Virus record (IMG/VR): IMGVR_UViG_3300003267_000376
From: a virus
Taxonomy: Duplodnaviria > Heunggongvirae > Uroviricota > Caudoviricetes
DNA: 64,000 nucleotides
Strand: one strand, 5' to 3'
Of the stretch, positions 1 through 64,000 are shown piece by piece; position 1 is the first letter of the stretch; each line of letters starts with the position of its first letter. Both the position numbers and the translations under genes were made by a program. A model generated the notes under the pieces. That model made no database searches. It had not been told where the DNA came from and was given only the letters and a program-made list of their open reading frames with translations.

Positions 1-589
1 CCAGCATCTGGCGAGTTACCAATTCCACGACCTGCCGCTGATGGTCATTCCGCCGCAGGGTGGGATGGTGGCGGATCTGAACTACGCGGCCAAGGCGGTG
101 CTCACCGACCCGACCGTGACCTATCTGGGCTTCGTCGGGGACGATCATCGCTTCCGCAGCTCCGGCTGGGATCGTTCCTTCCTCGACACGCTCACCGCCA
201 ATGGTGGCGGTTTCGCTTACGGCAATGATCTGTTCTGGCCGCACGGCGAGATTCCAACCCAGATTTTCGTCAGCGCCCACATCGTGACGGCGCTGGGGTA
301 TTTCGCTCTTCCGCAATGCAAGCATCTCTACGTCGACAACGTATGGCGCGAACTGGGGGAAGGTGCCAACGCCCTGTTCTACTTCCCGAACATGGTGATC
401 GAACACCTGCATCCAGCAGCTGGCAAGGCCGAGTGGGACGAGCAGTACCGCTTGGTGAATAGCGAGGAACGCTATGCCGCTGATCGACAGGCGTTCGAGA
501 CATGGCTGGCCACCAAAGCACCGGAGGATATCGAGATTGTCCGAAGCGCCATTGCTCGCTCCATTCTCGTTAACCGAGATCCAAGCTAA
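1..589 (+). CDS. glycosyltransferase-like protein, 5'-truncated at the window edge
   Basis: The ORF is open to position 1. It carries a DDH/DxD-like motif (FVGDDHRF) and the aromatic/hydrophobic pattern of a GT-A fold. It sits in a cluster with other sugar-modifying enzymes. Confidence 0.4.
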   Translation, partial: QHLASYQFHDLPLMVIPPQGGMVADLNYAAKAVLTDPTVTYLGFVGDDHRFRSSGWDRSFLDTLTANGGGFAYGNDLFWPHGEIPTQIFVSAHIVTALGYFALPQCKHLYVDNVWRELGEGANALFYFPNMVIEHLHPAAGKAEWDEQYRLVNSEERYAADRQAFETWLATKAPEDIEIVRSAIARSILVNRDPS

Positions 590-1331
590 AGGCGGCCCCG
601 TCTTCCCGAACACGATCCCGTTTGAGCACATCACCTTCGCCATCGTGGTGTGGAATGACCAAACCCGGCTGCATCAGCTACTGGACTACGTGCGGCCCTA
701 TTTCTCCACCCTCGCCGTGGTGGTGCAGCAGTCCGATGACAGCACGATGCGGGTGGCCAAGGAAATCGCCGACATCATCGCGGTCGATGCGCATCGGGGC
801 TACGGCGACGCCAGTTTCGGGCCCTTGCTGCTGCCGATGATCAAGACCGAATGGACGTTCAAGGTCGATGTCGACGAGTGGCCTTCGGTGCAGTTGTTGG
901 AGTCGCTGTCCAGTGCGACCTGGAGCTGTGAGCAGGACCAGCGCTTTCATGACGGCGCCTGGATCCCATTCCGCTCGAGCGTCGACGACATTGAATACGA
1001 GGAGCAGCACGGGCATCTGCGCCTGTTCCGCACCTCGCTGGGGTGGCCCGCCACCCTTCACAGCCGACCGATGACTTCGCGAACGCTGTACTGGCATACC
1101 GGGCATATCCGGCACGACCGGACGCTCGACGAAATGATGCAGGACTACCTGCGCTATTGGAATGTGGGGCGTGGCAACGCTGGTTGGGACGCCCACAACA
1201 AACTGATGATGTACCACGCCTGTGTCGGCACTGCCGAAAAGAAGGGGTGGGACTACGTCAGATCGTTTGATTGGTGGCCTCGCGTGGAGGCCATCGCCTT
1301 TGAGGAGTCGAAACCATGGCTGCAGCCCTAG
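474..1331 (+). CDS. family-2-like glycosyltransferase (GT-A fold)
   Basis: The N-terminal beta-strand ITFAIVVWND and the motif QQSDDSTMRVAKEIADI match a GT2 signature. The start is uncertain: ATG 474 overlaps the upstream gene by 116 nt in another frame, with no in-frame ATG afterwards. Confidence 0.6.
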   Translation: MPLIDRRSRHGWPPKHRRISRLSEAPLLAPFSLTEIQAKGGPVFPNTIPFEHITFAIVVWNDQTRLHQLLDYVRPYFSTLAVVVQQSDDSTMRVAKEIADIIAVDAHRGYGDASFGPLLLPMIKTEWTFKVDVDEWPSVQLLESLSSATWSCEQDQRFHDGAWIPFRSSVDDIEYEEQHGHLRLFRTSLGWPATLHSRPMTSRTLYWHTGHIRHDRTLDEMMQDYLRYWNVGRGNAGWDAHNKLMMYHACVGTAEKKGWDYVRSFDWWPRVEAIAFEESKPWLQP

Positions 1332-1612
1332 CAATCACGCCTGCGTCCGGGTCGATCACGGCCACGGTGTCGGTGTGCCGTATCAACGTGACCGGCGCGG
1401 ATCCGAACAAGGTCGATGGTAGCGAGAACCGCTACAAGATCGTCGCCTCGTGCACCGGTGTGGATGACCTCGTGAGCCACGAATTCAACGTGAATGGTGG
1501 CAAGCACGAGTGGAACAACCTGATCTTCCCCGAGGCGGGGAGCTGGACCCTGGATCTGGTGGACCTGTCTGATGACAGCGTGGCCGCGACCGCGGCGGTG
1601 ACGGTCGCCTAA
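1316..1612 (+). CDS. hypothetical protein
   Basis: 98-aa ORF with a GAGGAG RBS upstream, co-oriented with its neighbours. Confidence 0.45.
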   Translation: MAAALAITPASGSITATVSVCRINVTGADPNKVDGSENRYKIVASCTGVDDLVSHEFNVNGGKHEWNNLIFPEAGSWTLDLVDLSDDSVAATAAVTVA

Positions 1613-2209
1613 TTGTCCAGCCGACGCCGTCTGTATCCCGAGCAGGCTGTGGATTACCGCAGCCTCGCTCGCCATAACTCGGAGTTCACCGACCATGTCG
1701 GGCGAACCCTCGCTACGGCGGCGGCCATCGCCTTCACCCAACCCAAGACGGTCTGCGACCCCGCAGTCGGAGACGGCTCGATCCTCGATGCGGCCTATGC
1801 TCTGCACCCCTTCCAGCGGGCCTACGTGTCCGATCTGTCTGAACCGAATATCGAGCGTATCCATGGCAAGACGTGGCCCAAACAGGCAGCGGTTAAGGAC
1901 ATTACTCAGGCCATCGTGGATCTGCCGGAAAAGGTCGACACCTTGGTCCTTACAGAAATCCTGGAGCACTTGGAAGATCCCGATAGCGTGGTCGCCCAAG
2001 CCCGCCGCAAGGCGGACGTCCTCATCGCCTCCTCCCCAGTAGAGGAGCCGGATGGCATCAGCAACCCTGAGCATCTGTGGAGTTTCGGGCGGGACGGGTA
2101 CCAAGACATGCTGCGTGAAGGAGGGTGGATCCCGTTTAGCTACACCGAGATCGGCTTCCCGGGGGATTGGCGCTTGTATTACACCTTTCAGATATGGGTA
2201 GCACGATGA
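1613..2209 (+). CDS. class I SAM-dependent methyltransferase
   Basis: Motif I is VCDPAVGDGSILD and the LVLTEILEHLEDP motif is typical of type 11/12 methyltransferases. The start is TTG 1613 (GTG 1646 is the alternative). Confidence 0.7.
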   Translation: MSSRRRLYPEQAVDYRSLARHNSEFTDHVGRTLATAAAIAFTQPKTVCDPAVGDGSILDAAYALHPFQRAYVSDLSEPNIERIHGKTWPKQAAVKDITQAIVDLPEKVDTLVLTEILEHLEDPDSVVAQARRKADVLIASSPVEEPDGISNPEHLWSFGRDGYQDMLREGGWIPFSYTEIGFPGDWRLYYTFQIWVAR

Positions 2210-2313
2210 AGAAAGACTTCTGGGAGCTCATGTCGCTGATCGGCATCCCGGGCCTGATGTTGATCGCGGTGCTCTTCACCCTGACCTGGTTCCTAGCGGA
2301 GCAGCTGAAGTGA
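2206..2313 (+). CDS. small membrane protein (35 aa)
   Basis: The ATGA overlap with the upstream stop indicates translational coupling. The product has a single TM helix (MKKDFWELMSLIGIPGLMLIAVLFTLTWFLAEQLK). It is below the size cutoff of the ORF track. Confidence 0.35.
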   Translation: MKKDFWELMSLIGIPGLMLIAVLFTLTWFLAEQLK

Positions 2314-2501
2314 GTGAATCCATTCTGGTGCGCGCCATCGCTGCCGTCCTGAGCGTGGTGATCTGCGCTGGCATCGTGATGGTGCTGTGGAATTTCGTCT
2401 TTAGTCGTGCGATTGGCATTGGCGCCTTGGATTACTGGGCCAGCCTCGCGTTGGTGCTCATCCTGCGCTTCTGCTCACCGCCACGCTGGGAGAACACGTG
2501 A
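2310..2501 (+). CDS. small membrane protein
   Basis: A GTG start overlaps the upstream stop. Two hydrophobic helices are predicted. Confidence 0.4.
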   Translation: MSESILVRAIAAVLSVVICAGIVMVLWNFVFSRAIGIGALDYWASLALVLILRFCSPPRWENT

Positions 2502-3427
2502 AGGTTCTGATTACCGGCGCCGCAGGTTTCCTCGGTCGCCACTACACCCGCTATCACCTCGAGCAGGGGGACGAGGTGACCGCGGTTGATGATCTCTCCA
2601 ATGCCACCGAGCCAGAGTTCCCGATTACAGTGGCCGATGCCGGAGCGTACCTCCTCGATGGAACCCCTCATTTTGACCGTGCTTACCATTTTGCTGCTCC
2701 AGTTGGTGGACGACTGAAGATCGATCTCGACCCACTGTTCAATGCCGACTCATTACGTCTGGATTCGATCTTCTTCCGCTGGGCAGTGAATAACACCAAG
2801 GTCGCGATCTACCCTTCCAGCTCGGCCGTGTATCCGGTCTATCTACAGCAGGCCGACAATTTCTACCCGTTGCGGGAGGAGATGTTTGTTCCACGTGAAG
2901 CGACTTGGGGCACTCCTGATCAAATGTATGGGTTTACCAAACTGGTTGGCGAATTTCTGGCCTGGAAAGCCAGCGTATATGGACTATCCACGCTCTGCCT
3001 ACGACCCTTCAGCGGATACGGCGAAGGTCAGTCCTTTGAGTATCCCGTCCCCAGCATCGTCCGCCGCGCGCTCCGCGGCGACAACCCCATTGATGTCTGG
3101 GGACCAGGTGACCAGAGCCGCGATTTCATCCATGTGGAGGATCTGGTACGAGGAACTATGGCGCGCCTCAGCGCGGGGGTTCGCGGATATAACGCACTGA
3201 ACCTCGGTTCCGGGATCCCCACCACCTTCACCCAGGTGGCGGTCATCGCCGCCGAGCTGGTGGGCTACTCACCGCAGATTCGGCCGCAGCCGGATAAGCC
3301 AGTGGGGGTCATGCATCGTTATTGCGACCCGACCGAGATGCTGCGCTACTACCGGCCGCAGATCACCCTCCCGCAAGGGTTGCAGCGCGTGCTGGAGGAG
3401 GTTGACCGTGCCCCGGATCGTGAATGA
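2498..3427 (+). CDS. NAD-dependent nucleotide-sugar epimerase/dehydratase (SDR family)
   Basis: ITGAAGFLG is a Rossmann motif and YGFTK is the catalytic YxxxK. The GTGA overlap gives start coupling. Confidence 0.85.
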   Translation: MKVLITGAAGFLGRHYTRYHLEQGDEVTAVDDLSNATEPEFPITVADAGAYLLDGTPHFDRAYHFAAPVGGRLKIDLDPLFNADSLRLDSIFFRWAVNNTKVAIYPSSSAVYPVYLQQADNFYPLREEMFVPREATWGTPDQMYGFTKLVGEFLAWKASVYGLSTLCLRPFSGYGEGQSFEYPVPSIVRRALRGDNPIDVWGPGDQSRDFIHVEDLVRGTMARLSAGVRGYNALNLGSGIPTTFTQVAVIAAELVGYSPQIRPQPDKPVGVMHRYCDPTEMLRYYRPQITLPQGLQRVLEEVDRAPDRE

Positions 3428-4238
3428 CGGGCCGGCGCCCGATCTGGCGGTCTACACCATGCACAGCGAGGGAACCGACATTGGGACCATCGCGATTCCG
3501 GTGCGGGATCAAGTCAACGCCGCCACCACCACCAGCTTGGTGATGACTGATTACAGCTTCCTGCAGCAGGGCCAAACGATCGAGCGACTGATTGTGCAGG
3601 GCAGCGTGCTGACGCTGCAGCGCAACGAATGCATCCAGCGCATGAAGGGCGACTGGCTGTTGTTTATCGACGACGACATGGTCTGGGACCCGGACATCAT
3701 TGGTCGCTTGATCGCGACGCGCGATGAGCATGATCTGGACATGCTCGGCGCGCTCTGCTATCGGCGCAGTGCTCCGCATCAGCCCACCTTGTTCATGCGC
3801 GAGGGGCCGACCTACGGGCAGTACAACTACCTCGAACGATGGGATGACGACATCATCGAGGTCGACGCCACGGGGATGGCCTTCATCGTGATCCACAAGC
3901 GTGTCTTCGAGCGTATCGCTGGGACGGAGATGCCGCCCTACGATGTGCGCGTCGGCATGAAACCGCCCAACTTCTTCCGTTGGGAAGGCGCGCTGGGTGA
4001 AGATCTCCGGTTCTGTCAGGACGCCCGGGCGGCTGGCTGCCGGATCTGGGTCGACACCCGCCTGGAAATTGGCCATGTCGGCGAACGCGTCATCCGTCGC
4101 CGCGACTTCCTTCTTGAACATGCGTTTCGCGACGAACTCGAGCTTGATCGCCGCCGGCGACTGAATGACCGAATGAACCTCACCACCCTCGAACCTGACG
4201 AGGCGCTGAAGGAGCTTATGCATGGAATGGCACGGTGA
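3402..4238 (+). CDS. glycosyltransferase (GT-A fold, DxD)
   Basis: LLFIDDDMVWDPD is a DxD motif and GEDLRFCQDARAAGCRIWVD is present. TTG start 3402 has a GGAGGAG RBS 5 nt upstream. Confidence 0.75.
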   Translation: MTVPRIVNDGPAPDLAVYTMHSEGTDIGTIAIPVRDQVNAATTTSLVMTDYSFLQQGQTIERLIVQGSVLTLQRNECIQRMKGDWLLFIDDDMVWDPDIIGRLIATRDEHDLDMLGALCYRRSAPHQPTLFMREGPTYGQYNYLERWDDDIIEVDATGMAFIVIHKRVFERIAGTEMPPYDVRVGMKPPNFFRWEGALGEDLRFCQDARAAGCRIWVDTRLEIGHVGERVIRRRDFLLEHAFRDELELDRRRRLNDRMNLTTLEPDEALKELMHGMAR

Positions 4239-4629
4239 CCTGCCGGTCTACCTGATGATCTTTGTTGAGAACGAGCGCATCACGGTCGACCTTGATGAGC
4301 GCGGCTGGAGCGAAAAATATGCGGCCTATATGCGCGCCCCCGGCTATTGGTTCTTGTTTGCGAAGGATCGTGAACGGCCCATCTTCGAGATGACCGTCAA
4401 GGAGGGCGAGCAGCCGTATTACACCCGTCGTACGGTCGGTATCGCAGGCAGTGGCGGATCGAATGACGTGTCCTTCTATGGCATCGGCAAGAAGCGCCTC
4501 GATGGGCATGTTGATCGGCTGTGGCTGGCCCCGGATGGCGCGATCTGCGCAGGTGACGATGTTGATCAATTCGGGGTGGAGTACGTCAAACGGCTCGGCC
4601 CCAAGCTCATCCCGGCCGAGGTGTCCTAA
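4222..4629 (+). CDS. hypothetical protein
   Basis: 135-aa ORF with an AAGGAG RBS and protein-like composition. Confidence 0.55.
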   Translation: MEWHGDLPVYLMIFVENERITVDLDERGWSEKYAAYMRAPGYWFLFAKDRERPIFEMTVKEGEQPYYTRRTVGIAGSGGSNDVSFYGIGKKRLDGHVDRLWLAPDGAICAGDDVDQFGVEYVKRLGPKLIPAEVS

Positions 4630-5399
4630 TGGCGCTGAAGTACCCCGTTGACAATGCTGTAGAAACCCAGGGTTGGGGCTCTTCGCCGCTGGCGGCCGAG
4701 CCGGCCATGTATTCCGATGGCAAGACCGCCTGGTGGAACCCGTATCCGGGAGCGAGCTTCTTCTGGCATTTCCATGCCGCGCTTGACATCGCTGCCCCCC
4801 AGGGCACTCCGATCTGGGCCTCCGAAGATGGGACGGTGATTGAGAGCTATTACGACAGCGTCAATGGCGGCGGCAATAAGGTCCGCATTCAGATTCGCCC
4901 CGGCATCAGCTACTGCTCGAACCACATGTTTAACCGCGCCGTCTCGGTCGGGCAGAAGGTGAAGCGTGGCCAACTCATCGGTCGCGTCGGCAGCACCGGC
5001 AACTCGACCGGTCCCCACAATCACTTCTGGGTGGGGATTGATGATGCGGTAGGCAGTCAGACCTGGCCGCGCCTGTTCAACCCCAAGCTGTTCTTCTACG
5101 GCGGGGCGCTGGCCAATGACGCCCGCATCCAGCCGCTGCAGCTGATCCCGTATGTCACGCTCAAGGGGCCGGGTATCAACATCCGCACCTCACCCGATCT
5201 CGATGTGGGCTCCTCGAATGTCTTCGCCACCAGTCAGGCCGATGGCATTTACCGCAACGGCAAGCGCCTCGGTCCGCTGTCCAAGCATTTCGAGTTCATG
5301 CGTAATGTAACGACCGATGACGGTCGCTTTGCCAAAGTTATCGCCTTTAATCGCAACCTGTACATCTACCGCGACTTGGTGGATTTCCATAAGTCGTAA
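4629..5399 (+). CDS. M23 family metallopeptidase (LytM domain) with C-terminal extension
   Basis: The motifs HAALDIAAPQGTPIWASEDGTV and GSTGNSTGPHNHF give the HxxxD...HxH zinc site. Confidence 0.85.
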   Translation: MALKYPVDNAVETQGWGSSPLAAEPAMYSDGKTAWWNPYPGASFFWHFHAALDIAAPQGTPIWASEDGTVIESYYDSVNGGGNKVRIQIRPGISYCSNHMFNRAVSVGQKVKRGQLIGRVGSTGNSTGPHNHFWVGIDDAVGSQTWPRLFNPKLFFYGGALANDARIQPLQLIPYVTLKGPGINIRTSPDLDVGSSNVFATSQADGIYRNGKRLGPLSKHFEFMRNVTTDDGRFAKVIAFNRNLYIYRDLVDFHKS

Positions 5400-5439
5400 G
5401 CGTTAGCCGCAATCCCATGCGGCGTTCGGAGCCAATCCC

Positions 5440-8400
5440 ATGGCCATTACCCGGACTGCCAAAGGCACCAATACCAGTAAAACCTCAGGGACAACCCTGA
5501 CTCTCGCCAGCGTGTCTATGACCGCTGGCGATTTACTCGTTGTTTCGCTGGCTTACGACGACCAGACCCTCGACAGTGTGACCTGGGGCAGCGAAACGCT
5601 GACTCTCCAGACGGCTGTGCTCGGCGCCGGGGTGCGAACCAGGTTGGCATGGAAGGTTATCGCCAGTACCGGTACTCAAACCATTACCGCCACCTGGACC
5701 GCGAGCCTCACCGCTAAAGCGCTCGCCGCGTCGAGCTACCACTGCGATGTCGGCGGAACGACGCCAGCCGCCGGTGCTGAAGTCAACAACACCGGCACGG
5801 GCACCAGCGCCTCCACCGCTAACTCTAGTGCCATCGTGGGTGGCACGAACTCCATCCTGGCTGGCGTGGTTGGTACTGAAGGCCCCAGCGGTGATACGGC
5901 GGGCACCTGGTCCACACCGAATACCAACGGTCAGCGCGCGGGCACCACCGGTAACCCGGCCGCCAGTAACGTGACGGTCTCTGAGGCCTACACGCTAGGA
6001 CCAGCCGTAGGAAGTACCCCTGCCCTGTCGAAGACGGGCATGACCAGCCGCGACTGGGGTGCTGAGCTGCAAGCGTTCTACTGGTCTACCACGATTAGTA
6101 GTTCCTTCACGGCTAATGCGATTATTAAGGCGACTACGGCGGGGTCATTCACCGCCGACGCCGCGATAACGCTTATTACGTTCCCCATCACGACTAACGC
6201 GGTCATTAAGGCCACGGCTAGCGGCACATTCACGGCTAACGCCATCATCTTTCGAACGGTTGTTGGTTCACCAGGGCCCACGGTTGCCTATAAGACCTCG
6301 GTTAGCACTACAGGAACGCAAATCGATATTCCCCTCGGTACCCCTACCGTTGGTGATCAGCTGCTGATCGTGATCATGAGCGCCCAGGGCAGCGGTCTCA
6401 CCTGGGGATCGACGCCGAGTGGCTGGGTAACTCAGGATTCGACCAATCCCACGAGCACTAAGCCCGGCGCCAAGGTTATGTGGCGCACCGCGACCTCGGC
6501 CGACATCAATGCCACCGTGTCGGTGACGATCAGTTCGTCGTCACCAATGATGGCGGTCCTCGTGCACCTGAACCGCTATCAATGGTTCTCTGGACCGGCG
6601 ACCCTTATCACGACCCTGGTAGATACCACTTCGTCTTTTAGCCCGCCGACCTTCACACCAGACCCTGCTGAATATCGTGCTGCGTGGTGGTTCACCCTCA
6701 AGGACAACAATGAATCCGTAACCGTCCTCTCGGGCCCATTCATGGCCATCGGTGAGCTTAGTGACGGTAGTTGGCGCGCCGCGCTACATTGGGTATACCC
6801 CGGAGTTGTTGGTGGTCGTGCTGTCCCATTTTCACCTGTCGGCACCTTGCAGTGGTCGACCCCCGCAGATGCCCTCAGCTATGGCGTTGTGTTCGGTTGG
6901 ACCACGTCCGGATTCGTCACGGATGCTGTCCTCTCCAAAACGCAGAATGCGAATCTTACCGCCGACGCAGTTATTGCGGCTACTGGTGGATCATGGAACG
7001 CCAGTGTTCTCGCGACGGTAGCGACTGGCGTTGATTCTATGACGGTATCGTCTGGATCGATCACCGTCAATCCGAATCGGTTAATCGTGATCTTCACCGG
7101 TGTGCGCGCCAACACTCAGTCGGGCGATCCCACGATCGGCGGCACGCTCGGCCTGTCATTCTCGAAGGTCGACAGCACCTTTGGCACCGGTGCCTACTAC
7201 GGCATGTTCGTGGCACTGTCCGGTGCAGGCGGTACGGGCACGATCGTGGCCGATTACACCGCCACCGCCGATATCACCCCTGGTTCCGAGACGATGTTCG
7301 TCCTAGAGATCGATGGGGCGGATATTTCGGGGACCGCGCTCGGCGCGATCGTCCAGCACAATTCGAACAACGCCGGTTCATCGACTTCGTCGTCGGTCAC
7401 CCTCGGCGCTGCGGTTGACACCAACAACGCGGTCATCGCTGGAACCCAAGTGCGCGGTGTCAACGAAGACATCACGCCTGATACGGCCGACTCCTTCACC
7501 GAACTCCAAGATCAGGGCAATACCAGCCCGCAGAACCAGGAAGAGACCCAGTGGCGGGCCGGCGGTTTCACGGGAACCACAGTCACGGCCTCGTGGACCA
7601 CCTCGGCTGGTTACCGCATGATTGCGGCCGAGATCAAGAAATCCGGTGGCAGTACTGTCAGTGGCTCCTTCACGGCCAATGCGGTCATTAAGACGACGCA
7701 ATCGGCCAGTCTCACCGCCGATGCAGTCATCAAGGCTACCCAGTCAGCCTCTTTCACGGCTAACGCAGTTCTCTTCAAGACACAATCGCTTAGCTTCGCT
7801 GCTGACGCGATCGTGCTCAAGACGCAGAGCGCAACCTTCGCGGCCGATGGTGTCATCATGGCCACCATCAGCGGTTTCGTCACCGCCAGCGCGGTTCTTA
7901 AGGCTACGCTCAGCGCCAGCTTTACTGCGGACGCGATAGTCTTTAAGACGCAGGCGGCTTCATGTACGGCCGATGCCGTTCTTTTCAAGGCACAGGCCGC
8001 TAGCTTCACGGGTGATGCGTTTCTGCTGGCAGTGCGGAGCGGTTCATTCACTGCCGATGCGGTCGTCTTCAAGACACAATCGGCGTCCTTCGCCGCTGAT
8101 GCGGTCCTGTTCAAGACGCAGAGCGCATCACTCACCGCTGATGCGGTCGCCTCTAAGACGCAGTCTGCGACGTATACCGCAGATGCCGTCCTGCTACGAA
8201 CGCAGGCAGGGTCATTCAGCGCCGATGCCATTGTTCTGAGGACCCAGTCATCGACCTTTGCAGCCGATGCCATCATTCTGCGCACAATCACGTCGCTCAC
8301 TGTCGTCGACAAGTTCTACTTCCATGATGCCGCTACGAGTGACAGTGGCACGCTACCCAGTGGTCAGCTCAGCTCATACACCATCGATGGCAGTGGAACC

Positions 8401-10863
8401 GGCGCAACGACCAACCGTGCGATGGATGGCACCGTTGGCGCTGCTCAGGCTACTTCTGGCTCAGTTACGCATGCATCCCAGGTCGTTGGCTTCTTGCGGC
8501 GCTTTGTCAGCGCTCCGATGGCAGCCCAAACAATTAGTGGAACGGTAACGCTTTCCGGCTCGGCCGCTGGCAACCCGTCTGGGTTCACAGGCCAAGAGAT
8601 GTATGTGGCGGTCTGGCGCCCATTAACCGGTTCGTTGGTGGGAACGCTCTACGCCACCCAACAGCTAGAGTGGCAATCTTCGCTTGGTTCGGGTCAAAAG
8701 GCTGGCACCTCTCCGGCACGCTCTCTCTCATCGTTAGCTGTCGACGACGGTGACATCGTGATAGTCGAGGTTTATGTCCGGACCACGTCATCGGCCAATG
8801 CCACGGCAACGATGTTCTATGACGGCACGACCGAGAACTCGACGAGCAGTAATGCGTCGTACGTTCTCTTCTCGAATCCGATTAGTTTCGGGGGCGGGAT
8901 TGCGGCAGACGCCGTCATCGTTCGCACCACGGCGGCCAGCTTCACAGCCAACGCGGTCATTCTCGCCACGCAGTCCGCGACCTTCACCGCTGACGCGGTG
9001 CTGCTGAAGACCCAAAGCGCTTCGTTTGCCGCCGACGCGGTCATCTTCAAGACACAGACAGCCACCTTCACCGCCGATGCGGTGATCAAGGCGACGATCA
9101 GTGCCAGCTTCACTGCTGACGCGGTCGTGCTCGCCACGATTACGTCGTCCTTCTCCGCCGACGCAGTCATCAAGAAAGAACAGACCGCATCGTTCAATGC
9201 CGATGCAATAGTGCTCGCCACCCAGACGAGCAGCTTCACCGGCGACGCGATCGTCCTGAGGACTCAGACGGCCTCGTTCACGGGCGATACGGTCATCCAG
9301 GCCACTATCACATCTGCCTTCAGCGCCGATGCCATCGTGCTGGCCACGATCAGCAGTGCCTTCAGCGCTGACGCCTGGATTCAGCCGACCTTCACCGCCG
9401 ACGCCATCCTGCTCAAGACGCAGGCCGGATCGTTCTCTGCCGATGCGACGCTCATGCCGTCGTTCACCACAGATGCGATCGTGCTCAAGACGCAGACCGC
9501 CGCGATCACGGCGGATGCGGTGCTGATGCCAAGTGTTACGGCTGACGCGATCGTGTTGGCCACGATCAGCGGTTCCCTAACGGCCGATGTCTTTATCGCT
9601 GGTGTGGGGGTCGCGGCCTTTAGCGCCGATGCGATTATCCAGGCTACGGTCACCGGTTCTTACAGCGCTGACGCGGTTGTTACGGCCACCGTAACAAGCG
9701 CGCTGACGGCTGATGCCGTGGTGCTGGCCACTACGGAAAAAATTCTTGGCGCAGACTCTATACTTTTGGCTACCGAGTCTGCTACAATCACCGCCGACGC
9801 GGTCCTGCTGCAGACGTGGACTACGTCATCCGCCGCCGATGCGGTGTTGCAAGCGACTGCGAGCGCAAGCTTCACCGTTGACGCGGTTCAACTGAAGACG
9901 ACCGAGGCTACATTCACTGCTGATGCGGTGATCCTCACCAGCCGAACGGACGGCTTCAGTGCAGACGGTGTACTGCTCTCCACGTACACCGCGACCACGA
10001 CGGCTGATGCGATCGTCCTTGCGACGATCGGAGGCAGCTGGACTGCGGACGCTGCCATTCAGCGCACACAGTCCGCTTCGTTCCCCGGCGACGCTGCCAT
10101 TCAGCGCACGACAGAAGCTGCCTTCACCGCTGACGCGGTGCTCAATGCGACCCAGAGCGCGAACTTCACCGGCAACGCGGTCATCGCTGCTGCTGGAGTC
10201 TCCACCGGTTCGTTTACTGCAGATGCCGTCCTCAAGTCGACGGGTGCAGCGAGTTTCGCCGCTGACGCCATTAAGCGTAGCACGTCGGTCAATTCCTTCG
10301 CCAGCGACGCCCATATCAAGGTCGTCCAGCAGGCTTCTCTGGCCGCTGACGCAATCCTGCGGGCTTCCCCGAGTGCCTCGCTGGCAGCTGCTGCGATCCT
10401 GCGCCGAACCACCGAAAGTGCGATCACCGCCGACAGCATCGTGCGAACCACGAGCTCGGCAACCTTTACCGCAGATGGGTGGTTGCGCAGGGTCGTAGCG
10501 ACCTCCTTCACGGCCGATGCCACGCTGTTTGCAGCCGGGGCGGCTTCGTTTAGCGCCGATGCCATCCTCGGGGTCGCGACCAGTGCGAGCTTCACCGCCG
10601 ATGCCCAGCTCACCGGACAGTCGGCGGCCAGCATTACGGTCGACGCCTTCATCCAGCCGTACTTCACGGCCCGCGCAATCCTCATTCACCCGACGCATCG
10701 GCGTCGGTTTAGGACCACAGTGACCGCGGCCATGCATGGTGCCGCCCTGGCAGGCGAGTTCCACGCCGCGGCCCTGGCCGCTTCTACCCATGGCGCTGGC
10801 CTCGCGGCTGGTGCGCACGCTGCGGCACTAGCCGCTGATATCAGCCGCACTGGGCTGAGCTAG
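5440..10863 (+). CDS. giant repeat-containing fibre/decoration-like virion protein (1807 aa)
   Basis: Long ORF with a GGAG RBS. The N-terminus is Thr/Ser/Gly-rich. About 60 copies of a 14-aa unit (consensus TQSASFTADAVLFK) occur in three arrays. Confidence 0.8.
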   Translation: MAITRTAKGTNTSKTSGTTLTLASVSMTAGDLLVVSLAYDDQTLDSVTWGSETLTLQTAVLGAGVRTRLAWKVIASTGTQTITATWTASLTAKALAASSYHCDVGGTTPAAGAEVNNTGTGTSASTANSSAIVGGTNSILAGVVGTEGPSGDTAGTWSTPNTNGQRAGTTGNPAASNVTVSEAYTLGPAVGSTPALSKTGMTSRDWGAELQAFYWSTTISSSFTANAIIKATTAGSFTADAAITLITFPITTNAVIKATASGTFTANAIIFRTVVGSPGPTVAYKTSVSTTGTQIDIPLGTPTVGDQLLIVIMSAQGSGLTWGSTPSGWVTQDSTNPTSTKPGAKVMWRTATSADINATVSVTISSSSPMMAVLVHLNRYQWFSGPATLITTLVDTTSSFSPPTFTPDPAEYRAAWWFTLKDNNESVTVLSGPFMAIGELSDGSWRAALHWVYPGVVGGRAVPFSPVGTLQWSTPADALSYGVVFGWTTSGFVTDAVLSKTQNANLTADAVIAATGGSWNASVLATVATGVDSMTVSSGSITVNPNRLIVIFTGVRANTQSGDPTIGGTLGLSFSKVDSTFGTGAYYGMFVALSGAGGTGTIVADYTATADITPGSETMFVLEIDGADISGTALGAIVQHNSNNAGSSTSSSVTLGAAVDTNNAVIAGTQVRGVNEDITPDTADSFTELQDQGNTSPQNQEETQWRAGGFTGTTVTASWTTSAGYRMIAAEIKKSGGSTVSGSFTANAVIKTTQSASLTADAVIKATQSASFTANAVLFKTQSLSFAADAIVLKTQSATFAADGVIMATISGFVTASAVLKATLSASFTADAIVFKTQAASCTADAVLFKAQAASFTGDAFLLAVRSGSFTADAVVFKTQSASFAADAVLFKTQSASLTADAVASKTQSATYTADAVLLRTQAGSFSADAIVLRTQSSTFAADAIILRTITSLTVVDKFYFHDAATSDSGTLPSGQLSSYTIDGSGTGATTNRAMDGTVGAAQATSGSVTHASQVVGFLRRFVSAPMAAQTISGTVTLSGSAAGNPSGFTGQEMYVAVWRPLTGSLVGTLYATQQLEWQSSLGSGQKAGTSPARSLSSLAVDDGDIVIVEVYVRTTSSANATATMFYDGTTENSTSSNASYVLFSNPISFGGGIAADAVIVRTTAASFTANAVILATQSATFTADAVLLKTQSASFAADAVIFKTQTATFTADAVIKATISASFTADAVVLATITSSFSADAVIKKEQTASFNADAIVLATQTSSFTGDAIVLRTQTASFTGDTVIQATITSAFSADAIVLATISSAFSADAWIQPTFTADAILLKTQAGSFSADATLMPSFTTDAIVLKTQTAAITADAVLMPSVTADAIVLATISGSLTADVFIAGVGVAAFSADAIIQATVTGSYSADAVVTATVTSALTADAVVLATTEKILGADSILLATESATITADAVLLQTWTTSSAADAVLQATASASFTVDAVQLKTTEATFTADAVILTSRTDGFSADGVLLSTYTATTTADAIVLATIGGSWTADAAIQRTQSASFPGDAAIQRTTEAAFTADAVLNATQSANFTGNAVIAAAGVSTGSFTADAVLKSTGAASFAADAIKRSTSVNSFASDAHIKVVQQASLAADAILRASPSASLAAAAILRRTTESAITADSIVRTTSSATFTADGWLRRVVATSFTADATLFAAGAASFSADAILGVATSASFTADAQLTGQSAASITVDAFIQPYFTARAILIHPTHRRRFRTTVTAAMHGAALAGEFHAAALAASTHGAGLAAGAHAAALAADISRTGLS
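6090..6260 (+). repeat. short array of the 14-aa (42-nt) coding repeat
   Basis: The reiterated unit is SFTANAIIKATTAGSFTADAAI... Confidence 0.6.
7650..8290 (+). repeat. array of ~15 imperfect 42-nt in-frame tandem repeats
   Basis: FTADAV is spaced every 14 aa in the translation. Confidence 0.85.
8900..10690 (+). repeat. array of ~45 imperfect 42-nt (some 30-nt) in-frame tandem repeats
   Basis: ADAV/ADAI recurs with 14-aa (occasionally 10-aa) spacing. Confidence 0.85.
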
Positions 10864-10872
10864 GAGATCGCC

Positions 10873-11190
10873 GTGTTGCGCTTCGTTACCGGCAATACCA
10901 AGCCATACCTCAACGGCACGATCTTCCTCGAGGAGGATCCCAGCACGCCGGTGAACCTCACCGGCTGCACGGTGCGAATCCAGATGCGGAAGGCCGATGA
11001 CCGCCGCTTCACGGTGAACCAGGAGGTCACCACCGTGACCGACGCGCTCAACGGCCAGGTGCAGTACCAGTGGGGCGAGAACGACCTCAATACCCCGGGG
11101 ATCTATCAGGTCCAGTTCGAGGTTACCTATCCCGATGACTCGACCCAGACCACCTCATCGCCGATTGATATTGAGGTGCGGCGCGCATGA
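10873..11190 (+). CDS. hypothetical protein
   Basis: A GTG start follows an AGGAG RBS. The 105-aa product is beta-rich. Confidence 0.5.
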   Translation: MLRFVTGNTKPYLNGTIFLEEDPSTPVNLTGCTVRIQMRKADDRRFTVNQEVTTVTDALNGQVQYQWGENDLNTPGIYQVQFEVTYPDDSTQTTSSPIDIEVRRA

Positions 11191-11369
11191 GCACGATTTA
11201 CACCATCAGCGCCCAGGATCTCGAACGGCTGAAGCTGTTCATGTATGAACTCAACCGCCTGCTAGAGGATATGGCTGTGGCCCAGAATCCCCATGCTGAA
11301 CGGTTAGAAGGGCTGCTCGAGCGGTTTACCGCCGATACCGTCCTTGACCGTGTGCCGCGTCATGGCTAA
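11187..11369 (+). CDS. small hypothetical protein (60 aa)
   Basis: The ATGA overlap gives start coupling. The C-terminus contains RFTADTVL, reminiscent of the repeat unit. Confidence 0.35.
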   Translation: MSTIYTISAQDLERLKLFMYELNRLLEDMAVAQNPHAERLEGLLERFTADTVLDRVPRHG

Positions 11370-12576
11370 TGCTGCGACGGCGCAGTGGGAGCGAGACGAG
11401 CACCTCTTCTTTGAAGGCAAGACCGATGCGGAGATCGTCGCGCTCACCAGCCGCAACCTCGAAGCTGTCGCTCGCAAGCGCCGCCGGTTGGTGGCAGCTG
11501 GCCGCCTGGTTGCGGACCCGCGAGCGGCGGTCGACTCAGCGAAGACGAAGATCCGGGAAGAATTCGCCCGCCGTCAACAGGCGACCCGCATTCGTGAACA
11601 AGCCAGCCTGGAAATGCTCAGCGACGCGCTCCGCTCCGCGATTCAGATCATCCCCTATCGCGAACCGGAGATAGCCCCAGCGGGGACGTACCACTTTGAT
11701 GCTGAGGAAGTAGTCCTGCTGCTTGGTGACCTGCAGGTCGGTGAGCTGGTAGACGAGACGGGGACCGGGGGCCTTGGGCGCTACAACCGGGACGTATTTC
11801 AGCTGCGTTCGGATGTGCTGATGCGCAAGGTGGAACGCATCGTCAAAGGCCACCAGTCGTACCAGCCCCTGCGCACACTCAACATCTTCGGCCTCGGCGA
11901 TTTCGTTGAGGGCATGATGATCTATCCCGGGCAGCTGTCGCACCTGGACATGGATCTGATGGAGCAGGTGTTCATCGGTGCGGACACGGTAGCCCGCATG
12001 GTCGTCTACTGGCTCGGCATGTTTGAGCACATCAACTTGTTCGGCGTACTGGGCAACCACGGTCGCCTTGGCCGTAAAGGGGAGCTCCCAACGACGGCCA
12101 ACATGGACTACCTGTTCCTCAAGTACATCGAACTGGTGTTGCGCGACTACATCACCGCTGGTCGGGTGACCTGCGAATTTCCGAAGACCTTCTTCCAGGT
12201 GGTAGAGCGCCAAGGGCATCGGTTCTTCTTGGTGCATGGCGACGATATTAAGGGATGGATGAGCCTGCCGTGGTATGGCGCGCAGCGCGCCGTACAGCGG
12301 TGGCAGGAGCTGATTCAAGAACGATTCGATTACTTCATCTTTGGACACCACCACACCACGGCGTCGTGGGAGTCCAATTCGAAAGAGGTCATCGCCAACG
12401 GCTCGTTCGTGGGGACGAACGAGCACAGTGCTAAGCACCTGAACGTCGGTGGTCGACCCTCGCAGATCATGTTTGGTCTGCATCAACAGGTCGGTATTAC
12501 GTGGCGATATCGCCTGATGTTGGATGAGGGGGAACCCGCGCGGTCAGTGACCGTCTACCGAGGTGCCCCCTCGTAA
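11362..12576 (+). CDS. calcineurin-like metallophosphoesterase
   Basis: The phosphoesterase motifs LLLGDLQVG, GNHGRLG, LVHGDD and FGHHHT are all present. An N-terminal ~100-aa extension is also present. ATG 11344 is an alternative start. Confidence 0.7.
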   Translation: MANAATAQWERDEHLFFEGKTDAEIVALTSRNLEAVARKRRRLVAAGRLVADPRAAVDSAKTKIREEFARRQQATRIREQASLEMLSDALRSAIQIIPYREPEIAPAGTYHFDAEEVVLLLGDLQVGELVDETGTGGLGRYNRDVFQLRSDVLMRKVERIVKGHQSYQPLRTLNIFGLGDFVEGMMIYPGQLSHLDMDLMEQVFIGADTVARMVVYWLGMFEHINLFGVLGNHGRLGRKGELPTTANMDYLFLKYIELVLRDYITAGRVTCEFPKTFFQVVERQGHRFFLVHGDDIKGWMSLPWYGAQRAVQRWQELIQERFDYFIFGHHHTTASWESNSKEVIANGSFVGTNEHSAKHLNVGGRPSQIMFGLHQQVGITWRYRLMLDEGEPARSVTVYRGAPS

Positions 12577-12595
12577 GCTCGGAAGGGGGCACCAG

Positions 12596-13078
12596 ATGAT
12601 CAAGATTCTGCGCTTCGCTATGGTGGCGACGCTCATCGTGGCTAGTGCCCTTACCCATGGTACGGATCGCGTCTGCGCGAGCAGCCCATTCTTGCTCTGG
12701 CCAGTAAGGGGCCCAATTAGTCAGTATTTCTCTACCGCCCATCAGGCGATTGACATCTACGTCCCAGTTGGGACGTCGGTCAAGGCAGCACAGTCCGGAA
12801 CGGTTGTCTGGGCTGGCTGGAAGCTCAATGGTGGCGGTAACGTCGTAGACATCAACCATGGGGCGGGGCAAGTGACCACCTACGATCACCTCTCCCAGGT
12901 GCTCGTGCGGGTCGGGCAGCGGGTGTCCATGGGCCAGCGCATCGCGCTGTCTGGGGCCACCGGCAATGTCACAGGACCCCATCTGCATTTCGGTTTTATG
13001 TGGGTCGGCCGTTGGGTTAACCCGTTGCCGTATCTGCATTATTCAATCCCGAACACGGCCCTGCCGTACTGTCCGTGA
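12596..13078 (+). CDS. secreted M23 family metallopeptidase
   Basis: A signal-like N-terminus (MIKILRFAMVATLIVASALTHG) precedes HQAIDIYVPVGTSV and GATGNVTGPHLHF. A GGAAGGGGG RBS is upstream. Confidence 0.8.
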   Translation: MIKILRFAMVATLIVASALTHGTDRVCASSPFLLWPVRGPISQYFSTAHQAIDIYVPVGTSVKAAQSGTVVWAGWKLNGGGNVVDINHGAGQVTTYDHLSQVLVRVGQRVSMGQRIALSGATGNVTGPHLHFGFMWVGRWVNPLPYLHYSIPNTALPYCP

Positions 13079-13084
13079 TTGATC

Positions 13085-13113
13085 AGGGGATGGGTCGCTG
13101 CCACCCATCCCCT
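13085..13113 (+). terminator. stem-loop (11-bp perfect stem AGGGGATGGGT/ACCCATCCCCT) just after the M23 gene
   Basis: The inverted repeat is visible directly in the sequence. There is no strong T-tract (high-GC genome). Confidence 0.5.
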
Positions 13114-13145
13114 CTTACCCATTAGCCAACCGGCGTGGAGGTGTA

Positions 13146-14414
13146 ATGACCAAGGTCTTGTGGATTGCAGATGGGGGCGCGCATACCGGGTTTGCTCGGG
13201 TCACGCATGCCATCGGCGATCGCCTCGTGGAGAAGTACGACTACGACATCCACTGCCTCGCGACCAACTACCAGGGCGATTACTACCCGACCAAGATCAA
13301 GCTCTATCGGCCGAACTCACTGGTGGGCACCGACGTGTTCGGCATGAGCCGCTTCATCGAGCTCCTCGCCAAGGTCGAGCCAGACGTGGTGGTGATGGTC
13401 AACGATCCGTTCATCATCATCAAGGAGCTGTTCGACAACAAGTGGGACACCGAGCGCGTCATGCTGCGCTATCGGCCGATCTTGACCTACATCCCGGTCG
13501 ACGGCCACAACCATCCGCCCGCCTGGCAGGTGCTGCAGAGCGTGACCAATGAGGTGGCCATGTCACGCTTCGGGCAGGCGTCGATGCCAGGCTCGCAGCT
13601 CGTCTATCACGGCGTCGATACCGACCTGTACTACCCCGTCAGTGCCAAGCGACCAATCAAACTGTCGAATGGCAATACCGTGACCACGAAGCGGGAGTGC
13701 AAGCAGCAGTTCGGTTATGACCCGGACAGCTTCCTCATCCTGCGAGTCGATCGTAACAGCGCACGCAAGGATTTCCCGGCCTCGTGGAAAGCGCTCGTCC
13801 CGGTCATGCAGCGGCATTCGGACATCATCGTCCACTTCCATTGCCAGGGCAAGAACGACATCTACGGCGTGGATATGAACGCGATGTTCAGTCGCGATCG
13901 GGAGACCGAGAAGCGCTTCTTCTTGCCGGATTTCCTCAATACCTTCATCGGCTGGAGTGACGAGGACCTGAACGCGCTCTACAACGCGGCAGACCTATTC
14001 ATCTCCAATAGCCGGGGTGAAGGCTTCGGCCTGACCATCGCCGAGGCCCTCGCCTGCAATGTACCGGTGATTGCCCAGAACGTCTCCGCCATCCCTGAGG
14101 TGGTGGGGCCGGGTGGCATTCTGATTGATCCCGTCCGCGAAATCACTGTGCCGTCAGGTCAAGACCTGTGGCTCAGCGATATCGGGGCGTTTAGTGAGGC
14201 CATTGAATCCCTCTATCTCTCTCGTCGGAAGCGGCGGGAATACGGGGATGCTGGCCGGGAGCATGTCACGTCGACCTTCAGCTGGGACGACGCTGCTGAC
14301 AAGTTCCATTACTTCATTGACGCACTCGCGAGAGGAACGGCGTCAGAAGGAGAAGTTGCAAATGGAGCGCAAGTTTCAGATCCTCAGCGGACTGCTGAAG
14401 GCGTACGAGTCTGA
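13146..14414 (+). CDS. GT4 (GT-B fold) glycosyltransferase
   Basis: SRGEGFGLTIAEALACNVPVIA matches the EX7E motif. A GGAGGTG RBS is upstream. Confidence 0.8.
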   Translation: MTKVLWIADGGAHTGFARVTHAIGDRLVEKYDYDIHCLATNYQGDYYPTKIKLYRPNSLVGTDVFGMSRFIELLAKVEPDVVVMVNDPFIIIKELFDNKWDTERVMLRYRPILTYIPVDGHNHPPAWQVLQSVTNEVAMSRFGQASMPGSQLVYHGVDTDLYYPVSAKRPIKLSNGNTVTTKRECKQQFGYDPDSFLILRVDRNSARKDFPASWKALVPVMQRHSDIIVHFHCQGKNDIYGVDMNAMFSRDRETEKRFFLPDFLNTFIGWSDEDLNALYNAADLFISNSRGEGFGLTIAEALACNVPVIAQNVSAIPEVVGPGGILIDPVREITVPSGQDLWLSDIGAFSEAIESLYLSRRKRREYGDAGREHVTSTFSWDDAADKFHYFIDALARGTASEGEVANGAQVSDPQRTAEGVRV

Positions 14415-15546
14415 AGACGGGGAACCTCGCCTGAAGACCACCGCTTCCTCCACGGTCCAGGACCATGGCAAGGACCGGATGTTCCCGTCTGCGATCGAGC
14501 AGATGGCGGCTTCCGCCCAACAGAACATGACTATCTTCCTCAACCACAGTTATTCTGTGCCTGAGGATGTACTCGGCTCGGTCGAGAATGCCGAGATTCG
14601 CCAGGCTGGCTCCGGTCCGGACGGTGCCATCTACGATCTCGACTTCGACGTGCGCGTGAATAAGACCAATCCGCGGGCCATCAAGACCTGGGAGGCGATC
14701 AAGTCCGGCGTCAAGCTGGGCACCAGCATTGGCGCCATCGTCAAGGACTGGGACAAGAACGCCGAAGGCGGCTGGGATATCAAGGCGGTTGAGCTGCTAG
14801 AAGCCTCGATCGTGGGCATCCCGGCTAACCCGCGCAGCTGGGTGCATTACGCGGTCAAGGCGCTGACCGAGAGCGAGACGGTGGCCACCACGTCTGGCAC
14901 CGTCAATCTGAATATCACGTCCCCAGTGACCACCACCGGGAACTGGGATTCCTCCCAATGGACCCTGCTCAAGTCCGAGGCTGAGGCCGAAGAGGCCGAT
15001 GACGCCGATGAAGACGAGGACGAGGAGGCCATTGATAAGGCAATGTGCCCTGGCTGCAACAAGGCCGAGGGCGATTGCACCTGTCCCGAAGGCTGCGAAT
15101 GCGGCCGGAAGGATACTACCCCCGAGCTCGTTAAGGACCAGTCCAGTGAGGCTGTGGACGAGCTCACTGTCGAGTCCAGCGCGCAGGAAGCTGATGACAG
15201 CGCCCCTGAGGACGCGCCCGAGGCCGACGACCCTGAGCCTGAGGTGAATCTCGCCTCGGTCGATCCTGAGATCTTCCGCCAGGTGGTGGACTCGGTGGAG
15301 TTTTTCGCCACCAAGGTCACCGAGCTGGAAGCCGAACTGGACGACGAACGAGAAACCCGCCGCCTGGCGCAGGAGGCGCTCGATACCGCGAACGCCAATC
15401 TCGAAGTGGCGAAGCAGATTATCGACACCATCACCGACCTCCCCCTTCCGCGGAAGGCCCGCATTGATGCAGCCGTGAGTGCATTCCACGATCGGCTGAG
15501 CGGCGTCTACGGGAAGGACTTCCTCAAGATGCTGGAGAACAAGTAA
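14362..15546 (+). CDS. HK97-family prohead protease fused to an acidic coiled-coil scaffold-like C-terminal domain
   Basis: The N-terminal half resembles S78 prohead proteases (MFPSAIEQ...IVGIPANP). The C-terminus is Asp/Glu-rich and helical. ATG 14362 follows an AGAAGGAGAAG RBS. Confidence 0.7.
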   Translation: MERKFQILSGLLKAYESEDGEPRLKTTASSTVQDHGKDRMFPSAIEQMAASAQQNMTIFLNHSYSVPEDVLGSVENAEIRQAGSGPDGAIYDLDFDVRVNKTNPRAIKTWEAIKSGVKLGTSIGAIVKDWDKNAEGGWDIKAVELLEASIVGIPANPRSWVHYAVKALTESETVATTSGTVNLNITSPVTTTGNWDSSQWTLLKSEAEAEEADDADEDEDEEAIDKAMCPGCNKAEGDCTCPEGCECGRKDTTPELVKDQSSEAVDELTVESSAQEADDSAPEDAPEADDPEPEVNLASVDPEIFRQVVDSVEFFATKVTELEAELDDERETRRLAQEALDTANANLEVAKQIIDTITDLPLPRKARIDAAVSAFHDRLSGVYGKDFLKMLENK

Positions 15547-16845
15547 ATGGCTGAAATTGACCCGACGCTGAAGAGCGTCATGGAGTCGCTTGAGGCCCTG
15601 AAGGCACAGCTGGAGGCGCGCAACGAGGTTCCGAATACGGACCCGGCTGCGCACAAGGGAACTGAGGATCAGAGCTCTGCTGCTCCGACCCGCAAGCTCC
15701 TGTCCCCGGCTGACATCCTGAAGGTCCGCGGCGAGCTCCGCACCAAGTCCGATGCCGAGCTGATGACCATGCTCAGCATTCAGATGCGCGAGAAGGACAC
15801 CGGCGTCCCGTATGACGTCTGGGCCAACCGGGGTGGCTACGCCGCTCAGGTTGCGATCCAGGGCAACGAGATGCTGTCCAAGGCACTGGATACCTCCGGT
15901 GCGACCGCGCTCATCCGCCAGGACCTCGAGCCGATCCTGTACGAGCTGTATATCCGCGCCTTCCCGGCGTGGGATCGGTTCGCCAAGGAACCGGCCAACG
16001 GTCTGGTGCATGCCTATAACCGCCAGACCAGCTTCGGTGACGCTCAGTTCATGACTGAGCTCGGCACCGTGACGGATGACGTCAGCGCCTACGAGCGCGC
16101 GACCACGCCAGTCAGCGTGATTGCCACTCGGCGTGGTGTCAGCCTGAAGTCGCAGTTCGCGACCATTCAGGGCGGGGCTGGGTTCAACCCGGAGATGCTC
16201 GAGCTGCAGGGTGGCTTGCGCGCGATGGCGCACAAGATGCAGAAGACCATTTTCCAGGGTAACGCGACGGTGTCTTCGGGTACCGCGGCTGACGAGGATG
16301 GCGAGTACGACGCCAATGGCTTCGACGGTCTGCGCAAGATCCTGAACACGGCCCGCGCCAAGGATGTGAACCCGCTGGCGGGCACGCCAGAGGACATCCG
16401 CCAGGCGGTGGACCGCGCGGTTGAAGAGGTGGTCGAGCAGGGTGGGGTCGGCATTTCCGCCGTCTACCTGCACCCGCACGACAAGATCACCTTGGACCTG
16501 CAGCAGGATGAGAAGACCCGCTGGGTGGTTCCGAGCCTGACGGGCGCGGTGGGCACCACGGTGTCGTCCATCAACACCATTCTCGGCGCACTGCCGCTGA
16601 GCGTGGTGCCGGGCGACTCGATCGGTATCTACGAGAAGTCGTCCAAGGATCGGCGCGATATCTACCTGCTCGATGAGAGCACGATCTCGCTGCCGTACCT
16701 CGGCACCGATGGGCCGACTGTGCTGGATATCCCGATTGGGATCTCGGGCCAGCTGACTCACCTGTTCATCGTGTTTGGGATGTGGGGCCTTGCCGTCAAG
16801 GTCGTGAACTTCTCGAACAAGGTGCGCGTGCAGCAAGAGGCCTAA
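15547..16845 (+). CDS. major capsid protein (HK97 fold)
   Basis: The 432-aa ORF sits immediately after the protease and before the connector genes. Its N-terminal helical delta-like region is followed by a strong terminator. Confidence 0.75.
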   Translation: MAEIDPTLKSVMESLEALKAQLEARNEVPNTDPAAHKGTEDQSSAAPTRKLLSPADILKVRGELRTKSDAELMTMLSIQMREKDTGVPYDVWANRGGYAAQVAIQGNEMLSKALDTSGATALIRQDLEPILYELYIRAFPAWDRFAKEPANGLVHAYNRQTSFGDAQFMTELGTVTDDVSAYERATTPVSVIATRRGVSLKSQFATIQGGAGFNPEMLELQGGLRAMAHKMQKTIFQGNATVSSGTAADEDGEYDANGFDGLRKILNTARAKDVNPLAGTPEDIRQAVDRAVEEVVEQGGVGISAVYLHPHDKITLDLQQDEKTRWVVPSLTGAVGTTVSSINTILGALPLSVVPGDSIGIYEKSSKDRRDIYLLDESTISLPYLGTDGPTVLDIPIGISGQLTHLFIVFGMWGLAVKVVNFSNKVRVQQEA

Positions 16846-16852
16846 GCCTCTG

Positions 16853-16886
16853 GGGGAGGGGACGAAGTCCTATTTGTCCCCTCCCC
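16853..16886 (+). terminator. stem-loop GGGGAGGGGAC/GTCCCCTCCCC (11-bp perfect stem) after the capsid gene
   Basis: Seen directly in the sequence, 8 nt after the TAA stop. Confidence 0.6.
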
Positions 16887-16910
16887 ACCTCCATATGTCT
16901 GGAGTTCGCC

Positions 16911-17801
16911 ATGTACCTCACGCCTGAGCGTTACCGCACCATGGGTTTCGGTGTCGACCTGACTGGCATCGAAGAGTTCGAGCTGCGCTCTGCGCTGCAG
17001 GCGGCATCGGCCACAGTGGACTCCTATTGCAACATCCCGCTGCTCCCCCAGAAGCATGACTTCCGGGGCGGCACCATCACCGGCGAGATCCATCCCTGGC
17101 GGATCGGCAATGACACCGGCTCGGACCCGGGGCAGCGGCGGGTCTACTTCTTCCACCGTCCTGTCAAGACCGTCACCCAGCTGCGTATCCAGGTCACCAA
17201 TGCCCAGTATGTCGAGATCGGCGTCGACGATCTCTTCCTCAACCCCATTCAGGGTTGGGCGGAGGTGGTGTCACTGGCCGTCACCAGCATTGGTGTCTTC
17301 GGCTCCGGGCTACTGCCCAATATCGGTCTGGCCCGTCCCATGGCCAAGGTGTCGTACACCTATGGCTGGGAGTTCGCCGTAGAGGGCGAACAGCTCGATG
17401 AAACTGATGGCTTCACCTTCCGTGCCCAGAACCAATTCTGGGTCACTGACTCGGCCACGATCTACAACAACGGCGTCGAGGTCACCAGTGGCTTCACCCT
17501 CGACGAGACCGAAGGCACAGTCACCTTCGACACCCAGCCGCTGACCGATGACATCATCACCGCGGACTACACTCACAAACTGCCGCGCGAGATCCAGCGC
17601 GCGACTGGCATCGTCGCCACTGCCGCGCTGAATGAGCGAGAGCTCAGTGCAGCTGGTCTGGGCCGCATCGAGGCGCTGACCCTCGAAGAGATCACCATTC
17701 GGCGCAGCGTGGCGCAGCGCAACAATGCGATCAATAGCCACGTCATCCCCGAGGAAGCTGCCGCGTTGCTCGATGGATTTGCCTTCCGGACGGTGCGCTG
17801 A
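16911..17801 (+). CDS. putative head-tail connector/adaptor protein
   Basis: The position and the N-terminus (YLTPERYRTMGFGVDLTGIEEFELRSALQAA) resemble gp6/gp15-type adaptors. A GGAG RBS is upstream. The ORF is longer than usual for this family. Confidence 0.45.
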   Translation: MYLTPERYRTMGFGVDLTGIEEFELRSALQAASATVDSYCNIPLLPQKHDFRGGTITGEIHPWRIGNDTGSDPGQRRVYFFHRPVKTVTQLRIQVTNAQYVEIGVDDLFLNPIQGWAEVVSLAVTSIGVFGSGLLPNIGLARPMAKVSYTYGWEFAVEGEQLDETDGFTFRAQNQFWVTDSATIYNNGVEVTSGFTLDETEGTVTFDTQPLTDDIITADYTHKLPREIQRATGIVATAALNERELSAAGLGRIEALTLEEITIRRSVAQRNNAINSHVIPEEAAALLDGFAFRTVR

Positions 17802-18166
17802 TGGGCCTGTTCAGCAATGGTCAGATCACCGGATTGCGGCGCATCGCCGAGCGCGCGCTGGACACCGATGTCACCATCCTGCGCCGCAGCGTCAGTAGTT
17901 CCGCCTATGGCGATAACGACACTGAGACCTTCACGGCCACCGAGACCGTGAAGGGGTGGCTTCGCTCTGTGCCAGAAGACCAGGTGCAAGTCAGCTACGG
18001 CACGGAGCAGGTGCCGGCCTCGCACCGCCTGTTTGTGGCGGTCGGCACCGACATTCAGCCGTATGACAAGGTCGTCATCGGTGGCTTGGAATTCAAGGTC
18101 ATCGATACCAGTGTGGAGAGTACCTACCGCGTACTGCTCCGGGTGATGCTGCGAAAGAGTGAGTAA
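17801..18166 (+). CDS. head-tail joining (head closure) protein
   Basis: 121 aa in the expected position, with a pattern like SPP1 gp16-type proteins. Confidence 0.55.
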   Translation: MGLFSNGQITGLRRIAERALDTDVTILRRSVSSSAYGDNDTETFTATETVKGWLRSVPEDQVQVSYGTEQVPASHRLFVAVGTDIQPYDKVVIGGLEFKVIDTSVESTYRVLLRVMLRKSE

Positions 18167-18801
18167 TGGCGGCCGAGCCGAAGCTCCTGACGCTCAATAC
18201 CGACAAGATTGTGGTAGCCATCCGGGGCGCGGTCATGGCAGGCATGAATCACACCGTGCTCGACATGGAAGTCATTGCCCGCCGCAAGGCACCGGTGCGC
18301 AAGGTCTTCAACCGCAAGGCCGGGCGTGGGCGCCGGGCGAACGACTTCTTCCCGACCTTTCGCGTGCGCTATCCCAACGGCAAAGTGCGCTTTGTCACCG
18401 GTGACTTTCGCGCTGTCGAGCAGGTCGGACCGAACAAGTTCAAGCTCGAGCACAAGCTAGCGGAGCGGGTGCTGACGGCACGCGGTCGGGGCTATCTAAA
18501 GACTGGAGCGAACACGCTGCAGTTTGTGCATGCCGGTGATCGGATCATCCGTGTCGGCCGCAATGGTGGCGTCTTCAATGGCCGGCTGGGTGGTCGCCTC
18601 CGGCATGAAATCACTGCGGTGTTTGCCACCTGGGACGGGTCTCGTGCGCAGGGTGGGCTCATCTCGCCCACACCGTACGCCAAGTTCATGGAGCTGGGGA
18701 CCCGCTACGTCAAAAAACGCCCGTTCCTGCGCCCCGCCCTGCAGCACGAACGTGAGCACTACCGCGACAACATTATTCGGGCGCTCAGGGGATTGCGCTG
18801 A
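18166..18801 (+). CDS. HK97 gp10-like neck/tail-completion protein
   Basis: The C-terminal GTRYVKKRPFLRPAL motif is typical of the HK97 gp10 family. Confidence 0.55.
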   Translation: MAAEPKLLTLNTDKIVVAIRGAVMAGMNHTVLDMEVIARRKAPVRKVFNRKAGRGRRANDFFPTFRVRYPNGKVRFVTGDFRAVEQVGPNKFKLEHKLAERVLTARGRGYLKTGANTLQFVHAGDRIIRVGRNGGVFNGRLGGRLRHEITAVFATWDGSRAQGGLISPTPYAKFMELGTRYVKKRPFLRPALQHEREHYRDNIIRALRGLR

Positions 18802-19259
18802 TGCCAGTTACAAGTAGCGCCAAGATTAAACAAGCTCTTGTGGCGACGATGCGAGCTGATACCTCGCTTCGCACAGCAGTGAATGGCTTCCACGAGAGTT
18901 TCGCTCCGGCCAAGACGAACTACCCGTTCGTGACGTATGACCGCGTGAGCGCGCCATACGACTACGACTGGAGCAGCGTCACGCTCCGTAGCTACTGGGA
19001 TATCCAGGTGTGGAGCCGGAGTTCCGTCGAGGCTGAGGACCTCGATGCGCTCGTGACCACTGTCCTCAACGATGCGTCGTTGGTGGTGGCCGGGCAGTCC
19101 ACCCTTATCTGTCGTCGATATGCCGATCTGGGAGATCGCGATGTCGACGAGGAGGGGCAACCGATCTACATGGCTGGCGGCACCTACGAGGTGTGGACCA
19201 GCCAACCCGTCCCGCAACACGAGGAGACCTCGTTTGCCGCGGACGCGGTGCTTCTCTAA
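18801..19259 (+). CDS. tail terminator-like protein with C-terminal repeat-unit tag
   Basis: Position and size fit a tail terminator. The product ends in ETSFAADAVLL, identical in type to the 14-aa fibre repeat. Confidence 0.45.
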   Translation: MPVTSSAKIKQALVATMRADTSLRTAVNGFHESFAPAKTNYPFVTYDRVSAPYDYDWSSVTLRSYWDIQVWSRSSVEAEDLDALVTTVLNDASLVVAGQSTLICRRYADLGDRDVDEEGQPIYMAGGTYEVWTSQPVPQHEETSFAADAVLL

Positions 19260-19273
19260 CGAAAGGGTAACCC

Positions 19274-19699
19274 ATGGCTGCTAACAGCGGCACCAAGCTT
19301 CACGGCAAGAATGGTGCAATCTATCTCGATGGTCCGAAGGGGTCCGGCACCAAGGTCGCAACCAAGGCGGAGTGGACGCTCGCCCTGAACCGCGACTACG
19401 TGGATGCCACCGTCTTCGGTGAGACCAACAAGACCTATCTGGTCGGTCTGAAGGATATCTCGGGCACCTATGCGGGCCTGCTGGACGTGTCCGGCGACCT
19501 GCTGGTGAACGCGACCAGCTCGGACACGGTGAACATCTACCTGTACGCCGATGACCGCGGTGGTTCCGAGGTCCTGATCGCTTCTGGCCCTGGCCTGTTC
19601 GATGCCTCGATCAACGCCAGCAACACGGACGCGGTGCGCGTGACGGGTAACTTCCGCGCGGCCGGCTCGTGGGCCGTCTTCAGCTCTGGCTCGCTCTAA
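19274..19699 (+). CDS. major tail (tube) protein
   Basis: 141 aa and Gly/Ser/Thr-rich. The gene lies between the terminator gene and the chaperones. Confidence 0.5.
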   Translation: MAANSGTKLHGKNGAIYLDGPKGSGTKVATKAEWTLALNRDYVDATVFGETNKTYLVGLKDISGTYAGLLDVSGDLLVNATSSDTVNIYLYADDRGGSEVLIASGPGLFDASINASNTDAVRVTGNFRAAGSWAVFSSGSL

Positions 19700-19777
19700 G
19701 CCGAGTCCATAGCTTATCGTGGGAACCGGTGAACGGCCCGGGCTCTCAACCCTCACCTCCGATAGGAGAAGGATCAG

Positions 19778-20083
19778 ATGTACGTTCGCTCCCTAACCGG
19801 GACGGAAGGAGAGGTCTCCTTTCCGCTCATCGGCGCCCAAGTCGGGATCTTCAAGAGCTGGCAGCTCAATCGGCACGAGGACAATGGGGCCCACGAAGGG
19901 CCATTCGTTCTGCGTGCCGTTTTTTCGTACGTGAATCCATTGCTGTGGGATCAGCCCTACACGCGGCGGGTGATCATACGGATCGGCAAGAAGACCTACC
20001 GGCTCGAACAGGCGGCCGATGCGAAGACTGAACTGGTCCACCAGCAGCTCATCATGGAAGGAGTCTCTCTATGCCCGCTCTAG
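19778..20083 (+). CDS. hypothetical tail assembly protein
   Basis: 101-aa ORF immediately upstream of the G/G-T chaperone pair. Confidence 0.4.
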   Translation: MYVRSLTGTEGEVSFPLIGAQVGIFKSWQLNRHEDNGAHEGPFVLRAVFSYVNPLLWDQPYTRRVIIRIGKKTYRLEQAADAKTELVHQQLIMEGVSLCPL

Positions 20084-20382
20084 ACACCCGCAAGATCAAG
20101 GTGCGCGGCACCAAGTACACCATTCGCGAGCTCACTGCCGGTGAATACGATGATTGCGTGCGCGCCGCGACCAATGCCGAGGATGAAGTAGATACCGTTC
20201 TGTTGGCTAAGCTCATGGCGCTGAAGTGCGTCGAGCCGGTGATGACTGATGTCGAGCAGAGCGGCTTGCCATTCCGGGTGTGGCGCGCCATCAACCGTGC
20301 CATCAATGAACTCCATTATGTTGCGGAAGAGACTGACGAGGGAAACGCCTCCGACCCGAAGAACGACTCTACTGGGAGCTAG
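20071..20382 (+). CDS. tail assembly chaperone (gpG-like)
   Basis: Small acidic protein immediately upstream of the tape measure gene. Confidence 0.6.
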   Translation: MPALDTRKIKVRGTKYTIRELTAGEYDDCVRAATNAEDEVDTVLLAKLMALKCVEPVMTDVEQSGLPFRVWRAINRAINELHYVAEETDEGNASDPKNDSTGS

Positions 20383-20570
20383 GCGCCACCTTTGGCGTGC
20401 TCCCGCACGTGATTCGGGATCTTCCGTTTAGCGAATACGTCATGCTCCGAGCCGGTTTGCTCGATCGCGCCGATGCCCGGAGGAAGGCCATGGAGGCCGC
20501 GCAGAATGGGGACAACCCATTGGCCGACGCTCCATGGGAGGCTGAGTCGGTGACCACCCTCGCCGACTGA
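20071..20570 (+). CDS. tail assembly chaperone G-T fusion produced by -1 programmed frameshift
   Basis: The -1 frame stays open from the slip site to a TGA at 20568-20570. The predicted extension is ...GKRLRPEERLYWELGATFGVLPHVIRDLPFSEYVMLRAGLL... Confidence 0.55.
20340..20346 (+). other. slippery heptamer G GGA AAC (X XXY YYZ) for -1 ribosomal frameshifting
   Basis: The reading frame was checked by hand. Codons GAG GGA AAC lie in the G frame, 36 nt before its stop. Confidence 0.55.
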
Positions 20571-20580
20571 GGACACGCCC

Positions 20581-23500
20581 GTGGCCCAAGAACTCGATGC
20601 CATTAGCGTCAATATCTATGCTGATGTTTCTCAGCTCGAAAGCGACGTCAAGAAGGCTGCCAAGTCCATTGACGATCTCCAGGAACGCACCCGCAAGAAG
20701 GTAGCCCGGTTGGGCGTTGGCTTCCGCCAGGGTGATATCGCCGCTATGGACAAGGAGCTGGACACCCTTGCCAAGAAGCCGCGCGAGATTACCGTCAATC
20801 TGGTCGCCACCCCAGACAAGGAATCGAAGGCAAAGTTCAAGGGTGACATCGAGACCGCCCTTAACCGTGGGCAACCCATCCGGGTCAAGACCACGGTGCA
20901 GCTGGATAAGTCGAACATTGATTCCATGCGGCAGGCGATCAAGAACGCCGTGGCTGGTATCAAGGCCACCGTCAATGTCGAAGGCCGCTGGATGGGCTGG
21001 GAAGGTGGCGAACCACCGACCGACATCATCAACATCCGCGGGGGCGGCTCGGGGCCGGGTGGGGCCCCAGCTGGCGGCACGGTCCACATTCAAGAAGAAG
21101 TCAAGAAGGCGCTCAACGAGGCGCTGAGCGGCGAACGCGTGGCGCAGCCCGCTCCATCGAGCGTGGTCGAGCGCCCCGAGACCAAGCACACTGAAAAATC
21201 AAGCACCGTCGTCGGTGGCCCGGCAGGGACAACCCGTACCACGGAGGAGGTCACCAAGAAGACCACCACTGAGGCGGTGCCGAGCTCCAATGTCGTGGCC
21301 AATCCCAAGCCGCGGGCGGACCAGATGCAGCCAGCGGCACGGGAAACGACCCTCGAGCCCGGCTATGCCCAGGGTGCCACGGTCATGTCCGGCAAGCACC
21401 CCGGTGGCCAGTCCGTCACGGTCACCAAGGGCATGGCTGATATGGAAGAGAAGATCCGGCTCGACCGCAAGGAAGAGATCAATGATCTGCTCGGCCTGCT
21501 CAAGAAGCTCAAGATCGGGTTTGACCCAGATCTCGGGACGGTGGGGGTCGAGGGCCGCCGTCCGTCCAAGATCGCGAACTTCGATTTCTCCAAGGCGGTG
21601 TTCCCCAAGAAGGGCGTGACGCCGGAGATGTTCGGTCAACTGGCCAGCATGGGGATTGATGCCACTGGCGATCCGCTGGTGGTCCTCTCCCAGCTGCGTG
21701 AGAAGCTGACCGCTGCGGTCGACGCCTACAACGCCATCCAGCCCTTCCGCGCCATGGAAGAGGATGTTAACGGTCCCCAGCTGCGCCCTGGCAAGCGGGG
21801 CCAAACCGTGGCTGCGCACCCCGAAAGCATCCTGCGCCTGGCTCCCTCGCCAGACGATCTGTCCCCGGCCGAGCAGCGTGCCAACGAAGCGAAGCGCGCG
21901 ATCATGTTCGAGCAAGCCGCCGATCTCACCGAGGGTTCCATTCCTAAGGGCGAGATGGCCCTCGGTTTCACGCGTGGTGATATCCGCCGCCGTGAGCGTG
22001 TTAAGGGTGCCATCGCTGAACTTAAGGAGCAGCTGAGCGCTGGCGAAGCGCCCTTCCAGGCCGAAATGGAAGAGATGGCAGCGCTAGCCAAGGCAGCGGA
22101 GACTAACCCTGGAGGTCGCTATTCGGTCAAGCCGCGCGCACTGGTACCAGGTGACATTGCTCATGCGGGTCTACGCGTTGGTATGGATCGCGGGCTGCTC
22201 GAGGACTTGCTAGACCAGCCTGGTCACGATGCGGAGTCCTTCCAGCGCGCCCTAGAAGGCGCCTATGCCGAGAACGATATCGGTGAGGATTCGGACCTGA
22301 TCCAGAACTTCCGGGATGAGATTGCCCAGCTCAATCCGATGCAAGAGATCGACTTCCGCACTGCGGCGCTCAACATCGCCACTGGTCTCGAAGAGACCAT
22401 CGTCGGTCTCCAAAAGGGCGATCCGAAGTTCGCGCGCCAGGTCCGTGCTGCCCGTAAGGGTGAGCGCTCCAATCCAGGCTTGAAGCTCGTCTTCGATGCG
22501 ATCAACGCCACCCGCTCGCGGCTTGGCCGACTCGTACCACTGGATGTCAATAACCCCGAAGGCGAGCAATTCGCCGTAGGCGGTGAGCTGAACCGCTTGA
22601 GCGAAGAGGATCTCGGCGAGATCGCCGCCAATCAGGCGCGCGCCGAGTCTTCGCGCATGCTGAAACTATTTGAAGAGTTCAGCCAGACGAAAAACCCCAA
22701 GACCGGTCGTCCATTTGGCTTGCCAGCCATCAGGAATGACAACCCGGTTGCTCGCGATATTCAGCGGGTGTTGACCGATCGGCCGCGCATTCGCGCCGAG
22801 ATGAAGGCTGCCAAGAAGGAACTACGCAAGGGTGGACCGCAGCTGGATGAGCCCATCCCGGATCCGGAACGCACCAAGCTGTTGCGGCGTCAGGCCATCA
22901 TCGAAGGCGATCTGCGCACCACCGACGACGAGAGCGTGAAGCCTCGTCTCGCTGCCGAGTTGGGTGCCATCAAGCGCGAGCTGAGCACTCGACCGCGACG
23001 TACCCGACGTCAGTACCTCGAGAGCCTAACCCTCCCGCAGCTGCCGACGTTGCCGGCGGAGGTGGAAAAGCAGATCGCTCGCGGCGACCTCAGCCTCTTC
23101 CGTGCCACACCCGAATACCAAGATGCCTTCAGCCGCTTCGTCCGTGAGCGGGATGAAGAAGACAAGGACCGGCTGGAGACGCAAAACGAGCGCACCAGCC
23201 GCGCCCCGCGCCGCAAGATGCGCACCTCGAAGCCACTGGACGCGATGGATCTCGCGCTCCGCCGTGGCGCCATCGCGGAAGAACTCACCGGCGGAGCCTC
23301 AGGCAAGCATGCCGACAACCTGCGCGCTGAGCTAAAGGGCATCACCGAAGAGCTCGACCGCAACAAGACCTTCTATCTGAAGCAAGAACAGGAGGCGATT
23401 CTCGACAAGCTCAGCGATTCGGAGAATCCGCCAACCACCGCTGAGCGGCGCAAACTAATGCAGGCCTACGATCTCAAGTCAGCTGACGTCCTTGAGTCCG

Positions 23501-26500
23501 AGGCCGATGACCTGATGAAGGAACTACAGAATCCGCATCGGGTGGGGCTCATTGAGCATGGCGAAGAGGCGGTCCTCGCCAAGCGGCAGCGTGCCACCCT
23601 GCTGCGCCGTAAGTATGAGATCACCAACCCGGAGCTGCCTGCGTATCTGCAACAGTTCCTCGCCGGGGGAGATGAAGACTTGGGCGAAGGCCCAGGTGCC
23701 ACGCGTCGCAAGGCACGGGATCCAGGCCTTGCGATCCCCACTGGTAAGGCTCGGCTGGAAAGCACGTTAGTCGAACTGGAGGGGATGACTCCCCAGTTGG
23801 CGTCCGGGATCCTTCGACGCAAGTCGGGGGACACCTCAGTAGCCCAGGTCGAGGCGGCACTGCTGTACAAGCAGGGTCTCCGCGCGGTCGGAGGCCAACT
23901 GGTGAGCGCGGGTGGTGGCCCGGGCGGCATTCAGCGCGTCCACGTGGTGAACTTCAAGGAGATCCAGAGCCTGTTGGCCAAGGGCGGTGCTGCCGGTGGC
24001 GGGAGCCCACAAGCTGGGCCCACGCCAGCAGCGGTAACAGCCAACCAACCGGTCACCAAGCTCGGTGGGCCATCGTCGACAGCACAGAAGATCGCCTCGC
24101 GCTTCTTCAAGGGAGACATCCCCTTCGGTGTCGACCCGCGCGTGCTCGAAGCGCTCGAGCATCCCGCCGATGCGGCGACCATCGACCAGCGGCTCAAGGA
24201 GCTGACCGCGTCCCGCGAGACGACCAAGCGGACCCAAGAACTCATCACCTCACGATCGCCAACCGTGGCAGCCGGCCAGGCCTTGCAGGCCCTGTTCGGC
24301 GGTCGCCCAGAAGTCATCACTGCTATTCAGCAGTTCAATGCACTAAAGACCGAGCAGGGCACCCTGCTCCGGCAACGTCGCGTGCGCGAGCAAGTAACCA
24401 TCCCGCGTTTGACGATTGAGCGTGAGCAAGCGGAGGCCGCCGGTGATACGGAGCGCGCCCTGCGCAAGCAGGACGCCATTGAAAAAGAGAACCTGAAGAC
24501 CGCCTTCGGTGAGGTGCGGCTACAGGACATTGAAGATGAGCTGCCGGCCCTAAAGGATCAGTTCGAGGGCTTTAACCCGGTCCTCAAGTCGTTCACCTCC
24601 CTGACCCTGGGTGCCATTGGTGGCACCCTGCTGTTCGGTGCCACCCTGCAGGCAGCCCAAGCTGGCGTGCAGCTGATTGGGGCTGCGCTCAAGCCTGGCA
24701 TTGAGCTGATGACCAACTATGGTGAGCAAGCGGTTGTCACCTCGAAAGCGCTTGGAGAACTCACCAGTCAGGCCGGCGGTTCAGCGAAGGCGGGCGTGGC
24801 GAGCGCGCTATTCAGCGCGGGACTACCGACCAATCTCACCTTGCGCCCGGAGCTGGAACGCGCCGCCACGGTAGGCGCTGGCCTGAGCGCGCTGGATCAG
24901 CAAGACCAGCTCTTCAAGACGGCGGTGAATTTCCGCCTCAATCCCAATGCTGGCATCACGTTCCCCGTGGGGGGCGGCCCGTTCGGCTTCAATGCCGAGA
25001 ACAGCGCGCTGCGCCGCTTTAAGAACAATCTTGGCGATGTATTCCAGACCCAAGTCTTTGGTGCTCTCCGCTTGCCAGGACAGACTCCAGAGCATGATAA
25101 GGCTGTCATCGACGCCATCAACGATCAGTTCAAGGATGTCGGCGTCAAGCTCGTTGATGAAGCCTCATCGGGCCTAAGCGAGGGGGCGCTCAAGGCCCAA
25201 CGCGAAAGCCTCAAACAAATCGACTCGGAATATGACTTCCTCGCCAACCAGAAGGTCTCCGAGATCGTCGCGAACCAGCTCGAAGACCGCGGCTTGGTCC
25301 TCGTCGGAGCGGAGAGCGGTAAGCCGCTGACCGGCTCCCAATTCCAGGGTGCCCTCGGTGGCCAGATTATCGAAGCGACCAAGAAGTCGGTCGATGCGTT
25401 GATCCAGGCGCAAGAGCCTCAAATTCAAGCGCAGCGTGCCACCCTGCAGGAACAGCGACAGCTCAACGATCGGCTGTCCACGGTGCAGTTCGCTGTCAAC
25501 AGCCTTGAGAATCCACCGCTGCCGCCCGGAGTGGGCATCCCGACTGGTCTCAACGTGGCGGGTGCCCCCCAAGGCCCTAGCACGACCTCGGTACAGGCCT
25601 TCACCCAGTTGCAAGCTCTACGCGGTCTGGGTCAGCAACAGATCCTCGATATCGTTGGCAAAACCTTCCCCGAACGGTTGGACACCGTCAAGTCGGAACT
25701 GAGGGACATCAACGCTCTGTCCTCGCAGATTGCCGAGCGGCAGATCAACCTGATTAGCGAACAGCAAGCGCACCAGGTGGCCGTCATGAACGAGCAGCTC
25801 TATGTTGCTGCTCGTAACGTCCGCGACCTGCAAGCCCTGAGCGGTCAGGGCGGCGGCTCAGTATTTGGCCAGTGGCAGCGCGACATTTTGATGGCGAACC
25901 GCCAGTTGACGGTGCTTGGTCAGGATTCAGCCAAGATCAGCCTTGGTATCAGCCAACGGCAACTGAATTTGCAGCGCTCATTGGCCGGGCTCGGCGTGGC
26001 CGGGGAGACGCCAGAAGAGCGCTTCTTGCGGCAGAAGGCGGTCGAGGAAGAACTCAAGGATCAGCAACGCCTGCTCAACAATCAGGGTAGGGCGATCGCC
26101 ATTCAAGATCGCATCATCCCGCTCTCGTTCAAGGTGGAAGACATCACCCTTGACCGCAACTTCCGTGATGCTCGCAAGCAGCTCGGATTGATGCGGGACG
26201 AGATTCGGATTACCGCTGATGCCGCCCAGGCTGAGGAGGAGATCCGCAACCTGTCAGATCTCATGCAGCTCAAAGTGAATCAGCTCAATAACGATATTCA
26301 GGCGGGTGTGGGGGACCTCAATATCGAGATGCAGGTTTACCAACAGGCCGTGGCCGATACGTTAGGTGACTGGCGCAAGACGCGTAACGTTGTGAGCGAT
26401 ATCTTCCAGACGCTACGCGGTGACAACGGTACGAGTGGCGGGGGCGGTACAGCATCCAATTACGTAACGATCAATGGGGTTCGTTATCCGGACTTCAACC

Positions 26501-26799
26501 ACAACCGCGTGCCGGACAGTAAGGAGCATTTCGCCACCGGCGGTTTGTTTAACACCACCGGGCCGGTCGACATGACCGTGGGCGAGGCGGGCACTGAGAC
26601 GGTGGCCGTCCTGCGCAATCCGCGTGGCTTCTTCGCGAGCGGCATCGAGACCGGTAGCGTCAGCCTCAACATCAACGTCACCGGCAACACCGTCCGCAAC
26701 GAGGCGGATTTGGACGAATTGGTGCGGCGCATCACCAATGAAGTGCAATACGCCCTCGCGCAGCAGTCTGCGCTGCGTGGTCTGCGCTCGCCCGGCTGA
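20581..26799 (+). CDS. tape measure protein (2072 aa)
   Basis: A very long helical ORF follows the G/G-T pair. The start is GTG. Confidence 0.9.
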   Translation: MAQELDAISVNIYADVSQLESDVKKAAKSIDDLQERTRKKVARLGVGFRQGDIAAMDKELDTLAKKPREITVNLVATPDKESKAKFKGDIETALNRGQPIRVKTTVQLDKSNIDSMRQAIKNAVAGIKATVNVEGRWMGWEGGEPPTDIINIRGGGSGPGGAPAGGTVHIQEEVKKALNEALSGERVAQPAPSSVVERPETKHTEKSSTVVGGPAGTTRTTEEVTKKTTTEAVPSSNVVANPKPRADQMQPAARETTLEPGYAQGATVMSGKHPGGQSVTVTKGMADMEEKIRLDRKEEINDLLGLLKKLKIGFDPDLGTVGVEGRRPSKIANFDFSKAVFPKKGVTPEMFGQLASMGIDATGDPLVVLSQLREKLTAAVDAYNAIQPFRAMEEDVNGPQLRPGKRGQTVAAHPESILRLAPSPDDLSPAEQRANEAKRAIMFEQAADLTEGSIPKGEMALGFTRGDIRRRERVKGAIAELKEQLSAGEAPFQAEMEEMAALAKAAETNPGGRYSVKPRALVPGDIAHAGLRVGMDRGLLEDLLDQPGHDAESFQRALEGAYAENDIGEDSDLIQNFRDEIAQLNPMQEIDFRTAALNIATGLEETIVGLQKGDPKFARQVRAARKGERSNPGLKLVFDAINATRSRLGRLVPLDVNNPEGEQFAVGGELNRLSEEDLGEIAANQARAESSRMLKLFEEFSQTKNPKTGRPFGLPAIRNDNPVARDIQRVLTDRPRIRAEMKAAKKELRKGGPQLDEPIPDPERTKLLRRQAIIEGDLRTTDDESVKPRLAAELGAIKRELSTRPRRTRRQYLESLTLPQLPTLPAEVEKQIARGDLSLFRATPEYQDAFSRFVRERDEEDKDRLETQNERTSRAPRRKMRTSKPLDAMDLALRRGAIAEELTGGASGKHADNLRAELKGITEELDRNKTFYLKQEQEAILDKLSDSENPPTTAERRKLMQAYDLKSADVLESEADDLMKELQNPHRVGLIEHGEEAVLAKRQRATLLRRKYEITNPELPAYLQQFLAGGDEDLGEGPGATRRKARDPGLAIPTGKARLESTLVELEGMTPQLASGILRRKSGDTSVAQVEAALLYKQGLRAVGGQLVSAGGGPGGIQRVHVVNFKEIQSLLAKGGAAGGGSPQAGPTPAAVTANQPVTKLGGPSSTAQKIASRFFKGDIPFGVDPRVLEALEHPADAATIDQRLKELTASRETTKRTQELITSRSPTVAAGQALQALFGGRPEVITAIQQFNALKTEQGTLLRQRRVREQVTIPRLTIEREQAEAAGDTERALRKQDAIEKENLKTAFGEVRLQDIEDELPALKDQFEGFNPVLKSFTSLTLGAIGGTLLFGATLQAAQAGVQLIGAALKPGIELMTNYGEQAVVTSKALGELTSQAGGSAKAGVASALFSAGLPTNLTLRPELERAATVGAGLSALDQQDQLFKTAVNFRLNPNAGITFPVGGGPFGFNAENSALRRFKNNLGDVFQTQVFGALRLPGQTPEHDKAVIDAINDQFKDVGVKLVDEASSGLSEGALKAQRESLKQIDSEYDFLANQKVSEIVANQLEDRGLVLVGAESGKPLTGSQFQGALGGQIIEATKKSVDALIQAQEPQIQAQRATLQEQRQLNDRLSTVQFAVNSLENPPLPPGVGIPTGLNVAGAPQGPSTTSVQAFTQLQALRGLGQQQILDIVGKTFPERLDTVKSELRDINALSSQIAERQINLISEQQAHQVAVMNEQLYVAARNVRDLQALSGQGGGSVFGQWQRDILMANRQLTVLGQDSAKISLGISQRQLNLQRSLAGLGVAGETPEERFLRQKAVEEELKDQQRLLNNQGRAIAIQDRIIPLSFKVEDITLDRNFRDARKQLGLMRDEIRITADAAQAEEEIRNLSDLMQLKVNQLNNDIQAGVGDLNIEMQVYQQAVADTLGDWRKTRNVVSDIFQTLRGDNGTSGGGGTASNYVTINGVRYPDFNHNRVPDSKEHFATGGLFNTTGPVDMTVGEAGTETVAVLRNPRGFFASGIETGSVSLNINVTGNTVRNEADLDELVRRITNEVQYALAQQSALRGLRSPG

Positions 26800-29534
26800 T
26801 GGCGGTCATCGAGATTCGGCTGAATGGCACCGATATCACCAGTGACGTCATCTTCAAAGACGCATCCTTCACCTCGATGGCCAACGGCAACGTCGGTCCC
26901 TGTAGTTTTCGGGTGCGCGACCTTTTACATGTGTATTCCACCATCCGGATCGGTGATGAAATCACCCTTGATATCGATGGCGTCCGGGCCTGGGGTGGCT
27001 TCGTCAAGCAGCTCCGTCGCGGCTACTTCTTCGAGGCACGCGACTGCGAATGCCCGGAGACGACCCCCATCTACTACCAGATCATCGGGTCCGATTACAA
27101 CGTTTTGCTCAACCAGCGGTACCTCTTTGACCCCGATAACCCGGAAGCGACCCAGCTCCACGAGTTCCCGGCGGGCACCCCGGATAACGAAGTCATCGAT
27201 TACTACGTCACCAATTATCTCGATCTGAGCGGGGATGGGATCGATACCTCCACCTTGGTCGAACACGTTGGCACTCCTTCACTCGATACACCGATCAATG
27301 GCGCGGTGGGGATGAGCTGGAACCAGTTTATGGCGTTCATTGCCTACAACACTGGTTCGATCTGGTACCTCGATCCTGACAAGAAGCTGGTCTACTGCGA
27401 TGTCGACACACCCAACGCGCCGTACGAGATCAGCGACAACCCCGATCCGGGTCAGGTCGGGCCGCGCGAATACCGGGCCCTATTTGATGGTACCCGGCTG
27501 CGAAATGACGCGCTGGTCTGGGGCGTGGGTAAGGGCTCGGCCAATGCTGTCTTCGCGCGGGTGACCGATACCACTAGCGTCGCTAACCACAACCTCTGGC
27601 AGGTCGGCCGCGTGGTGGGCGGCATCTGGAAACAGGATACTGCTGACCGGACGGCCAACACCTACGTCAATGGCTCACCGCAAGGCAAGCGCGGCGGCAA
27701 GATGGATCGTCACTCGATCGATGCCGTGGTCTTCGAGCCAGGTCTGCGAGTAGCGCAGAAGGTGCACGCCTACTTTCAGGTCTTCGGTTACAACGAGATC
27801 ATCCCGATCCGAGTCCTGCAAATCACGTTTCCGACCGACCAGGACCCGAAATATCAGATCACGCTCGCTCATGAAATCGACGAGCCAGAGGATCTTACCG
27901 ACCCGCTCCCTGATAACCGTCCATATCAGGTCTGCACCAACATTCACTGTGGGCCCTTCCTTGATGGCGACTGGGATGTCGGCGCTCTAGGTGTGAGCTC
28001 AACCTCACTAACACAGCCTCTTGGTAGCCTTGAAGTACAAGACGGTCACAACAGCTGGACCGTGTTTGTGCCAGGCGGTACGTTGCACTGTCAACCCAAC
28101 ATGTGGCAGTGGCTAGCCGACAATACGGCCAAATCGTCAGGGACCTACCATGGCCGTGCCCACGTTGAACTGCAGTGGGCCGATCTCTATGGCTACACCG
28201 TCCTGCCCGGCCAGCTGTGCGAGAAGGGCGAAGCTGGCTGGGAAGTGGAAACGGGCTGGAAATTGGAGACCGTTCCGGCCGCCAATGCCCTCCCAGGAAC
28301 AACAGCAGCCTCCTGGAATGGGCTTGTGACGATGACCTTCACGGTCACCGGCACGACCTATCCGCGTCCACGCCCTGCCACGCGTCCGCTCTTTCCATTT
28401 ACCGCTTGGCCGGGTGTTTCGTTAGTGGCCCAGCAGGGGGTGGCCTTCGGTCTGATCTCCCCGAGCGATCTCACGCTGACGCCCATCGACTCACCATTTG
28501 GCACGACCTATAACGTTCCGCCAACGATCTGGCCCTATTCGGTCATTAGCACCGAAGGGACCACCGTGTTCCGTGACGAGGGAATCTACGTGCGCGGCGA
28601 GCGGTTTGTTGGCTATGCCACGCCAGATGTCGAATACACCGTGACGTTTGCGACCGGTACGTTCCCGGCCGGATCACAAGTCTGGCTCTACGGGTATTTG
28701 CCATTCATTGATTTTGCTAATGCCGCGGGGCGAGTGGAGGTGAATTACGATTTCACCATCGATTGGCGTCCAGCGCCAAGCGGCGGTGCCGTTATCCCCA
28801 ATCCCGACATCGGTGACTGTGTTCCACGCTGCATCACCATCGGATCGAACTGTGAGCAGGCCACTCGGTTGGGTCGCCGGTCATATCAAACCCTCGGCCT
28901 GTATAGCGTGGGCAGCACGCAGGTCTGGGTCAATGGTGTTGGCCAGGCCCTTGGTAGCGATTACACCGAATCTGATCCAGAAAACGGTGTAATCACCTTC
29001 ACCTATGACATCGCGACCGATGCGTTCGTCTACGTCTGCTATTACGCCAACACGCTCGCGAATCAACTGCCTAGCTATGCCGTCACCGACAACGTGCTGC
29101 AGGTACCGATTCACGGGGTTGGCATCACCGGCACCTTTGGACCGCAACTCGATTTCTGGCCGCCGATGGTCTGGCATGGGGTGTATTACCCGCACTTCCA
29201 CAATGGCGTGGATTTCGGTGCAGTGACCGGGACACCGGTCTATGCCTCGGCGGATGGGATCGTGCAATACGAAGATCAGGCCGCGGGTGGCACGATGATC
29301 CACATCTACCATGATTCACCAGCGACCCCGATCCCGATGCGAACGACCTACGCGCACTTGTCGCAACGGGTGGTGCCGCATGGAGCGGCGGTGTCCCAGG
29401 GCGACCACATCGCCTATTCCGGCAGTAGCGGTGACGTGACCGGGCCCCACCTACACTGGGGCGTCGACATCTACGGCTGGCCAGAGGATCCGTTGCCCTG
29501 GTCAAATACCCCTCGTACCACGGCGGTGTTGTAA
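26799..29534 (+). CDS. distal tail (Dit-like) protein with C-terminal M23 peptidase domain
   Basis: It immediately follows the tape measure gene. The N-terminus is paralogous to the next ORF. The C-terminus carries HFHNGVDFGAVTGTPVYASADG and GSSGDVTGPHLHW. Confidence 0.7.
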   Translation: MAVIEIRLNGTDITSDVIFKDASFTSMANGNVGPCSFRVRDLLHVYSTIRIGDEITLDIDGVRAWGGFVKQLRRGYFFEARDCECPETTPIYYQIIGSDYNVLLNQRYLFDPDNPEATQLHEFPAGTPDNEVIDYYVTNYLDLSGDGIDTSTLVEHVGTPSLDTPINGAVGMSWNQFMAFIAYNTGSIWYLDPDKKLVYCDVDTPNAPYEISDNPDPGQVGPREYRALFDGTRLRNDALVWGVGKGSANAVFARVTDTTSVANHNLWQVGRVVGGIWKQDTADRTANTYVNGSPQGKRGGKMDRHSIDAVVFEPGLRVAQKVHAYFQVFGYNEIIPIRVLQITFPTDQDPKYQITLAHEIDEPEDLTDPLPDNRPYQVCTNIHCGPFLDGDWDVGALGVSSTSLTQPLGSLEVQDGHNSWTVFVPGGTLHCQPNMWQWLADNTAKSSGTYHGRAHVELQWADLYGYTVLPGQLCEKGEAGWEVETGWKLETVPAANALPGTTAASWNGLVTMTFTVTGTTYPRPRPATRPLFPFTAWPGVSLVAQQGVAFGLISPSDLTLTPIDSPFGTTYNVPPTIWPYSVISTEGTTVFRDEGIYVRGERFVGYATPDVEYTVTFATGTFPAGSQVWLYGYLPFIDFANAAGRVEVNYDFTIDWRPAPSGGAVIPNPDIGDCVPRCITIGSNCEQATRLGRRSYQTLGLYSVGSTQVWVNGVGQALGSDYTESDPENGVITFTYDIATDAFVYVCYYANTLANQLPSYAVTDNVLQVPIHGVGITGTFGPQLDFWPPMVWHGVYYPHFHNGVDFGAVTGTPVYASADGIVQYEDQAAGGTMIHIYHDSPATPIPMRTTYAHLSQRVVPHGAAVSQGDHIAYSGSSGDVTGPHLHWGVDIYGWPEDPLPWSNTPRTTAVL

Positions 29535-31069
29535 TGCCTAGCCCGAGCAGTATCTCCATCATCTATGACGGCGAGGACATCACCAATAGCGTGATCTTTG
29601 TCGATGCCAGCCTCGAGAGTCAGGCTACGGCCGCGCCCGGCACGTTCACTATTCGCATCCGCGATAAGGAACGCGCCCTGTCGTTCACAACCGGGCGCGA
29701 GATGCAGTTTGCCGTCGACGGGGTGACACTGTTCGGTGGTTACTTAACCCAAGTCGGCCGGACCTATGCCTTCCCAGCGGTTGATACCCAGCCCATCAGT
29801 GGGGTGACTCAGCGTATCTGGGAGCTCAAAGGCCCTGATTACAACATCCTGTTTGATAAGCGCGTTTTCTATAACAAGGCTGATCCACTCACGCACCCCG
29901 CTACATGGGCTAAGGGCACGCTGGATCGTCCGCTCATCCTGCAAATGTGCGAGGACTACCTCGATCTGCCCGGTGACCTTGACTTCGATACCTTGGTGGA
30001 GGCGGTCGCCGCTCCCGCCGATGACGTCGATGGCGCCTGGGTACCGATGGGCTCATATTGGCGCGACCAGATGGTCGACTTTAGTAAGAACACCGGGGCC
30101 ATCTTCTACATCAACGGTGCCAAGCAGCTGGTCAACAAATCGGTGGAGGACACCGAGGCGCGCTGGGGCTTTAGCGATGTCCCCAACCATCGCGCCTTCG
30201 CGACCGGCGATCAACGCTTCCAGGGCGTCACCATTGGACCGCGCGACCTCGACATCCTCGAGGATGGCTCGGCCATCGTCAACGATGCATTGGTGTGGGG
30301 TGGGTCCATGACGGCCGGCGAGTGGGACCAGGGCTCGGTGGTGTTCGGACGCGCACAGAACAGTGAGTCCATCGCGCTCCACAACCGGTGGCAGTTTGCC
30401 GAGATCCACCCCAATGAGCAGGGGTATCTGTCTGAAGCGCAGGTGGCCAAACGAGCCCGTTTGATGGTCGAGGGCATTAGCGGAACCGATGCCAAGGGCC
30501 TCTCCCGCGGCCTGCAGCGCCCCACGTGGAACGTCAACCTGACCTGGTATGGCCATGATGTCCCCCGGCTTGGTGGCGTCCCAGATCATTTAAAGCCCGG
30601 CGATTTGGTGAGCTTCTTCTTCTATGCGCTCGGCACCGGCGGGCAGCCCTTGATCAAGTCGCTGCCGCTGCGTAGCGTGAGCGTCAGCTTCCCGACGCTT
30701 TCGTCACAGACTGGCGAACCATTCGTCGTCTTTCACGGTAGCTTCAGCTTGAGCCCGACCGACCCGTGGGCGCTGTGGCAATATCTCATCGCCAACCGCA
30801 ACCGACTGCAGTATGCGGTTAAGGCCAATACCACGATCGGGACCGTGTTGCAGACTGGGCTGACGCCGGCGGCAGACGGTTCAACCACGGTCTTTACGTT
30901 AGTTGGTGGCACGCCATACGTTAGCGGTAGCACCACCATCTTCATCAATGGCCTCGCTCAACGGCGTGGCACTGACTACACCGAATCCGATCCGGCCGCC
31001 GGTGAGATTACCTTCACCGATCCGCCCCGCCTCGGTGACTCGCTGTGGATTCATTATCAAACGAGATAA
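29534..31069 (+). CDS. Dit-like/minor tail protein (paralogue of preceding gene)
   Basis: The two ORFs share DIT..VIF.DAS, YLDL.GD.D..TLVE and GxDYTESDPxxGxITFT blocks. Confidence 0.55.
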   Translation: MPSPSSISIIYDGEDITNSVIFVDASLESQATAAPGTFTIRIRDKERALSFTTGREMQFAVDGVTLFGGYLTQVGRTYAFPAVDTQPISGVTQRIWELKGPDYNILFDKRVFYNKADPLTHPATWAKGTLDRPLILQMCEDYLDLPGDLDFDTLVEAVAAPADDVDGAWVPMGSYWRDQMVDFSKNTGAIFYINGAKQLVNKSVEDTEARWGFSDVPNHRAFATGDQRFQGVTIGPRDLDILEDGSAIVNDALVWGGSMTAGEWDQGSVVFGRAQNSESIALHNRWQFAEIHPNEQGYLSEAQVAKRARLMVEGISGTDAKGLSRGLQRPTWNVNLTWYGHDVPRLGGVPDHLKPGDLVSFFFYALGTGGQPLIKSLPLRSVSVSFPTLSSQTGEPFVVFHGSFSLSPTDPWALWQYLIANRNRLQYAVKANTTIGTVLQTGLTPAADGSTTVFTLVGGTPYVSGSTTIFINGLAQRRGTDYTESDPAAGEITFTDPPRLGDSLWIHYQTR

Positions 31070-31072
31070 GCC

Positions 31073-31465
31073 ATGGCCCACGATCGGACGCTCGACCACT
31101 ACGGAACCGAAGACACCACCACCGCGGTCCTAAGTGCTGATATTGGCCGATATCCCGCCGGCACTAGCCTGCAGGACGTGCTCGCCGACATGGTGGCGCG
31201 CATCGAAAGCCTAGAGCTTGGTTGCGCGACCCACCAATATGTTACGGCCAACGCCTTCATCGCCAATTACCTCACCGCCAATGCGGTCTTCAAGAAGACC
31301 CAGGACGGTGGCGGCTCGCCCTTCCAGTTCATCGCCGATGCCTCGATCGGCACTGGCACCTTTAGTTTTGCCTTCACCGCCAACGCGGTGTTGCGTTCGA
31401 TTACCAGCAGCGGGACACAGACGATCACCGCCGATGGCTTCCTCATCGATGACGTGGTGTGCTAG
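31073..31465 (+). CDS. small repeat-motif protein
   Basis: The 130-aa product is made almost entirely of FTANAV-type units. Confidence 0.45.
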   Translation: MAHDRTLDHYGTEDTTTAVLSADIGRYPAGTSLQDVLADMVARIESLELGCATHQYVTANAFIANYLTANAVFKKTQDGGGSPFQFIADASIGTGTFSFAFTANAVLRSITSSGTQTITADGFLIDDVVC

Positions 31466-31477
31466 AGGGCTAGACAG

Positions 31478-34400
31478 ATGGCATCTCCTAGCATTGCCTC
31501 CACAGGGACTAGTCAGCAGACCACTGACCAAACATCGCACACCATGGCGATGCCATCTGGCATCCAGTCCGGCGATCTGCTGGTCGCAATCTTCGTTACT
31601 GATGGTGTGCCAAGTATCTCAGGATGGCCAGCGGGATGGACGTCATTCCCACGAATTAACGGTGGATCGAATAACACCAACAGTTCGCAGGTGGCCTATA
31701 AGTTCGCCGATGGGACCGAGTCGAACTTCACCCTAACGACCAGTGCCGCCGAGACATCGATCTCCCGTTGCTTTCGTATTACCGGGCATGCTGGTTCAAC
31801 TAGACCGCCCCTAGTACGCCCCTCTTCAGATTCAGGGCCAGCATCGGTTGTTCCCAAAGTTGAAGCATGGGAGTGGTCGCAACCACAAGACATTCTTTCG
31901 ATCGTTGCTGTTGGTTGGGAGAACACAACTCCTACGCCCACTCCCAGCGGCTACACCAACAACGTCAATAGTTCGACTGGCGGGGCCTCGGGAACGGGCA
32001 TCCGGGTTGAGACCCAAGCAATCTCTGGTTTTACTGGCTCAGAAAACCCCGCCGACTACACCACTGGCAGTGGTGATCGCGCAATCTGGACCATTCTTAT
32101 TCCTTCGGATTCCAGCGCTCCCGATCTGACCTTTCCCATTGCTCGAAACTGGTTCGAGAAGACCTCCGGTAGCAGCTCTAGCGTCAATATTACAATCCCA
32201 CGGCAGAGTGTTAGCGGTGACATTCTATTCGCTGCGATTGGTCTCGCTACCAATGTCACCATTTCCTCGGGATTGCCGAGCGGCTGGACCACACAGGTAA
32301 GCGTAGCGGGGGGTGGATCAGGCGGCGAACGCATGTACTTCCTGTGGAAGGTGTGCGACGGGTCTGAAACCGACTTCACGCTCACCATGAGCGGTTCCTC
32401 AGCCTACTCGACGCTATCGGGCGCCGTTCTCAACGCTCAGGATGTCGTTTCATCGGCCACCGCCACCGGTGGCGCTAACGCAAACCCCAATCCCCCGAAC
32501 CTAAACGCCATCGGTCACCTATGGGTCGCCGAGATGCAGCATGAGGGACGTACCGTCTCCTCATACCCGACCAACTACACGCACCGCCAGGAAAGCCCAC
32601 AGCTGACCACGGCCAGTATTGCACTCGCCTTCCGCCAACTCAGCGCTAACAGTGAAGACCCAGGCACGTATACCGACAGCGGTTCATCATTCTGGACGGC
32701 TGCCACCATCGCCTTTTTGCGACCATCCACCACGGCGTCCATCACGGCCGATGGTGTCATCCAAGGATTGACGCTGTTCACTGCTGATGCGGTCATCCAG
32801 GCCAGTGTTGCTGGATCACTGACAGCAAACGCCGATCTACTCGCCACGAGCACGGCCAGCTTCAGCGCCGATGCACTGATTGCCGCCACGATCACCAGCA
32901 GCATTAGCGGCGATGCGGTCATCCTCGCGACCGTTGCTCAGAACCTAGCTGGCGACGGTATTGTCCTCACTACCACATCGGCTAGCCTGACAGCGGACGC
33001 CGCCTTCTCCTCGACGGTGTCCGTGGAGGGCAATATCACTGCTGATGCGGTGATCCTTGCCACACTAGCTGCATCGGTAGCTGGCGATGCCGTGCTGCGT
33101 ACCACAAGCCCCGGCTCGATCACGGCTGATGGAATCGTACGTGTCACCACAGCAGCCTCCTTTAGTGTCGATGCGGTCGTACCCCCGTACTTCGTCGCCG
33201 ATGCGGTCCTTCTCGGCCTCACGCACTTCACCGCTGACGCGATCGTGCGGCTGGTCGCCTCAGCCTCCTTCACGGCCGATGCGGTCGTCTTCTTCGAACT
33301 ATACGAGTTCACGTTCACCGCGGACGCGCTAATCTTTGGCATCGTCTGGTTCGATGACTTCAATCGTGCCAATGAGAACCCGTTGGGTGATCCATATCGC
33401 CATATGCTCGGCGATGAAGCGCAGATTATCTCCAATGAGCTGGTCCAGCCTTACGACACGATCAACAGTTTGACCACCTTCAGCGGATATCGCGGTTATG
33501 CCGTTGTTCCCGCCATTAGCATCAACCAGATCGACATCTTCATTCCAGCCTCGCCGGACAACAATTTCTACCTTGAGATCGATAATCGCGGCATTTTGGG
33601 AAGTGATGGCCAATGGTACGGCCAGTTCTGGTGGATGTTCTGGGATAGCGGTAGCGACTTTTTGATCGCTTCGGACAGCCTTAACGAAACAGTCACGCTG
33701 ACGCTGAACACCTGGTACACCATCAAGGTGATGCATGGGGACAACGATCACCCCACACGATTGAAATACTGGCCGCGCGCTACCACTGAACCATCCGCGT
33801 GGCAGGTTGAGGTGGCCAACTCGTTCTCTTACGCAACCGAGCCCTTCTCCGATCAATTGGGCTTGTTCTTGGGTAGTGGCGACCCGACTGATACGCGAGC
33901 CGACAACTTCCTCATCGCTTCCACCGAGAGCGGTGCGTTCGTAGGCTTTGGGTCCTTGACGGCCGCCGCTGTCCTGTTCAAGACCCAGGTCTTTGCTGGG
34001 GTTAATCCAGATGGACCGGAGCCGTATGCAGTCAGTACGGGTACGGCTAATGGGTTGGGCGGTTCACTCAGTTTCTTGAACCCGCCGGGCGCCGTGGTGG
34101 GTGACTTTGCCGTCGTGATCGGCGCCATTACTGGTGCAGCGACCACGAATCAAATCGGTGGGGTCGGCGGTAGTCTGAGTGACACGATTTTTACGAAAGC
34201 AGGCTTCTGGACCCCATCCAACTCTAACCTGACGTTTGCCGTCTTTTATGCCACCGTAACAGCCGACTTCTTCGGTGGCTGGCCATCGATCAGTTGGTCG
34301 TGGTCGTCTGGATCGAGCTTCCGGGCCGCGGTGTTGCTGGTAATACGCCGTACCCAGCATTTCGTACGGAACGTCACGCCCTATTTCGATACCACCAGTA

Positions 34401-35698
34401 CTGACCAACAGACCATTCCGGCTGGAACCGCCGAGCTTGCCTTCGATAATAGCTTGGCCATCCTTGGATTCGGCTCTGCCACCACCGGGGTCACCTCGTT
34501 CCTTCCTCCCATCAATGCCGTGGAATGGGCGGATGTCAATGCCACCAATGGGTTTACCCATGTGGCCCTCGAGGTGGCGCTCTCACCGCAATTTGCTGGT
34601 AGCACACCAGCCTGGACAGCAGATTCGCAAGGTGCCAACACGGGGACCTACGCCGTCATTGTGGAGGTTCCCACCATCGCGGGGCTCACTGCGGACGCTT
34701 ACCTGAAAGGTAATGCCTTCACGCTGGATGCCTATCTCATCCCAGATCCTAATCAGACGTACCCGGTCATCTTCGAAGACCGCTTCGATGATCGGATCAC
34801 GACCAATGGCTGGGGCGGCGTGTGGCAACCCACCCAGCTCGATAACGCCGGGCTCACGGCGGATGGCACCGCTGGGGTGAACACTGCCGATGCAACCTAC
34901 AGTCTGACGGGGTATCCGTTGGTCGGCGCCTATGCCAGCTACGCCTTCGACCTGAAGTTCGTCACGCGCAGCACGTTCTCGTTTATCCGCCTCGAAAGCA
35001 ATGATCACACTGGCCTATCGCTGCAATTATTCATCAATGGCGCAGGGGGCGTCATTCTGAACGGCGTCAGCGGCAGCTGGGCCGACGTTCCCAACCAGTG
35101 GTTCTCGGTGCTGGTCAACATCTTCCCCGATCGAGCCGATGTCTATCTCTGGCCGCGCGGCACGGCGCAGCCGGGTGTGCGCACCATTGGCGCCGCCAAC
35201 ATCGTGTCGACGTTCTTCGAGACCGAGCTCGACATCGCGGCACCGAATGGTGATGTGCGGATCGACAATTTTGTTGTGGCATCGCTGGTCGGTACGTGGC
35301 AACGCCGGTATCTCGTCTTTGGCGATGCCATCGTCAAACGAACGATGACCACCCATGCCGTATTCGGATTTCCGGTCGACAACACCATCCTCTGCGAGGC
35401 CGAAATCGCGCGTGGCTTCAAGGCCGATGCAGTCGTCACCAATGCCACCCCCCGCACCGTCACCGCCAATGCGGTGCTGGTGACGTATTTCCTGTTCCAC
35501 GCCGATGCCGTGCTACATGACGACACCCGGGTACAGCATGCCCGCAGTGGGCCTGACCACACTGGCGTCGACTACGAGCTGGTGCACACCCTTGCCGCCT
35601 CGATCGGGTTCAACCCGGTCTATCTGGCGGGGACCAATCTGCGCGATCTGTTGATCGCCATCGACGAGCGGCTCAGCGAGCTGGAAGCGTCGCAATAA
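31478..35698 (+). CDS. tail fibre / receptor-binding protein with repeat array and two ConA-like lectin domains
   Basis: The 1406-aa ORF has 14-aa repeats at roughly aa 420-620. Two regions (around 33330-33930 and 34750-35290) have ConA/LamG-like patterns (FDDF...W, DNFLIAS/DNFVVAS). Confidence 0.7.
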   Translation: MASPSIASTGTSQQTTDQTSHTMAMPSGIQSGDLLVAIFVTDGVPSISGWPAGWTSFPRINGGSNNTNSSQVAYKFADGTESNFTLTTSAAETSISRCFRITGHAGSTRPPLVRPSSDSGPASVVPKVEAWEWSQPQDILSIVAVGWENTTPTPTPSGYTNNVNSSTGGASGTGIRVETQAISGFTGSENPADYTTGSGDRAIWTILIPSDSSAPDLTFPIARNWFEKTSGSSSSVNITIPRQSVSGDILFAAIGLATNVTISSGLPSGWTTQVSVAGGGSGGERMYFLWKVCDGSETDFTLTMSGSSAYSTLSGAVLNAQDVVSSATATGGANANPNPPNLNAIGHLWVAEMQHEGRTVSSYPTNYTHRQESPQLTTASIALAFRQLSANSEDPGTYTDSGSSFWTAATIAFLRPSTTASITADGVIQGLTLFTADAVIQASVAGSLTANADLLATSTASFSADALIAATITSSISGDAVILATVAQNLAGDGIVLTTTSASLTADAAFSSTVSVEGNITADAVILATLAASVAGDAVLRTTSPGSITADGIVRVTTAASFSVDAVVPPYFVADAVLLGLTHFTADAIVRLVASASFTADAVVFFELYEFTFTADALIFGIVWFDDFNRANENPLGDPYRHMLGDEAQIISNELVQPYDTINSLTTFSGYRGYAVVPAISINQIDIFIPASPDNNFYLEIDNRGILGSDGQWYGQFWWMFWDSGSDFLIASDSLNETVTLTLNTWYTIKVMHGDNDHPTRLKYWPRATTEPSAWQVEVANSFSYATEPFSDQLGLFLGSGDPTDTRADNFLIASTESGAFVGFGSLTAAAVLFKTQVFAGVNPDGPEPYAVSTGTANGLGGSLSFLNPPGAVVGDFAVVIGAITGAATTNQIGGVGGSLSDTIFTKAGFWTPSNSNLTFAVFYATVTADFFGGWPSISWSWSSGSSFRAAVLLVIRRTQHFVRNVTPYFDTTSTDQQTIPAGTAELAFDNSLAILGFGSATTGVTSFLPPINAVEWADVNATNGFTHVALEVALSPQFAGSTPAWTADSQGANTGTYAVIVEVPTIAGLTADAYLKGNAFTLDAYLIPDPNQTYPVIFEDRFDDRITTNGWGGVWQPTQLDNAGLTADGTAGVNTADATYSLTGYPLVGAYASYAFDLKFVTRSTFSFIRLESNDHTGLSLQLFINGAGGVILNGVSGSWADVPNQWFSVLVNIFPDRADVYLWPRGTAQPGVRTIGAANIVSTFFETELDIAAPNGDVRIDNFVVASLVGTWQRRYLVFGDAIVKRTMTTHAVFGFPVDNTILCEAEIARGFKADAVVTNATPRTVTANAVLVTYFLFHADAVLHDDTRVQHARSGPDHTGVDYELVHTLAASIGFNPVYLAGTNLRDLLIAIDERLSELEASQ
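32740..33330 (+). repeat. array of 42-nt in-frame repeats (same family as 7650-10690)
   Basis: TADAVI/TADGIV units at 14-aa spacing. Confidence 0.75.
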
Positions 35699-35881
35699 AC
35701 ATCCATCCCTCTGGGTGAATAGTGTCCGGGTCAGCTGGTAGGAACTGAGTTTCGTTCCTATGCAGGTTGCCGTTCAGGTTTGACCCTGTCGGTCTTACCG
35801 GTCTTGTTCATCCAAAGGAATGGATGACCCGCAGGTTAGCGGGTCCCCTGACAGCTGTCAACCCCAAGGAGGGACGTTCTC

Positions 35882-36112
35882 ATGATTTCGATCACCGTGC
35901 TCAAGGAGTTCGCCATCGGCGTCGCGGTCGCGGCCGCCGCGCAGGTGGTGCTCGGCCTGGCTGTGTTCCAGACCAACCCCGATCAGGTGTTGGCTAATCC
36001 CAAGGAGTGGGCCATCGCCTTCGCCGCCTCGGTAGGACGCACCGCGCTGATCGCGGCCGCTCTCAAGGCGCGCGAGCTGTTCCAGCGCTTCGTCGCAGCC
36101 CAGGGCGAATAG
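35882..36112 (+). CDS. small membrane protein (holin-like candidate)
   Basis: A GGAGGG RBS is upstream. The 76-aa product has two hydrophobic helices. Confidence 0.45.
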   Translation: MISITVLKEFAIGVAVAAAAQVVLGLAVFQTNPDQVLANPKEWAIAFAASVGRTALIAAALKARELFQRFVAAQGE

Positions 36113-36114
36113 CC

Positions 36115-36264
36115 ATGGGATACGGCTTGCCCCTCGTGTGTCCCAAATGCCCGCCAAAGCATTTCTTTGGTAAGCTGAAGTTACCTGGCGAAAAGGCCGT
36201 GCCTTGCCCGAACTGCGGGACGAAGCTAGTGGCACGCCGCCAGCCGAAGCAGGAGAAGGCATGA
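36115..36264 (+). CDS. zinc-ribbon small protein (49 aa)
   Basis: The product has CPKC...CPNC and is tightly packed between its neighbours. Confidence 0.35.
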   Translation: MGYGLPLVCPKCPPKHFFGKLKLPGEKAVPCPNCGTKLVARRQPKQEKA

Positions 36265-36407
36265 CTCCGCTCCTCTGGTTCCTAGTTGTGGTGGGGATCG
36301 TATCGTTGTTGGTGGTCGGCTACCTGGTGTGGCAGGCCCCGCTCATCGAGGAGGTGCGCAAGCCGCACGCGCTCGACTCGTCCGCGGGTAAGCCACCCAA
36401 GGATTAA
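36261..36407 (+). CDS. small single-TM membrane protein (48 aa)
   Basis: An ATGA overlap and an AGGAGAAGG RBS are present. The TM helix is LLWFLVVVGIVSLLVVGYLVW. Confidence 0.4.
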   Translation: MTPLLWFLVVVGIVSLLVVGYLVWQAPLIEEVRKPHALDSSAGKPPKD

Positions 36408-36433
36408 CAGCATCCCCACTGCTCCCACCACCA

Positions 36434-36468
36434 CCCCGCTGCCAAACCAGGCAGCGGGGTTTCTCATT
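36434..36468 (+). terminator. rho-independent terminator (stem CCCCGCTGCC/GGCAGCGGGG then TTTCTCATTT) at the convergence point of the two gene blocks
   Basis: A perfect 10-bp stem is followed by a T-rich tract. Confidence 0.7.
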
Positions 36469-36808
36469 TGTGCCATGTGTCACCCAGCTCCCATTGGTCA
36501 TAGGCAGCTTGGGTAACAGCATGCCGCTCGGTGTGGCAGTTATCGTCGGGGCAGCCGTGGACCACGATGTACCACGCATCCGGTACTGTGACCTGGTAGG
36601 CCACATCCACCTGCACGATGCGCCCACAACCGTAGTCGTAGTCGCCATCGGACCCGATGCCGAAGCCACAGCCGATCTGTGACTCACTACGGTGGCGCGT
36701 CTCGGAGTGTGATGCCACGAATTGCTTGTCCACCACGGTGCCGGTCACGATCGCTGGTGTACAGGCGGCCAGCACCACGATAACAGGCAGGATCCCTTTC
36801 ACCACCAC
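36464..36808 (-). CDS. lipoprotein
   Basis: A signal peptide with lipobox LAAC (MVVKGILPVIVVLAACTPA) is present. Confidence 0.5.
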   Translation of the reverse strand: MVVKGILPVIVVLAACTPAIVTGTVVDKQFVASHSETRHRSESQIGCGFGIGSDGDYDYGCGRIVQVDVAYQVTVPDAWYIVVHGCPDDNCHTERHAVTQAAYDQWELGDTWHK

Positions 36809-37230
36809 TTGATGACCTTATCCAATCCTGACAGCAGCAGCACGATGATGTCGTCAGTGCTGTAGCGCTCTGGCTTGTCAATCCGGATGGCACGCTCGGT
36901 CAACTGGCGTGCCACCTGGGATGGGCTCTTGCGATGGGCCACGATCAGGTACAGGACGTCGAATTCGCGTGGCGCCCGACGCCGCAGCCGGCGGAAGGCC
37001 CGGGTGGTGCGCAGCCGGTCCTCAGGGTTGCGCGGACCATTGCCAGCTTCACCCGAGTAGAGGTAGCGAGCGAACTCGGGGGCGTAATCGGGGGTGCCGT
37101 CATCGCCGAGGGCGGCGACATGGAGTTTGAGGGGCGTCTCCCCATGCCAGTCGGCTCGGAAGACTTCGATCCACAGCAGAGCCTGCTTGAGCAGGGCTGG
37201 GGGGATCTGGGATGGGGTGTCCGTTGCCAC
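36799..37230 (-). CDS. hypothetical protein
   Basis: 143-aa ORF co-oriented with the early block. Confidence 0.45.
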   Translation of the reverse strand: MATDTPSQIPPALLKQALLWIEVFRADWHGETPLKLHVAALGDDGTPDYAPEFARYLYSGEAGNGPRNPEDRLRTTRAFRRLRRRAPREFDVLYLIVAHRKSPSQVARQLTERAIRIDKPERYSTDDIIVLLLSGLDKVIKWW

Positions 37231-37274
37231 GTGCGCCTCCTATCGGAATTGGAGGCGCCACTATCGGCGATTGG

Positions 37275-37751
37275 CTACCCTGTCAAGGGCGAATTGCTCC
37301 TGTCGGACAATAGGTCTGACAGTGGTGTCAGACGTTCGGGCGCATGAGCCCCACCGATCCACTGCAGGCCGTCGTGGTGGACGGCATAAGCGTAGAGCGG
37401 CTTGTTGGCATCGACGGCTTTCTGCAAGATGTGGGCCGTGCCCCCGTCGCCGAAGGGGTCCTCGGAGGGGTCAAGGAAGACGAGCACCGCGTCAGCGTGG
37501 TCGACGAGCTCGATATCACGGATGAAGGTGCCGGTTCGGTTGCGGCCAGCCTCGGGCATCAGGTACAGCGCCAGCAGCCCGCGGAAGGTAGCCAATAGCT
37601 CAACCATGGCCTCGAATTTCTGCGGTGGTCGACTGCGGCCCTTGCGCAGCAGCAGGGTGGTGTCCTCCGGCAGGGTGGCCACCAGCTGCATCAGCGGCGA
37701 GGCAACCCAGCCCATCTCGACATGCCGGCTACCGGCTACGGCTAGGAACAT
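37275..37751 (-). CDS. hypothetical protein (possible SLOG/DUF2493-like, GSR motif)
   Basis: The N-terminus MFLAVAGSRH is Rossmann-like. The call is weak. Confidence 0.35.
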   Translation of the reverse strand: MFLAVAGSRHVEMGWVASPLMQLVATLPEDTTLLLRKGRSRPPQKFEAMVELLATFRGLLALYLMPEAGRNRTGTFIRDIELVDHADAVLVFLDPSEDPFGDGGTAHILQKAVDANKPLYAYAVHHDGLQWIGGAHAPERLTPLSDLLSDRSNSPLTG

Positions 37752-38109
37752 TCTCCACCTCGATCTGCACGAACGGCTTGGCGATGCCGGTCACCTTCAA
37801 CATATCGCAGGACAGGAAGGTGCGGTCATTGACGCCCAAGGCGATGGCGATCGCATCGTTGATGAACTTCTTGGCGTTATCGCAGTCGATGTCGCGTTTC
37901 AGGTAATAGGCATATTTGATGCGTACCTGGGGGGATGCGTGCCAGCTGCTGGGCTTGGCCTGCCGACAGGCTGACGTGACCAGCAGCTGGTAGTTCTCGA
38001 TACCGGACGCTTTACGCACGAACAGCCGACCGTCTTTGGTCCGCCCGGGGTGGTAGGCGTGATTCACGCTCGGCGGCTGGCCCTCGACGGTGAACTGGAA
38101 ATCAGCCAC
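37729..38109 (-). CDS. rusA: RusA-like Holliday junction resolvase
   Basis: PPSVNHAY and DIDCDNAKKFINDAIA match RusA catalytic motifs. Confidence 0.7.
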   Translation of the reverse strand: MADFQFTVEGQPPSVNHAYHPGRTKDGRLFVRKASGIENYQLLVTSACRQAKPSSWHASPQVRIKYAYYLKRDIDCDNAKKFINDAIAIALGVNDRTFLSCDMLKVTGIAKPFVQIEVENVPSRSR

Positions 38110-38249
38110 GCCGCTCCTCGAGATCCGCCTCGGTCAAGCAGTCGGTGTCAATGTCATGCACCACCATGCAGTCGGGGTCATGCTCGGTCGGCCGCTGGTG
38201 GAGCAACCTGCGCGTCCACACCCGCTGCCCACAGGCGAGGCAGTAGCGC

Positions 38250-38678
38250 TTACCCGTCGACATCCACCCATCGACTGCGAGCCGCGCAGCGTCGGGAGCA
38301 GAATCGACCATTTCCAGCGAGGAGCTGGCTCCAGCGAGGTCGGAATTCGGTTCCGTCGATGGGGCAGGTGACGGTGGTGGCGAGATATTCATCCAGCTCC
38401 TCAGGCGTTTTCGTAAACTTGCGACGGTTGCAGGTGTAACAACAGCGGACCAGGTTGTCTCGGGCATTGCGACCACCCCGGTTGAAGGGCACGACGTGAT
38501 CGAACGTGCCCTGGCCAGGCTCTAGCCCCACCCCACAATAGGCGCAGCGGGGATGATCACGAGCCACGATCGCCAGATCGATAGCGCTCAGCCGTCCATA
38601 GGCGCGCAGCGTCTCGGCCTTCTTGTTGATGGCCTGCGCGAGACGCTGGTAGCGACGCTGGAGCGGCGTTTGGGTCAC
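38250..38678 (-). CDS. HNH endonuclease
   Basis: The pattern CAYCG...FDHVVPFNRGG...NLVRCCYTCNRRK is an HNH signature. Confidence 0.7.
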   Translation of the reverse strand: MTQTPLQRRYQRLAQAINKKAETLRAYGRLSAIDLAIVARDHPRCAYCGVGLEPGQGTFDHVVPFNRGGRNARDNLVRCCYTCNRRKFTKTPEELDEYLATTVTCPIDGTEFRPRWSQLLAGNGRFCSRRCAARSRWVDVDG

Positions 38679-38847
38679 ACCGCCAGTTTCTCCGGCCGGA
38701 GTAGGGTTTTCAAGTGTCCGTCACACAGGTAGATCTCGACCGGCCGCGGCTTCACACTCCAGCTCTTGTGGAAGTCGTCCCGAATCAAGGTGGCGATGGC
38801 TTCCACTTTGGTGGTGCCCGGGTTGTTGCAGCCCGAGAGCGAGCAGT

Positions 38848-39729
38848 TCATGGATTGGTGACCTTCTGCAGATCGCCGACGTTGAAGATCAGCCCGTTGC
38901 TGGATGGCACCATGATCATCTGCACGTTGGGGTTCAGCTTCTGGACGGCGATGTACTGGATCAGCTCCGGCGTCAGCGACTTGGTGAGCACGTCATTGGC
39001 GTCGGCCTGGCCCTGCGCCTCGACCACGGCCTGCTCGGCTTGGATCTTCTTCTGGGCCAGCAGCTGCTGTTGGGTCTGAACCCCCTGGGCCGCAACCTGC
39101 TTGGCTTCGATCGCCTTCTCGTATTCGGGGCTGAAGGACAGGTTGGCGAGGTAGATGTCGTCGATGATGATGTGGTAGCGGGCGAGGTTGGCGTTCATCG
39201 CCTCTTTGGCCTGGGCCCGGATCTTATCGCGTTGCGGCAGGATGTCGGTAATGGCGTAGGCCGGCATCGCTTCCTTGATGAAGTCGTTCAGGGCAGGATC
39301 GATGACCTTGTCGGCGAAGTCGAGCCCCACCTGGCGGTAGACGATGTAGGCGTAGGCCGGATCGAGGTGGTAGTTCAGCTTCCCCGACGCGCGGACCTGC
39401 TGATATTCCTTGCTGGCGGCATCGATATCCTTGAAGTCGTGCGGTTGCACCCGGGTGTCGACATTAACGATGCCTTCGACGATGGGGGTGACGTATTGCA
39501 GCCCGGCGGGCAGGGTGCGTTCTTCGACGCGCCCGAAGTTGGTGATGACCCCCACGTAGCCAGCCGGGACGATGTGGAGACCGGTGCTCGCCACGCCAAC
39601 GAGGAAGAAGACGAAGGCGCCGAGCGCGGTCACCAGCCCGAGCTTGAGTGACGGCGCGCTGAACGATAAGTAGACCAAGAAGCCAGCGGCGCCCCACAGG
39701 AGCAAGAGCAAGACGGCGGTCAGGATCAT
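38848..39729 (-). CDS. SPFH/band-7 (prohibitin/HflC-like) membrane protein
   Basis: An N-terminal TM helix is followed by GYVGVITNFGRVEERTLPAGLQYVTPIVEGIVNVDTRVQ and then a coiled coil. Confidence 0.8.
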   Translation of the reverse strand: MILTAVLLLLLWGAAGFLVYLSFSAPSLKLGLVTALGAFVFFLVGVASTGLHIVPAGYVGVITNFGRVEERTLPAGLQYVTPIVEGIVNVDTRVQPHDFKDIDAASKEYQQVRASGKLNYHLDPAYAYIVYRQVGLDFADKVIDPALNDFIKEAMPAYAITDILPQRDKIRAQAKEAMNANLARYHIIIDDIYLANLSFSPEYEKAIEAKQVAAQGVQTQQQLLAQKKIQAEQAVVEAQGQADANDVLTKSLTPELIQYIAVQKLNPNVQMIMVPSSNGLIFNVGDLQKVTNP

Positions 39730-40013
39730 AGTTCTACCTCTCTCGCAGTTCGATAACGGAGTTCATAGCCATCATGAGAATCCTGGACATCGTAGATGTA
39801 TTTGCTGGCGATGGCCGGGCATAGCGCGCCATATACTCGCACCTCCACCGGGCGACCGGTTTTGCGGGAAAAGAGCCCTTTGGTGGTCACCAGATAGCCA
39901 TTGATCAGTGGTCGACCGCAGTAGCGACAGAATCCCAGATCGGCAGGCTGGTTGGGAACTTCGACGGGGGCGCCTGCTGGATTTGACGGCGTTCGCCGCC
40001 ACCACCTACTCAT
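39726..40013 (-). CDS. small hypothetical protein (Cys-containing)
   Basis: 95-aa ORF with an ATGA-type overlap with its neighbours. Confidence 0.35.
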   Translation of the reverse strand: MSRWWRRTPSNPAGAPVEVPNQPADLGFCRYCGRPLINGYLVTTKGLFSRKTGRPVEVRVYGALCPAIASKYIYDVQDSHDGYELRYRTAREVEL

Positions 40014-40536
40014 TGATCCACTCGAGGTACATCCTCAGCTTCTCCCGGTTCACTTTGCTCGTCGCCCACACGCTCCCCGCCTTCATCCCCCGATGGTGGA
40101 AGTCGCACAGCGTCACTAGGTGGTAGCGGTCGGAGGGGGCGCGCTTGCCGATGCGAAGCTGGGACTTGACGTGATCCAGTTCTAAGCGCTGCGAGCAGGT
40201 CCCCAATTGACTCAAATCCACTACTGGCGCTACGCACTGGAAGCTGTCCCGAATCAAGATCTGGGTGTGGAGCGTGGCGGAGACGGGATCCTTCTTCGGC
40301 ACGGCGGGCTCCGGTATCACGCGCGACCACCCGGAAATAACCGCCTGGACGGCTTGGGTGAGCGGCGAGGGTGGTGATGACGGCATCGGTGAAGGCGCGA
40401 ATGCACTCCAGTGATCGGTAGGGACAGTCGTCCGACCCATAGGGGTTGACGCGGCGACAGTGCTGCGTCCGCCATTGATGACGGAAATCCCCAAACGGGA
40501 GGCGCGTGCTCGGGCCGAATTCGTGTTGCCAGGCAT
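40006..40536 (-). CDS. HNH endonuclease (C-terminal frame), possibly frameshifted with 40010..40609
   Basis: The C-terminus has LELDHVKSQLRIGKRAPSDRYHLVTLCDFHH. An N-terminal-like Cys-rich segment lies in another frame upstream. Confidence 0.45.
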   Translation of the reverse strand: MPGNTNSARARASRLGISVINGGRSTVAASTPMGRTTVPTDHWSAFAPSPMPSSPPSPLTQAVQAVISGWSRVIPEPAVPKKDPVSATLHTQILIRDSFQCVAPVVDLSQLGTCSQRLELDHVKSQLRIGKRAPSDRYHLVTLCDFHHRGMKAGSVWATSKVNREKLRMYLEWINE

Positions 40537-40614
40537 CCTGCAGAGCGGGATCGATCTCCTGCCATACGGTGCTGTTGGTGAATATACATGGCCATTTGGT
40601 CTTCGGCATAGGAA

Positions 40615-41262
40615 TTACAACTGCTGTCCGATAAAACGAGTGTAGGCCGGGGGAATGGCCTCGGCCATCTCTTTGGCGGTCATCCAGGGCGTCTCCATTG
40701 CCATGCGCCAGTCATCGGTCGAGCCGAAGCGGATGCCATCGCGTTTGGACGAGCCACCGGGGTGTCCATAGACGCCGATGATGCGCGTTTGCTGCTCATG
40801 GCGACAGAGCGGCTGGACGAGGTGGACATTCGATTCGAACAGGCGGTGGCGACGTAAGGGGAGGTCGAACATCGAGCCACACAGCCGGATCGGGTTCTGG
40901 AGTGGCGCGCCGACGACGTTCTCGATGACCCAGGGGGTCCCGATCGGATCGAGCCCACGTAACCAGTAGCGCACCGCCTCGATGTAGTCGGGGTGCTCGG
41001 CTTGACGGTTCCAGCGCTTGGTCATCGTGCTCCAGCGCTGACAGGGGGGTGAGGCATGAATCGCATCGAACTCGCGCCCGTAATCGACGAGATACGCCAG
41101 CGCATCATCCTGCACGAAGGTGAAGGGGTAGTGCGGCTGGGGGACGATGTCGACCCCAACCACCTCGAAGCCGGCATCGGCGTAGCCCTTGGCGGCTCCA
41201 CCGGCACCACAGAACAGATCGAGCAGCTTAGGAGAACTCACGCCGATCTCCGTATTCAGCAT
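40615..41262 (-). CDS. DNA (cytosine-5)-methyltransferase, compact form
   Basis: Motif I is DLFCGAGG, motif IV is SPPCQ and motif VI is ENVVG. Confidence 0.75.
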   Translation of the reverse strand: MLNTEIGVSSPKLLDLFCGAGGAAKGYADAGFEVVGVDIVPQPHYPFTFVQDDALAYLVDYGREFDAIHASPPCQRWSTMTKRWNRQAEHPDYIEAVRYWLRGLDPIGTPWVIENVVGAPLQNPIRLCGSMFDLPLRRHRLFESNVHLVQPLCRHEQQTRIIGVYGHPGGSSKRDGIRFGSTDDWRMAMETPWMTAKEMAEAIPPAYTRFIGQQL

Positions 41263-41554
41263 GCAGTTGTTTGACGATGGCCATCAACCCATCGAGCAGG
41301 CGATCGCATTCAATGTAGATCGCATCGTGATCTGCGACGTCGACCGTGACACCAAACCACTGATCGACGGCGACGCCACTGATCTCGGCCCGGTAGTTGA
41401 ATTCGAGGTCGATCACGAGGTCCTCGATACTGGGCAACGCGTACTGGTACTGGGGGTCACGAAGGTGGCGATACCACTGCCGATACTCACGCTCGGTAAT
41501 CGCGTCTTCGTCACCGCAGGCACAGATCATGTTGGGGGTCGGTCGGACTGTCAT
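41228..41554 (-). CDS. hypothetical protein
   Basis: 108-aa acidic ORF. Confidence 0.45.
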   Translation of the reverse strand: MTVRPTPNMICACGDEDAITEREYRQWYRHLRDPQYQYALPSIEDLVIDLEFNYRAEISGVAVDQWFGVTVDVADHDAIYIECDRLLDGLMAIVKQLHAEYGDRREFS

Positions 41555-41792
41555 ACGTAAATCAAGCCAGAGGCAGAGGAGGTTGGTGGGCAGATTCGCC
41601 CCTACTCACAGGACGAATCAAGCCATCGGCGTCGGAACGTCGTCTGGTCATGATCGGTGGCTCAAACGTGCCCAGGTCTGCTGTTACCACATCGCCACCG
41701 GCCCACAACAGGACGGGTTTCTCAAGGTCTGGGGGTTTCGCGGGCAGCGCCCACCCACCGTCTCGGGCCCCTTGCTCGGAGTGGTCCCTGGG

Positions 41793-41840
41793 CAAAAAGA
41801 AACGACTGGAACGTAGTCTCTGAGAAGAACCTACGTCCAG
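41793..41840 (-). terminator. rho-independent terminator (stem CTGGAACGTAG/CTACGTCCAG followed by T-tract on minus strand)
   Basis: On the plus strand, an A-tract caaaaagaaa lies immediately 5' of the hairpin, which gives a U-tract on the minus transcript. Confidence 0.5.
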
Positions 41841-41967
41841 CCGTTCCTGGCACTTCCGCTCAAGTGGGTGGCACCTGGACATGAAGAGCTGGCCACAGCA
41901 TAGCTTCGTAGGAAGGCCATGTCCAGCATCTTCATCTCCATACGGCCACCCAATCGAGGCGTGCATG

Positions 41968-42210
41968 CTACTCCTCGTCGTCCAGCGGGCGCAAGCCTTT
42001 TTCGCCAAGCAGGTCGCGCCAGCTGAATTCGCGCTCCACCCAGTGTTGGCAGTGGTGACAGAGCTCGAAGGTGCGCATGGCCCCGGCTTTCCAGGCGCGG
42101 CGCTGGTAGATCGGGTCACGACGCTGATGATCCTTGCCCAGCTTGCAGTCAAGGATCCAGTTCTCGTTGAGGATGCTGACATGCGGCATCCGGCGCGGCT
42201 CATTCAGCAT
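41968..42210 (-). CDS. hypothetical protein
   Basis: This is the C-terminal plausible part of a longer track ORF. The start is uncertain. Confidence 0.3.
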   Translation of the reverse strand: MLNEPRRMPHVSILNENWILDCKLGKDHQRRDPIYQRRAWKAGAMRTFELCHHCQHWVEREFSWRDLLGEKGLRPLDDEE

Positions 42211-42290
42211 GTGGCACCCGGCTAATGACCCAGCCCAGCTGGGCGAGGCGTAAGACGAATTCGTCGGGTTGGGGCACGACCTGGCCCTCG

Positions 42291-42530
42291 TTACTGGTCC
42301 GATACAGGGCGATCGCCACCGCGTCCACCGCCCGCAGCGTCTCGGGGTCCAATTGGTCGATATTTCCCAGTCCCGGTACTTTCGACGAGCCCTCGACCAC
42401 CGCACGCGTAGCATTTCTCCGTTTTACGGAGAGTCCAGCCTTTGCCGCGGCAGAAGGGGCAGATGCGGTGCCGACCAAGTTCGAGTCTCTCCAGAGGGCC
42501 TTGCGGCTCATTGGCGTTGTCCCAATTCAC
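42291..42530 (-). CDS. zinc-ribbon protein
   Basis: ICPFCRGKG...CYACGGRG are paired CxxC motifs. The ORF overlaps an alternative frame ORF at 42200..42511. Confidence 0.35.
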   Translation of the reverse strand: MNWDNANEPQGPLERLELGRHRICPFCRGKGWTLRKTEKCYACGGRGLVESTGTGKYRPIGPRDAAGGGRGGDRPVSDQ

Positions 42531-42786
42531 TCAACTGGACCTCCGACCAGCCCATTTCTTCTCGGGTGCGCTCCAATTCGCGCAGCACGCGCCGCAGGCG
42601 GCGCATGTACAGATTGTAGAAGTGCGCCATCTCGGTTTGGCCCCGAATGGCCCATTCAGAGCGAATTCGATCGGCCGCGGCGAGTTCGTGGTCGACCAAC
42701 AGCATCAATTCGCTGCTGGTGGTGTCATCGACCCGAATACGACCGAACGGTGCCTTAATCGCCGTTGTCGAAGGGGACGTTGTCAT
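42508..42786 (-). CDS. hypothetical protein
   Basis: 92-aa helical ORF. Confidence 0.4.
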   Translation of the reverse strand: MTTSPSTTAIKAPFGRIRVDDTTSSELMLLVDHELAAADRIRSEWAIRGQTEMAHFYNLYMRRLRRVLRELERTREEMGWSEVQLSELGQRQ

Positions 42787-43609
42787 TGGCTGACTCCTCT
42801 GGGAACAATTGGGTCGGTTCCATCCCCACCGATGCCCGCTGCATCTCCAAAATGGCCCGGGTGAGGGCGGTAACCCGCTCAGCCGGTCCCCCGGTGAGGT
42901 AAGCCTGCAAATTCATGCCGGCGGTGGCCACATCACTGACATCGACGCTGTCACCGTTGATGGTTTCGATCAGCGCGGCCAATCCGACGACGGACAGACC
43001 TGCCGCTCGCGCCTGTTCGCGCAATTGGTCGATCTGGATCTTATTGGGGTACGTATTGCGTCCCCCGCGACCCGCGCCGGGCACATTAGAGGCCGAAATC
43101 ACGACCTGGGTGGCATCATTCTCCGGATAGGCCTGCGCGCGGCGCGCATCCCCGACCTCATCGGCCTCAGCGTCCTCGCCACCCTCGGAAATCATGAAGA
43201 CCTGGCGCAGGGCGTACTTGAGGGCTCCGGTCATGGCCTTGTAGGCCGCCTTATCACCGGCATCGGCCCCATGGCCGCTGGTGACGACCGAAATCTGCTG
43301 CTGGGACTCGATATCGACGAAGGTGAACTCCACCTTGAGGCGGCACAGCAGTTCGGTGGCGCCCTTGGCGGTGGTTCGGTCGCTGACGTGCTCTTCCAGC
43401 ACATTGGGGATGATCGCCACCCCGTGCTTGGTCAGCAGCGGCCGTACCGCATTGATGATGTCCTCTTCCTTGAGGTACTTGTAGCGGTGGAAGCTGTTCC
43501 AGCCGGTCTTTTCGATCGGACCGACCTCATCCATGATGGCGACTAGCTTGGCCGCCAACGAAGTCGCCTTGGGCGGCGCTGCGGTGGCCATTAGCGCTCT
43601 TCCAGCCAC
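42755..43609 (-). CDS. erf: ERF-family single-strand annealing protein
   Basis: KLVAIMDEVGPIEKTGWNSFHRYKYLKEEDIINAVRPLLTKHGVAI matches the ERF core. Confidence 0.7.
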   Translation of the reverse strand: MAGRALMATAAPPKATSLAAKLVAIMDEVGPIEKTGWNSFHRYKYLKEEDIINAVRPLLTKHGVAIIPNVLEEHVSDRTTAKGATELLCRLKVEFTFVDIESQQQISVVTSGHGADAGDKAAYKAMTGALKYALRQVFMISEGGEDAEADEVGDARRAQAYPENDATQVVISASNVPGAGRGGRNTYPNKIQIDQLREQARAAGLSVVGLAALIETINGDSVDVSDVATAGMNLQAYLTGGPAERVTALTRAILEMQRASVGMEPTQLFPEESANDNVPFDNGD

Positions 43610-43869
43610 AGCACGAGCCCGTGCTCGCCGTCCTCGTCGTAGGAATGGGTGCGGACCAGCTTGCCCTCGTTATAGGCTCGCGCGCGACAGGCCGCTACGG
43701 CCCGCTCGGCAAATTCGGCCTGTACGAAGACCGTCTTGCCCTGCTCGAGGGTGGCATACAGCTCGCCCCAGCGCCGCATGCGGGCTCCGCGACGCGCTGA
43801 GTCCTCGGTCACCTTCCACATTGGGGTACTAGTGGTCATGGTTCCTCTCAGGTTAGGTTTGTCTGACAT
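43591..43869 (-). CDS. hypothetical protein
   Basis: 92-aa ORF. Confidence 0.45.
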   Translation of the reverse strand: MSDKPNLRGTMTTSTPMWKVTEDSARRGARMRRWGELYATLEQGKTVFVQAEFAERAVAACRARAYNEGKLVRTHSYDEDGEHGLVLWLEER

Positions 43870-44636
43870 TATAGCACATCAGTCCGGCCCAGTTGGTACG
43901 CTGGACACAGGTTCTTGTACCCACACCAGCTGCACGCACCATTCACCAAGCCATTGGGTGCGAAATTGCCGGCTTGGATGGTTTCAGCCACTTCAGTAAC
44001 CACCGAGGCGAAGTTCACCACCGCCTTGCCATCCACTGGACCGCCGGAGGCGATCGGAATGTACTGCGGCACCTTGGTGCGAACGAGGTAATCGAGGACG
44101 ACCTCGGATTCGGTCTCGCCGGTGCGCTGGCGATAGGCCAAGGCGTAGCCGATCATGTTCAACAGGTAGTTCTGGCCGCTCGGCCGACGCGTCGTCGTCT
44201 TCCAATCGCGCACCCGGTGGTGGTCATCGACGACATCGATCATGCCGCTGTATGGGATACCATTGACCGCGAATTGGACCGGCTCTTCCACCCAGATCGG
44301 CTGGATCCGGGGGGCCACCTCGGAGTGATGCTTGTGAATGAGCGCGATCCCGGAGTCCTTGGCCCGACCGATGTCTTCTTCTGGAGTCTCGACGTCACCG
44401 ACGAGGCGATCATACTCACCAGCAAAGACATCTTCGACCGCCTCGGTCGGCAGATCGAGATACGAGTCGAGCTTTTGGAGCATGTTGGCCTCAATGGCAC
44501 TGTGGGCCGCCACGCCGAGCACCTGGCGGACACTGGGCGGGCTCTTGATCTCCGCCACGTAGGCGTAGTACCACTGTCGCCCGCAGCGCAGGAAGGTGGT
44601 GACGCTACTGGCGGACAGAACGAGCGGGACGGTCAC
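43869..44636 (-). CDS. Cas4/RecB-family PD-(D/E)xK exonuclease
   Basis: An N-terminal Cys is followed by VRDWKTT, a QNYLLNMIGYALAY motif and a C-terminal CSWCGYKNLCP Fe-S Cys triad. Confidence 0.75.
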   Translation of the reverse strand: MTVPLVLSASSVTTFLRCGRQWYYAYVAEIKSPPSVRQVLGVAAHSAIEANMLQKLDSYLDLPTEAVEDVFAGEYDRLVGDVETPEEDIGRAKDSGIALIHKHHSEVAPRIQPIWVEEPVQFAVNGIPYSGMIDVVDDHHRVRDWKTTTRRPSGQNYLLNMIGYALAYRQRTGETESEVVLDYLVRTKVPQYIPIASGGPVDGKAVVNFASVVTEVAETIQAGNFAPNGLVNGACSWCGYKNLCPAYQLGRTDVL

Positions 44637-45032
44637 CTAGAACCCTAGTTCGGGATCGTAGTCCTGCTCATTGGTGAACACTTCCTGCTGCACCGCCTGA
44701 CGGCGCCCATCGCCGCCGCCGCTGCGCTGGCCTTCGGCGAAGTTGACCTTGTCGGCCACGATCTTGGTCGTCTTGCGCGGATTGCCGTCCTTGTCCTGCC
44801 ACTTGTCGGTCTTGAGGCGCCCGGTCACTTCGACGAGGCGCCCCTTCTTGACGTGGGTGGTCACGAACTCGGCGGTCCGCTCCCAGGCTTCACAGTTGTG
44901 GTACTCACTGGTCATCTGCCCCCCGGACCATTCATTGGTGGCCACGCTAAAGCTGGCCACCGCCTTACCCGAATTGGTGCGCCGCAACTGCGGGTCATCG
45001 GTCAAGCGACCGACGAGATGGACGACGTTCAT
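44637..45032 (-). CDS. ssb: single-stranded DNA-binding protein
   Basis: MNVVHLVGRLTDDPQLRRTNSGKAVASFSVA is an OB fold. The acidic tail ends DYDPELGF. Confidence 0.8.
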   Translation of the reverse strand: MNVVHLVGRLTDDPQLRRTNSGKAVASFSVATNEWSGGQMTSEYHNCEAWERTAEFVTTHVKKGRLVEVTGRLKTDKWQDKDGNPRKTTKIVADKVNFAEGQRSGGGDGRRQAVQQEVFTNEQDYDPELGF

Positions 45033-45295
45033 ACCGTCGCTGCCTCCTGTTCCTGCTCGAGTGCGATCGCCTGCTCGCAACGATCACATGGATGGACGAG
45101 TGGGAACTCGTGGGTGGGGTTCAGATCGACCGACACGATATAGCCGCAGCGGGTCTGGACCAAGAGCTCGCCGGGTGCGGCGCGGCGCGTGTTGGTGGCG
45201 GCAATTTCGGCCACCACTGCGTGCTTGATGTAGCGGCCGCCGAAGCGCCGATTCCACTTCAGTCGGTCATGGACCCCCCATTGATAGTTACGCAT
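45029..45295 (-). CDS. hypothetical protein
   Basis: 88-aa ORF. Confidence 0.4.
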   Translation of the reverse strand: MRNYQWGVHDRLKWNRRFGGRYIKHAVVAEIAATNTRRAAPGELLVQTRCGYIVSVDLNPTHEFPLVHPCDRCEQAIALEQEQEAATV

Positions 45296-45479
45296 TGGTC
45301 TTCATGCGCTCCTGCGCCTTCTTCAGATGCTGCGCGCAGTACGGCTTGTGATCGACGAAGCCGACGCTCTGCCGCGAGCAGAATGGGGAGTTATGCATGT
45401 AGGCGTTGCTGCTCCCCACATACCAGGCGCACGGGTTGGACCGCTTGCCATAGGGACTGTTCATACGGACGTGCCTCAA
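45288..45479 (-). CDS. small Cys-rich protein
   Basis: 63 aa. Confidence 0.35.
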   Translation of the reverse strand: MRHVRMNSPYGKRSNPCAWYVGSSNAYMHNSPFCSRQSVGFVDHKPYCAQHLKKAQERMKTNA

Positions 45480-45802
45480 TTGGAGTTGGACTCGGCGGAA
45501 TTCCAGACGAGTTCGTCGAATTCCGCCAGAAAATTTTGCGACGAGACGAGGGTGGCTTGCAACGAACTGGCACTGGCACTGGCATCCCGCACAAAGTCGG
45601 CGAGGAACGCGCGGCGTCCCTTCCCGAGGTTGTGCTGGACGTAGTGACTCGCCGCGCCCTGGGGGTTGGCGAGAACGAGCGCCACGAGGCGCTTCTTCGC
45701 GTGGGCCACCACCAGTGGCCGGTCATCCTCGAGGATCAGGTCGATTACGGCCCGAAGCTGGATGAGGAGGTTGCGTTGACTAAGGTCTTCCTTACGTCGC
45801 AT
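45476..45802 (-). CDS. hypothetical protein
   Basis: 108 aa. Confidence 0.4.
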   Translation of the reverse strand: MRRKEDLSQRNLLIQLRAVIDLILEDDRPLVVAHAKKRLVALVLANPQGAASHYVQHNLGKGRRAFLADFVRDASASASSLQATLVSSQNFLAEFDELVWNSAESNSN

Positions 45803-45831
45803 GAGGGAAGTATAGCATACTTGTCTGACAC

Positions 45832-46173
45832 TTACCAGCAGGCGTCACAGGTGCAGTGCGCTACCGTGCCACCCGCTGCCAGGGCGCCGGACTCACAGTT
45901 GCGGCTGCCGTGATGCGAGGGGTACATGCCGGTGTGTTGGCAGCCGGGGCACTCCGAGTTCCACCACTCGATGCCAGCGAGGTTGGTGATATGGGTGCGG
46001 GTGCCGTAGGCCAAGGCTCGGTCCTTGGCCTCCGGAAAGGTCAGCCCCGTGTGGGCGCCGCCACCTTCATCGAAATGCAGGATGAAGGTGTCAACGGCTA
46101 TGGACGACTTGTGCACTTGACGTGCTCCCTTCTTGGAGGCGATCCACGACACGCCGGAGCCCGTTGTTCTCAC
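45832..46173 (-). CDS. Cys/His-rich hypothetical protein
   Basis: The start is uncertain. Confidence 0.3.
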   Translation of the reverse strand: MRTTGSGVSWIASKKGARQVHKSSIAVDTFILHFDEGGGAHTGLTFPEAKDRALAYGTRTHITNLAGIEWWNSECPGCQHTGMYPSHHGSRNCESGALAAGGTVAHCTCDACW

Positions 46174-46846
46174 GCTTGAGTTCCTCGATCTGCTCCTGCA
46201 TGGGGCGCATCTTCTCGCGCCACTGCTGGTCGCGCTCTTCGTAGTAGGCGATCATGTTGTCGCGCCGGTCGATGGCGGGTAGCACGAGGCACACCGCATC
46301 GAGGCGTGGGTCGCTCTTGAACTCGAAGGCATCGGACTTGGCATTGATGCCTGCCGCTTCGAGTTGCTTGACGGTATCGGCTAGGATCTGCTTGCGACCG
46401 GCATACTGGCGGGCCGCCTGCAGCAGCGCCTCTTCCTCGTCCCGACCCTTGAGCTTGGCGAGCGGCTCGAACGGCGAGGCATCGGCCTCGTCGCCGCTAA
46501 CCGCTACCAGCGGGGTCGGCTCAGGCTTGGGTTGGGTGGTGGTCATCGCCGCCTGCTCCGTTCGGTGGTGATTGGCGAGTCGGCTGAGTGCCTCATCACG
46601 TGGCACGGCGAGGGTCCAGAACGACTGGCGCCCACGCTTGTAGACGAGCCGGGTGATGAGGATGCCAGCGTCCTTGTAGGTATCAACCGCCTTTAGGAAG
46701 GGAGCCGGCGTGGCACCCAGCTGCTTCGCTAGGTCAATGTAGTTTATGCCGGCCTGCTCTTCTTGCACCGGCCAACGATCGTAGAGCGCCTCAAGCCACC
46801 GCTTCTCATTGGCTTGGCGCTGATAGGTAGTTTTGCGGATGGTCAT
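46091..46846 (-). CDS. hypothetical DNA-binding-like protein with C-terminal coiled coil
   Basis: 251 aa. The N-terminus is winged-helix-like and the C-terminus is helical. Confidence 0.45.
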   Translation of the reverse strand: MTIRKTTYQRQANEKRWLEALYDRWPVQEEQAGINYIDLAKQLGATPAPFLKAVDTYKDAGILITRLVYKRGRQSFWTLAVPRDEALSRLANHHRTEQAAMTTTQPKPEPTPLVAVSGDEADASPFEPLAKLKGRDEEEALLQAARQYAGRKQILADTVKQLEAAGINAKSDAFEFKSDPRLDAVCLVLPAIDRRDNMIAYYEERDQQWREKMRPMQEQIEELKRENNGLRRVVDRLQEGSTSSAQVVHSR

Positions 46847-46855
46847 GTGCTTCCT

Positions 46856-47230
46856 TTATCCAAGTGACCAGCGTCGTACCCGTTGTACGACTTGGGGATC
46901 AATGATAGCAAGCTCTGCGCCAGATGCACGGCGCAGCAGATAAGCCGCTTGGAAACGGTCGAGGTCGGATACGTGGCGTGGCAAGCGCCGATGACACAGC
47001 CGCAGGGCGGTGAGGTGGGCGTAGCGGTTGCGATACCACACCTGTAACCAGGCGGGCAGTTGCGAATCGCTGTGCTGCATCTGGTAGACGAGGCTGAGGA
47101 AGCGGTACAACCCCGCATTACTGAACCGACGTGGTCGCCAGTGCAGCTGCCCGTTGGCGATCCGCCCCGCCTGGTGGGCGTAAGCGGATAGCGAACAGGC
47201 AGGACACAGGGAGATGCCGAGCTCATTCGC
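46856..47230 (-). CDS. hypothetical protein
   Basis: Only the C-terminal half of the track ORF looks protein-like. Confidence 0.3.
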   Translation of the reverse strand, partial: ANELGISLCPACSLSAYAHQAGRIANGQLHWRPRRFSNAGLYRFLSLVYQMQHSDSQLPAWLQVWYRNRYAHLTALRLCHRRLPRHVSDLDRFQAAYLLRRASGAELAIIDPQVVQRVRRWSLG

Positions 47231-47711
47231 TAGTTGCGGATAACTCGGCTTCACGGCGGTGACGCCATCCCTTCTTTGAGCTCTGGCTCCGATCGACGGG
47301 CTTGATCTGGTAATCCGGATTGATCCGGAGCCACTTGACGCCGTCCTCATCGGTCTCGAGGATGACCCGTCCCGTCTTGAGGATGCCATACAGAGCGACC
47401 GTAGCCTTCGCCCGCCGTCCATAACCGACGAGCGTCGCCATGTCGCGCTGCATCGCACGCTGCTCTGGAGCGTGGCGCCGCTTGCCCTGGGAATGCTGTC
47501 CGCGTCGAGCCGTCTCATTGGCTCGATACGCCATGCCCGCCGGGATCAGCGGCATGATGGCGACCATCACCTCTTCCCGACGAATGCGGCCCGCCTCAGC
47601 GATGATCTCGTAGGCACGCCGGGTGACCGCACTGGTCTGTGGGGCGAGCGGAGGGAGGGAATCGGTGGCCGACCGCGGACGGTCGACCACCTTCCAAGTG
47701 GGCTTGGGCAT
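47223..47711 (-). CDS. hypothetical protein
   Basis: 162 aa, basic. Confidence 0.4.
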   Translation of the reverse strand: MPKPTWKVVDRPRSATDSLPPLAPQTSAVTRRAYEIIAEAGRIRREEVMVAIMPLIPAGMAYRANETARRGQHSQGKRRHAPEQRAMQRDMATLVGYGRRAKATVALYGILKTGRVILETDEDGVKWLRINPDYQIKPVDRSQSSKKGWRHRREAELSATSE

Positions 47712-47722
47712 CGATCACCTCG

Positions 47723-48691
47723 TTAGTTGAGGCGCTCGAGAACCGCTGCCAGCCTCCGGGTTGCATCCAGCAACGCCACGCGCAGCTGATCCTTCGTCAC
47801 CTCGTCCATCTCGATATTCAGCATCTCAGGCTGGAAGTCACGAATGCGAGTGACGATGTTGTTCAGCCGCACCAGCGGACGGACGTTCCTGTTGGTGACG
47901 CTGCCACCAGCGGTGGCCTTGATCACCCCGTCGAAGTCACGCCGCGCCTCGGTCACGACCGAGAGCTGCTGGGCCTCGTTGCGCTGGGCGTTGATGCGGG
48001 GGACGATCTCGTCCACCTGCTCATACGTCAGCTTGGCGTCCTTGACCAGCGAGGCCATCTGGGACAGCACCACATCCGAGTGGATGTTGTTCAGCCGACG
48101 ACGTGCGGTAATCCCGAAGTCGTTGGCGTCATAGCCCAGGGCTACCAGCCGCTCGGTCGCACGCTGGTCGTTGGTCAGGTACTCCAGTCGTGCTAGACGC
48201 ACGCCCATGATCTTGGCGGCATCAGTTGCGCTGATGCCACGGTTGACGAGGTCCAGCGCCTGCTGCTCACGCTCAGCGAGCGTGGTCGGCTCACCATGGG
48301 TGACGTTGGACTCGTAGGTCAGGATGCTGATCTGCTCCGGCGAGGGGTTCGTCACGACGTAGGCGTCGAGCGGCTTCTCGGCCCGGATGGCAGCCTGCAG
48401 GCGGTGGTTGCCATCGATCACGATGTACTTGTTCTTGCCGGCCGCATAGACGACGATCGGCGGGAACTGGGCATCGTTGCTCATGGCAATCGTGTAGCGC
48501 TCCACGACCTCTTCGAGGAGCGGGGCACCGACACGAGCCTGGTTCTTCAGGGACGCATCCCGATCAATGGTGTACAGCGGGAAGTCACCCTGGTAGGTGT
48601 ACTCCACGCCACGCTTGGTCAGCCAGCCATCGATCCACGAGTACTCACTCGGGGACGAGGTGCTGACGGTCTGGGGGTTAGCGACAGCCAT
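47723..48691 (-). CDS. ParB-like nuclease domain protein
   Basis: PPIVVYAAGKNKYIVIDGNHRLQAAI matches the ParB/Srx GxxRxxA motif. Confidence 0.65.
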   Translation of the reverse strand: MAVANPQTVSTSSPSEYSWIDGWLTKRGVEYTYQGDFPLYTIDRDASLKNQARVGAPLLEEVVERYTIAMSNDAQFPPIVVYAAGKNKYIVIDGNHRLQAAIRAEKPLDAYVVTNPSPEQISILTYESNVTHGEPTTLAEREQQALDLVNRGISATDAAKIMGVRLARLEYLTNDQRATERLVALGYDANDFGITARRRLNNIHSDVVLSQMASLVKDAKLTYEQVDEIVPRINAQRNEAQQLSVVTEARRDFDGVIKATAGGSVTNRNVRPLVRLNNIVTRIRDFQPEMLNIEMDEVTKDQLRVALLDATRRLAAVLERLN

Positions 48692-48759
48692 TCTGTCTCC
48701 TTGTAGGGAAGTGCTTGTTGTCTGACATTATAGACGAAGTGGCGAGTCGGTGCAAACGC

Positions 48760-49200
48760 CTAGCGGAGCTTGTCATAGATCGCCATAGCGGAGGTGTAGG
48801 CATCAGAACCGTAGTAGTATTCGGCCTCGCACTCGGAGCACCGAATGAACTCCGGCTCGAGGTCAGCATTGTCGTCTGCCTCGACATCGCCGTAATCGTA
48901 CGAATCATAGTCCATACCATCCGCCCGAGGCTTCTCGCCACTGGTATCGACTCGCTCCCAGCCTGGGAGCCAGGTGTGGGCAGGAACACTGCCCACCACC
49001 TCGAACATGTGACTCGGCTCACCGTACTCCGGGTCGGACTCGGCCTCTTCGAGGCACGACGGACATGTCCACCGCAGTGGTGGAGACGTGCCCGGCTCGA
49101 CCCGTTGCTTCTCGATCGCTTCTACGGATTGCGAGAGGTAGGGTCGATTACATACGCAGTTAGCTTCTGAAAAGAAGCACTCGCTGCATAGATCACTCAT
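48760..49200 (-). CDS. Cys-rich acidic protein
   Basis: 146 aa, with multiple CxxC pairs. Confidence 0.45.
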   Translation of the reverse strand: MSDLCSECFFSEANCVCNRPYLSQSVEAIEKQRVEPGTSPPLRWTCPSCLEEAESDPEYGEPSHMFEVVGSVPAHTWLPGWERVDTSGEKPRADGMDYDSYDYGDVEADDNADLEPEFIRCSECEAEYYYGSDAYTSAMAIYDKLR

Positions 49201-49726
49201 GCATCCTCACAGACTCGAACAAGAGGCTCGCCTGGCCCGCCTTGGCACGAGCGCGCATGACGGCCGGTGATGCTTCCGGCGCTTTCAGCAGACCGTGCTG
49301 GGCAAGGGAATAGCTCTCGTTCGGGGGTGCCACAATGATGTGGTCTTCGAAACTAAGGCCAATCACGTTGGCCGCATCTTGGATCATCTTGGTTAGCTTG
49401 ACATCCTGCACGGTCGGGGACACGTCACCACCTGGGTGGTTGTGCACCACCACAAAGCGGTCGGTCCCCGACATGAGGACGGCGGAGAGCAAGGCAGGAA
49501 TGCTGACGGTGACGTCGTTGTAACCACCGCGTGCGATCTCAGTCGCCACGCGAAGGTTGCGCCCGGCGTCGTACGCCACCACCCACAGCTTCTCCTGCGC
49601 CGAATCGGTCAGGCCCCAGGCCTTGACCATTTCGGCAATCGTGCCGATGCCTTCGACATCACGCTGCCGCAGGACCTCGGTGCGATGCTCTACGAACTGT
49701 TCACGAGTATTGTTCTGGTTATCCAT
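49193..49726 (-). CDS. RadC-like JAB/MPN domain protein
   Basis: VVHNHPGGDVSPTVQDVKLTK is the RadC HNHP(S/G)G motif. Confidence 0.75.
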   Translation of the reverse strand: MDNQNNTREQFVEHRTEVLRQRDVEGIGTIAEMVKAWGLTDSAQEKLWVVAYDAGRNLRVATEIARGGYNDVTVSIPALLSAVLMSGTDRFVVVHNHPGGDVSPTVQDVKLTKMIQDAANVIGLSFEDHIIVAPPNESYSLAQHGLLKAPEASPAVMRARAKAGQASLLFESVRMHE

Positions 49727-50048
49727 TCGTGTTCCGATGGGGTTGATGGGCGTGAGCGTGCGTGAGTGCCCGCCGACGCTTCAGTGAATCGAAGAAGTGA
49801 CGGTCGTGCGCTGCTTCGTAGACCTCCTGTTCGGCGGCCGCTATGCGCTTGCGCATGGCGACCACATTGCGATCAGTGGGATAGTTCTTGTCGTAGTACT
49901 CAAGATTGTCCATCGACCAGCCATAGGACTTGGCGACGGCGAGTCGCTCTCGTTTCCGTGCCGTTTCGAGCTCGGCTTCGAGGAGCTCCAGCTCCTCCTT
50001 GGTCCAGTCGGGATCTTCCCGCTCGGAGCCGTAGCTGGTGCAGCTCAT
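49719..50048 (-). CDS. hypothetical protein
   Basis: 109 aa. Confidence 0.45.
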   Translation of the reverse strand: MSCTSYGSEREDPDWTKEELELLEAELETARKRERLAVAKSYGWSMDNLEYYDKNYPTDRNVVAMRKRIAAAEQEVYEAAHDRHFFDSLKRRRALTHAHAHQPHRNTNG

Positions 50049-50308
50049 GTGAACTTGAAGGTGATGCCGTCCATGCTGAACTCATCACCTGTGTCATTGG
50101 CCGTGACCTTGGGAGCGGTCTCCGCTGAGGGCGTTGGCAACACACCGGCTTCCTGCAGCAGGAACATGGCGCACTGCGTGCAGACCCAGCCGAGCACCGA
50201 ACCAAAGCCGAGATAGATACCTGATTGCTCCGGCTTCGGGCTAGTCTGTCCGACTACGGCGTATGTGAAGCGCTTATGGCAGCGCTTACAGCTTTCGTTA
50301 TAGGCCAT
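50045..50308 (-). CDS. hypothetical Cys-containing protein
   Basis: The start is probably at internal Met MAYNESCKRC. Confidence 0.35.
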   Translation of the reverse strand: MAYNESCKRCHKRFTYAVVGQTSPKPEQSGIYLGFGSVLGWVCTQCAMFLLQEAGVLPTPSAETAPKVTANDTGDEFSMDGITFKFT

Positions 50309-50693
50309 CGGGCTGATCTCCAGTAGCGTCGATGCAGCATTGGCCGAACTCGTGGTCTGGAAGACCAAACCGCTGTCGAAGGTCGAGTTCGTTGTTGTGG
50401 CGCTGATTCAGTTCACGCCAGTTGCGACCGTTGTTGTCGAGGTAATCCTCCTTGGCCAGACGATGCGTTTCATGCTCCTGAATGCGGAGCATGGCATCCA
50501 TCATGCTGAGCTGATCGGCGCTCAACGAGGTGTCGATCGGCTTGATGTATTGCGCCGCCAGTTCCTCCAGATGATTCTGGCTGATGTAGGCGTTGTTGTA
50601 ATCACCGCAAGTGGTGCAGTAGGGCTCGCAGTCTTCACGACCGCAGCCCTCGCAGCCGTAGCCAGTGAGCGGGATGTGTTGGAGATCAGCCAT
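50298..50693 (-). CDS. hypothetical protein (paralogue of 50686..51249)
   Basis: The product shares the block EH..H...EDY..N.G.NW.EL......DLR..FGLP.H.F...CC with its neighbour. Confidence 0.5.
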   Translation of the reverse strand: MADLQHIPLTGYGCEGCGREDCEPYCTTCGDYNNAYISQNHLEELAAQYIKPIDTSLSADQLSMMDAMLRIQEHETHRLAKEDYLDNNGRNWRELNQRHNNELDLRQRFGLPDHEFGQCCIDATGDQPDGL

Positions 50694-51249
50694 CCTTCTC
50701 CTCATCGAGTTCGTCGAGCGGCGTGGCGATGCCCGCTGCCTGTGCCATCCGGTCCTTCTCAGCAGCATTGATGCCGTGGGCGGTGATGGCGATGGCGGCG
50801 AGGTCGACACCATCGACCTCGATCACGCAGCAATCGGAGCTGAACGGATGAGCGGGCAGGCTGAGCTTGGTGCGGAGATCCATGGCGGCCTGGGCTTGCG
50901 TGTGCAGCTCCTGCCAGTTGGCGCCACCGTTGTGGATGTAGTCATCCCGAGTGGCGGCGTGGATCTGGTGCTCCTTGATCTTCAGGGCATCGGCGAAGAT
51001 CGCGATCTCAGCATCGGTCAGGTTGGCCGGCTTCTCGACGATCTTCTCGATTTCCTTGGTGACGACCTCCTTCTTGCCAAAGGTGGCTTCCATCAAGGCC
51101 GTGGCTTCAGTGCTGGCCTTGATGTTTTCGAGCAAGTACGGCAGATCGACGAGGACGCCATAGCTGTAGCCGGTGTACGTGTATTTCGATTCCTCGGCCT
51201 TGACGCTGAGTCGTAGCTGGCCCTTCGCATTCTGTTTCTTCGCTGCCAA
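50686..51249 (-). CDS. hypothetical protein (paralogue of 50298..50693)
   Basis: See the previous entry. Confidence 0.5.
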   Translation of the reverse strand: MAAKKQNAKGQLRLSVKAEESKYTYTGYSYGVLVDLPYLLENIKASTEATALMEATFGKKEVVTKEIEKIVEKPANLTDAEIAIFADALKIKEHQIHAATRDDYIHNGGANWQELHTQAQAAMDLRTKLSLPAHPFSSDCCVIEVDGVDLAAIAITAHGINAAEKDRMAQAAGIATPLDELDEEKDG

Positions 51250-51251
51250 AG

Positions 51252-51452
51252 TTAGTTCTCCAGTGCCTTGGTGTGCTGGGCGGCGATGGCATCGGCCTCG
51301 GCCATAAAGGCCAAGAACTCCCGACGAGTCGGGGTGAAGCCGAATCGATCCTCGAACGCGGCGATCAGTTTGATCAGCAGCGTCTTGCCAGCGGGGTCGT
51401 AATCGATCTGGTCGAGGACCTCATCGGCCTCGGCCTCGTACTTACTGCTCAT
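51252..51452 (-). CDS. small hypothetical protein
   Basis: 66 aa from internal Met MSSKYEAE. Confidence 0.4.
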   Translation of the reverse strand: MSSKYEAEADEVLDQIDYDPAGKTLLIKLIAAFEDRFGFTPTRREFLAFMAEADAIAAQHTKALEN

Positions 51453-52392
51453 TCGCAATCTCCTCAAGGGCAGCGTCAACCAGTGCCTCGTCATGGAGGC
51501 GGCGGTACGTTTCGGGACCACCGACGAGGTCGGGGCGCTCAAGGGCGAGCGCTGCCTCGGCGATGGTCTCGTAGGGGGCTACGGCTGGGTCGAGAACGCC
51601 TTCGCCTTCGAGCACCGTCTTCATCTCTGGCCGCAAGAACAACTTGAGACTCTGGATTTCGACGGGGCGTCCACTGGTGCGGCCCGCCTCGTAGTCCGCC
51701 ACGCGGCGGGCGAGTTCAGCGGCGTGGTCCGCCAGCGGCCCAGGCAGAACCTCGGCGGCAGCGTTACTGACAAGGGCGCTGACGTCCGTCATTGAGGCAC
51801 CGCTAGCGAGGGCAGCATCGAGATCGGCCACCGACTGGGCCGCGGTAGGCGCGACTCCAGCGTCGATCAGTTGCTCCACGGTGTCCACAATGTCGAGCGA
51901 CATCTGAAGCCGTCCCATGGTGGCGGCTAGGCGCACACCGAACTGGGTCGGATCCACACGACCGGCACGTACGTCGTCGTCGAGGGCCAGCAGGTCACCC
52001 ATCACCGCGCGCAGCTCGTCGCTGGCGTCAGGATGATTGAAGGCCGTCTCGATGCGCTGCCGGCTATCGGGCGTAAAGCCATCGTGGTCGGAACCAGCGA
52101 GGAACTCGTCGTTGTCGTTGAGATTCAGCAAGCGGGCCAGCTCATCAAGCAGGGTGGTGCCTTGGCCCAGTGGCGTACCACCCACTGGCCGATCTTCGTT
52201 GCCCATGATCTCTGCCCGCAGCAGGTGCTGGGCTTCGGCAGTCGCCTGGGGATCACCCATGATGATGCCGTGCACATGGCCGGCTGGGCAGGTGCACAGC
52301 CCCATGGCGTCGAACTCAATCTCCTCGATCTCACCGTCATCGGTGGCGATGTAAACCCGAGGCTTGATCGTCGGATCGAAGTGCGGCATCAT
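51442..52392 (-). CDS. hypothetical acidic protein
   Basis: 316 aa. Confidence 0.5.
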   Translation of the reverse strand: MMPHFDPTIKPRVYIATDDGEIEEIEFDAMGLCTCPAGHVHGIIMGDPQATAEAQHLLRAEIMGNEDRPVGGTPLGQGTTLLDELARLLNLNDNDEFLAGSDHDGFTPDSRQRIETAFNHPDASDELRAVMGDLLALDDDVRAGRVDPTQFGVRLAATMGRLQMSLDIVDTVEQLIDAGVAPTAAQSVADLDAALASGASMTDVSALVSNAAAEVLPGPLADHAAELARRVADYEAGRTSGRPVEIQSLKLFLRPEMKTVLEGEGVLDPAVAPYETIAEAALALERPDLVGGPETYRRLHDEALVDAALEEIANEQ

Positions 52393-52802
52393 TCGTCGGT
52401 TCCCTCTCGCTTCTCACGAAGGCGCTTGCGGAGCCGCTCCAAGGCGGCATTGGTCTCAGGGGTGGTGGTGGCAGTCGGGCTCGTGGCGTTCGAGCGCGGG
52501 CTGCGTAGGTAACGGCCACCGGTATCGATGGCGCGTTGCAGGACCGCCTGCAGCTGATTGAGATTCAGCCCGCCCAACTCATCGAGCGGCTTGGGAGGTT
52601 CGGTATCCCAGCCGCGGATGCGAATGTCGTAGCTGATGTTGTTGTAGGCGGAGCGGTGAAAGGACAGGGACGCCGATCCACTCGCTTCCGGACGAGACAG
52701 CAAGGCGGTGGCATTGGTTGCCACCGCCTTGGCCTCGTCGGAGTCGAGCGGCTCGTAGTTCCCATCTCGGATGATCTGGTGCTTGAGTCGCTCGTTGTCC
52801 AT
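52389..52802 (-). CDS. hypothetical protein
   Basis: 137 aa. Confidence 0.5.
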   Translation of the reverse strand: MDNERLKHQIIRDGNYEPLDSDEAKAVATNATALLSRPEASGSASLSFHRSAYNNISYDIRIRGWDTEPPKPLDELGGLNLNQLQAVLQRAIDTGGRYLRSPRSNATSPTATTTPETNAALERLRKRLREKREGTDE

Positions 52803-52826
52803 GACGGACTCCTCCTGTGGTTGGGG

Positions 52827-54071
52827 TTAGTGCATGATCGCGTTGACCGCATCCTCGATGCGGTCCGCCTTGTCCTCCACCTGCTCGATGGCAGTGGCCT
52901 GCATGGCTGCCGTATCGGTTAGCATGTCGACCTGGGTGTGCATGGACTCCTGGCGAGAGCGCAGCGTGTGGTGCTGCTCCCACAGGCGTTCCAGGCTCTC
53001 GCCGTGGCGATCGATGCGCTGGTTGGAGCGATGGTCGACCGTCTCGACCGCTCGCTGCGTCTCATCGAGGCGCAGGTTCAGCGTCTCGATCTGACCAGCG
53101 AGTTGCTGGTCGGCCACGAAGTTGTCACCAAGAGAGGCCGCGACCGCCTCGGTGTAGCCCTGCAGCAGTTCGGCCTGACCGTTGATCCGCTGCCGCTGCT
53201 TGTCAGCGTCACCCCGCACTTCGGCCAACTCGAGATCGAGCCGATCGATGTGCTGGGCGAGGGTGTGGATCATGTCGAACGATCGCAGCAGCAGTCCATC
53301 ACGGAAGTGCAGTGCGCTGCTGACATGGGCGATGTGCGACTCGGTGTCGTCAATCTCCCGCAGCAGTTCCTGCTTGATGCCACCCGCCGCCAGATCGACC
53401 TCGCCGACATAGTCGGCCAGTTCGTCGAGCCGTCGCTCGTAGTACTCGTCGGCGAGCAACTGCTCTTCGCGGACATCGTCACGAACCCGAGTGACAGCGA
53501 CCTTGAGGTCTTCGGTCAAGGCCTCATAGACGCCATCGATCTCGAACTTCATGTCGGCCATCAGGCCCTTCTCCGTCCAGCTCAGATCTTCTTCAAGCTC
53601 CTCGACATCGTCGCGCAACTGATCGACGTCCTCGAACAGCTGCGTGGTGATGGCGTACAGGTTGCTGAAGTCATCGGTCTGGCTGGCGAGGTCACGATCG
53701 GCCTGGGCCAGATCCACCGGCGGGAACTGGACGTAGCTGGTGGAGATGCCTTCCTCGTCGTACTGCGAGCTCACGCTCGGCACGCCAAGAGCCTCGTCCA
53801 TCTGCTGATCGAGCTGCTCGGCCAGTGGCCGAGGATCGCTCATGTCGACGACGAGGACCGCGGCTTCGCCACGAGTGGCCCGCTCGGCCAGTTCGGCCGC
53901 CTCGGCTAGATCCTCTGAGTAGGCGCCAGGATGAAAGGCCGGAGCCTCACCCCAGGGCGTGTCGAAATCGTCGGCTTGCGGGAGCGGCATCCCCAGATCG
54001 AGCTGGGTTGCCGCCAAATCTGCGACCGGCTGATGCGCCGGCTCGTTCTTCTCAGCCATGTCGGCCTCCAT
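52827..54071 (-). CDS. acidic coiled-coil protein
   Basis: A long helical, Asp/Glu-rich region is present. The start is probably MEADMAEK (54071) or MAEK (54059). Confidence 0.5.
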   Translation of the reverse strand: MEADMAEKNEPAHQPVADLAATQLDLGMPLPQADDFDTPWGEAPAFHPGAYSEDLAEAAELAERATRGEAAVLVVDMSDPRPLAEQLDQQMDEALGVPSVSSQYDEEGISTSYVQFPPVDLAQADRDLASQTDDFSNLYAITTQLFEDVDQLRDDVEELEEDLSWTEKGLMADMKFEIDGVYEALTEDLKVAVTRVRDDVREEQLLADEYYERRLDELADYVGEVDLAAGGIKQELLREIDDTESHIAHVSSALHFRDGLLLRSFDMIHTLAQHIDRLDLELAEVRGDADKQRQRINGQAELLQGYTEAVAASLGDNFVADQQLAGQIETLNLRLDETQRAVETVDHRSNQRIDRHGESLERLWEQHHTLRSRQESMHTQVDMLTDTAAMQATAIEQVEDKADRIEDAVNAIMH

Positions 54072-54144
54072 ATGCAAGGAACAATGGTCACAGCCGCCTA
54101 CGCGGCAGCCGTCATCTGCCTCAAGGCAGGGATAATCGGGCAAC

Positions 54145-54209
54145 GTCATACGTGTGTGGGTTGGTGGCGTGGCTTGCATCGGATTGGCAAACCCGCGAAC
54201 CCGCGGGTT
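54145..54209 (-). promoter_or_regulatory. conserved leader element D (variant without adjacent RBS)
   Basis: TTTGCCAATCCGATGCAAGCCACGCCACCAACCCACACACGTATGA is preceded by the hairpin AACCCGCG/CGCGGGTT. Confidence 0.5.
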
Positions 54210-54213
54210 AGAC

Positions 54214-54330
54214 CTACCCGAGAACGGTAGTGAGCGCCGCACCGGCAGCGCTACCGACAAACGCGGCATACCAGATCACGAAGAAGACTACCGCCACCCA
54301 GAACCAGACGCCCTCATCCTGCGTCCGCAT
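54214..54330 (-). CDS. small membrane protein
   Basis: Starts at MRTQDEGVWFWVAVVFFVIWYAAFVG. Confidence 0.3.
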   Translation of the reverse strand: MRTQDEGVWFWVAVVFFVIWYAAFVGSAAGAALTTVLG

Positions 54331-54649
54331 CGAGAACCTCAATGCTGACCTCGTACAGGTCAATGATGCGAGGGCGTTCATCGTTGGGGCGGGGTCCCCA
54401 GATGCGGCAATCCTGCCCATTCACGGGCGGGTCTGGCTTGAGGGTCCAGTAGGTGCCGTAGATGTTGGGCGAGGCGATGCCTTCGAGGCCCGACGAGACG
54501 CGGGTCTGGGTGAAGGTCTTGCTGCGGCGGTCAATGCGGAACTGCATGCCACCAGCACTGGTGACCAGCAGCAGGTCGGCCGCCTTGGGTGCCTCGCGCT
54601 GGGGCGTGGTCGGTGCCTCCCCCGTGACCATGGTGACTAGGTTGCTCAT
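54314..54649 (-). CDS. hypothetical protein
   Basis: 111 aa. Confidence 0.45.
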   Translation of the reverse strand: MSNLVTMVTGEAPTTPQREAPKAADLLLVTSAGGMQFRIDRRSKTFTQTRVSSGLEGIASPNIYGTYWTLKPDPPVNGQDCRIWGPRPNDERPRIIDLYEVSIEVLDADAG

Positions 54650-55134
54650 GCGGCGTCTCGCGCCGCCCGGGCATCGGCCTTCTCTTGGTTGCCTTGGCGA
54701 ATCAGCTCCATGAGCTCATCCCGCACCTGATTCATGGCGAGGATGTGCTCGTGGTCATAAGCATAAGCCTCGCCACTGGTCAGCGCTTGCTGCAACAGCA
54801 AGCAGGTCATCTCGAGCAGTTCCGCAGCCTTGAGCAGGATCGTCTTGCCAGTGGGCCAGGCCGTGGCGAGCTCAATCCACTGCTGATCGTGAATGACGTT
54901 CATGACCATGTAGGCCTGCCGCATCTTCTCGACCAGCCCCTGCTGCACTACGAACGAGCGTTCGACGTCGGTCAGCTCCGGCATGTCGAGCACGACCGGT
55001 AGCAGTTCGAGCGGACTCGGCTCATGCTGACCCAGCAGGGCGGCCATCATCTGCATGGCCTGGGCTGGCGACAGAGGACCGTCGTCTTCAGGATCAGGTT
55101 GGAGGTAGTCGAGGGGTCCGTCCTGGTTGCTCAT
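54646..55134 (-). CDS. hypothetical acidic protein
   Basis: 162 aa. Confidence 0.5.
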   Translation of the reverse strand: MSNQDGPLDYLQPDPEDDGPLSPAQAMQMMAALLGQHEPSPLELLPVVLDMPELTDVERSFVVQQGLVEKMRQAYMVMNVIHDQQWIELATAWPTGKTILLKAAELLEMTCLLLQQALTSGEAYAYDHEHILAMNQVRDELMELIRQGNQEKADARAARDAA

Positions 55135-55463
55135 GGTCGCAGGTCCTTGATGTGCTGCGCCACGCCTTCGAAGGTGGCGTTATCGATGCGGGCACGCTGG
55201 GTGTGGGCTTGCTGGAGCAGCAGCCCGAGTGTTTCGAGCGCCTCGCCCTTGCGCACCAAGGTGGCGGCCTGCTCATCATCGAGCGCCTCGATGAAGCGAT
55301 CGTCAACGAGTGAGCCGAGAATCGGTGAGCCGAGGGCAGCGATGAGTTGGCTCATCGCATCGACACCGCGGCGTGCATTCTCCCCGGGCGATATCTCTTC
55401 GAGGCCGGCCTCGGCATAGAGTTGAGCGACGCGCTCTGGATCAGGGACGTTGAAGTTAGCCAT
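55131..55463 (-). CDS. hypothetical protein
   Basis: 110 aa. The ATGGCTAA overlap suggests an upstream small ORF. Confidence 0.45.
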   Translation of the reverse strand: MANFNVPDPERVAQLYAEAGLEEISPGENARRGVDAMSQLIAALGSPILGSLVDDRFIEALDDEQAATLVRKGEALETLGLLLQQAHTQRARIDNATFEGVAQHIKDLRP

Positions 55464-55675
55464 GGATAAATCGCTCCCAATCTGTCGGTGGAGGCGCGGG
55501 CTGTGCGGCCCGCGCCTCCTCGATGGCCTGGTCTGACTGGGTTACGCATGACCAATGCAGCCCGGACAAGGGCTCGCGCCCTTGCCATGGCCACACCAGT
55601 CCATCACACCACTGACAGCGTGGAATCCCCTGCGTACGCCAGCTGCGCCAGGCGAGCCGGATTCGATCGCGCCAG

Positions 55676-57235
55676 TTAGCGCTTCTCAAACCCGAGCTTC
55701 TTCGTGCCACCGCGCTTCTTCGGCTCCTCATCGGCGGCCAACGGAGCAACGGCCTGCGCAGCGGCAGCGGCCGCCACGGTGGTCCCGTTCTTCTCGATGG
55801 CCTCACCCAGGATGGAAGCCGCCTTGACGGTCTCGGACCGCTCGTCCACCGCCTTGAGCTTGAGCAGCTCCAGCTGGTTGGACATGGACAGCGCGGCATC
55901 GATCAGCGCCTGCCGATCGATGACCAACGGGGCCTCCTTGCCGGACTGCTTCTGGAGGCGCAGGGCGGCCAGCTTGGCGCGCTCCACGACCTCACGCAGC
56001 ACGGCCGGGATCTGCCCGTCCATGAGGCGAGCGGCCTCGGTGATGTTCTCATCGGCCGGGATCAGGCTGTTGCCGTAGTGGCGCATCAGCCGCTCAGCGG
56101 CCTCCGCATCCGGCGGGCTGACGTGGATGACAGCATCCAACCGTCCGGGCCGCAGCATGGCCTGGTGGATCCGATCGACGTTGTTCGTGGTCAGGACCAC
56201 GAGGATCTCGGTGTTCTTGGACTCGACGCCATCAACGATGTTGAGGATCTCGTCCATGTCCACGTTCCGCTTGCCATCCAGCACGCGGTCGATGTCCTCG
56301 CAGAAGACAACGGCCGGCTGGTAGTAGCGGGCGAGACGGAGCACATCACCCAGCTCCGAAGCACGGAGGCAGTTGATGTAGGTCCACCCGTTGGCGGTGG
56401 CCAGCTCAGCGGTGGCGGTGGCCGTCATCGACTTACCAGTACCGTACTGGCTCGACAGCAGGATGCCACGCTTGAGCGGCACACCGAGGCGCCGGACCTG
56501 ATCGGTGTTCTCGATGATCGTGAACAGCGACGTGTCGATCGCGGCCTCGACTTCCTTCGAGAAGATCAGGTTCTGACGGGTGTTCCCGGGCAGGTCGAGG
56601 AACTGCGGCTGCGGCATCTCGAGGATGTCGCCGTCCTCATCACGCCAGCGCACCTGCCAGGCCTGGCCGCGATAAATGGAGTTCTCGCGCACATAGCGCT
56701 TGGTCGCCTCGACGATCTCGGCGATCTGCTTCTCATGCACGCGCTTGACCACGCCACCGATGACGAAGACCCACTGGCCATCGACGTAGTCGGCGCTGGT
56801 CTGGACGTAGCCATCGATGCCGGGCAGCTCGAAGCGGCCCCAGGGCACCTCAACCACGGTGTCCTTGCTGGTGGGCACGCTCAGCATGGTCGGCGGCTTG
56901 GGTCCGAACATGGTCGGCGTGGCCACGGAGTTGGCCCAGCCGAACTTCTCACGCAGGACCTGGTAGAACGCGTGGGCTCCATCGAACATGAAGCCGGGGA
57001 TCACCGCGTTGACCGCGACGTCCTGCTTCTCGAAGTCGATCTTCTGCTGCAGGACGACAACGGCGCGCTCCAACGGCAAGGTCTCTGGAATGACCAGCTT
57101 CTCGCCGTGGTGCACAACCTCGATTACATCGGTGATCCGCTTCTTGGTGGTCGCCATTGACTTGTCAGTCTCCTTAGTGGGGGATTGCTTGGCCGCGATC
57201 CGCTCGCGGATTCGGGTGAGTGCGTCAGACGCCAC
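55676..57235 (-). CDS. AAA+ ATPase (classic AAA clade with second region of homology)
   Basis: Walker A is GILLSSQYGTGKS and Walker B is VVFCEDID. The second region of homology is LTTNNVDRIHQAMLRPGRLDAVI. Confidence 0.85.
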   Translation of the reverse strand: MASDALTRIRERIAAKQSPTKETDKSMATTKKRITDVIEVVHHGEKLVIPETLPLERAVVVLQQKIDFEKQDVAVNAVIPGFMFDGAHAFYQVLREKFGWANSVATPTMFGPKPPTMLSVPTSKDTVVEVPWGRFELPGIDGYVQTSADYVDGQWVFVIGGVVKRVHEKQIAEIVEATKRYVRENSIYRGQAWQVRWRDEDGDILEMPQPQFLDLPGNTRQNLIFSKEVEAAIDTSLFTIIENTDQVRRLGVPLKRGILLSSQYGTGKSMTATATAELATANGWTYINCLRASELGDVLRLARYYQPAVVFCEDIDRVLDGKRNVDMDEILNIVDGVESKNTEILVVLTTNNVDRIHQAMLRPGRLDAVIHVSPPDAEAAERLMRHYGNSLIPADENITEAARLMDGQIPAVLREVVERAKLAALRLQKQSGKEAPLVIDRQALIDAALSMSNQLELLKLKAVDERSETVKAASILGEAIEKNGTTVAAAAAAQAVAPLAADEEPKKRGGTKKLGFEKR

Positions 57236-57512
57236 GGCTCTTGGCCTGGGTGTAACGCTTCAGGATGAGGCCTGTCTCGGCGTTGGTGCCGAGTCGACCT
57301 TCCATGGCTTGGATGTATTGGGCGGCAAGGCGTGATGATTCGGGCCGTTTCTTGGCCTCGGCCCGACAGTCCTTGCACAAATACACCGGCTGCACCCCAT
57401 TGATGGGAGTCAACTCCATCACGCAGCCTTCATAGGTCTTGTTGAACTTGTGGGGTCGGGTCTCATCGCAGCGAGCACAGATCAGCTGCATGAGATCAAT
57501 CGTGTTCGGCAT
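57225..57512 (-). CDS. zinc-finger small protein
   Basis: CARCDE...CKDC. Confidence 0.45.
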   Translation of the reverse strand: MPNTIDLMQLICARCDETRPHKFNKTYEGCVMELTPINGVQPVYLCKDCRAEAKKRPESSRLAAQYIQAMEGRLGTNAETGLILKRYTQAKSRGV

Positions 57513-57751
57513 CAGTGCACGATGGTGAGATCAATGCCCTTAGAGACATTGAGTTGCTCGATGCATTGAGCAACGGCTCCGCTCAATGACGTCTTCACGC
57601 CACCTAGTCCGATTGGGACGCCGTCAACGTGGGCAATGGCCATGACTTGCCATCCCAACGTGCCAGTACCAGTCGAATCGAAGATGGCCTGGACCTTGAT
57701 GTCTTCGGGCTTGATGCCTGCATCTAGCAGAGGCTTGAGGGGCTGGCTCAT
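57512..57751 (-). CDS. hypothetical protein
   Basis: The start is preceded by conserved leader element A and an AAGGAG RBS. Confidence 0.5.
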   Translation of the reverse strand: MSQPLKPLLDAGIKPEDIKVQAIFDSTGTGTLGWQVMAIAHVDGVPIGLGGVKTSLSGAVAQCIEQLNVSKGIDLTIVH

Positions 57752-57848
57752 GTTGTCACCTTGGCAGGCTCCTTACGTGTGGGGTTGGCGTGCTGCGTTG
57801 CATGGGATTGGCAATCGGGTCAGCCCGCAGCGCAGACTGACCCGATTG
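57752..57848 (-). promoter_or_regulatory. conserved leader element A (hairpin + ~47-nt motif + RBS)
   Basis: The hairpin is CAATCGGGTCAG/CTGACCCGATTG. The motif TTGCCAATCCCATGCAACGCA...CACACGTAAGGAG, read on the minus strand, ends at the RBS. Confidence 0.6.
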
Positions 57849-57879
57849 ATGTTCGTGTGGCCATGGACACTCGATTAGG

Positions 57880-58179
57880 TCACGTCGGCTCTCCGTAGAT
57901 GTCACCGAGATCGGGACGCCACCAGAGATCAGCCGTAGTGATGGGCTCGACCTTGGTGACCAGGGTGGTGGTGATGAGTCGAAGATTGCCGCTATCCAGC
58001 GGCGGGCCATAGATCTCAACCGGGTGACCCACTTCGACACGAGTGTGACCCCAGAGTTCGCCTTCCTCCGTGCGGAGTGACGCCTCCGGGTCGCTGGCAC
58101 CGGAAGTAGCGGTGCGCTTCCACGTCTTGGCATCGTGGTCAAGTTCGTAGGTGCTGTTGAGCGTGGTGAATCGGATCAT
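57880..58179 (-). CDS. hypothetical protein
   Basis: From internal Met MIRFTTLN. Confidence 0.4.
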   Translation of the reverse strand: MIRFTTLNSTYELDHDAKTWKRTATSGASDPEASLRTEEGELWGHTRVEVGHPVEIYGPPLDSGNLRLITTTLVTKVEPITTADLWWRPDLGDIYGEPT

Positions 58180-58180
58180 C

Positions 58181-58351
58181 ACACCTCCCGCCAGGCTCGA
58201 CTGAACATGAGGTAGAAGCCGATCATGGCTACCACGTCGAGGAAGACCCACACCCACTCTTGCTTGGTGATGTGGTTGTCGATGATCCAGGCGAGGAGAA
58301 TGAAGCCGATGGCGCTGAACACGAGTTCAGCCCACGACTTCCAGCGTGCCT
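58181..58351 (-). CDS. small membrane protein (56 aa)
   Basis: Hand-translated product MKARWKSWAELVFSAIGFILLAWIIDNH... This ORF is not in the track. Confidence 0.35.
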
Positions 58352-58681
58352 TCATTTGAGGATCTCGATGAGGTTCTTCAGCGCCGCTCCCTCGGGAAAG
58401 ATCAGCCCAGGTAGTGACGCGAACAACAGGCCACCACCGAAGACCAACGGGACCAGCCCGAGCAGCCCGATCATGAACCAGCTGTCATCATTGGATTTGA
58501 CGACGCCGATAACCGTGGCGATGATGATCACCACACCGGTCACCAGCAACAATGTGCCAGCGATCACGCCGGTCAAGTTCTCGGCAAACGCTTGCCCCAC
58601 GAGGATATGCCACGCGGCTTGAGCAGTCGGCCCGAGGCGATTCCCGAGTTCATCGAGGACCTTGACGATCTCGTCACTCAT
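58352..58681 (-). CDS. membrane protein
   Basis: Starts at MSDEIVKVL and has 2-3 TM helices. Confidence 0.45.
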   Translation of the reverse strand: MSDEIVKVLDELGNRLGPTAQAAWHILVGQAFAENLTGVIAGTLLLVTGVVIIIATVIGVVKSNDDSWFMIGLLGLVPLVFGGGLLFASLPGLIFPEGAALKNLIEILK

Positions 58682-58866
58682 TGAGCAAGCTCCTTCTTGG
58701 CTTGACGAGCCTTGGCTGCGTGCGGCTTGCACATCCCGTCCTCACGAGGGATCTCGAAGCACAGCTCCTCAGCGCACACGCTTTTGGTGGTGCGGGCGAA
58801 GCGCCAGGCACCAACGCTATTGGGTCGCCGATTGCCGATGTGGACTCGATTGATCTCGCTGACCAT
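58678..58866 (-). CDS. small basic Cys-containing protein
   Basis: 62 aa. Confidence 0.35.
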   Translation of the reverse strand: MVSEINRVHIGNRRPNSVGAWRFARTTKSVCAEELCFEIPREDGMCKPHAAKARQAKKELAQ

Positions 58867-58938
58867 GACGGCCTCCATATCTGACCTTGTGGGTCTTGCG
58901 TGGGAGCGGGACGAGTCGCCCGCTATGCATGCGGCGCT

Positions 58939-59301
58939 TCATCGGTCTGTTATCCGAATCGGGCCGCGTGTGAGTACGCCGTGCTCGAAGTAGCACGAGT
59001 ATTCGAACCACTCATTGGTGGCATCGTTGTTGTCGTAGAAGCGCACTTCACCAGTGAAATCGACGCGGCTGTAGCCGATGGGCACGCGGGTCATGGCACC
59101 GGCGAACCGCATCAAGCCCTTGGCCTTCGGATCGCTGCGATCCTCGATGCGGTAGTCCTCATGTTCGAGGATACCGTTATGGTTGATGCGGTAGGTATCT
59201 AGGTACGGTTCGGCGAACGATTTCGTCTGGAAGTTCGGTTCGAACGAGGCAGGCAGCCCCGCTAACGGGAGCTGACACTCGACGTAATCAAACATCCCCA
59301 T
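58939..59301 (-). CDS. hypothetical protein
   Basis: Starts at MGMFDYVE. Confidence 0.4.
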   Translation of the reverse strand: MGMFDYVECQLPLAGLPASFEPNFQTKSFAEPYLDTYRINHNGILEHEDYRIEDRSDPKAKGLMRFAGAMTRVPIGYSRVDFTGEVRFYDNNDATNEWFEYSCYFEHGVLTRGPIRITDR

Positions 59302-59698
59302 GGCGCATGTCCTCGATGATGCGATGGATTTCTTCGGCGATGAACTCGCCGTCGTCTGACCATCCGAACTCATTACCAGCCACGAACCGCCGCTCAATCT
59401 CGTCCAGCACCGCGTTGCGGGCCTCTCGCCTGAGCAGGTCAAGGTCTACAGGCCACTCGTCACCCGTCTCAGGGTCGAGCATGAAGGTGCGTGGGTCACC
59501 GCCAGACCAGTTCGCGGCGGTGATATTCAGATTTCGGTCACGAAGGTGTTTTGCCATGCGTTCGCACGGCCACGGATGCGGATGCTCTCCATCGTGTGGG
59601 CTTTCATTGCTGCCGTCCACATGAGTGAGCACGCCCTGCTCGATGGAGCACATCGTCTCGTGGAAGAACTGCCGCAAAGCATCGTTATGGTTGCTCAT
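59288..59698 (-). CDS. hypothetical protein
   Basis: 136 aa. Confidence 0.45.
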   Translation of the reverse strand: MSNHNDALRQFFHETMCSIEQGVLTHVDGSNESPHDGEHPHPWPCERMAKHLRDRNLNITAANWSGGDPRTFMLDPETGDEWPVDLDLLRREARNAVLDEIERRFVAGNEFGWSDDGEFIAEEIHRIIEDMRHGDV

Positions 59699-59871
59699 GG
59701 GTAGAACGGCTCCGCTTCCCGCATGCGTACCTCATCCTCACCGAGACGCTCAACAAGGCGGCGACGCTGCTCAGCCTCGATGGCTGCCTTCTGGCGTGCC
59801 AAGTCCTCGTCGCTAAGCGACCTCGGCCATGGCTGCGGCTTGGACTTCCCCAAACGGTCATTTTGTGACAT
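59695..59871 (-). CDS. small hypothetical protein (58 aa)
   Basis: Hand-translated product MSQNDRLGKSKPQPWPRSLSDEDLARQKAAIEAEQRRRLVERLG... It has an ATGA overlap with the downstream gene. Confidence 0.35.
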   Translation of the reverse strand: MSQNDRLGKSKPQPWPRSLSDEDLARQKAAIEAEQRRRLVERLGEDEVRMREAEPFYP

Positions 59872-60076
59872 GGCGTGAGTCCTTCCACCAGCCGTAGAAC
59901 TTCCACGTAATCCATGCGTACAGGAACACGGCAGGCAGCCATGCCCATTGACCCCGGATAATGAGGAAGGCGTACATCAACACGAACACGGCCTCGATTA
60001 CCATGCCGCTGCCGTACACCCACGGGGCGATACGCTTCCGCAAAGACTGCTTATTTGACTCACTCATGAACAGCAC
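59858..60076 (-). CDS. membrane protein
   Basis: 72 aa with two TM helices. Confidence 0.4.
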   Translation of the reverse strand: MLFMSESNKQSLRKRIAPWVYGSGMVIEAVFVLMYAFLIIRGQWAWLPAVFLYAWITWKFYGWWKDSRHVTK

Positions 60077-60405
60077 TCTTTCTGGTTCGGTTCACCGGGA
60101 TCATCCGGCCAGACTGAAAAGACGTTCCGATACATCTCTACCAAGTCCGCCGCCCAACTCTGACCGTCAATCGCATGTTCATGCCGGATGAGTTGAAGAT
60201 GAGCGATAAGGTCATCTATCGCGTCTTGCGGGGTGCGTCCTTCACCGAACATGGGCGAATCGGTGTCGTAAGCAACAAAGGGACACTCGTCTTCAGGATC
60301 GTGGTACTCGCGCCGCACCTTCCCACGAATGACGCCCTGACCGATGCTGACGGCAAAGATGGTTGTATCGGCATGATTCACAACGGTGCTTGACTTCTTG
60401 CTCAT
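60064..60405 (-). CDS. hypothetical protein
   Basis: 113 aa. Confidence 0.45.
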   Translation of the reverse strand: MSKKSSTVVNHADTTIFAVSIGQGVIRGKVRREYHDPEDECPFVAYDTDSPMFGEGRTPQDAIDDLIAHLQLIRHEHAIDGQSWAADLVEMYRNVFSVWPDDPGEPNQKECCS

Positions 60406-60677
60406 TGCCTTGTCTCATCAAGAATGTTAGGGATGTCGTCAACGTTGGGCAGATTCATGATGGTCTCATCGGTCAACGAGAACGCACCATCGACCAAGCC
60501 CGAGATGGCATCCCGCAACGCTTCGAGTGGTGTCGGACCAGCGCCGAGATGGATGGTCTCGCTAGGGTGATCGATCACGGCACAGGCCAGCATCTTGAGT
60601 TCGCCATCGTCACCGATGACCTTGAAGAAAGCGTAGCCCTGGCTCCACAACGTGCGGCGGATTTGTTCGGTGATCAT
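60402..60677 (-). CDS. hypothetical protein
   Basis: 91 aa. Confidence 0.45.
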   Translation of the reverse strand: MITEQIRRTLWSQGYAFFKVIGDDGELKMLACAVIDHPSETIHLGAGPTPLEALRDAISGLVDGAFSLTDETIMNLPNVDDIPNILDETRQ

Positions 60678-60928
60678 CGTGGTACTCGCAAGGGATGGAT
60701 CTGAGGCTTCACGGTCTTGCCGAGTTTCGCTCGCTTACGAGCATACGCCTGCCGTTGCAGTTGGAGTTCATGCTCACGAAAGCCTGGCTTCTGACGTTGG
60801 CGTTGGCGCCATTCACGATGGTACTGGCGCTTCTCCTCGGACATCTCATGATGCTCACCAGGTAGATACGCCTCATCACCTTCGATTTGCAGCGTGGCTA
60901 CCCAGCGTTCATAGGCGGCATCGTCCAT
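60674..60928 (-). CDS. hypothetical basic protein
   Basis: Starts at MDDAAYERW. It is preceded by leader element B and an AAGGAG RBS. Confidence 0.45.
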   Translation of the reverse strand: MDDAAYERWVATLQIEGDEAYLPGEHHEMSEEKRQYHREWRQRQRQKPGFREHELQLQRQAYARKRAKLGKTVKPQIHPLRVPR

Positions 60929-61016
60929 GACGGACTCCTTACGTGTGTGGTGCGGCGTGTGCGTCGCATTGGATTGGCAATCGGCGCAGCCCGCAATGCA
61001 GACTACGCCATTGCCT
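60929..61016 (-). promoter_or_regulatory. conserved leader element B
   Basis: Same motif and hairpin arrangement as A, upstream of the gene that starts at 60928. Confidence 0.6.
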
Positions 61017-61197
61017 ACTACTAGGGGAACAGTGGTGTGCCCCGATGATCGCGAGGATGGTCCCGCTTCACCTGCTGGATCCACGCCAGTGGGTACAGCA
61101 CCACAGCACAGCGTGCACATGGCCGCATCTGCTGCTCAAGGTTGACGTACCCCAGTGGCGTGTGACCAAAGATGAAGCAGGTCAGCCGCTTCAACAT

Positions 61198-61701
61198 CTA
61201 CCCGACCAGCTTCTGGCACTCATCGGTGAAATCATTGCAGACCCTGCAATAGACACCGTCAGCGTCGGAGTCGTGATTGCTGCCACGATGGCCACAACCA
61301 CAGAACGCAGCGAGATCGATCTTGCCCTGGGCAGCGACGGCTTCTTCGCGCTCCTCGGCATCTTCACGCCGCAGCGGAGCGTCCTCGTCCTCCTCCTCTT
61401 CCTCATCGGCGTGGTTACCGATGGGCTTGGCGGGGATGGGGTAGAAGGTGAACGCGTCATCGGCCACCCACACGGTGACGGCCTCACCGTGGGGATCCAC
61501 GTTGATCTCGATGCCAGTGCCGCGCTCAATCGCAATCTGGTACTGCGTATTGCCGATCGAGGCGTAGGCATGGCGCAGCAACTCCTTGAGCAAGCGCATG
61601 CGCTGCTCAGGGTTGTCACCGGCCAGATAGATGCCGCCAACGACCATTTGTTGGTTCTTGACGGAACGATAGATGAGGTAATCGCCCTTGCGAATGTCCA
61701 T
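61198..61701 (-). CDS. hypothetical protein with acidic linker and C-terminal Cys cluster
   Basis: 167 aa. This is preferred over the overlapping Arg/Ser-rich frame. Confidence 0.5.
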   Translation of the reverse strand: MDIRKGDYLIYRSVKNQQMVVGGIYLAGDNPEQRMRLLKELLRHAYASIGNTQYQIAIERGTGIEINVDPHGEAVTVWVADDAFTFYPIPAKPIGNHADEEEEEDEDAPLRREDAEEREEAVAAQGKIDLAAFCGCGHRGSNHDSDADGVYCRVCNDFTDECQKLVG

Positions 61702-61725
61702 CGGAAGTGTGCGTCTCCTGTGCGG

Positions 61726-62124
61726 CTAGGCCGCTCTAATGTGCGGTGAACGAGTGCGGTAGCCCGTGGGCCCACCAATCGAGCCCACCACCACCTGGAT
61801 GGAGGGCTGAATGGCTTCCCACTCGGCTCGCAGCATGGTGGCGTACATGGCTCGCCAGGCTGCCTCGTCATCGGTGCTGAACGAGTGACACTCCTCAGTG
61901 TCGGGGTCACGCGCATCGATCTCGAAGACGAGTGTGCGACTGCCACGTGACTCCGTCTCTGGAAGTGCTGCGATGTATTGAGCCGCTTGGCTCGCGGACG
62001 AGTGAGATTCGCTCAAAGCACGATCATCGCCATTGGCCGCGACAAACGCGACCAACGCGATGGCTTCGGGGTCCTCCGCTAGATAGCCCTGGACGAGGGC
62101 TGAATCGAGGACGAGCGAGGTCAT
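61726..62124 (-). CDS. hypothetical protein
   Basis: Starts at MTSLVLDS. An ATGA overlap suggests coupling. Confidence 0.45.
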   Translation of the reverse strand: MTSLVLDSALVQGYLAEDPEAIALVAFVAANGDDRALSESHSSASQAAQYIAALPETESRGSRTLVFEIDARDPDTEECHSFSTDDEAAWRAMYATMLRAEWEAIQPSIQVVVGSIGGPTGYRTRSPHIRAA

Positions 62125-62378
62125 CAGAATAGGTAATCCTCCAGCCGCCGCACCGTCTCGCAGTTGGTGCAGAGGCAGGTGGGACCGTGCCGTGCCCACA
62201 AGGGACGACGCTCATTGCGCTCCCAGTGACGAGCGGCCACGATCTCGGGGCTGACCTTGACGATGTGCGCGGCACCGCTCTCATCAATCGTGACGGTGTC
62301 GGCTTCGGGGTAGGTATCGGTGCGCATCGCCATGGGCACCGCATACGGGAACGGGCTGGTGCGAACGATCTCCATCAT
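62124..62378 (-). CDS. hypothetical protein
   Basis: Starts at MMEIVRTSP. ATGATG overlaps the upstream stop. Confidence 0.4.
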   Translation of the reverse strand: MMEIVRTSPFPYAVPMAMRTDTYPEADTVTIDESGAAHIVKVSPEIVAARHWERNERRPLWARHGPTCLCTNCETVRRLEDYLF

Positions 62379-62569
62379 GGCCGCATCCCTACCACCAGGC
62401 GAGCACGACGCCGCCAACGATGCAGACGAGTGACGCGCAGCGGCTTGACCAGTTCGGCCAAGCGCAGATCAGCATCGCTGAAATGCGGCTCACGTCGCTT
62501 GATCGCAGACGTGGCGGCCTCAGCGTTCAGCATCTCGATGGTGTAGAGCGGATCGCTGCTGGTGACCAT
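62375..62569 (-). CDS. hypothetical protein
   Basis: 64 aa. Confidence 0.3.
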   Translation of the reverse strand: MVTSSDPLYTIEMLNAEAATSAIKRREPHFSDADLRLAELVKPLRVTRLHRWRRRARLVVGMRP

Positions 62570-62732
62570 GTCGGTCTCCTTGTGGGTACCGGTAGCGGTA
62601 CAACTTCAGGCTGTTGCTCATGACGTAGTTGCCAACGAACAGGCTCACATAGAGGCGAGCCATGCGTCGGTTGAGCGACGACGATGGACCATCCACCGCT
62701 AGCCGTAGCCAGGGTGGGCCGACAATGAACAT
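62520..62732 (-). CDS. hypothetical protein
   Basis: The start codon lies at a conserved distance downstream of leader element C. Confidence 0.3.
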   Translation of the reverse strand: MFIVGPPWLRLAVDGPSSSLNRRMARLYVSLFVGNYVMSNSLKLYRYRYPQGDRHGHQQRSALHHRDAER

Positions 62733-62815
62733 AGCGTCCTCACGTGTCGTGGTTGGCTTATGCGTTGCGGCGTATTGGCAATGGGCATGGCCCGCAGTGC
62801 AGACCACGCCCATTG
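62733..62815 (-). promoter_or_regulatory. conserved leader element C
   Basis: Same motif. The hairpin CAATGGGCATGG/CCACGCCCATTG is a compensatory variant of the A hairpin. Confidence 0.55.
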
Positions 62816-62832
62816 ACCAGTGCGTCGGTGTG

Positions 62833-63021
62833 CTACTCGCCGAGAGCAGCGAGATGCTGACGAGCGAGAGCGCCGAGTTCCTGCTTGTCCGTGTCGGGCA
62901 GCTCCCGCCACTGAGCGAGGAACTCAGCGTTGGTCTCGGTCTCCAGCTTCAGGACCTTGAATGCGGGCTTGAGATCACCGACCTCAGGCTTGAGGTCAGC
63001 AGCCTCACCTCCAGTGGCCAT
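62833..63021 (-). CDS. hypothetical protein
   Basis: 62 aa with an AAAGGAGG RBS. Confidence 0.4.
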   Translation of the reverse strand: MATGGEAADLKPEVGDLKPAFKVLKLETETNAEFLAQWRELPDTDKQELGALARQHLAALGE

Positions 63022-63063
63022 GTCGGCCTCCTTTGTGCTGGGATGGTGCCGCGATCTACGACA

Positions 63064-63106
63064 CTCACGCGAGCAGCACCACCGACGAGTGATGCTGCCT
63101 CGTGAG
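63064..63106 (-). terminator. stem-loop (CTCACGCGAGCAGCA/TGCTGCCTCGTGAG) just downstream of gene 63111..63254
   Basis: An inverted repeat of ~13 bp with one mismatch. Confidence 0.35.
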
Positions 63107-63110
63107 AGCC

Positions 63111-63254
63111 CTAGTCACCAGCGATGACCCAGCGCAAGGCTAGGTACAGCACCAGTGAGAAGAACACGACCGCGACGCCAATCGCCGCGAACGTGAACAA
63201 GCGGAGAACGATCTCCGCCAGACCCTGGAGCGTGGTACTGAGGTTCGCCGCCAT
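63111..63254 (-). CDS. small membrane protein
   Basis: Starts at MAANLSTTLQGLAEIVLRLFTFAAIGVAVVFF. Confidence 0.3.
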   Translation of the reverse strand: MAANLSTTLQGLAEIVLRLFTFAAIGVAVVFFSLVLYLALRWVIAGD

Positions 63255-63264
63255 GATTGTCACC

Positions 63265-63456
63265 TCACTTCGTACTGAGCCAGCAGGCTTCACACAACAG
63301 ATCGTGTCCTGGGAGGGCGTCGCAGCCGCCGCACCAGTCACACGCTGCATGCTCACCAGAGTGGTTCACACAGTGTGCGTCGGGCTCGTTAGGCTCGAAC
63401 TCCCGCCACAGTGCGTCGCACTCGGTACAGACTGCCTTGATTGCGACCGCCGCCAT
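63265..63456 (-). CDS. Cys-rich zinc-binding-like small protein
   Basis: CTECD...HCVNH...CDWCGGC...CEAC. Confidence 0.4.
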   Translation of the reverse strand: MAAVAIKAVCTECDALWREFEPNEPDAHCVNHSGEHAACDWCGGCDALPGHDLLCEACWLSTK

Positions 63457-63870
63457 ACGAGTGTCCTCCTCCAAGAGAGAGAGAGTGAACCAAAAGGGGA
63501 CTGCCACTAGGTGAGGGCTTATCTGTTCGGGTGCCCCACGTATCGGTGGAGGGCAAAGTTTGAGAACAGCGCCTCACCTAGCGCAGATAGGGAAGTGTGA
63601 GGCGTGCTTTGGTCAGCGCACGCGAGCATATAGGCAGTGCTTAACGCCACTGCCACCGTGCCACTTCGAGCATACGCTCAGGGCTGCTGCTGCACCCTAA
63701 CGAGTGGGCTTCGGCGCAGAGTGGATTATTGCAAAAACAACGGTCACCACTCGTCGCTCGCCGCACAAAGTTTGCAACTTTTCCGTGCGGACCGAACGAG
63801 TGGCCGCTCGCCATGTGAGTGCAAGGCATAGGAAAGGCCGGCCCCAGGTGGGACCGGCCTTCCGTGGGTT

Positions 63871-64000
63871 ACTTCGCCGCGTTCTTGGCGCGGTTCACGG
63901 CGGCCAGGGCGCGAGCGCCATCGTCGCAATGCTGCCGCTTGCCATCGGCGTCGCGGTAGCCGTTATGCGCTTTGGCACCGGTGCCGCCAGCGCGGAACAG
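63871..64000 (-). CDS. 3' end of an ORF entering from beyond the window
   Basis: The open frame ends at the TAA complement at 63871-63873, next to a GC-rich hairpin at ~63828-63860. Confidence 0.3.

Follow-up and report, generated by a model that had tools for sequence, protein, structure and literature searches.

A cassette composed of a hairpin and a leader of ~45 nt is repeated on the minus strand of the window (the whole 64-kb stretch of DNA analysed here, which belongs to an uncultured soil phage). The 21-nt core of the leader, TTGCCAATCCNATGCAACGCA, was found exactly four times in the window with ≤3 mismatches, at 54170-54190, 57794-57814, 60960-60980 and 62761-62781, always on the minus strand, against 0 matches in 100 shuffles. 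These results bear out the four near-identical leaders of the initial annotation. On the sense strand the copies lie near 62.8 (copy C), 61.0 (B), 57.8 (A) and 54.2 kb (D), and TCTGCNNTGCGGG is exact in copies A, B and C. A search with a covariance model, as the annotation had proposed, and with nhmmer revealed no additional strong copy in the 64 kb.

The hairpin of copy C (62779-62815, minus strand) has a 17-bp stem and a 3-nt loop, CAATGGGCGTGGTCTGC-ACT-GCGGGCCATGCCCATTG. According to RNAfold, its energy is -32.5 kcal/mol for the sense strand versus -20.9 for the antisense strand. The leader (62736-62781, minus strand) reads TTGCCAATAC-GCC-GCAACGCA-N17-GTGAGGAC, and the entire cassette scores 87.5 bits with the covariance model. 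The 70-aa ORF starting at 62732 is doubtful; it is missing from the gene calls of the metagenome, and the first called gene downstream starts at 62569. The hairpin of copy B (60978-61014, minus strand; CAATGGCGTAGTCTGC-ATT-GCGGGCTGCGCCGATTG) is immediately preceded by the triple stop TAGTAGTAG. In its leader (60935-60980, minus strand), GGAG is located 6 nt ahead of the ATG at 60928, where an 84-aa ORFan begins (60674-60928, minus strand); the cassette scores 83 bits. Copy A (89.7 bits) consists of the hairpin at 57812-57848 (minus strand; CAATCGGGTCAGTCTGC-GCT-GCGGGCTGACCCGATTG) and the leader at 57769-57814 (minus strand). Here GGAG and the ATG at 57751 are 17 nt apart; the gene that follows (57512-57751, minus strand) encodes 79 aa of unknown function. 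Three copies were described initially as ending exactly in the ribosome-binding site (RBS). This holds for copy B, the only window copy in which the motif GGAG is a well-spaced Shine-Dalgarno sequence (SD), but not for copy A, where the working SD is AAGGTGA, nor for copy C, where the ORF at 62732 is uncalled.

Copy D has a shorter and different hairpin (54190-54209, minus strand; AACCCGCG-GGTT-CGCGGGTT), located just 3' of the upstream stop codon (54214-54216), and the 3' end of this hairpin keeps the same register with TTGCCA. The leader (54144-54190, minus strand) reads TTGCCAATCC-GAT-GCAAGCCA-...-CACACGTATGACG, and the cassette scores 62.5 bits. The distance of ~75-150 nt first given between this copy and its gene is not borne out: the start of the gene is most probably an ATG (54149-54147) within block III of the leader, judging from its conservation: an in-frame ATG is present 38-41 nt past TTGCCA in all four phages compared (see below), and no SD precedes the gene D ATG in any of the four. 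With the revised start, gene D (52827-54149, minus strand) encodes 440 aa with a Cys-rich N-terminal part (DPC...GC.VGGC.HC), an acidic stretch and a coiled coil at the C-terminus. Across the phages the Cys motif is kept while third codon positions change synonymously, and Pfam gives at most weak DUF16 and wHTH matches. Because the start ATG is inside the motif and lacks an SD, the arrangement suggests that an mRNA 5' end is formed at the start of gene D.

The region 63786-63869 (minus strand) is probably a fifth, degenerate copy, E, with the hairpin GGAAGGCCGG...CCGGCCTTTCC followed by TTGCAC...CCACTCGTTCGG. It directly follows the gene that opens the leftward operon, near the operon head, and ~330 nt of non-coding leader are present downstream. 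In an unfiltered search of 63400-64000, the covariance model matched it over the full model length with 14.3 bits, and its orthologue in the related phage L017 (1839-1915) scored 23.4 bits (E 1.6e-5). The element is common to three phages. The genome thus probably carries four copies plus a degenerate fifth at 63.8 kb; the count of four stands for the strong copies, whereas the range reported at first left the fifth outside.

The cassette hairpins have stems of 8-17 bp and loops of mostly 3 nt. The segment CCCGCAnnGCAGA, first taken as a conserved loop, is in fact paired: on the sense strand, TCTGC pairs with GCGGG via two G·U pairs, and this pairing completes the 17-bp stem with its 3-nt loop. 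The plus-strand equivalents of the apical G·U pairs are C·A mismatches, and the apex GUCUGC/GCGGGC retains G·U pairs that are functional on the sense strand only. The U·G pair at columns 18-30 is kept in 12 of 14 copies, and the sole replacement is C-G. In each of the 15 copies known from the four related phages, the sense strand folds more stably than the antisense strand. The lower stem covaries, and seven pairs show double changes. In 14 copies, 75% of the cells are paired versus 36-43% with a slid partner, and the covariation score is 0.308 versus about 0.1, with 1 of 500 shuffles as high. Folding and covariation therefore confirm the earlier observation of a hairpin with compensatory stem changes before each copy. 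Because the apical G·U pairs work only on the sense strand, the hairpin is selected as an RNA structure.

In 15/15 copies the 3' end of the hairpin directly adjoins TTGCCA, and the hairpin starts 0-40 nt past the upstream stop codon. No Rfam family is matched by the cassettes at the gathering threshold; the best match, toga_FSE (28.5 bits against a threshold of 40), is a chance-level hairpin match. Only 2-4 T follow the stem. A U-tract (≥5 T in 8 nt) is absent, and the scan called none of the cassette hairpins an intrinsic terminator. The perfect 17-bp stem is compatible with RNase III cleavage, for which no sequence rule decides.

The leader begins with TTGCCAAT right after the hairpin (block I), followed by GC.A(C/G)GCA (block II), a C/A-rich and G-poor spacer, and CWCWCGT-R-N-GG (block III). 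The fuller consensus is TTGCCAAT.C - N3 - GC.A(C/G)GCA - ~17 nt spacer - CWCWCGT-R-N-GG. The composition of the sense strand is C 47%, A 29%, G 13.5% and T 10%, and neither covariation nor structure was seen within the leader. The spacing from TTGCCA to GTR is narrow (30-33 nt), whereas the motif and the start codon are anywhere from 0 to ~95 nt apart. These distances indicate that the element is placed as a unit and not as an RBS, and a simple RBS-bearing leader, as first described, does not fit them.

No σ70-type -35/-10 pair was detected at any cassette by the scan and by inspection of hexamers; the hexamers 16-18 nt past TTGCCA are unconserved, and none fits TANNNT. If GT-R is taken as the 5' end, the conserved blocks are located near -40, -27 and -9, which is a non-standard geometry for bacterial RNA polymerase (RNAP). 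Alternatively, block II could serve as -35 and CGTA as -10, with the start 6-8 nt farther downstream; the gene D ATG would then fall outside the transcript. ECF-sigma promoters are characterised by a -35 element in which AAC is conserved and, 16-17 nt farther downstream, a -10 element with CGT. A layout of this kind, GCAAC-N19-CGTA, is present, but just 6 of 14 copies contain AAC, and the spacer measures 18-20 nt. In 69.4 of ~75.2 kb, neither a phage RNA polymerase nor a sigma factor was recognised.

The cassette is conserved in three related phages from soil metagenomes, and the four phages together have 15 copies, all of them intergenic and in the orientation of the genes. Copies A and D precede orthologous genes. 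The orthologues of copy A are located at L017:9361-9448 and L019:1727-1814, and the genes that follow are homologous and encode 76-79 aa. The ORFans between the cassettes form a mosaic, in which content and order differ among the relatives; most inter-cassette genes have no L017 homologue, and some are rearranged beside cassettes. The more distant relative L026 shows the same architecture with another sequence, and its leader is likewise C/A-rich and G-poor. Such divergence is expected if a promoter co-evolves with a phage-specific factor. In L038, also more distant, long intergenic hairpins follow the stops without a shared leader. The hairpin therefore seems, from this comparison, to be an older and more general feature than the leader.

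We tentatively prefer, as a plausible reading, a composite cassette in which an RNA hairpin (an attenuator or 3'-end structure) is combined with a lineage-specific promoter or 5'-end-forming element. The initial proposal in its broad form, in which a structured RNA or a cassette of terminator plus promoter marks an early set of co-regulated genes, agrees with the evidence. The cassettes would separate transcription or expression units in the early, ORFan-rich, leftward operon. Most likely, the hairpin would attenuate or terminate upstream transcription, or make a protective or processing 3' structure. The promoter-like element, ~45 bp long and joined to the hairpin at a constant register, would create a new 5' end of the mRNA at the purine of GT-R or close to it. 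The SD of genes B, L17c and L19c would thereby come near the mRNA 5' end, and for gene D a leaderless mRNA would result. As there is neither a σ70 match nor a recognisable phage RNAP or sigma factor, we infer that the reader would be host RNAP redirected by a phage factor. The missing U-tract, σ70 consensus and RNAP or sigma gene, together with the odd geometry, weigh against this reading. A bolder version of the composite cassette, which we consider improbable, is a single machine: the nascent hairpin, with its conserved G·U apex, would stop or release host RNAP at a fixed distance from the non-canonical promoter, and a small phage factor would permit restart there. The same polymerase would restart without leaving the DNA, and transcription would be reset, yielding mRNAs that are leaderless or carry the SD at the 5' end.

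The main alternative, rather unlikely in our estimate, is an RNA-level cis element within one long polycistronic early transcript, with no initiation at the cassettes. The hairpin would be a processing or stability structure, such as an RNase III-type site or an exonuclease barrier. The C/A-rich leader would be a recognition site for a protein or RNase and an unstructured ribosome-loading region, and cleavage near GU-R would create the 5' ends, including that of the leaderless D mRNA. Selection in RNA, as seen in the G·U pairs and in the 15/15 strand preference, agrees with this alternative, and the fixed hairpin-leader register suggests a single recognition unit. The intergenic hairpins of L038 without a shared leader are also in its favour, as is the lack of a recognisable promoter consensus, sigma factor or RNAP in the 69.4 kb covered. 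The G-poor, C/A-rich sense leader, found in L026 too, resembles the outcome of selection on transcribed unstructured RNA and favours this alternative. However, blocks I and II, which are conserved in sequence, lie ~20-40 nt upstream of the putative cleavage point and are not explained by the known specificities of RNase E or RNase III, and the leader shows no covariation or structure. Two blocks separated by a spacer of fixed length and variable sequence are a typical promoter layout, and the degenerate copy is located near the operon head, after the first gene, where a promoter is expected.

The cassettes could also be operators to which a DNA-binding regulator of the phage attaches, similar to the Cluster A stoperators or the conserved inverted repeats of phiC31, the hairpin being a dimer-bound inverted repeat in DNA. 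Multiple oriented copies in the early region are consistent with this, as are the near-palindromic ATTGCCAAT in window copies A-C and the two ParB_N-type domain proteins and several weak HTH matches encoded by the phage. This explanation is improbable, because the lower stem covaries rather than conserving its sequence and the apical half-sites are consistently asymmetric (T left, G right), which reflects G·U pairing and not dimer symmetry. The relatives lose the ATTG/CAAT palindrome and read TTTGCCAAT or TTTGCCACT.

A selfish or neutral MITE-like mini-element with no regulatory role, raised at the outset as a refuting possibility, would agree with the repetition at ~65-90% identity and with contigs that break within copies (L020 begins and L033 ends within one). 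It is highly improbable: every copy is intergenic and in sense orientation, the stem is preserved by compensatory changes, and terminal inverted repeats or target duplications were not seen. Moreover, the cassettes keep their positions before orthologous genes, although the flanking ATPase is only 76-79% identical between the phages at the protein level.

N4-type promoters, which are read by a virion RNA polymerase encoded by a giant gene, have a 5-7 bp stem and a 3-nt loop on the template strand. Hairpin promoters of this type on extruded single-stranded DNA, read by an injected virion polymerase, are largely refuted on the 69.4 of ~75.2 kb covered. It is the non-template strand that forms the better hairpin (the C·A mismatches are on the template strand), the stems are 8-17 bp, and the conserved leader runs 45 nt past the hairpin. 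A solved polymerase is matched by none of the three largest ORFs; the products of the 2072-aa and 1807-aa ORFs are, respectively, a typical tape measure protein and a repetitive fibre-like protein. In favour of N4-type promoters are the 3-nt loops with a template-strand purine at the centre in A, B and C, the clustering of several copies in the early region's first 10 kb, and an AAA ATPase ~45% identical to that of N4-like phages, but this ATPase is also found in many non-N4-like phages.

If the cassettes are promoters, they would contain the recognition sequence of a new transcription specificity system in a little-known lineage of ~75-kb soil siphoviruses, used by host RNAP with a phage factor without homology to known sigma factors, and they would mark a middle-gene regulon. 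Termination and reinitiation by one polymerase, if true, would make the cassettes the first members of a new class of phage-directed promoter, in which σ70, ECF and phage-RNAP signatures are all absent. The fixed fusion of the hairpin and the promoter-like element, with the SD-less start, offers a clean system for the coupling of termination or processing to reinitiation. If the cassettes are mere RNA processing or stability sites, they would extend the list of phage gene-expression signals in a routine way. The covariance model, together with the 14 covarying sequences, is a ready search tool.

The cassette is a new sequence version of regulatory cassettes known from other phages. In the T7 group, intergenic RNase III sites and phage-RNAP promoters place hairpins between the genes of a long early/middle transcript. 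Conserved intergenic hairpins beside promoters are shared with the present cassette, the promoters being phage-specific in T7 and putative here. Promoters of single-subunit RNAPs end with ...TATA-GGGAGA, which block III and the start (CACWCGTA-GGAG) appear to resemble loosely. In contrast to T7, a phage RNAP gene was not found here, the conservation extends to ~-40, and the hairpins are perfect stems, whereas the RNase III sites of T7 have internal loops. Ingham, Smith and co-workers are said to have described, in 1993-95, repeated non-canonical early promoters and terminators lacking poly-U in phiC31. By this description, both phages are GC-rich siphoviruses whose early region contains several very similar non-σ70 promoters (candidates in our case) as well as GC-rich hairpins without U-tails, which are terminators in phiC31; no homology between the two phages was detected.

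[quoted passage not shown] However, the present motif is 45 nt long at a variable distance from the start codon, and the SAS consensus GGGATAGGAGCCC (13 nt, ≤2 mismatches) has no match at the cassettes; the sole match in the search is at 39866, with 1.6 expected by chance. ESAS consist of two 17-nt repeats, imperfectly inverted, that lie upstream of SAS and are separated by a spacer of variable length (PMC12699233). The 17-bp inverted repeat of copies A, B and C has a spacer fixed at 3 nt and an unrelated sequence, and unlike SAS/ESAS it is contiguous, forming a compact hairpin that adjoins the motif.

The T4-type promoter-early stem-loop (PeSL) cassettes (Arbiol et al., 2010, PMC2839356; Comeau et al., 2014, PMC4122927) have σ70-like, experimentally verified promoters and a stem-loop whose position relative to the promoter is variable. 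The present cassette has no σ70 consensus; its hairpin is always upstream, in fixed register and with a conserved G·U apex, and just 4-5 copies are present per genome of a GC-rich siphovirus. In the window, an intergenic stem-loop follows the stop and the context is ORFan-rich and plastic, whereas σ70 boxes are absent. Both are conserved composite units of ~100 bp between the upstream stop and the downstream SD/ATG, and both combine a stem-loop (terminator/attenuator) with a promoter, the two functions being putative in our case. Several copies of either unit are spread over an early region that is plastic and rich in ORFans (PMC2839356), and in both the sequence varies between phage lineages.

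The cassette consists of an RNA hairpin and a leader of ~45 nt, and its copies are located on the minus strand of the window at ~62.8 kb (copy C), ~61.0 kb (copy B), ~57.8 kb (copy A) and ~54.2 kb (copy D). The repetition described in the initial annotation is real: a 21-nt core is found four times, always on the minus strand, versus 0 times in 100 shuffles, and TCTGCnnTGCGGG is present without mismatch in copies A, B and C. Neither nhmmer nor the covariance model detected further strong copies in the window. The copies were aligned by anchoring on TTGCCA, resulting in a nearly gap-free alignment. The hairpin comes first, and in every one of the 15 copies its 3′ end overlaps the initial T's of TTGCCA. 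It is followed by block I (TTGCCA(A/C)T.C), three variable nucleotides, block II (GC.A(C/G)GCA), a variable spacer of ~17 nt and block III (C(A/T)C(A/T)CGT-R-N-GG). The distance from TTGCCA to GTR, which contains the putative 5′-end purine, is 30–33 nt (most commonly 32 nt), and the base composition between the hairpin and GTR is 47% C, 29% A, 13.5% G and 10% T. The heptamer CAC(A/T)CGT, the core of block III, is located 21 times on the minus strand of the window versus three times on the plus strand. Nine copies of the heptamer are clustered in 61.7–63.8 kb (61756–63802, minus strand), four of them within one gene of 132 aa, and it is also present at 54156, 57781 and 60947. At the start of the first small gene is one of the clustered copies (GGAGGAGGACACTCGTATG, 63463); a second box, CCCACTCGTTAGGG, is located at 63707.

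According to folding, the hairpin sequence previously regarded as a conserved loop is paired. The sense-strand UCUGC pairs with GCGGG via two G·U pairs, and the folded stem has 17 bp and a loop of 3 nt of variable sequence. The hairpin of copy D is distinct, with 8 bp. The compensatory stem changes were confirmed using 14 full copies, aberrant D-type stems included. Standard pairs occupy 75% of the cells versus 36–43% with the 3′ partner slid by 1–3 columns, the covariation score is 0.308 versus about 0.10–0.12, and double (compensatory) changes are observed at 7 of the 17 pairs. These values were reached by only 1 of 500 shuffles. The lower stem shows complete turnover between copies, and the apex is conserved as G-U-C-(U/C)-G-(C/U)/G-C-G-G-G-C. 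Columns 18–30 are U·G in 12 of 14 copies and C-G in the rest, and the pair of columns 20–28 varies (U·G, C-G or U-A). As G·U wobble pairs correspond to A·C mismatches on the opposite strand, the fold of the sense strand is more stable than that of the antisense strand in all 15 copies, by 0.5–13 kcal/mol. These results indicate that the structure is selected in the sense transcript, and sense-strand ssDNA is less plausible. By the same features, a symmetric double-stranded operator and a template-strand hairpin were both rejected. A small TTGC/GCAA helix predicted in the leader by RNAalifold shows no covariation and was also rejected. No Rfam family reached its gathering threshold, and a permissive search was likewise empty. 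Another strong hairpin, of 12 GC-rich base pairs (GGAGGCGCGGGC-CGCACA-GCCCGCGCCTCC; 55490–55519, minus strand), has neither a U-tract nor the motif. It is located in the gap of 213 nt that follows the ATPase gene, and a second hairpin is present ~40 nt upstream of it.

Homologues of the ATPase at 76–79% identity were found on other metagenome contigs. The same cassette is present on the ATPase flanks of three of them (L017, L019 and L021), on contig L028, which was detected by a DNA-pattern scan, and on a further contig, L033. In total, 15 copies are present in four phages, and all 15 are on the sense strand and intergenic. The covariance model built from the alignment gives 55–90 bits for 14 copies and also detects the truncated copy of L033 (24.5 bits). 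A divergent copy detected by the model at L017:1839–1915 (23.4 bits, E 1.6e-5) is the equivalent of a probable fifth, degenerate window copy E (63786–63869, minus strand), which scores 14.3 bits over the full model. Copy E comes right behind the first operon gene, and its hairpin, TTGCA(C/G) and CCACTCGT elements are also present in L017 and L028. Between copy E and the first small gene, a non-coding leader of ~330 nt is located (63457–63790, minus strand), in which the blocks TGTGCGGCGA, GTTTTTGC and CTCGTT(A/G)G are conserved in L017 and L028. This region may act as a long 5′ UTR or encode a small RNA. Its pairing with the cassette leaders was no better than that of shuffled sequences and was rejected.

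Two copies occupy orthologous positions in the phages: the one preceding the gene of 76–79 aa, which is located two genes upstream of the ATPase, and the one preceding the coiled-coil gene. For most genes that lie between cassettes, the relative either lacks a homologue or shows a rearrangement. As the positions are orthologous amid differing gene content, the element is not a randomly scattered repeat, and the mobile mini-element considered in the initial annotation is largely excluded. Exact-pattern scans gave just 16 chance matches in IMG/VR, none with a hairpin, and two chance matches in the GTDB species-representative genomes; in the JGI metagenomes, L028 was the only real match. The short-read contigs of the relatives break within cassettes, and one starts (L020:1–74) and one ends (L033:3854–3899) in the motif. 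Such breaks are expected of a dispersed repeat, and thus the contig ends are not to be read as transcript ends.

In the case of a more distant relative, L026 (ATPase 61% identical), the window motif is absent. L026 has its own cassette at four intergenic sites (6110–6220, 6850–6990, 8440–8545 and 12080–12185), in which a hairpin after the stop codon is followed by ~55 nt ending in GGCA(C/T)-N18/19-CGTTCGTTCGTCACA-GGAGG-ATG. The architecture is the same as that in the window, and the sequence is different. Most of the larger intergenic gaps of L038 (ATPase 54% identical) have long hairpins after the stop codons, and no common leader is obvious. According to these comparisons, the hairpin appears to be a general feature of the wider phage group, and the leader is specific to the lineage, as co-evolution with a phage-specific recognition factor would predict.

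The window covers the greater part of the ~75-kb genome of an uncultured phage, recovered from a soil metagenome (JGI 3300003319). The plus strand carries late and structural genes (capsid, adaptor, a typical tape measure protein of 2072 aa and tail proteins), and the terminase and portal are located on contig L035, just left of the window. The long leftward operon (~63.9 to ~38 kb) contains early genes, mostly ORFans, and encodes an AAA ATPase (phrog_10440), RadC, a ParB-like protein, Erf and an exonuclease. No tRNA genes were detected in the window. Megablast of the region and tblastn of the capsid gave no close relatives among 50,697 deposited phage records, and a search of IMG/VR gave no ATPase relatives. 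The terminase and portal homologues are scattered across Actinobacteria, Firmicutes, Proteobacteria and Thermus, and thus no host is assignable from them. The ATPase (55676–57160, minus strand) shares 44–46% identity with proteins from N4-like podoviruses that infect Pseudomonas, Salmonella, Erwinia and Klebsiella, and only ~32% with proteins from Gordonia and Mycobacteroides phages; this gene is widely exchanged among unrelated phage groups. Near the packaging genes (L035:1–970, 5.4 kb left of the window, and window 2498–4238), a PTPS/QueD-like gene, a second ParB_N protein, a methyltransferase, an NDP-sugar epimerase and glycosyltransferases are encoded. This set is possibly involved in DNA or virion modification.

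The relation of the cassettes to start codons differs among copies. In copy A, the GGAG of the motif, taken previously as the ribosome-binding site, is 17 nt from the ATG, and the gene is served by a second Shine–Dalgarno (SD) sequence, AAGGTGA. The ORF assigned to copy C (start 62732) is not called in the metagenome annotation; in L028, the homologue of the gene starting at 62569 directly follows the cassette. Immediately before the hairpin of copy B, the upstream gene ends with three consecutive in-frame stops (TAGTAGTAG; 61022–61030, minus strand). Gene D, the coiled-coil gene after copy D, had been thought to start distal to the motif. It most probably starts inside the motif (54149, minus strand): all four phages have an ATG within block III (GTATG, or TGATG in L021) that lies 38–41 nt downstream of TTGCCA and shares the reading frame of the coiled-coil gene. 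The 28–40 intervening codons encode a conserved Cys-rich segment, DPC...GC.(V/A)GGC.HC, and the differences here are largely synonymous at the third position (GGC/GGA, TGT/TGC, CAT/CAC and GTA/GTT). No other start codon is common to the four phages. No purine-rich SD precedes this ATG, whereas a strong SD is present at nearly every other gene here. Thus, the 5′ end of the gene D mRNA would most simply be at or very near the A of the ATG, giving a leaderless message. In L028 (reverse complement, ~395–415), a divergent early gene has TATACT-N6-ATG, a textbook leaderless promoter and start, which suggests that the host translates leaderless mRNAs.

No σ70-type promoter was found at the cassettes by scanning. 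TTGCCA was rejected as a σ70 −35 element because no −10 element is located 15–18 nt downstream; these positions are not conserved, and TA.GG(A/G) within block III never ends in T. The σ54 geometry was rejected by sequence inspection. The geometry would permit an ECF-like reading, GCAAC-N19-CGTA, but just 6 of 14 copies have AAC and the spacer is long. In that reading, with transcription starting 6–8 nt downstream, the gene D ATG would be left off the transcript. The cassette hairpins fail a scan for canonical terminators, with only 2–4 T after the stem. The consensus of the Cluster K start-associated sequences (SAS) is absent. For 69.4 kb of the ~75.2-kb genome, Pfam and PHROGs (~50 proteins) and PDB sequences (the three largest ORFs) gave no recognisable RNA polymerase or sigma factor. 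According to a motif scan and composition check, the large ORFs include a fibre-like repeat protein and the tape measure protein. An 1807-aa protein (5440–10863, plus strand) consists mostly of ~20-aa tandem repeats (...SASFTADAV(I/L)...), has no match in Pfam or PHROG and no meaningful match in PDB, and is presumably a fibre or decoration protein. A 182-aa protein of L026 with a weak "Sigma70_r4" match has no homologue in the window or close relatives, looks like a double HTH, and was rejected as a candidate.

From these comparisons, we regard the element as a real, conserved and structured regulatory cassette of a new sequence family, with a mechanism proposed from the sequence. This part of the initial annotation stands, and the loop, the ribosome-binding role of GGAG in copy A, the ORF after copy C and the gene D start were corrected. 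The best-supported reading, which we hold tentatively, is a composite of a stem-loop and a lineage-specific promoter-like element. The RNA stem-loop would end or attenuate the upstream unit, or protect or process its 3′ end, and the element fused to it would create a new mRNA 5′ end at GT-R. This element would most simply be a non-canonical promoter, read by a redirected host RNA polymerase. Arguments for the composite are the internal geometry, which is fixed while the distances to start codons vary, the copy that follows the first gene close to the operon head, the SD-less start of gene D and the lineage specificity of the leader. Against it, no known promoter signature was found at the cassettes and no known factor in 69.4 of the ~75.2 kb, the block positions are awkward relative to the proposed start, and the sense strand is poor in G, a composition suggesting that the leader functions as RNA. 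For these reasons, an element acting entirely at the RNA level, in processing, stability and translation, is the main rival, and we consider it somewhat less likely than the composite. The covariation, strand asymmetry and positional orthology largely exclude that the cassette is an operator, an N4-type promoter or a selfish repeat.

The composite reading also has a parallel in the promoter-early stem-loop (PeSL) cassettes of T4-type phages, which we count in its favour. In the PeSL cassettes, which lie in ORFan-rich regions, verified promoters are joined to terminator stem-loops (PMC2839356, PMC4122927). The present cassette is of a kind already known from phages, that of composite hairpin/promoter or start-associated cassettes.
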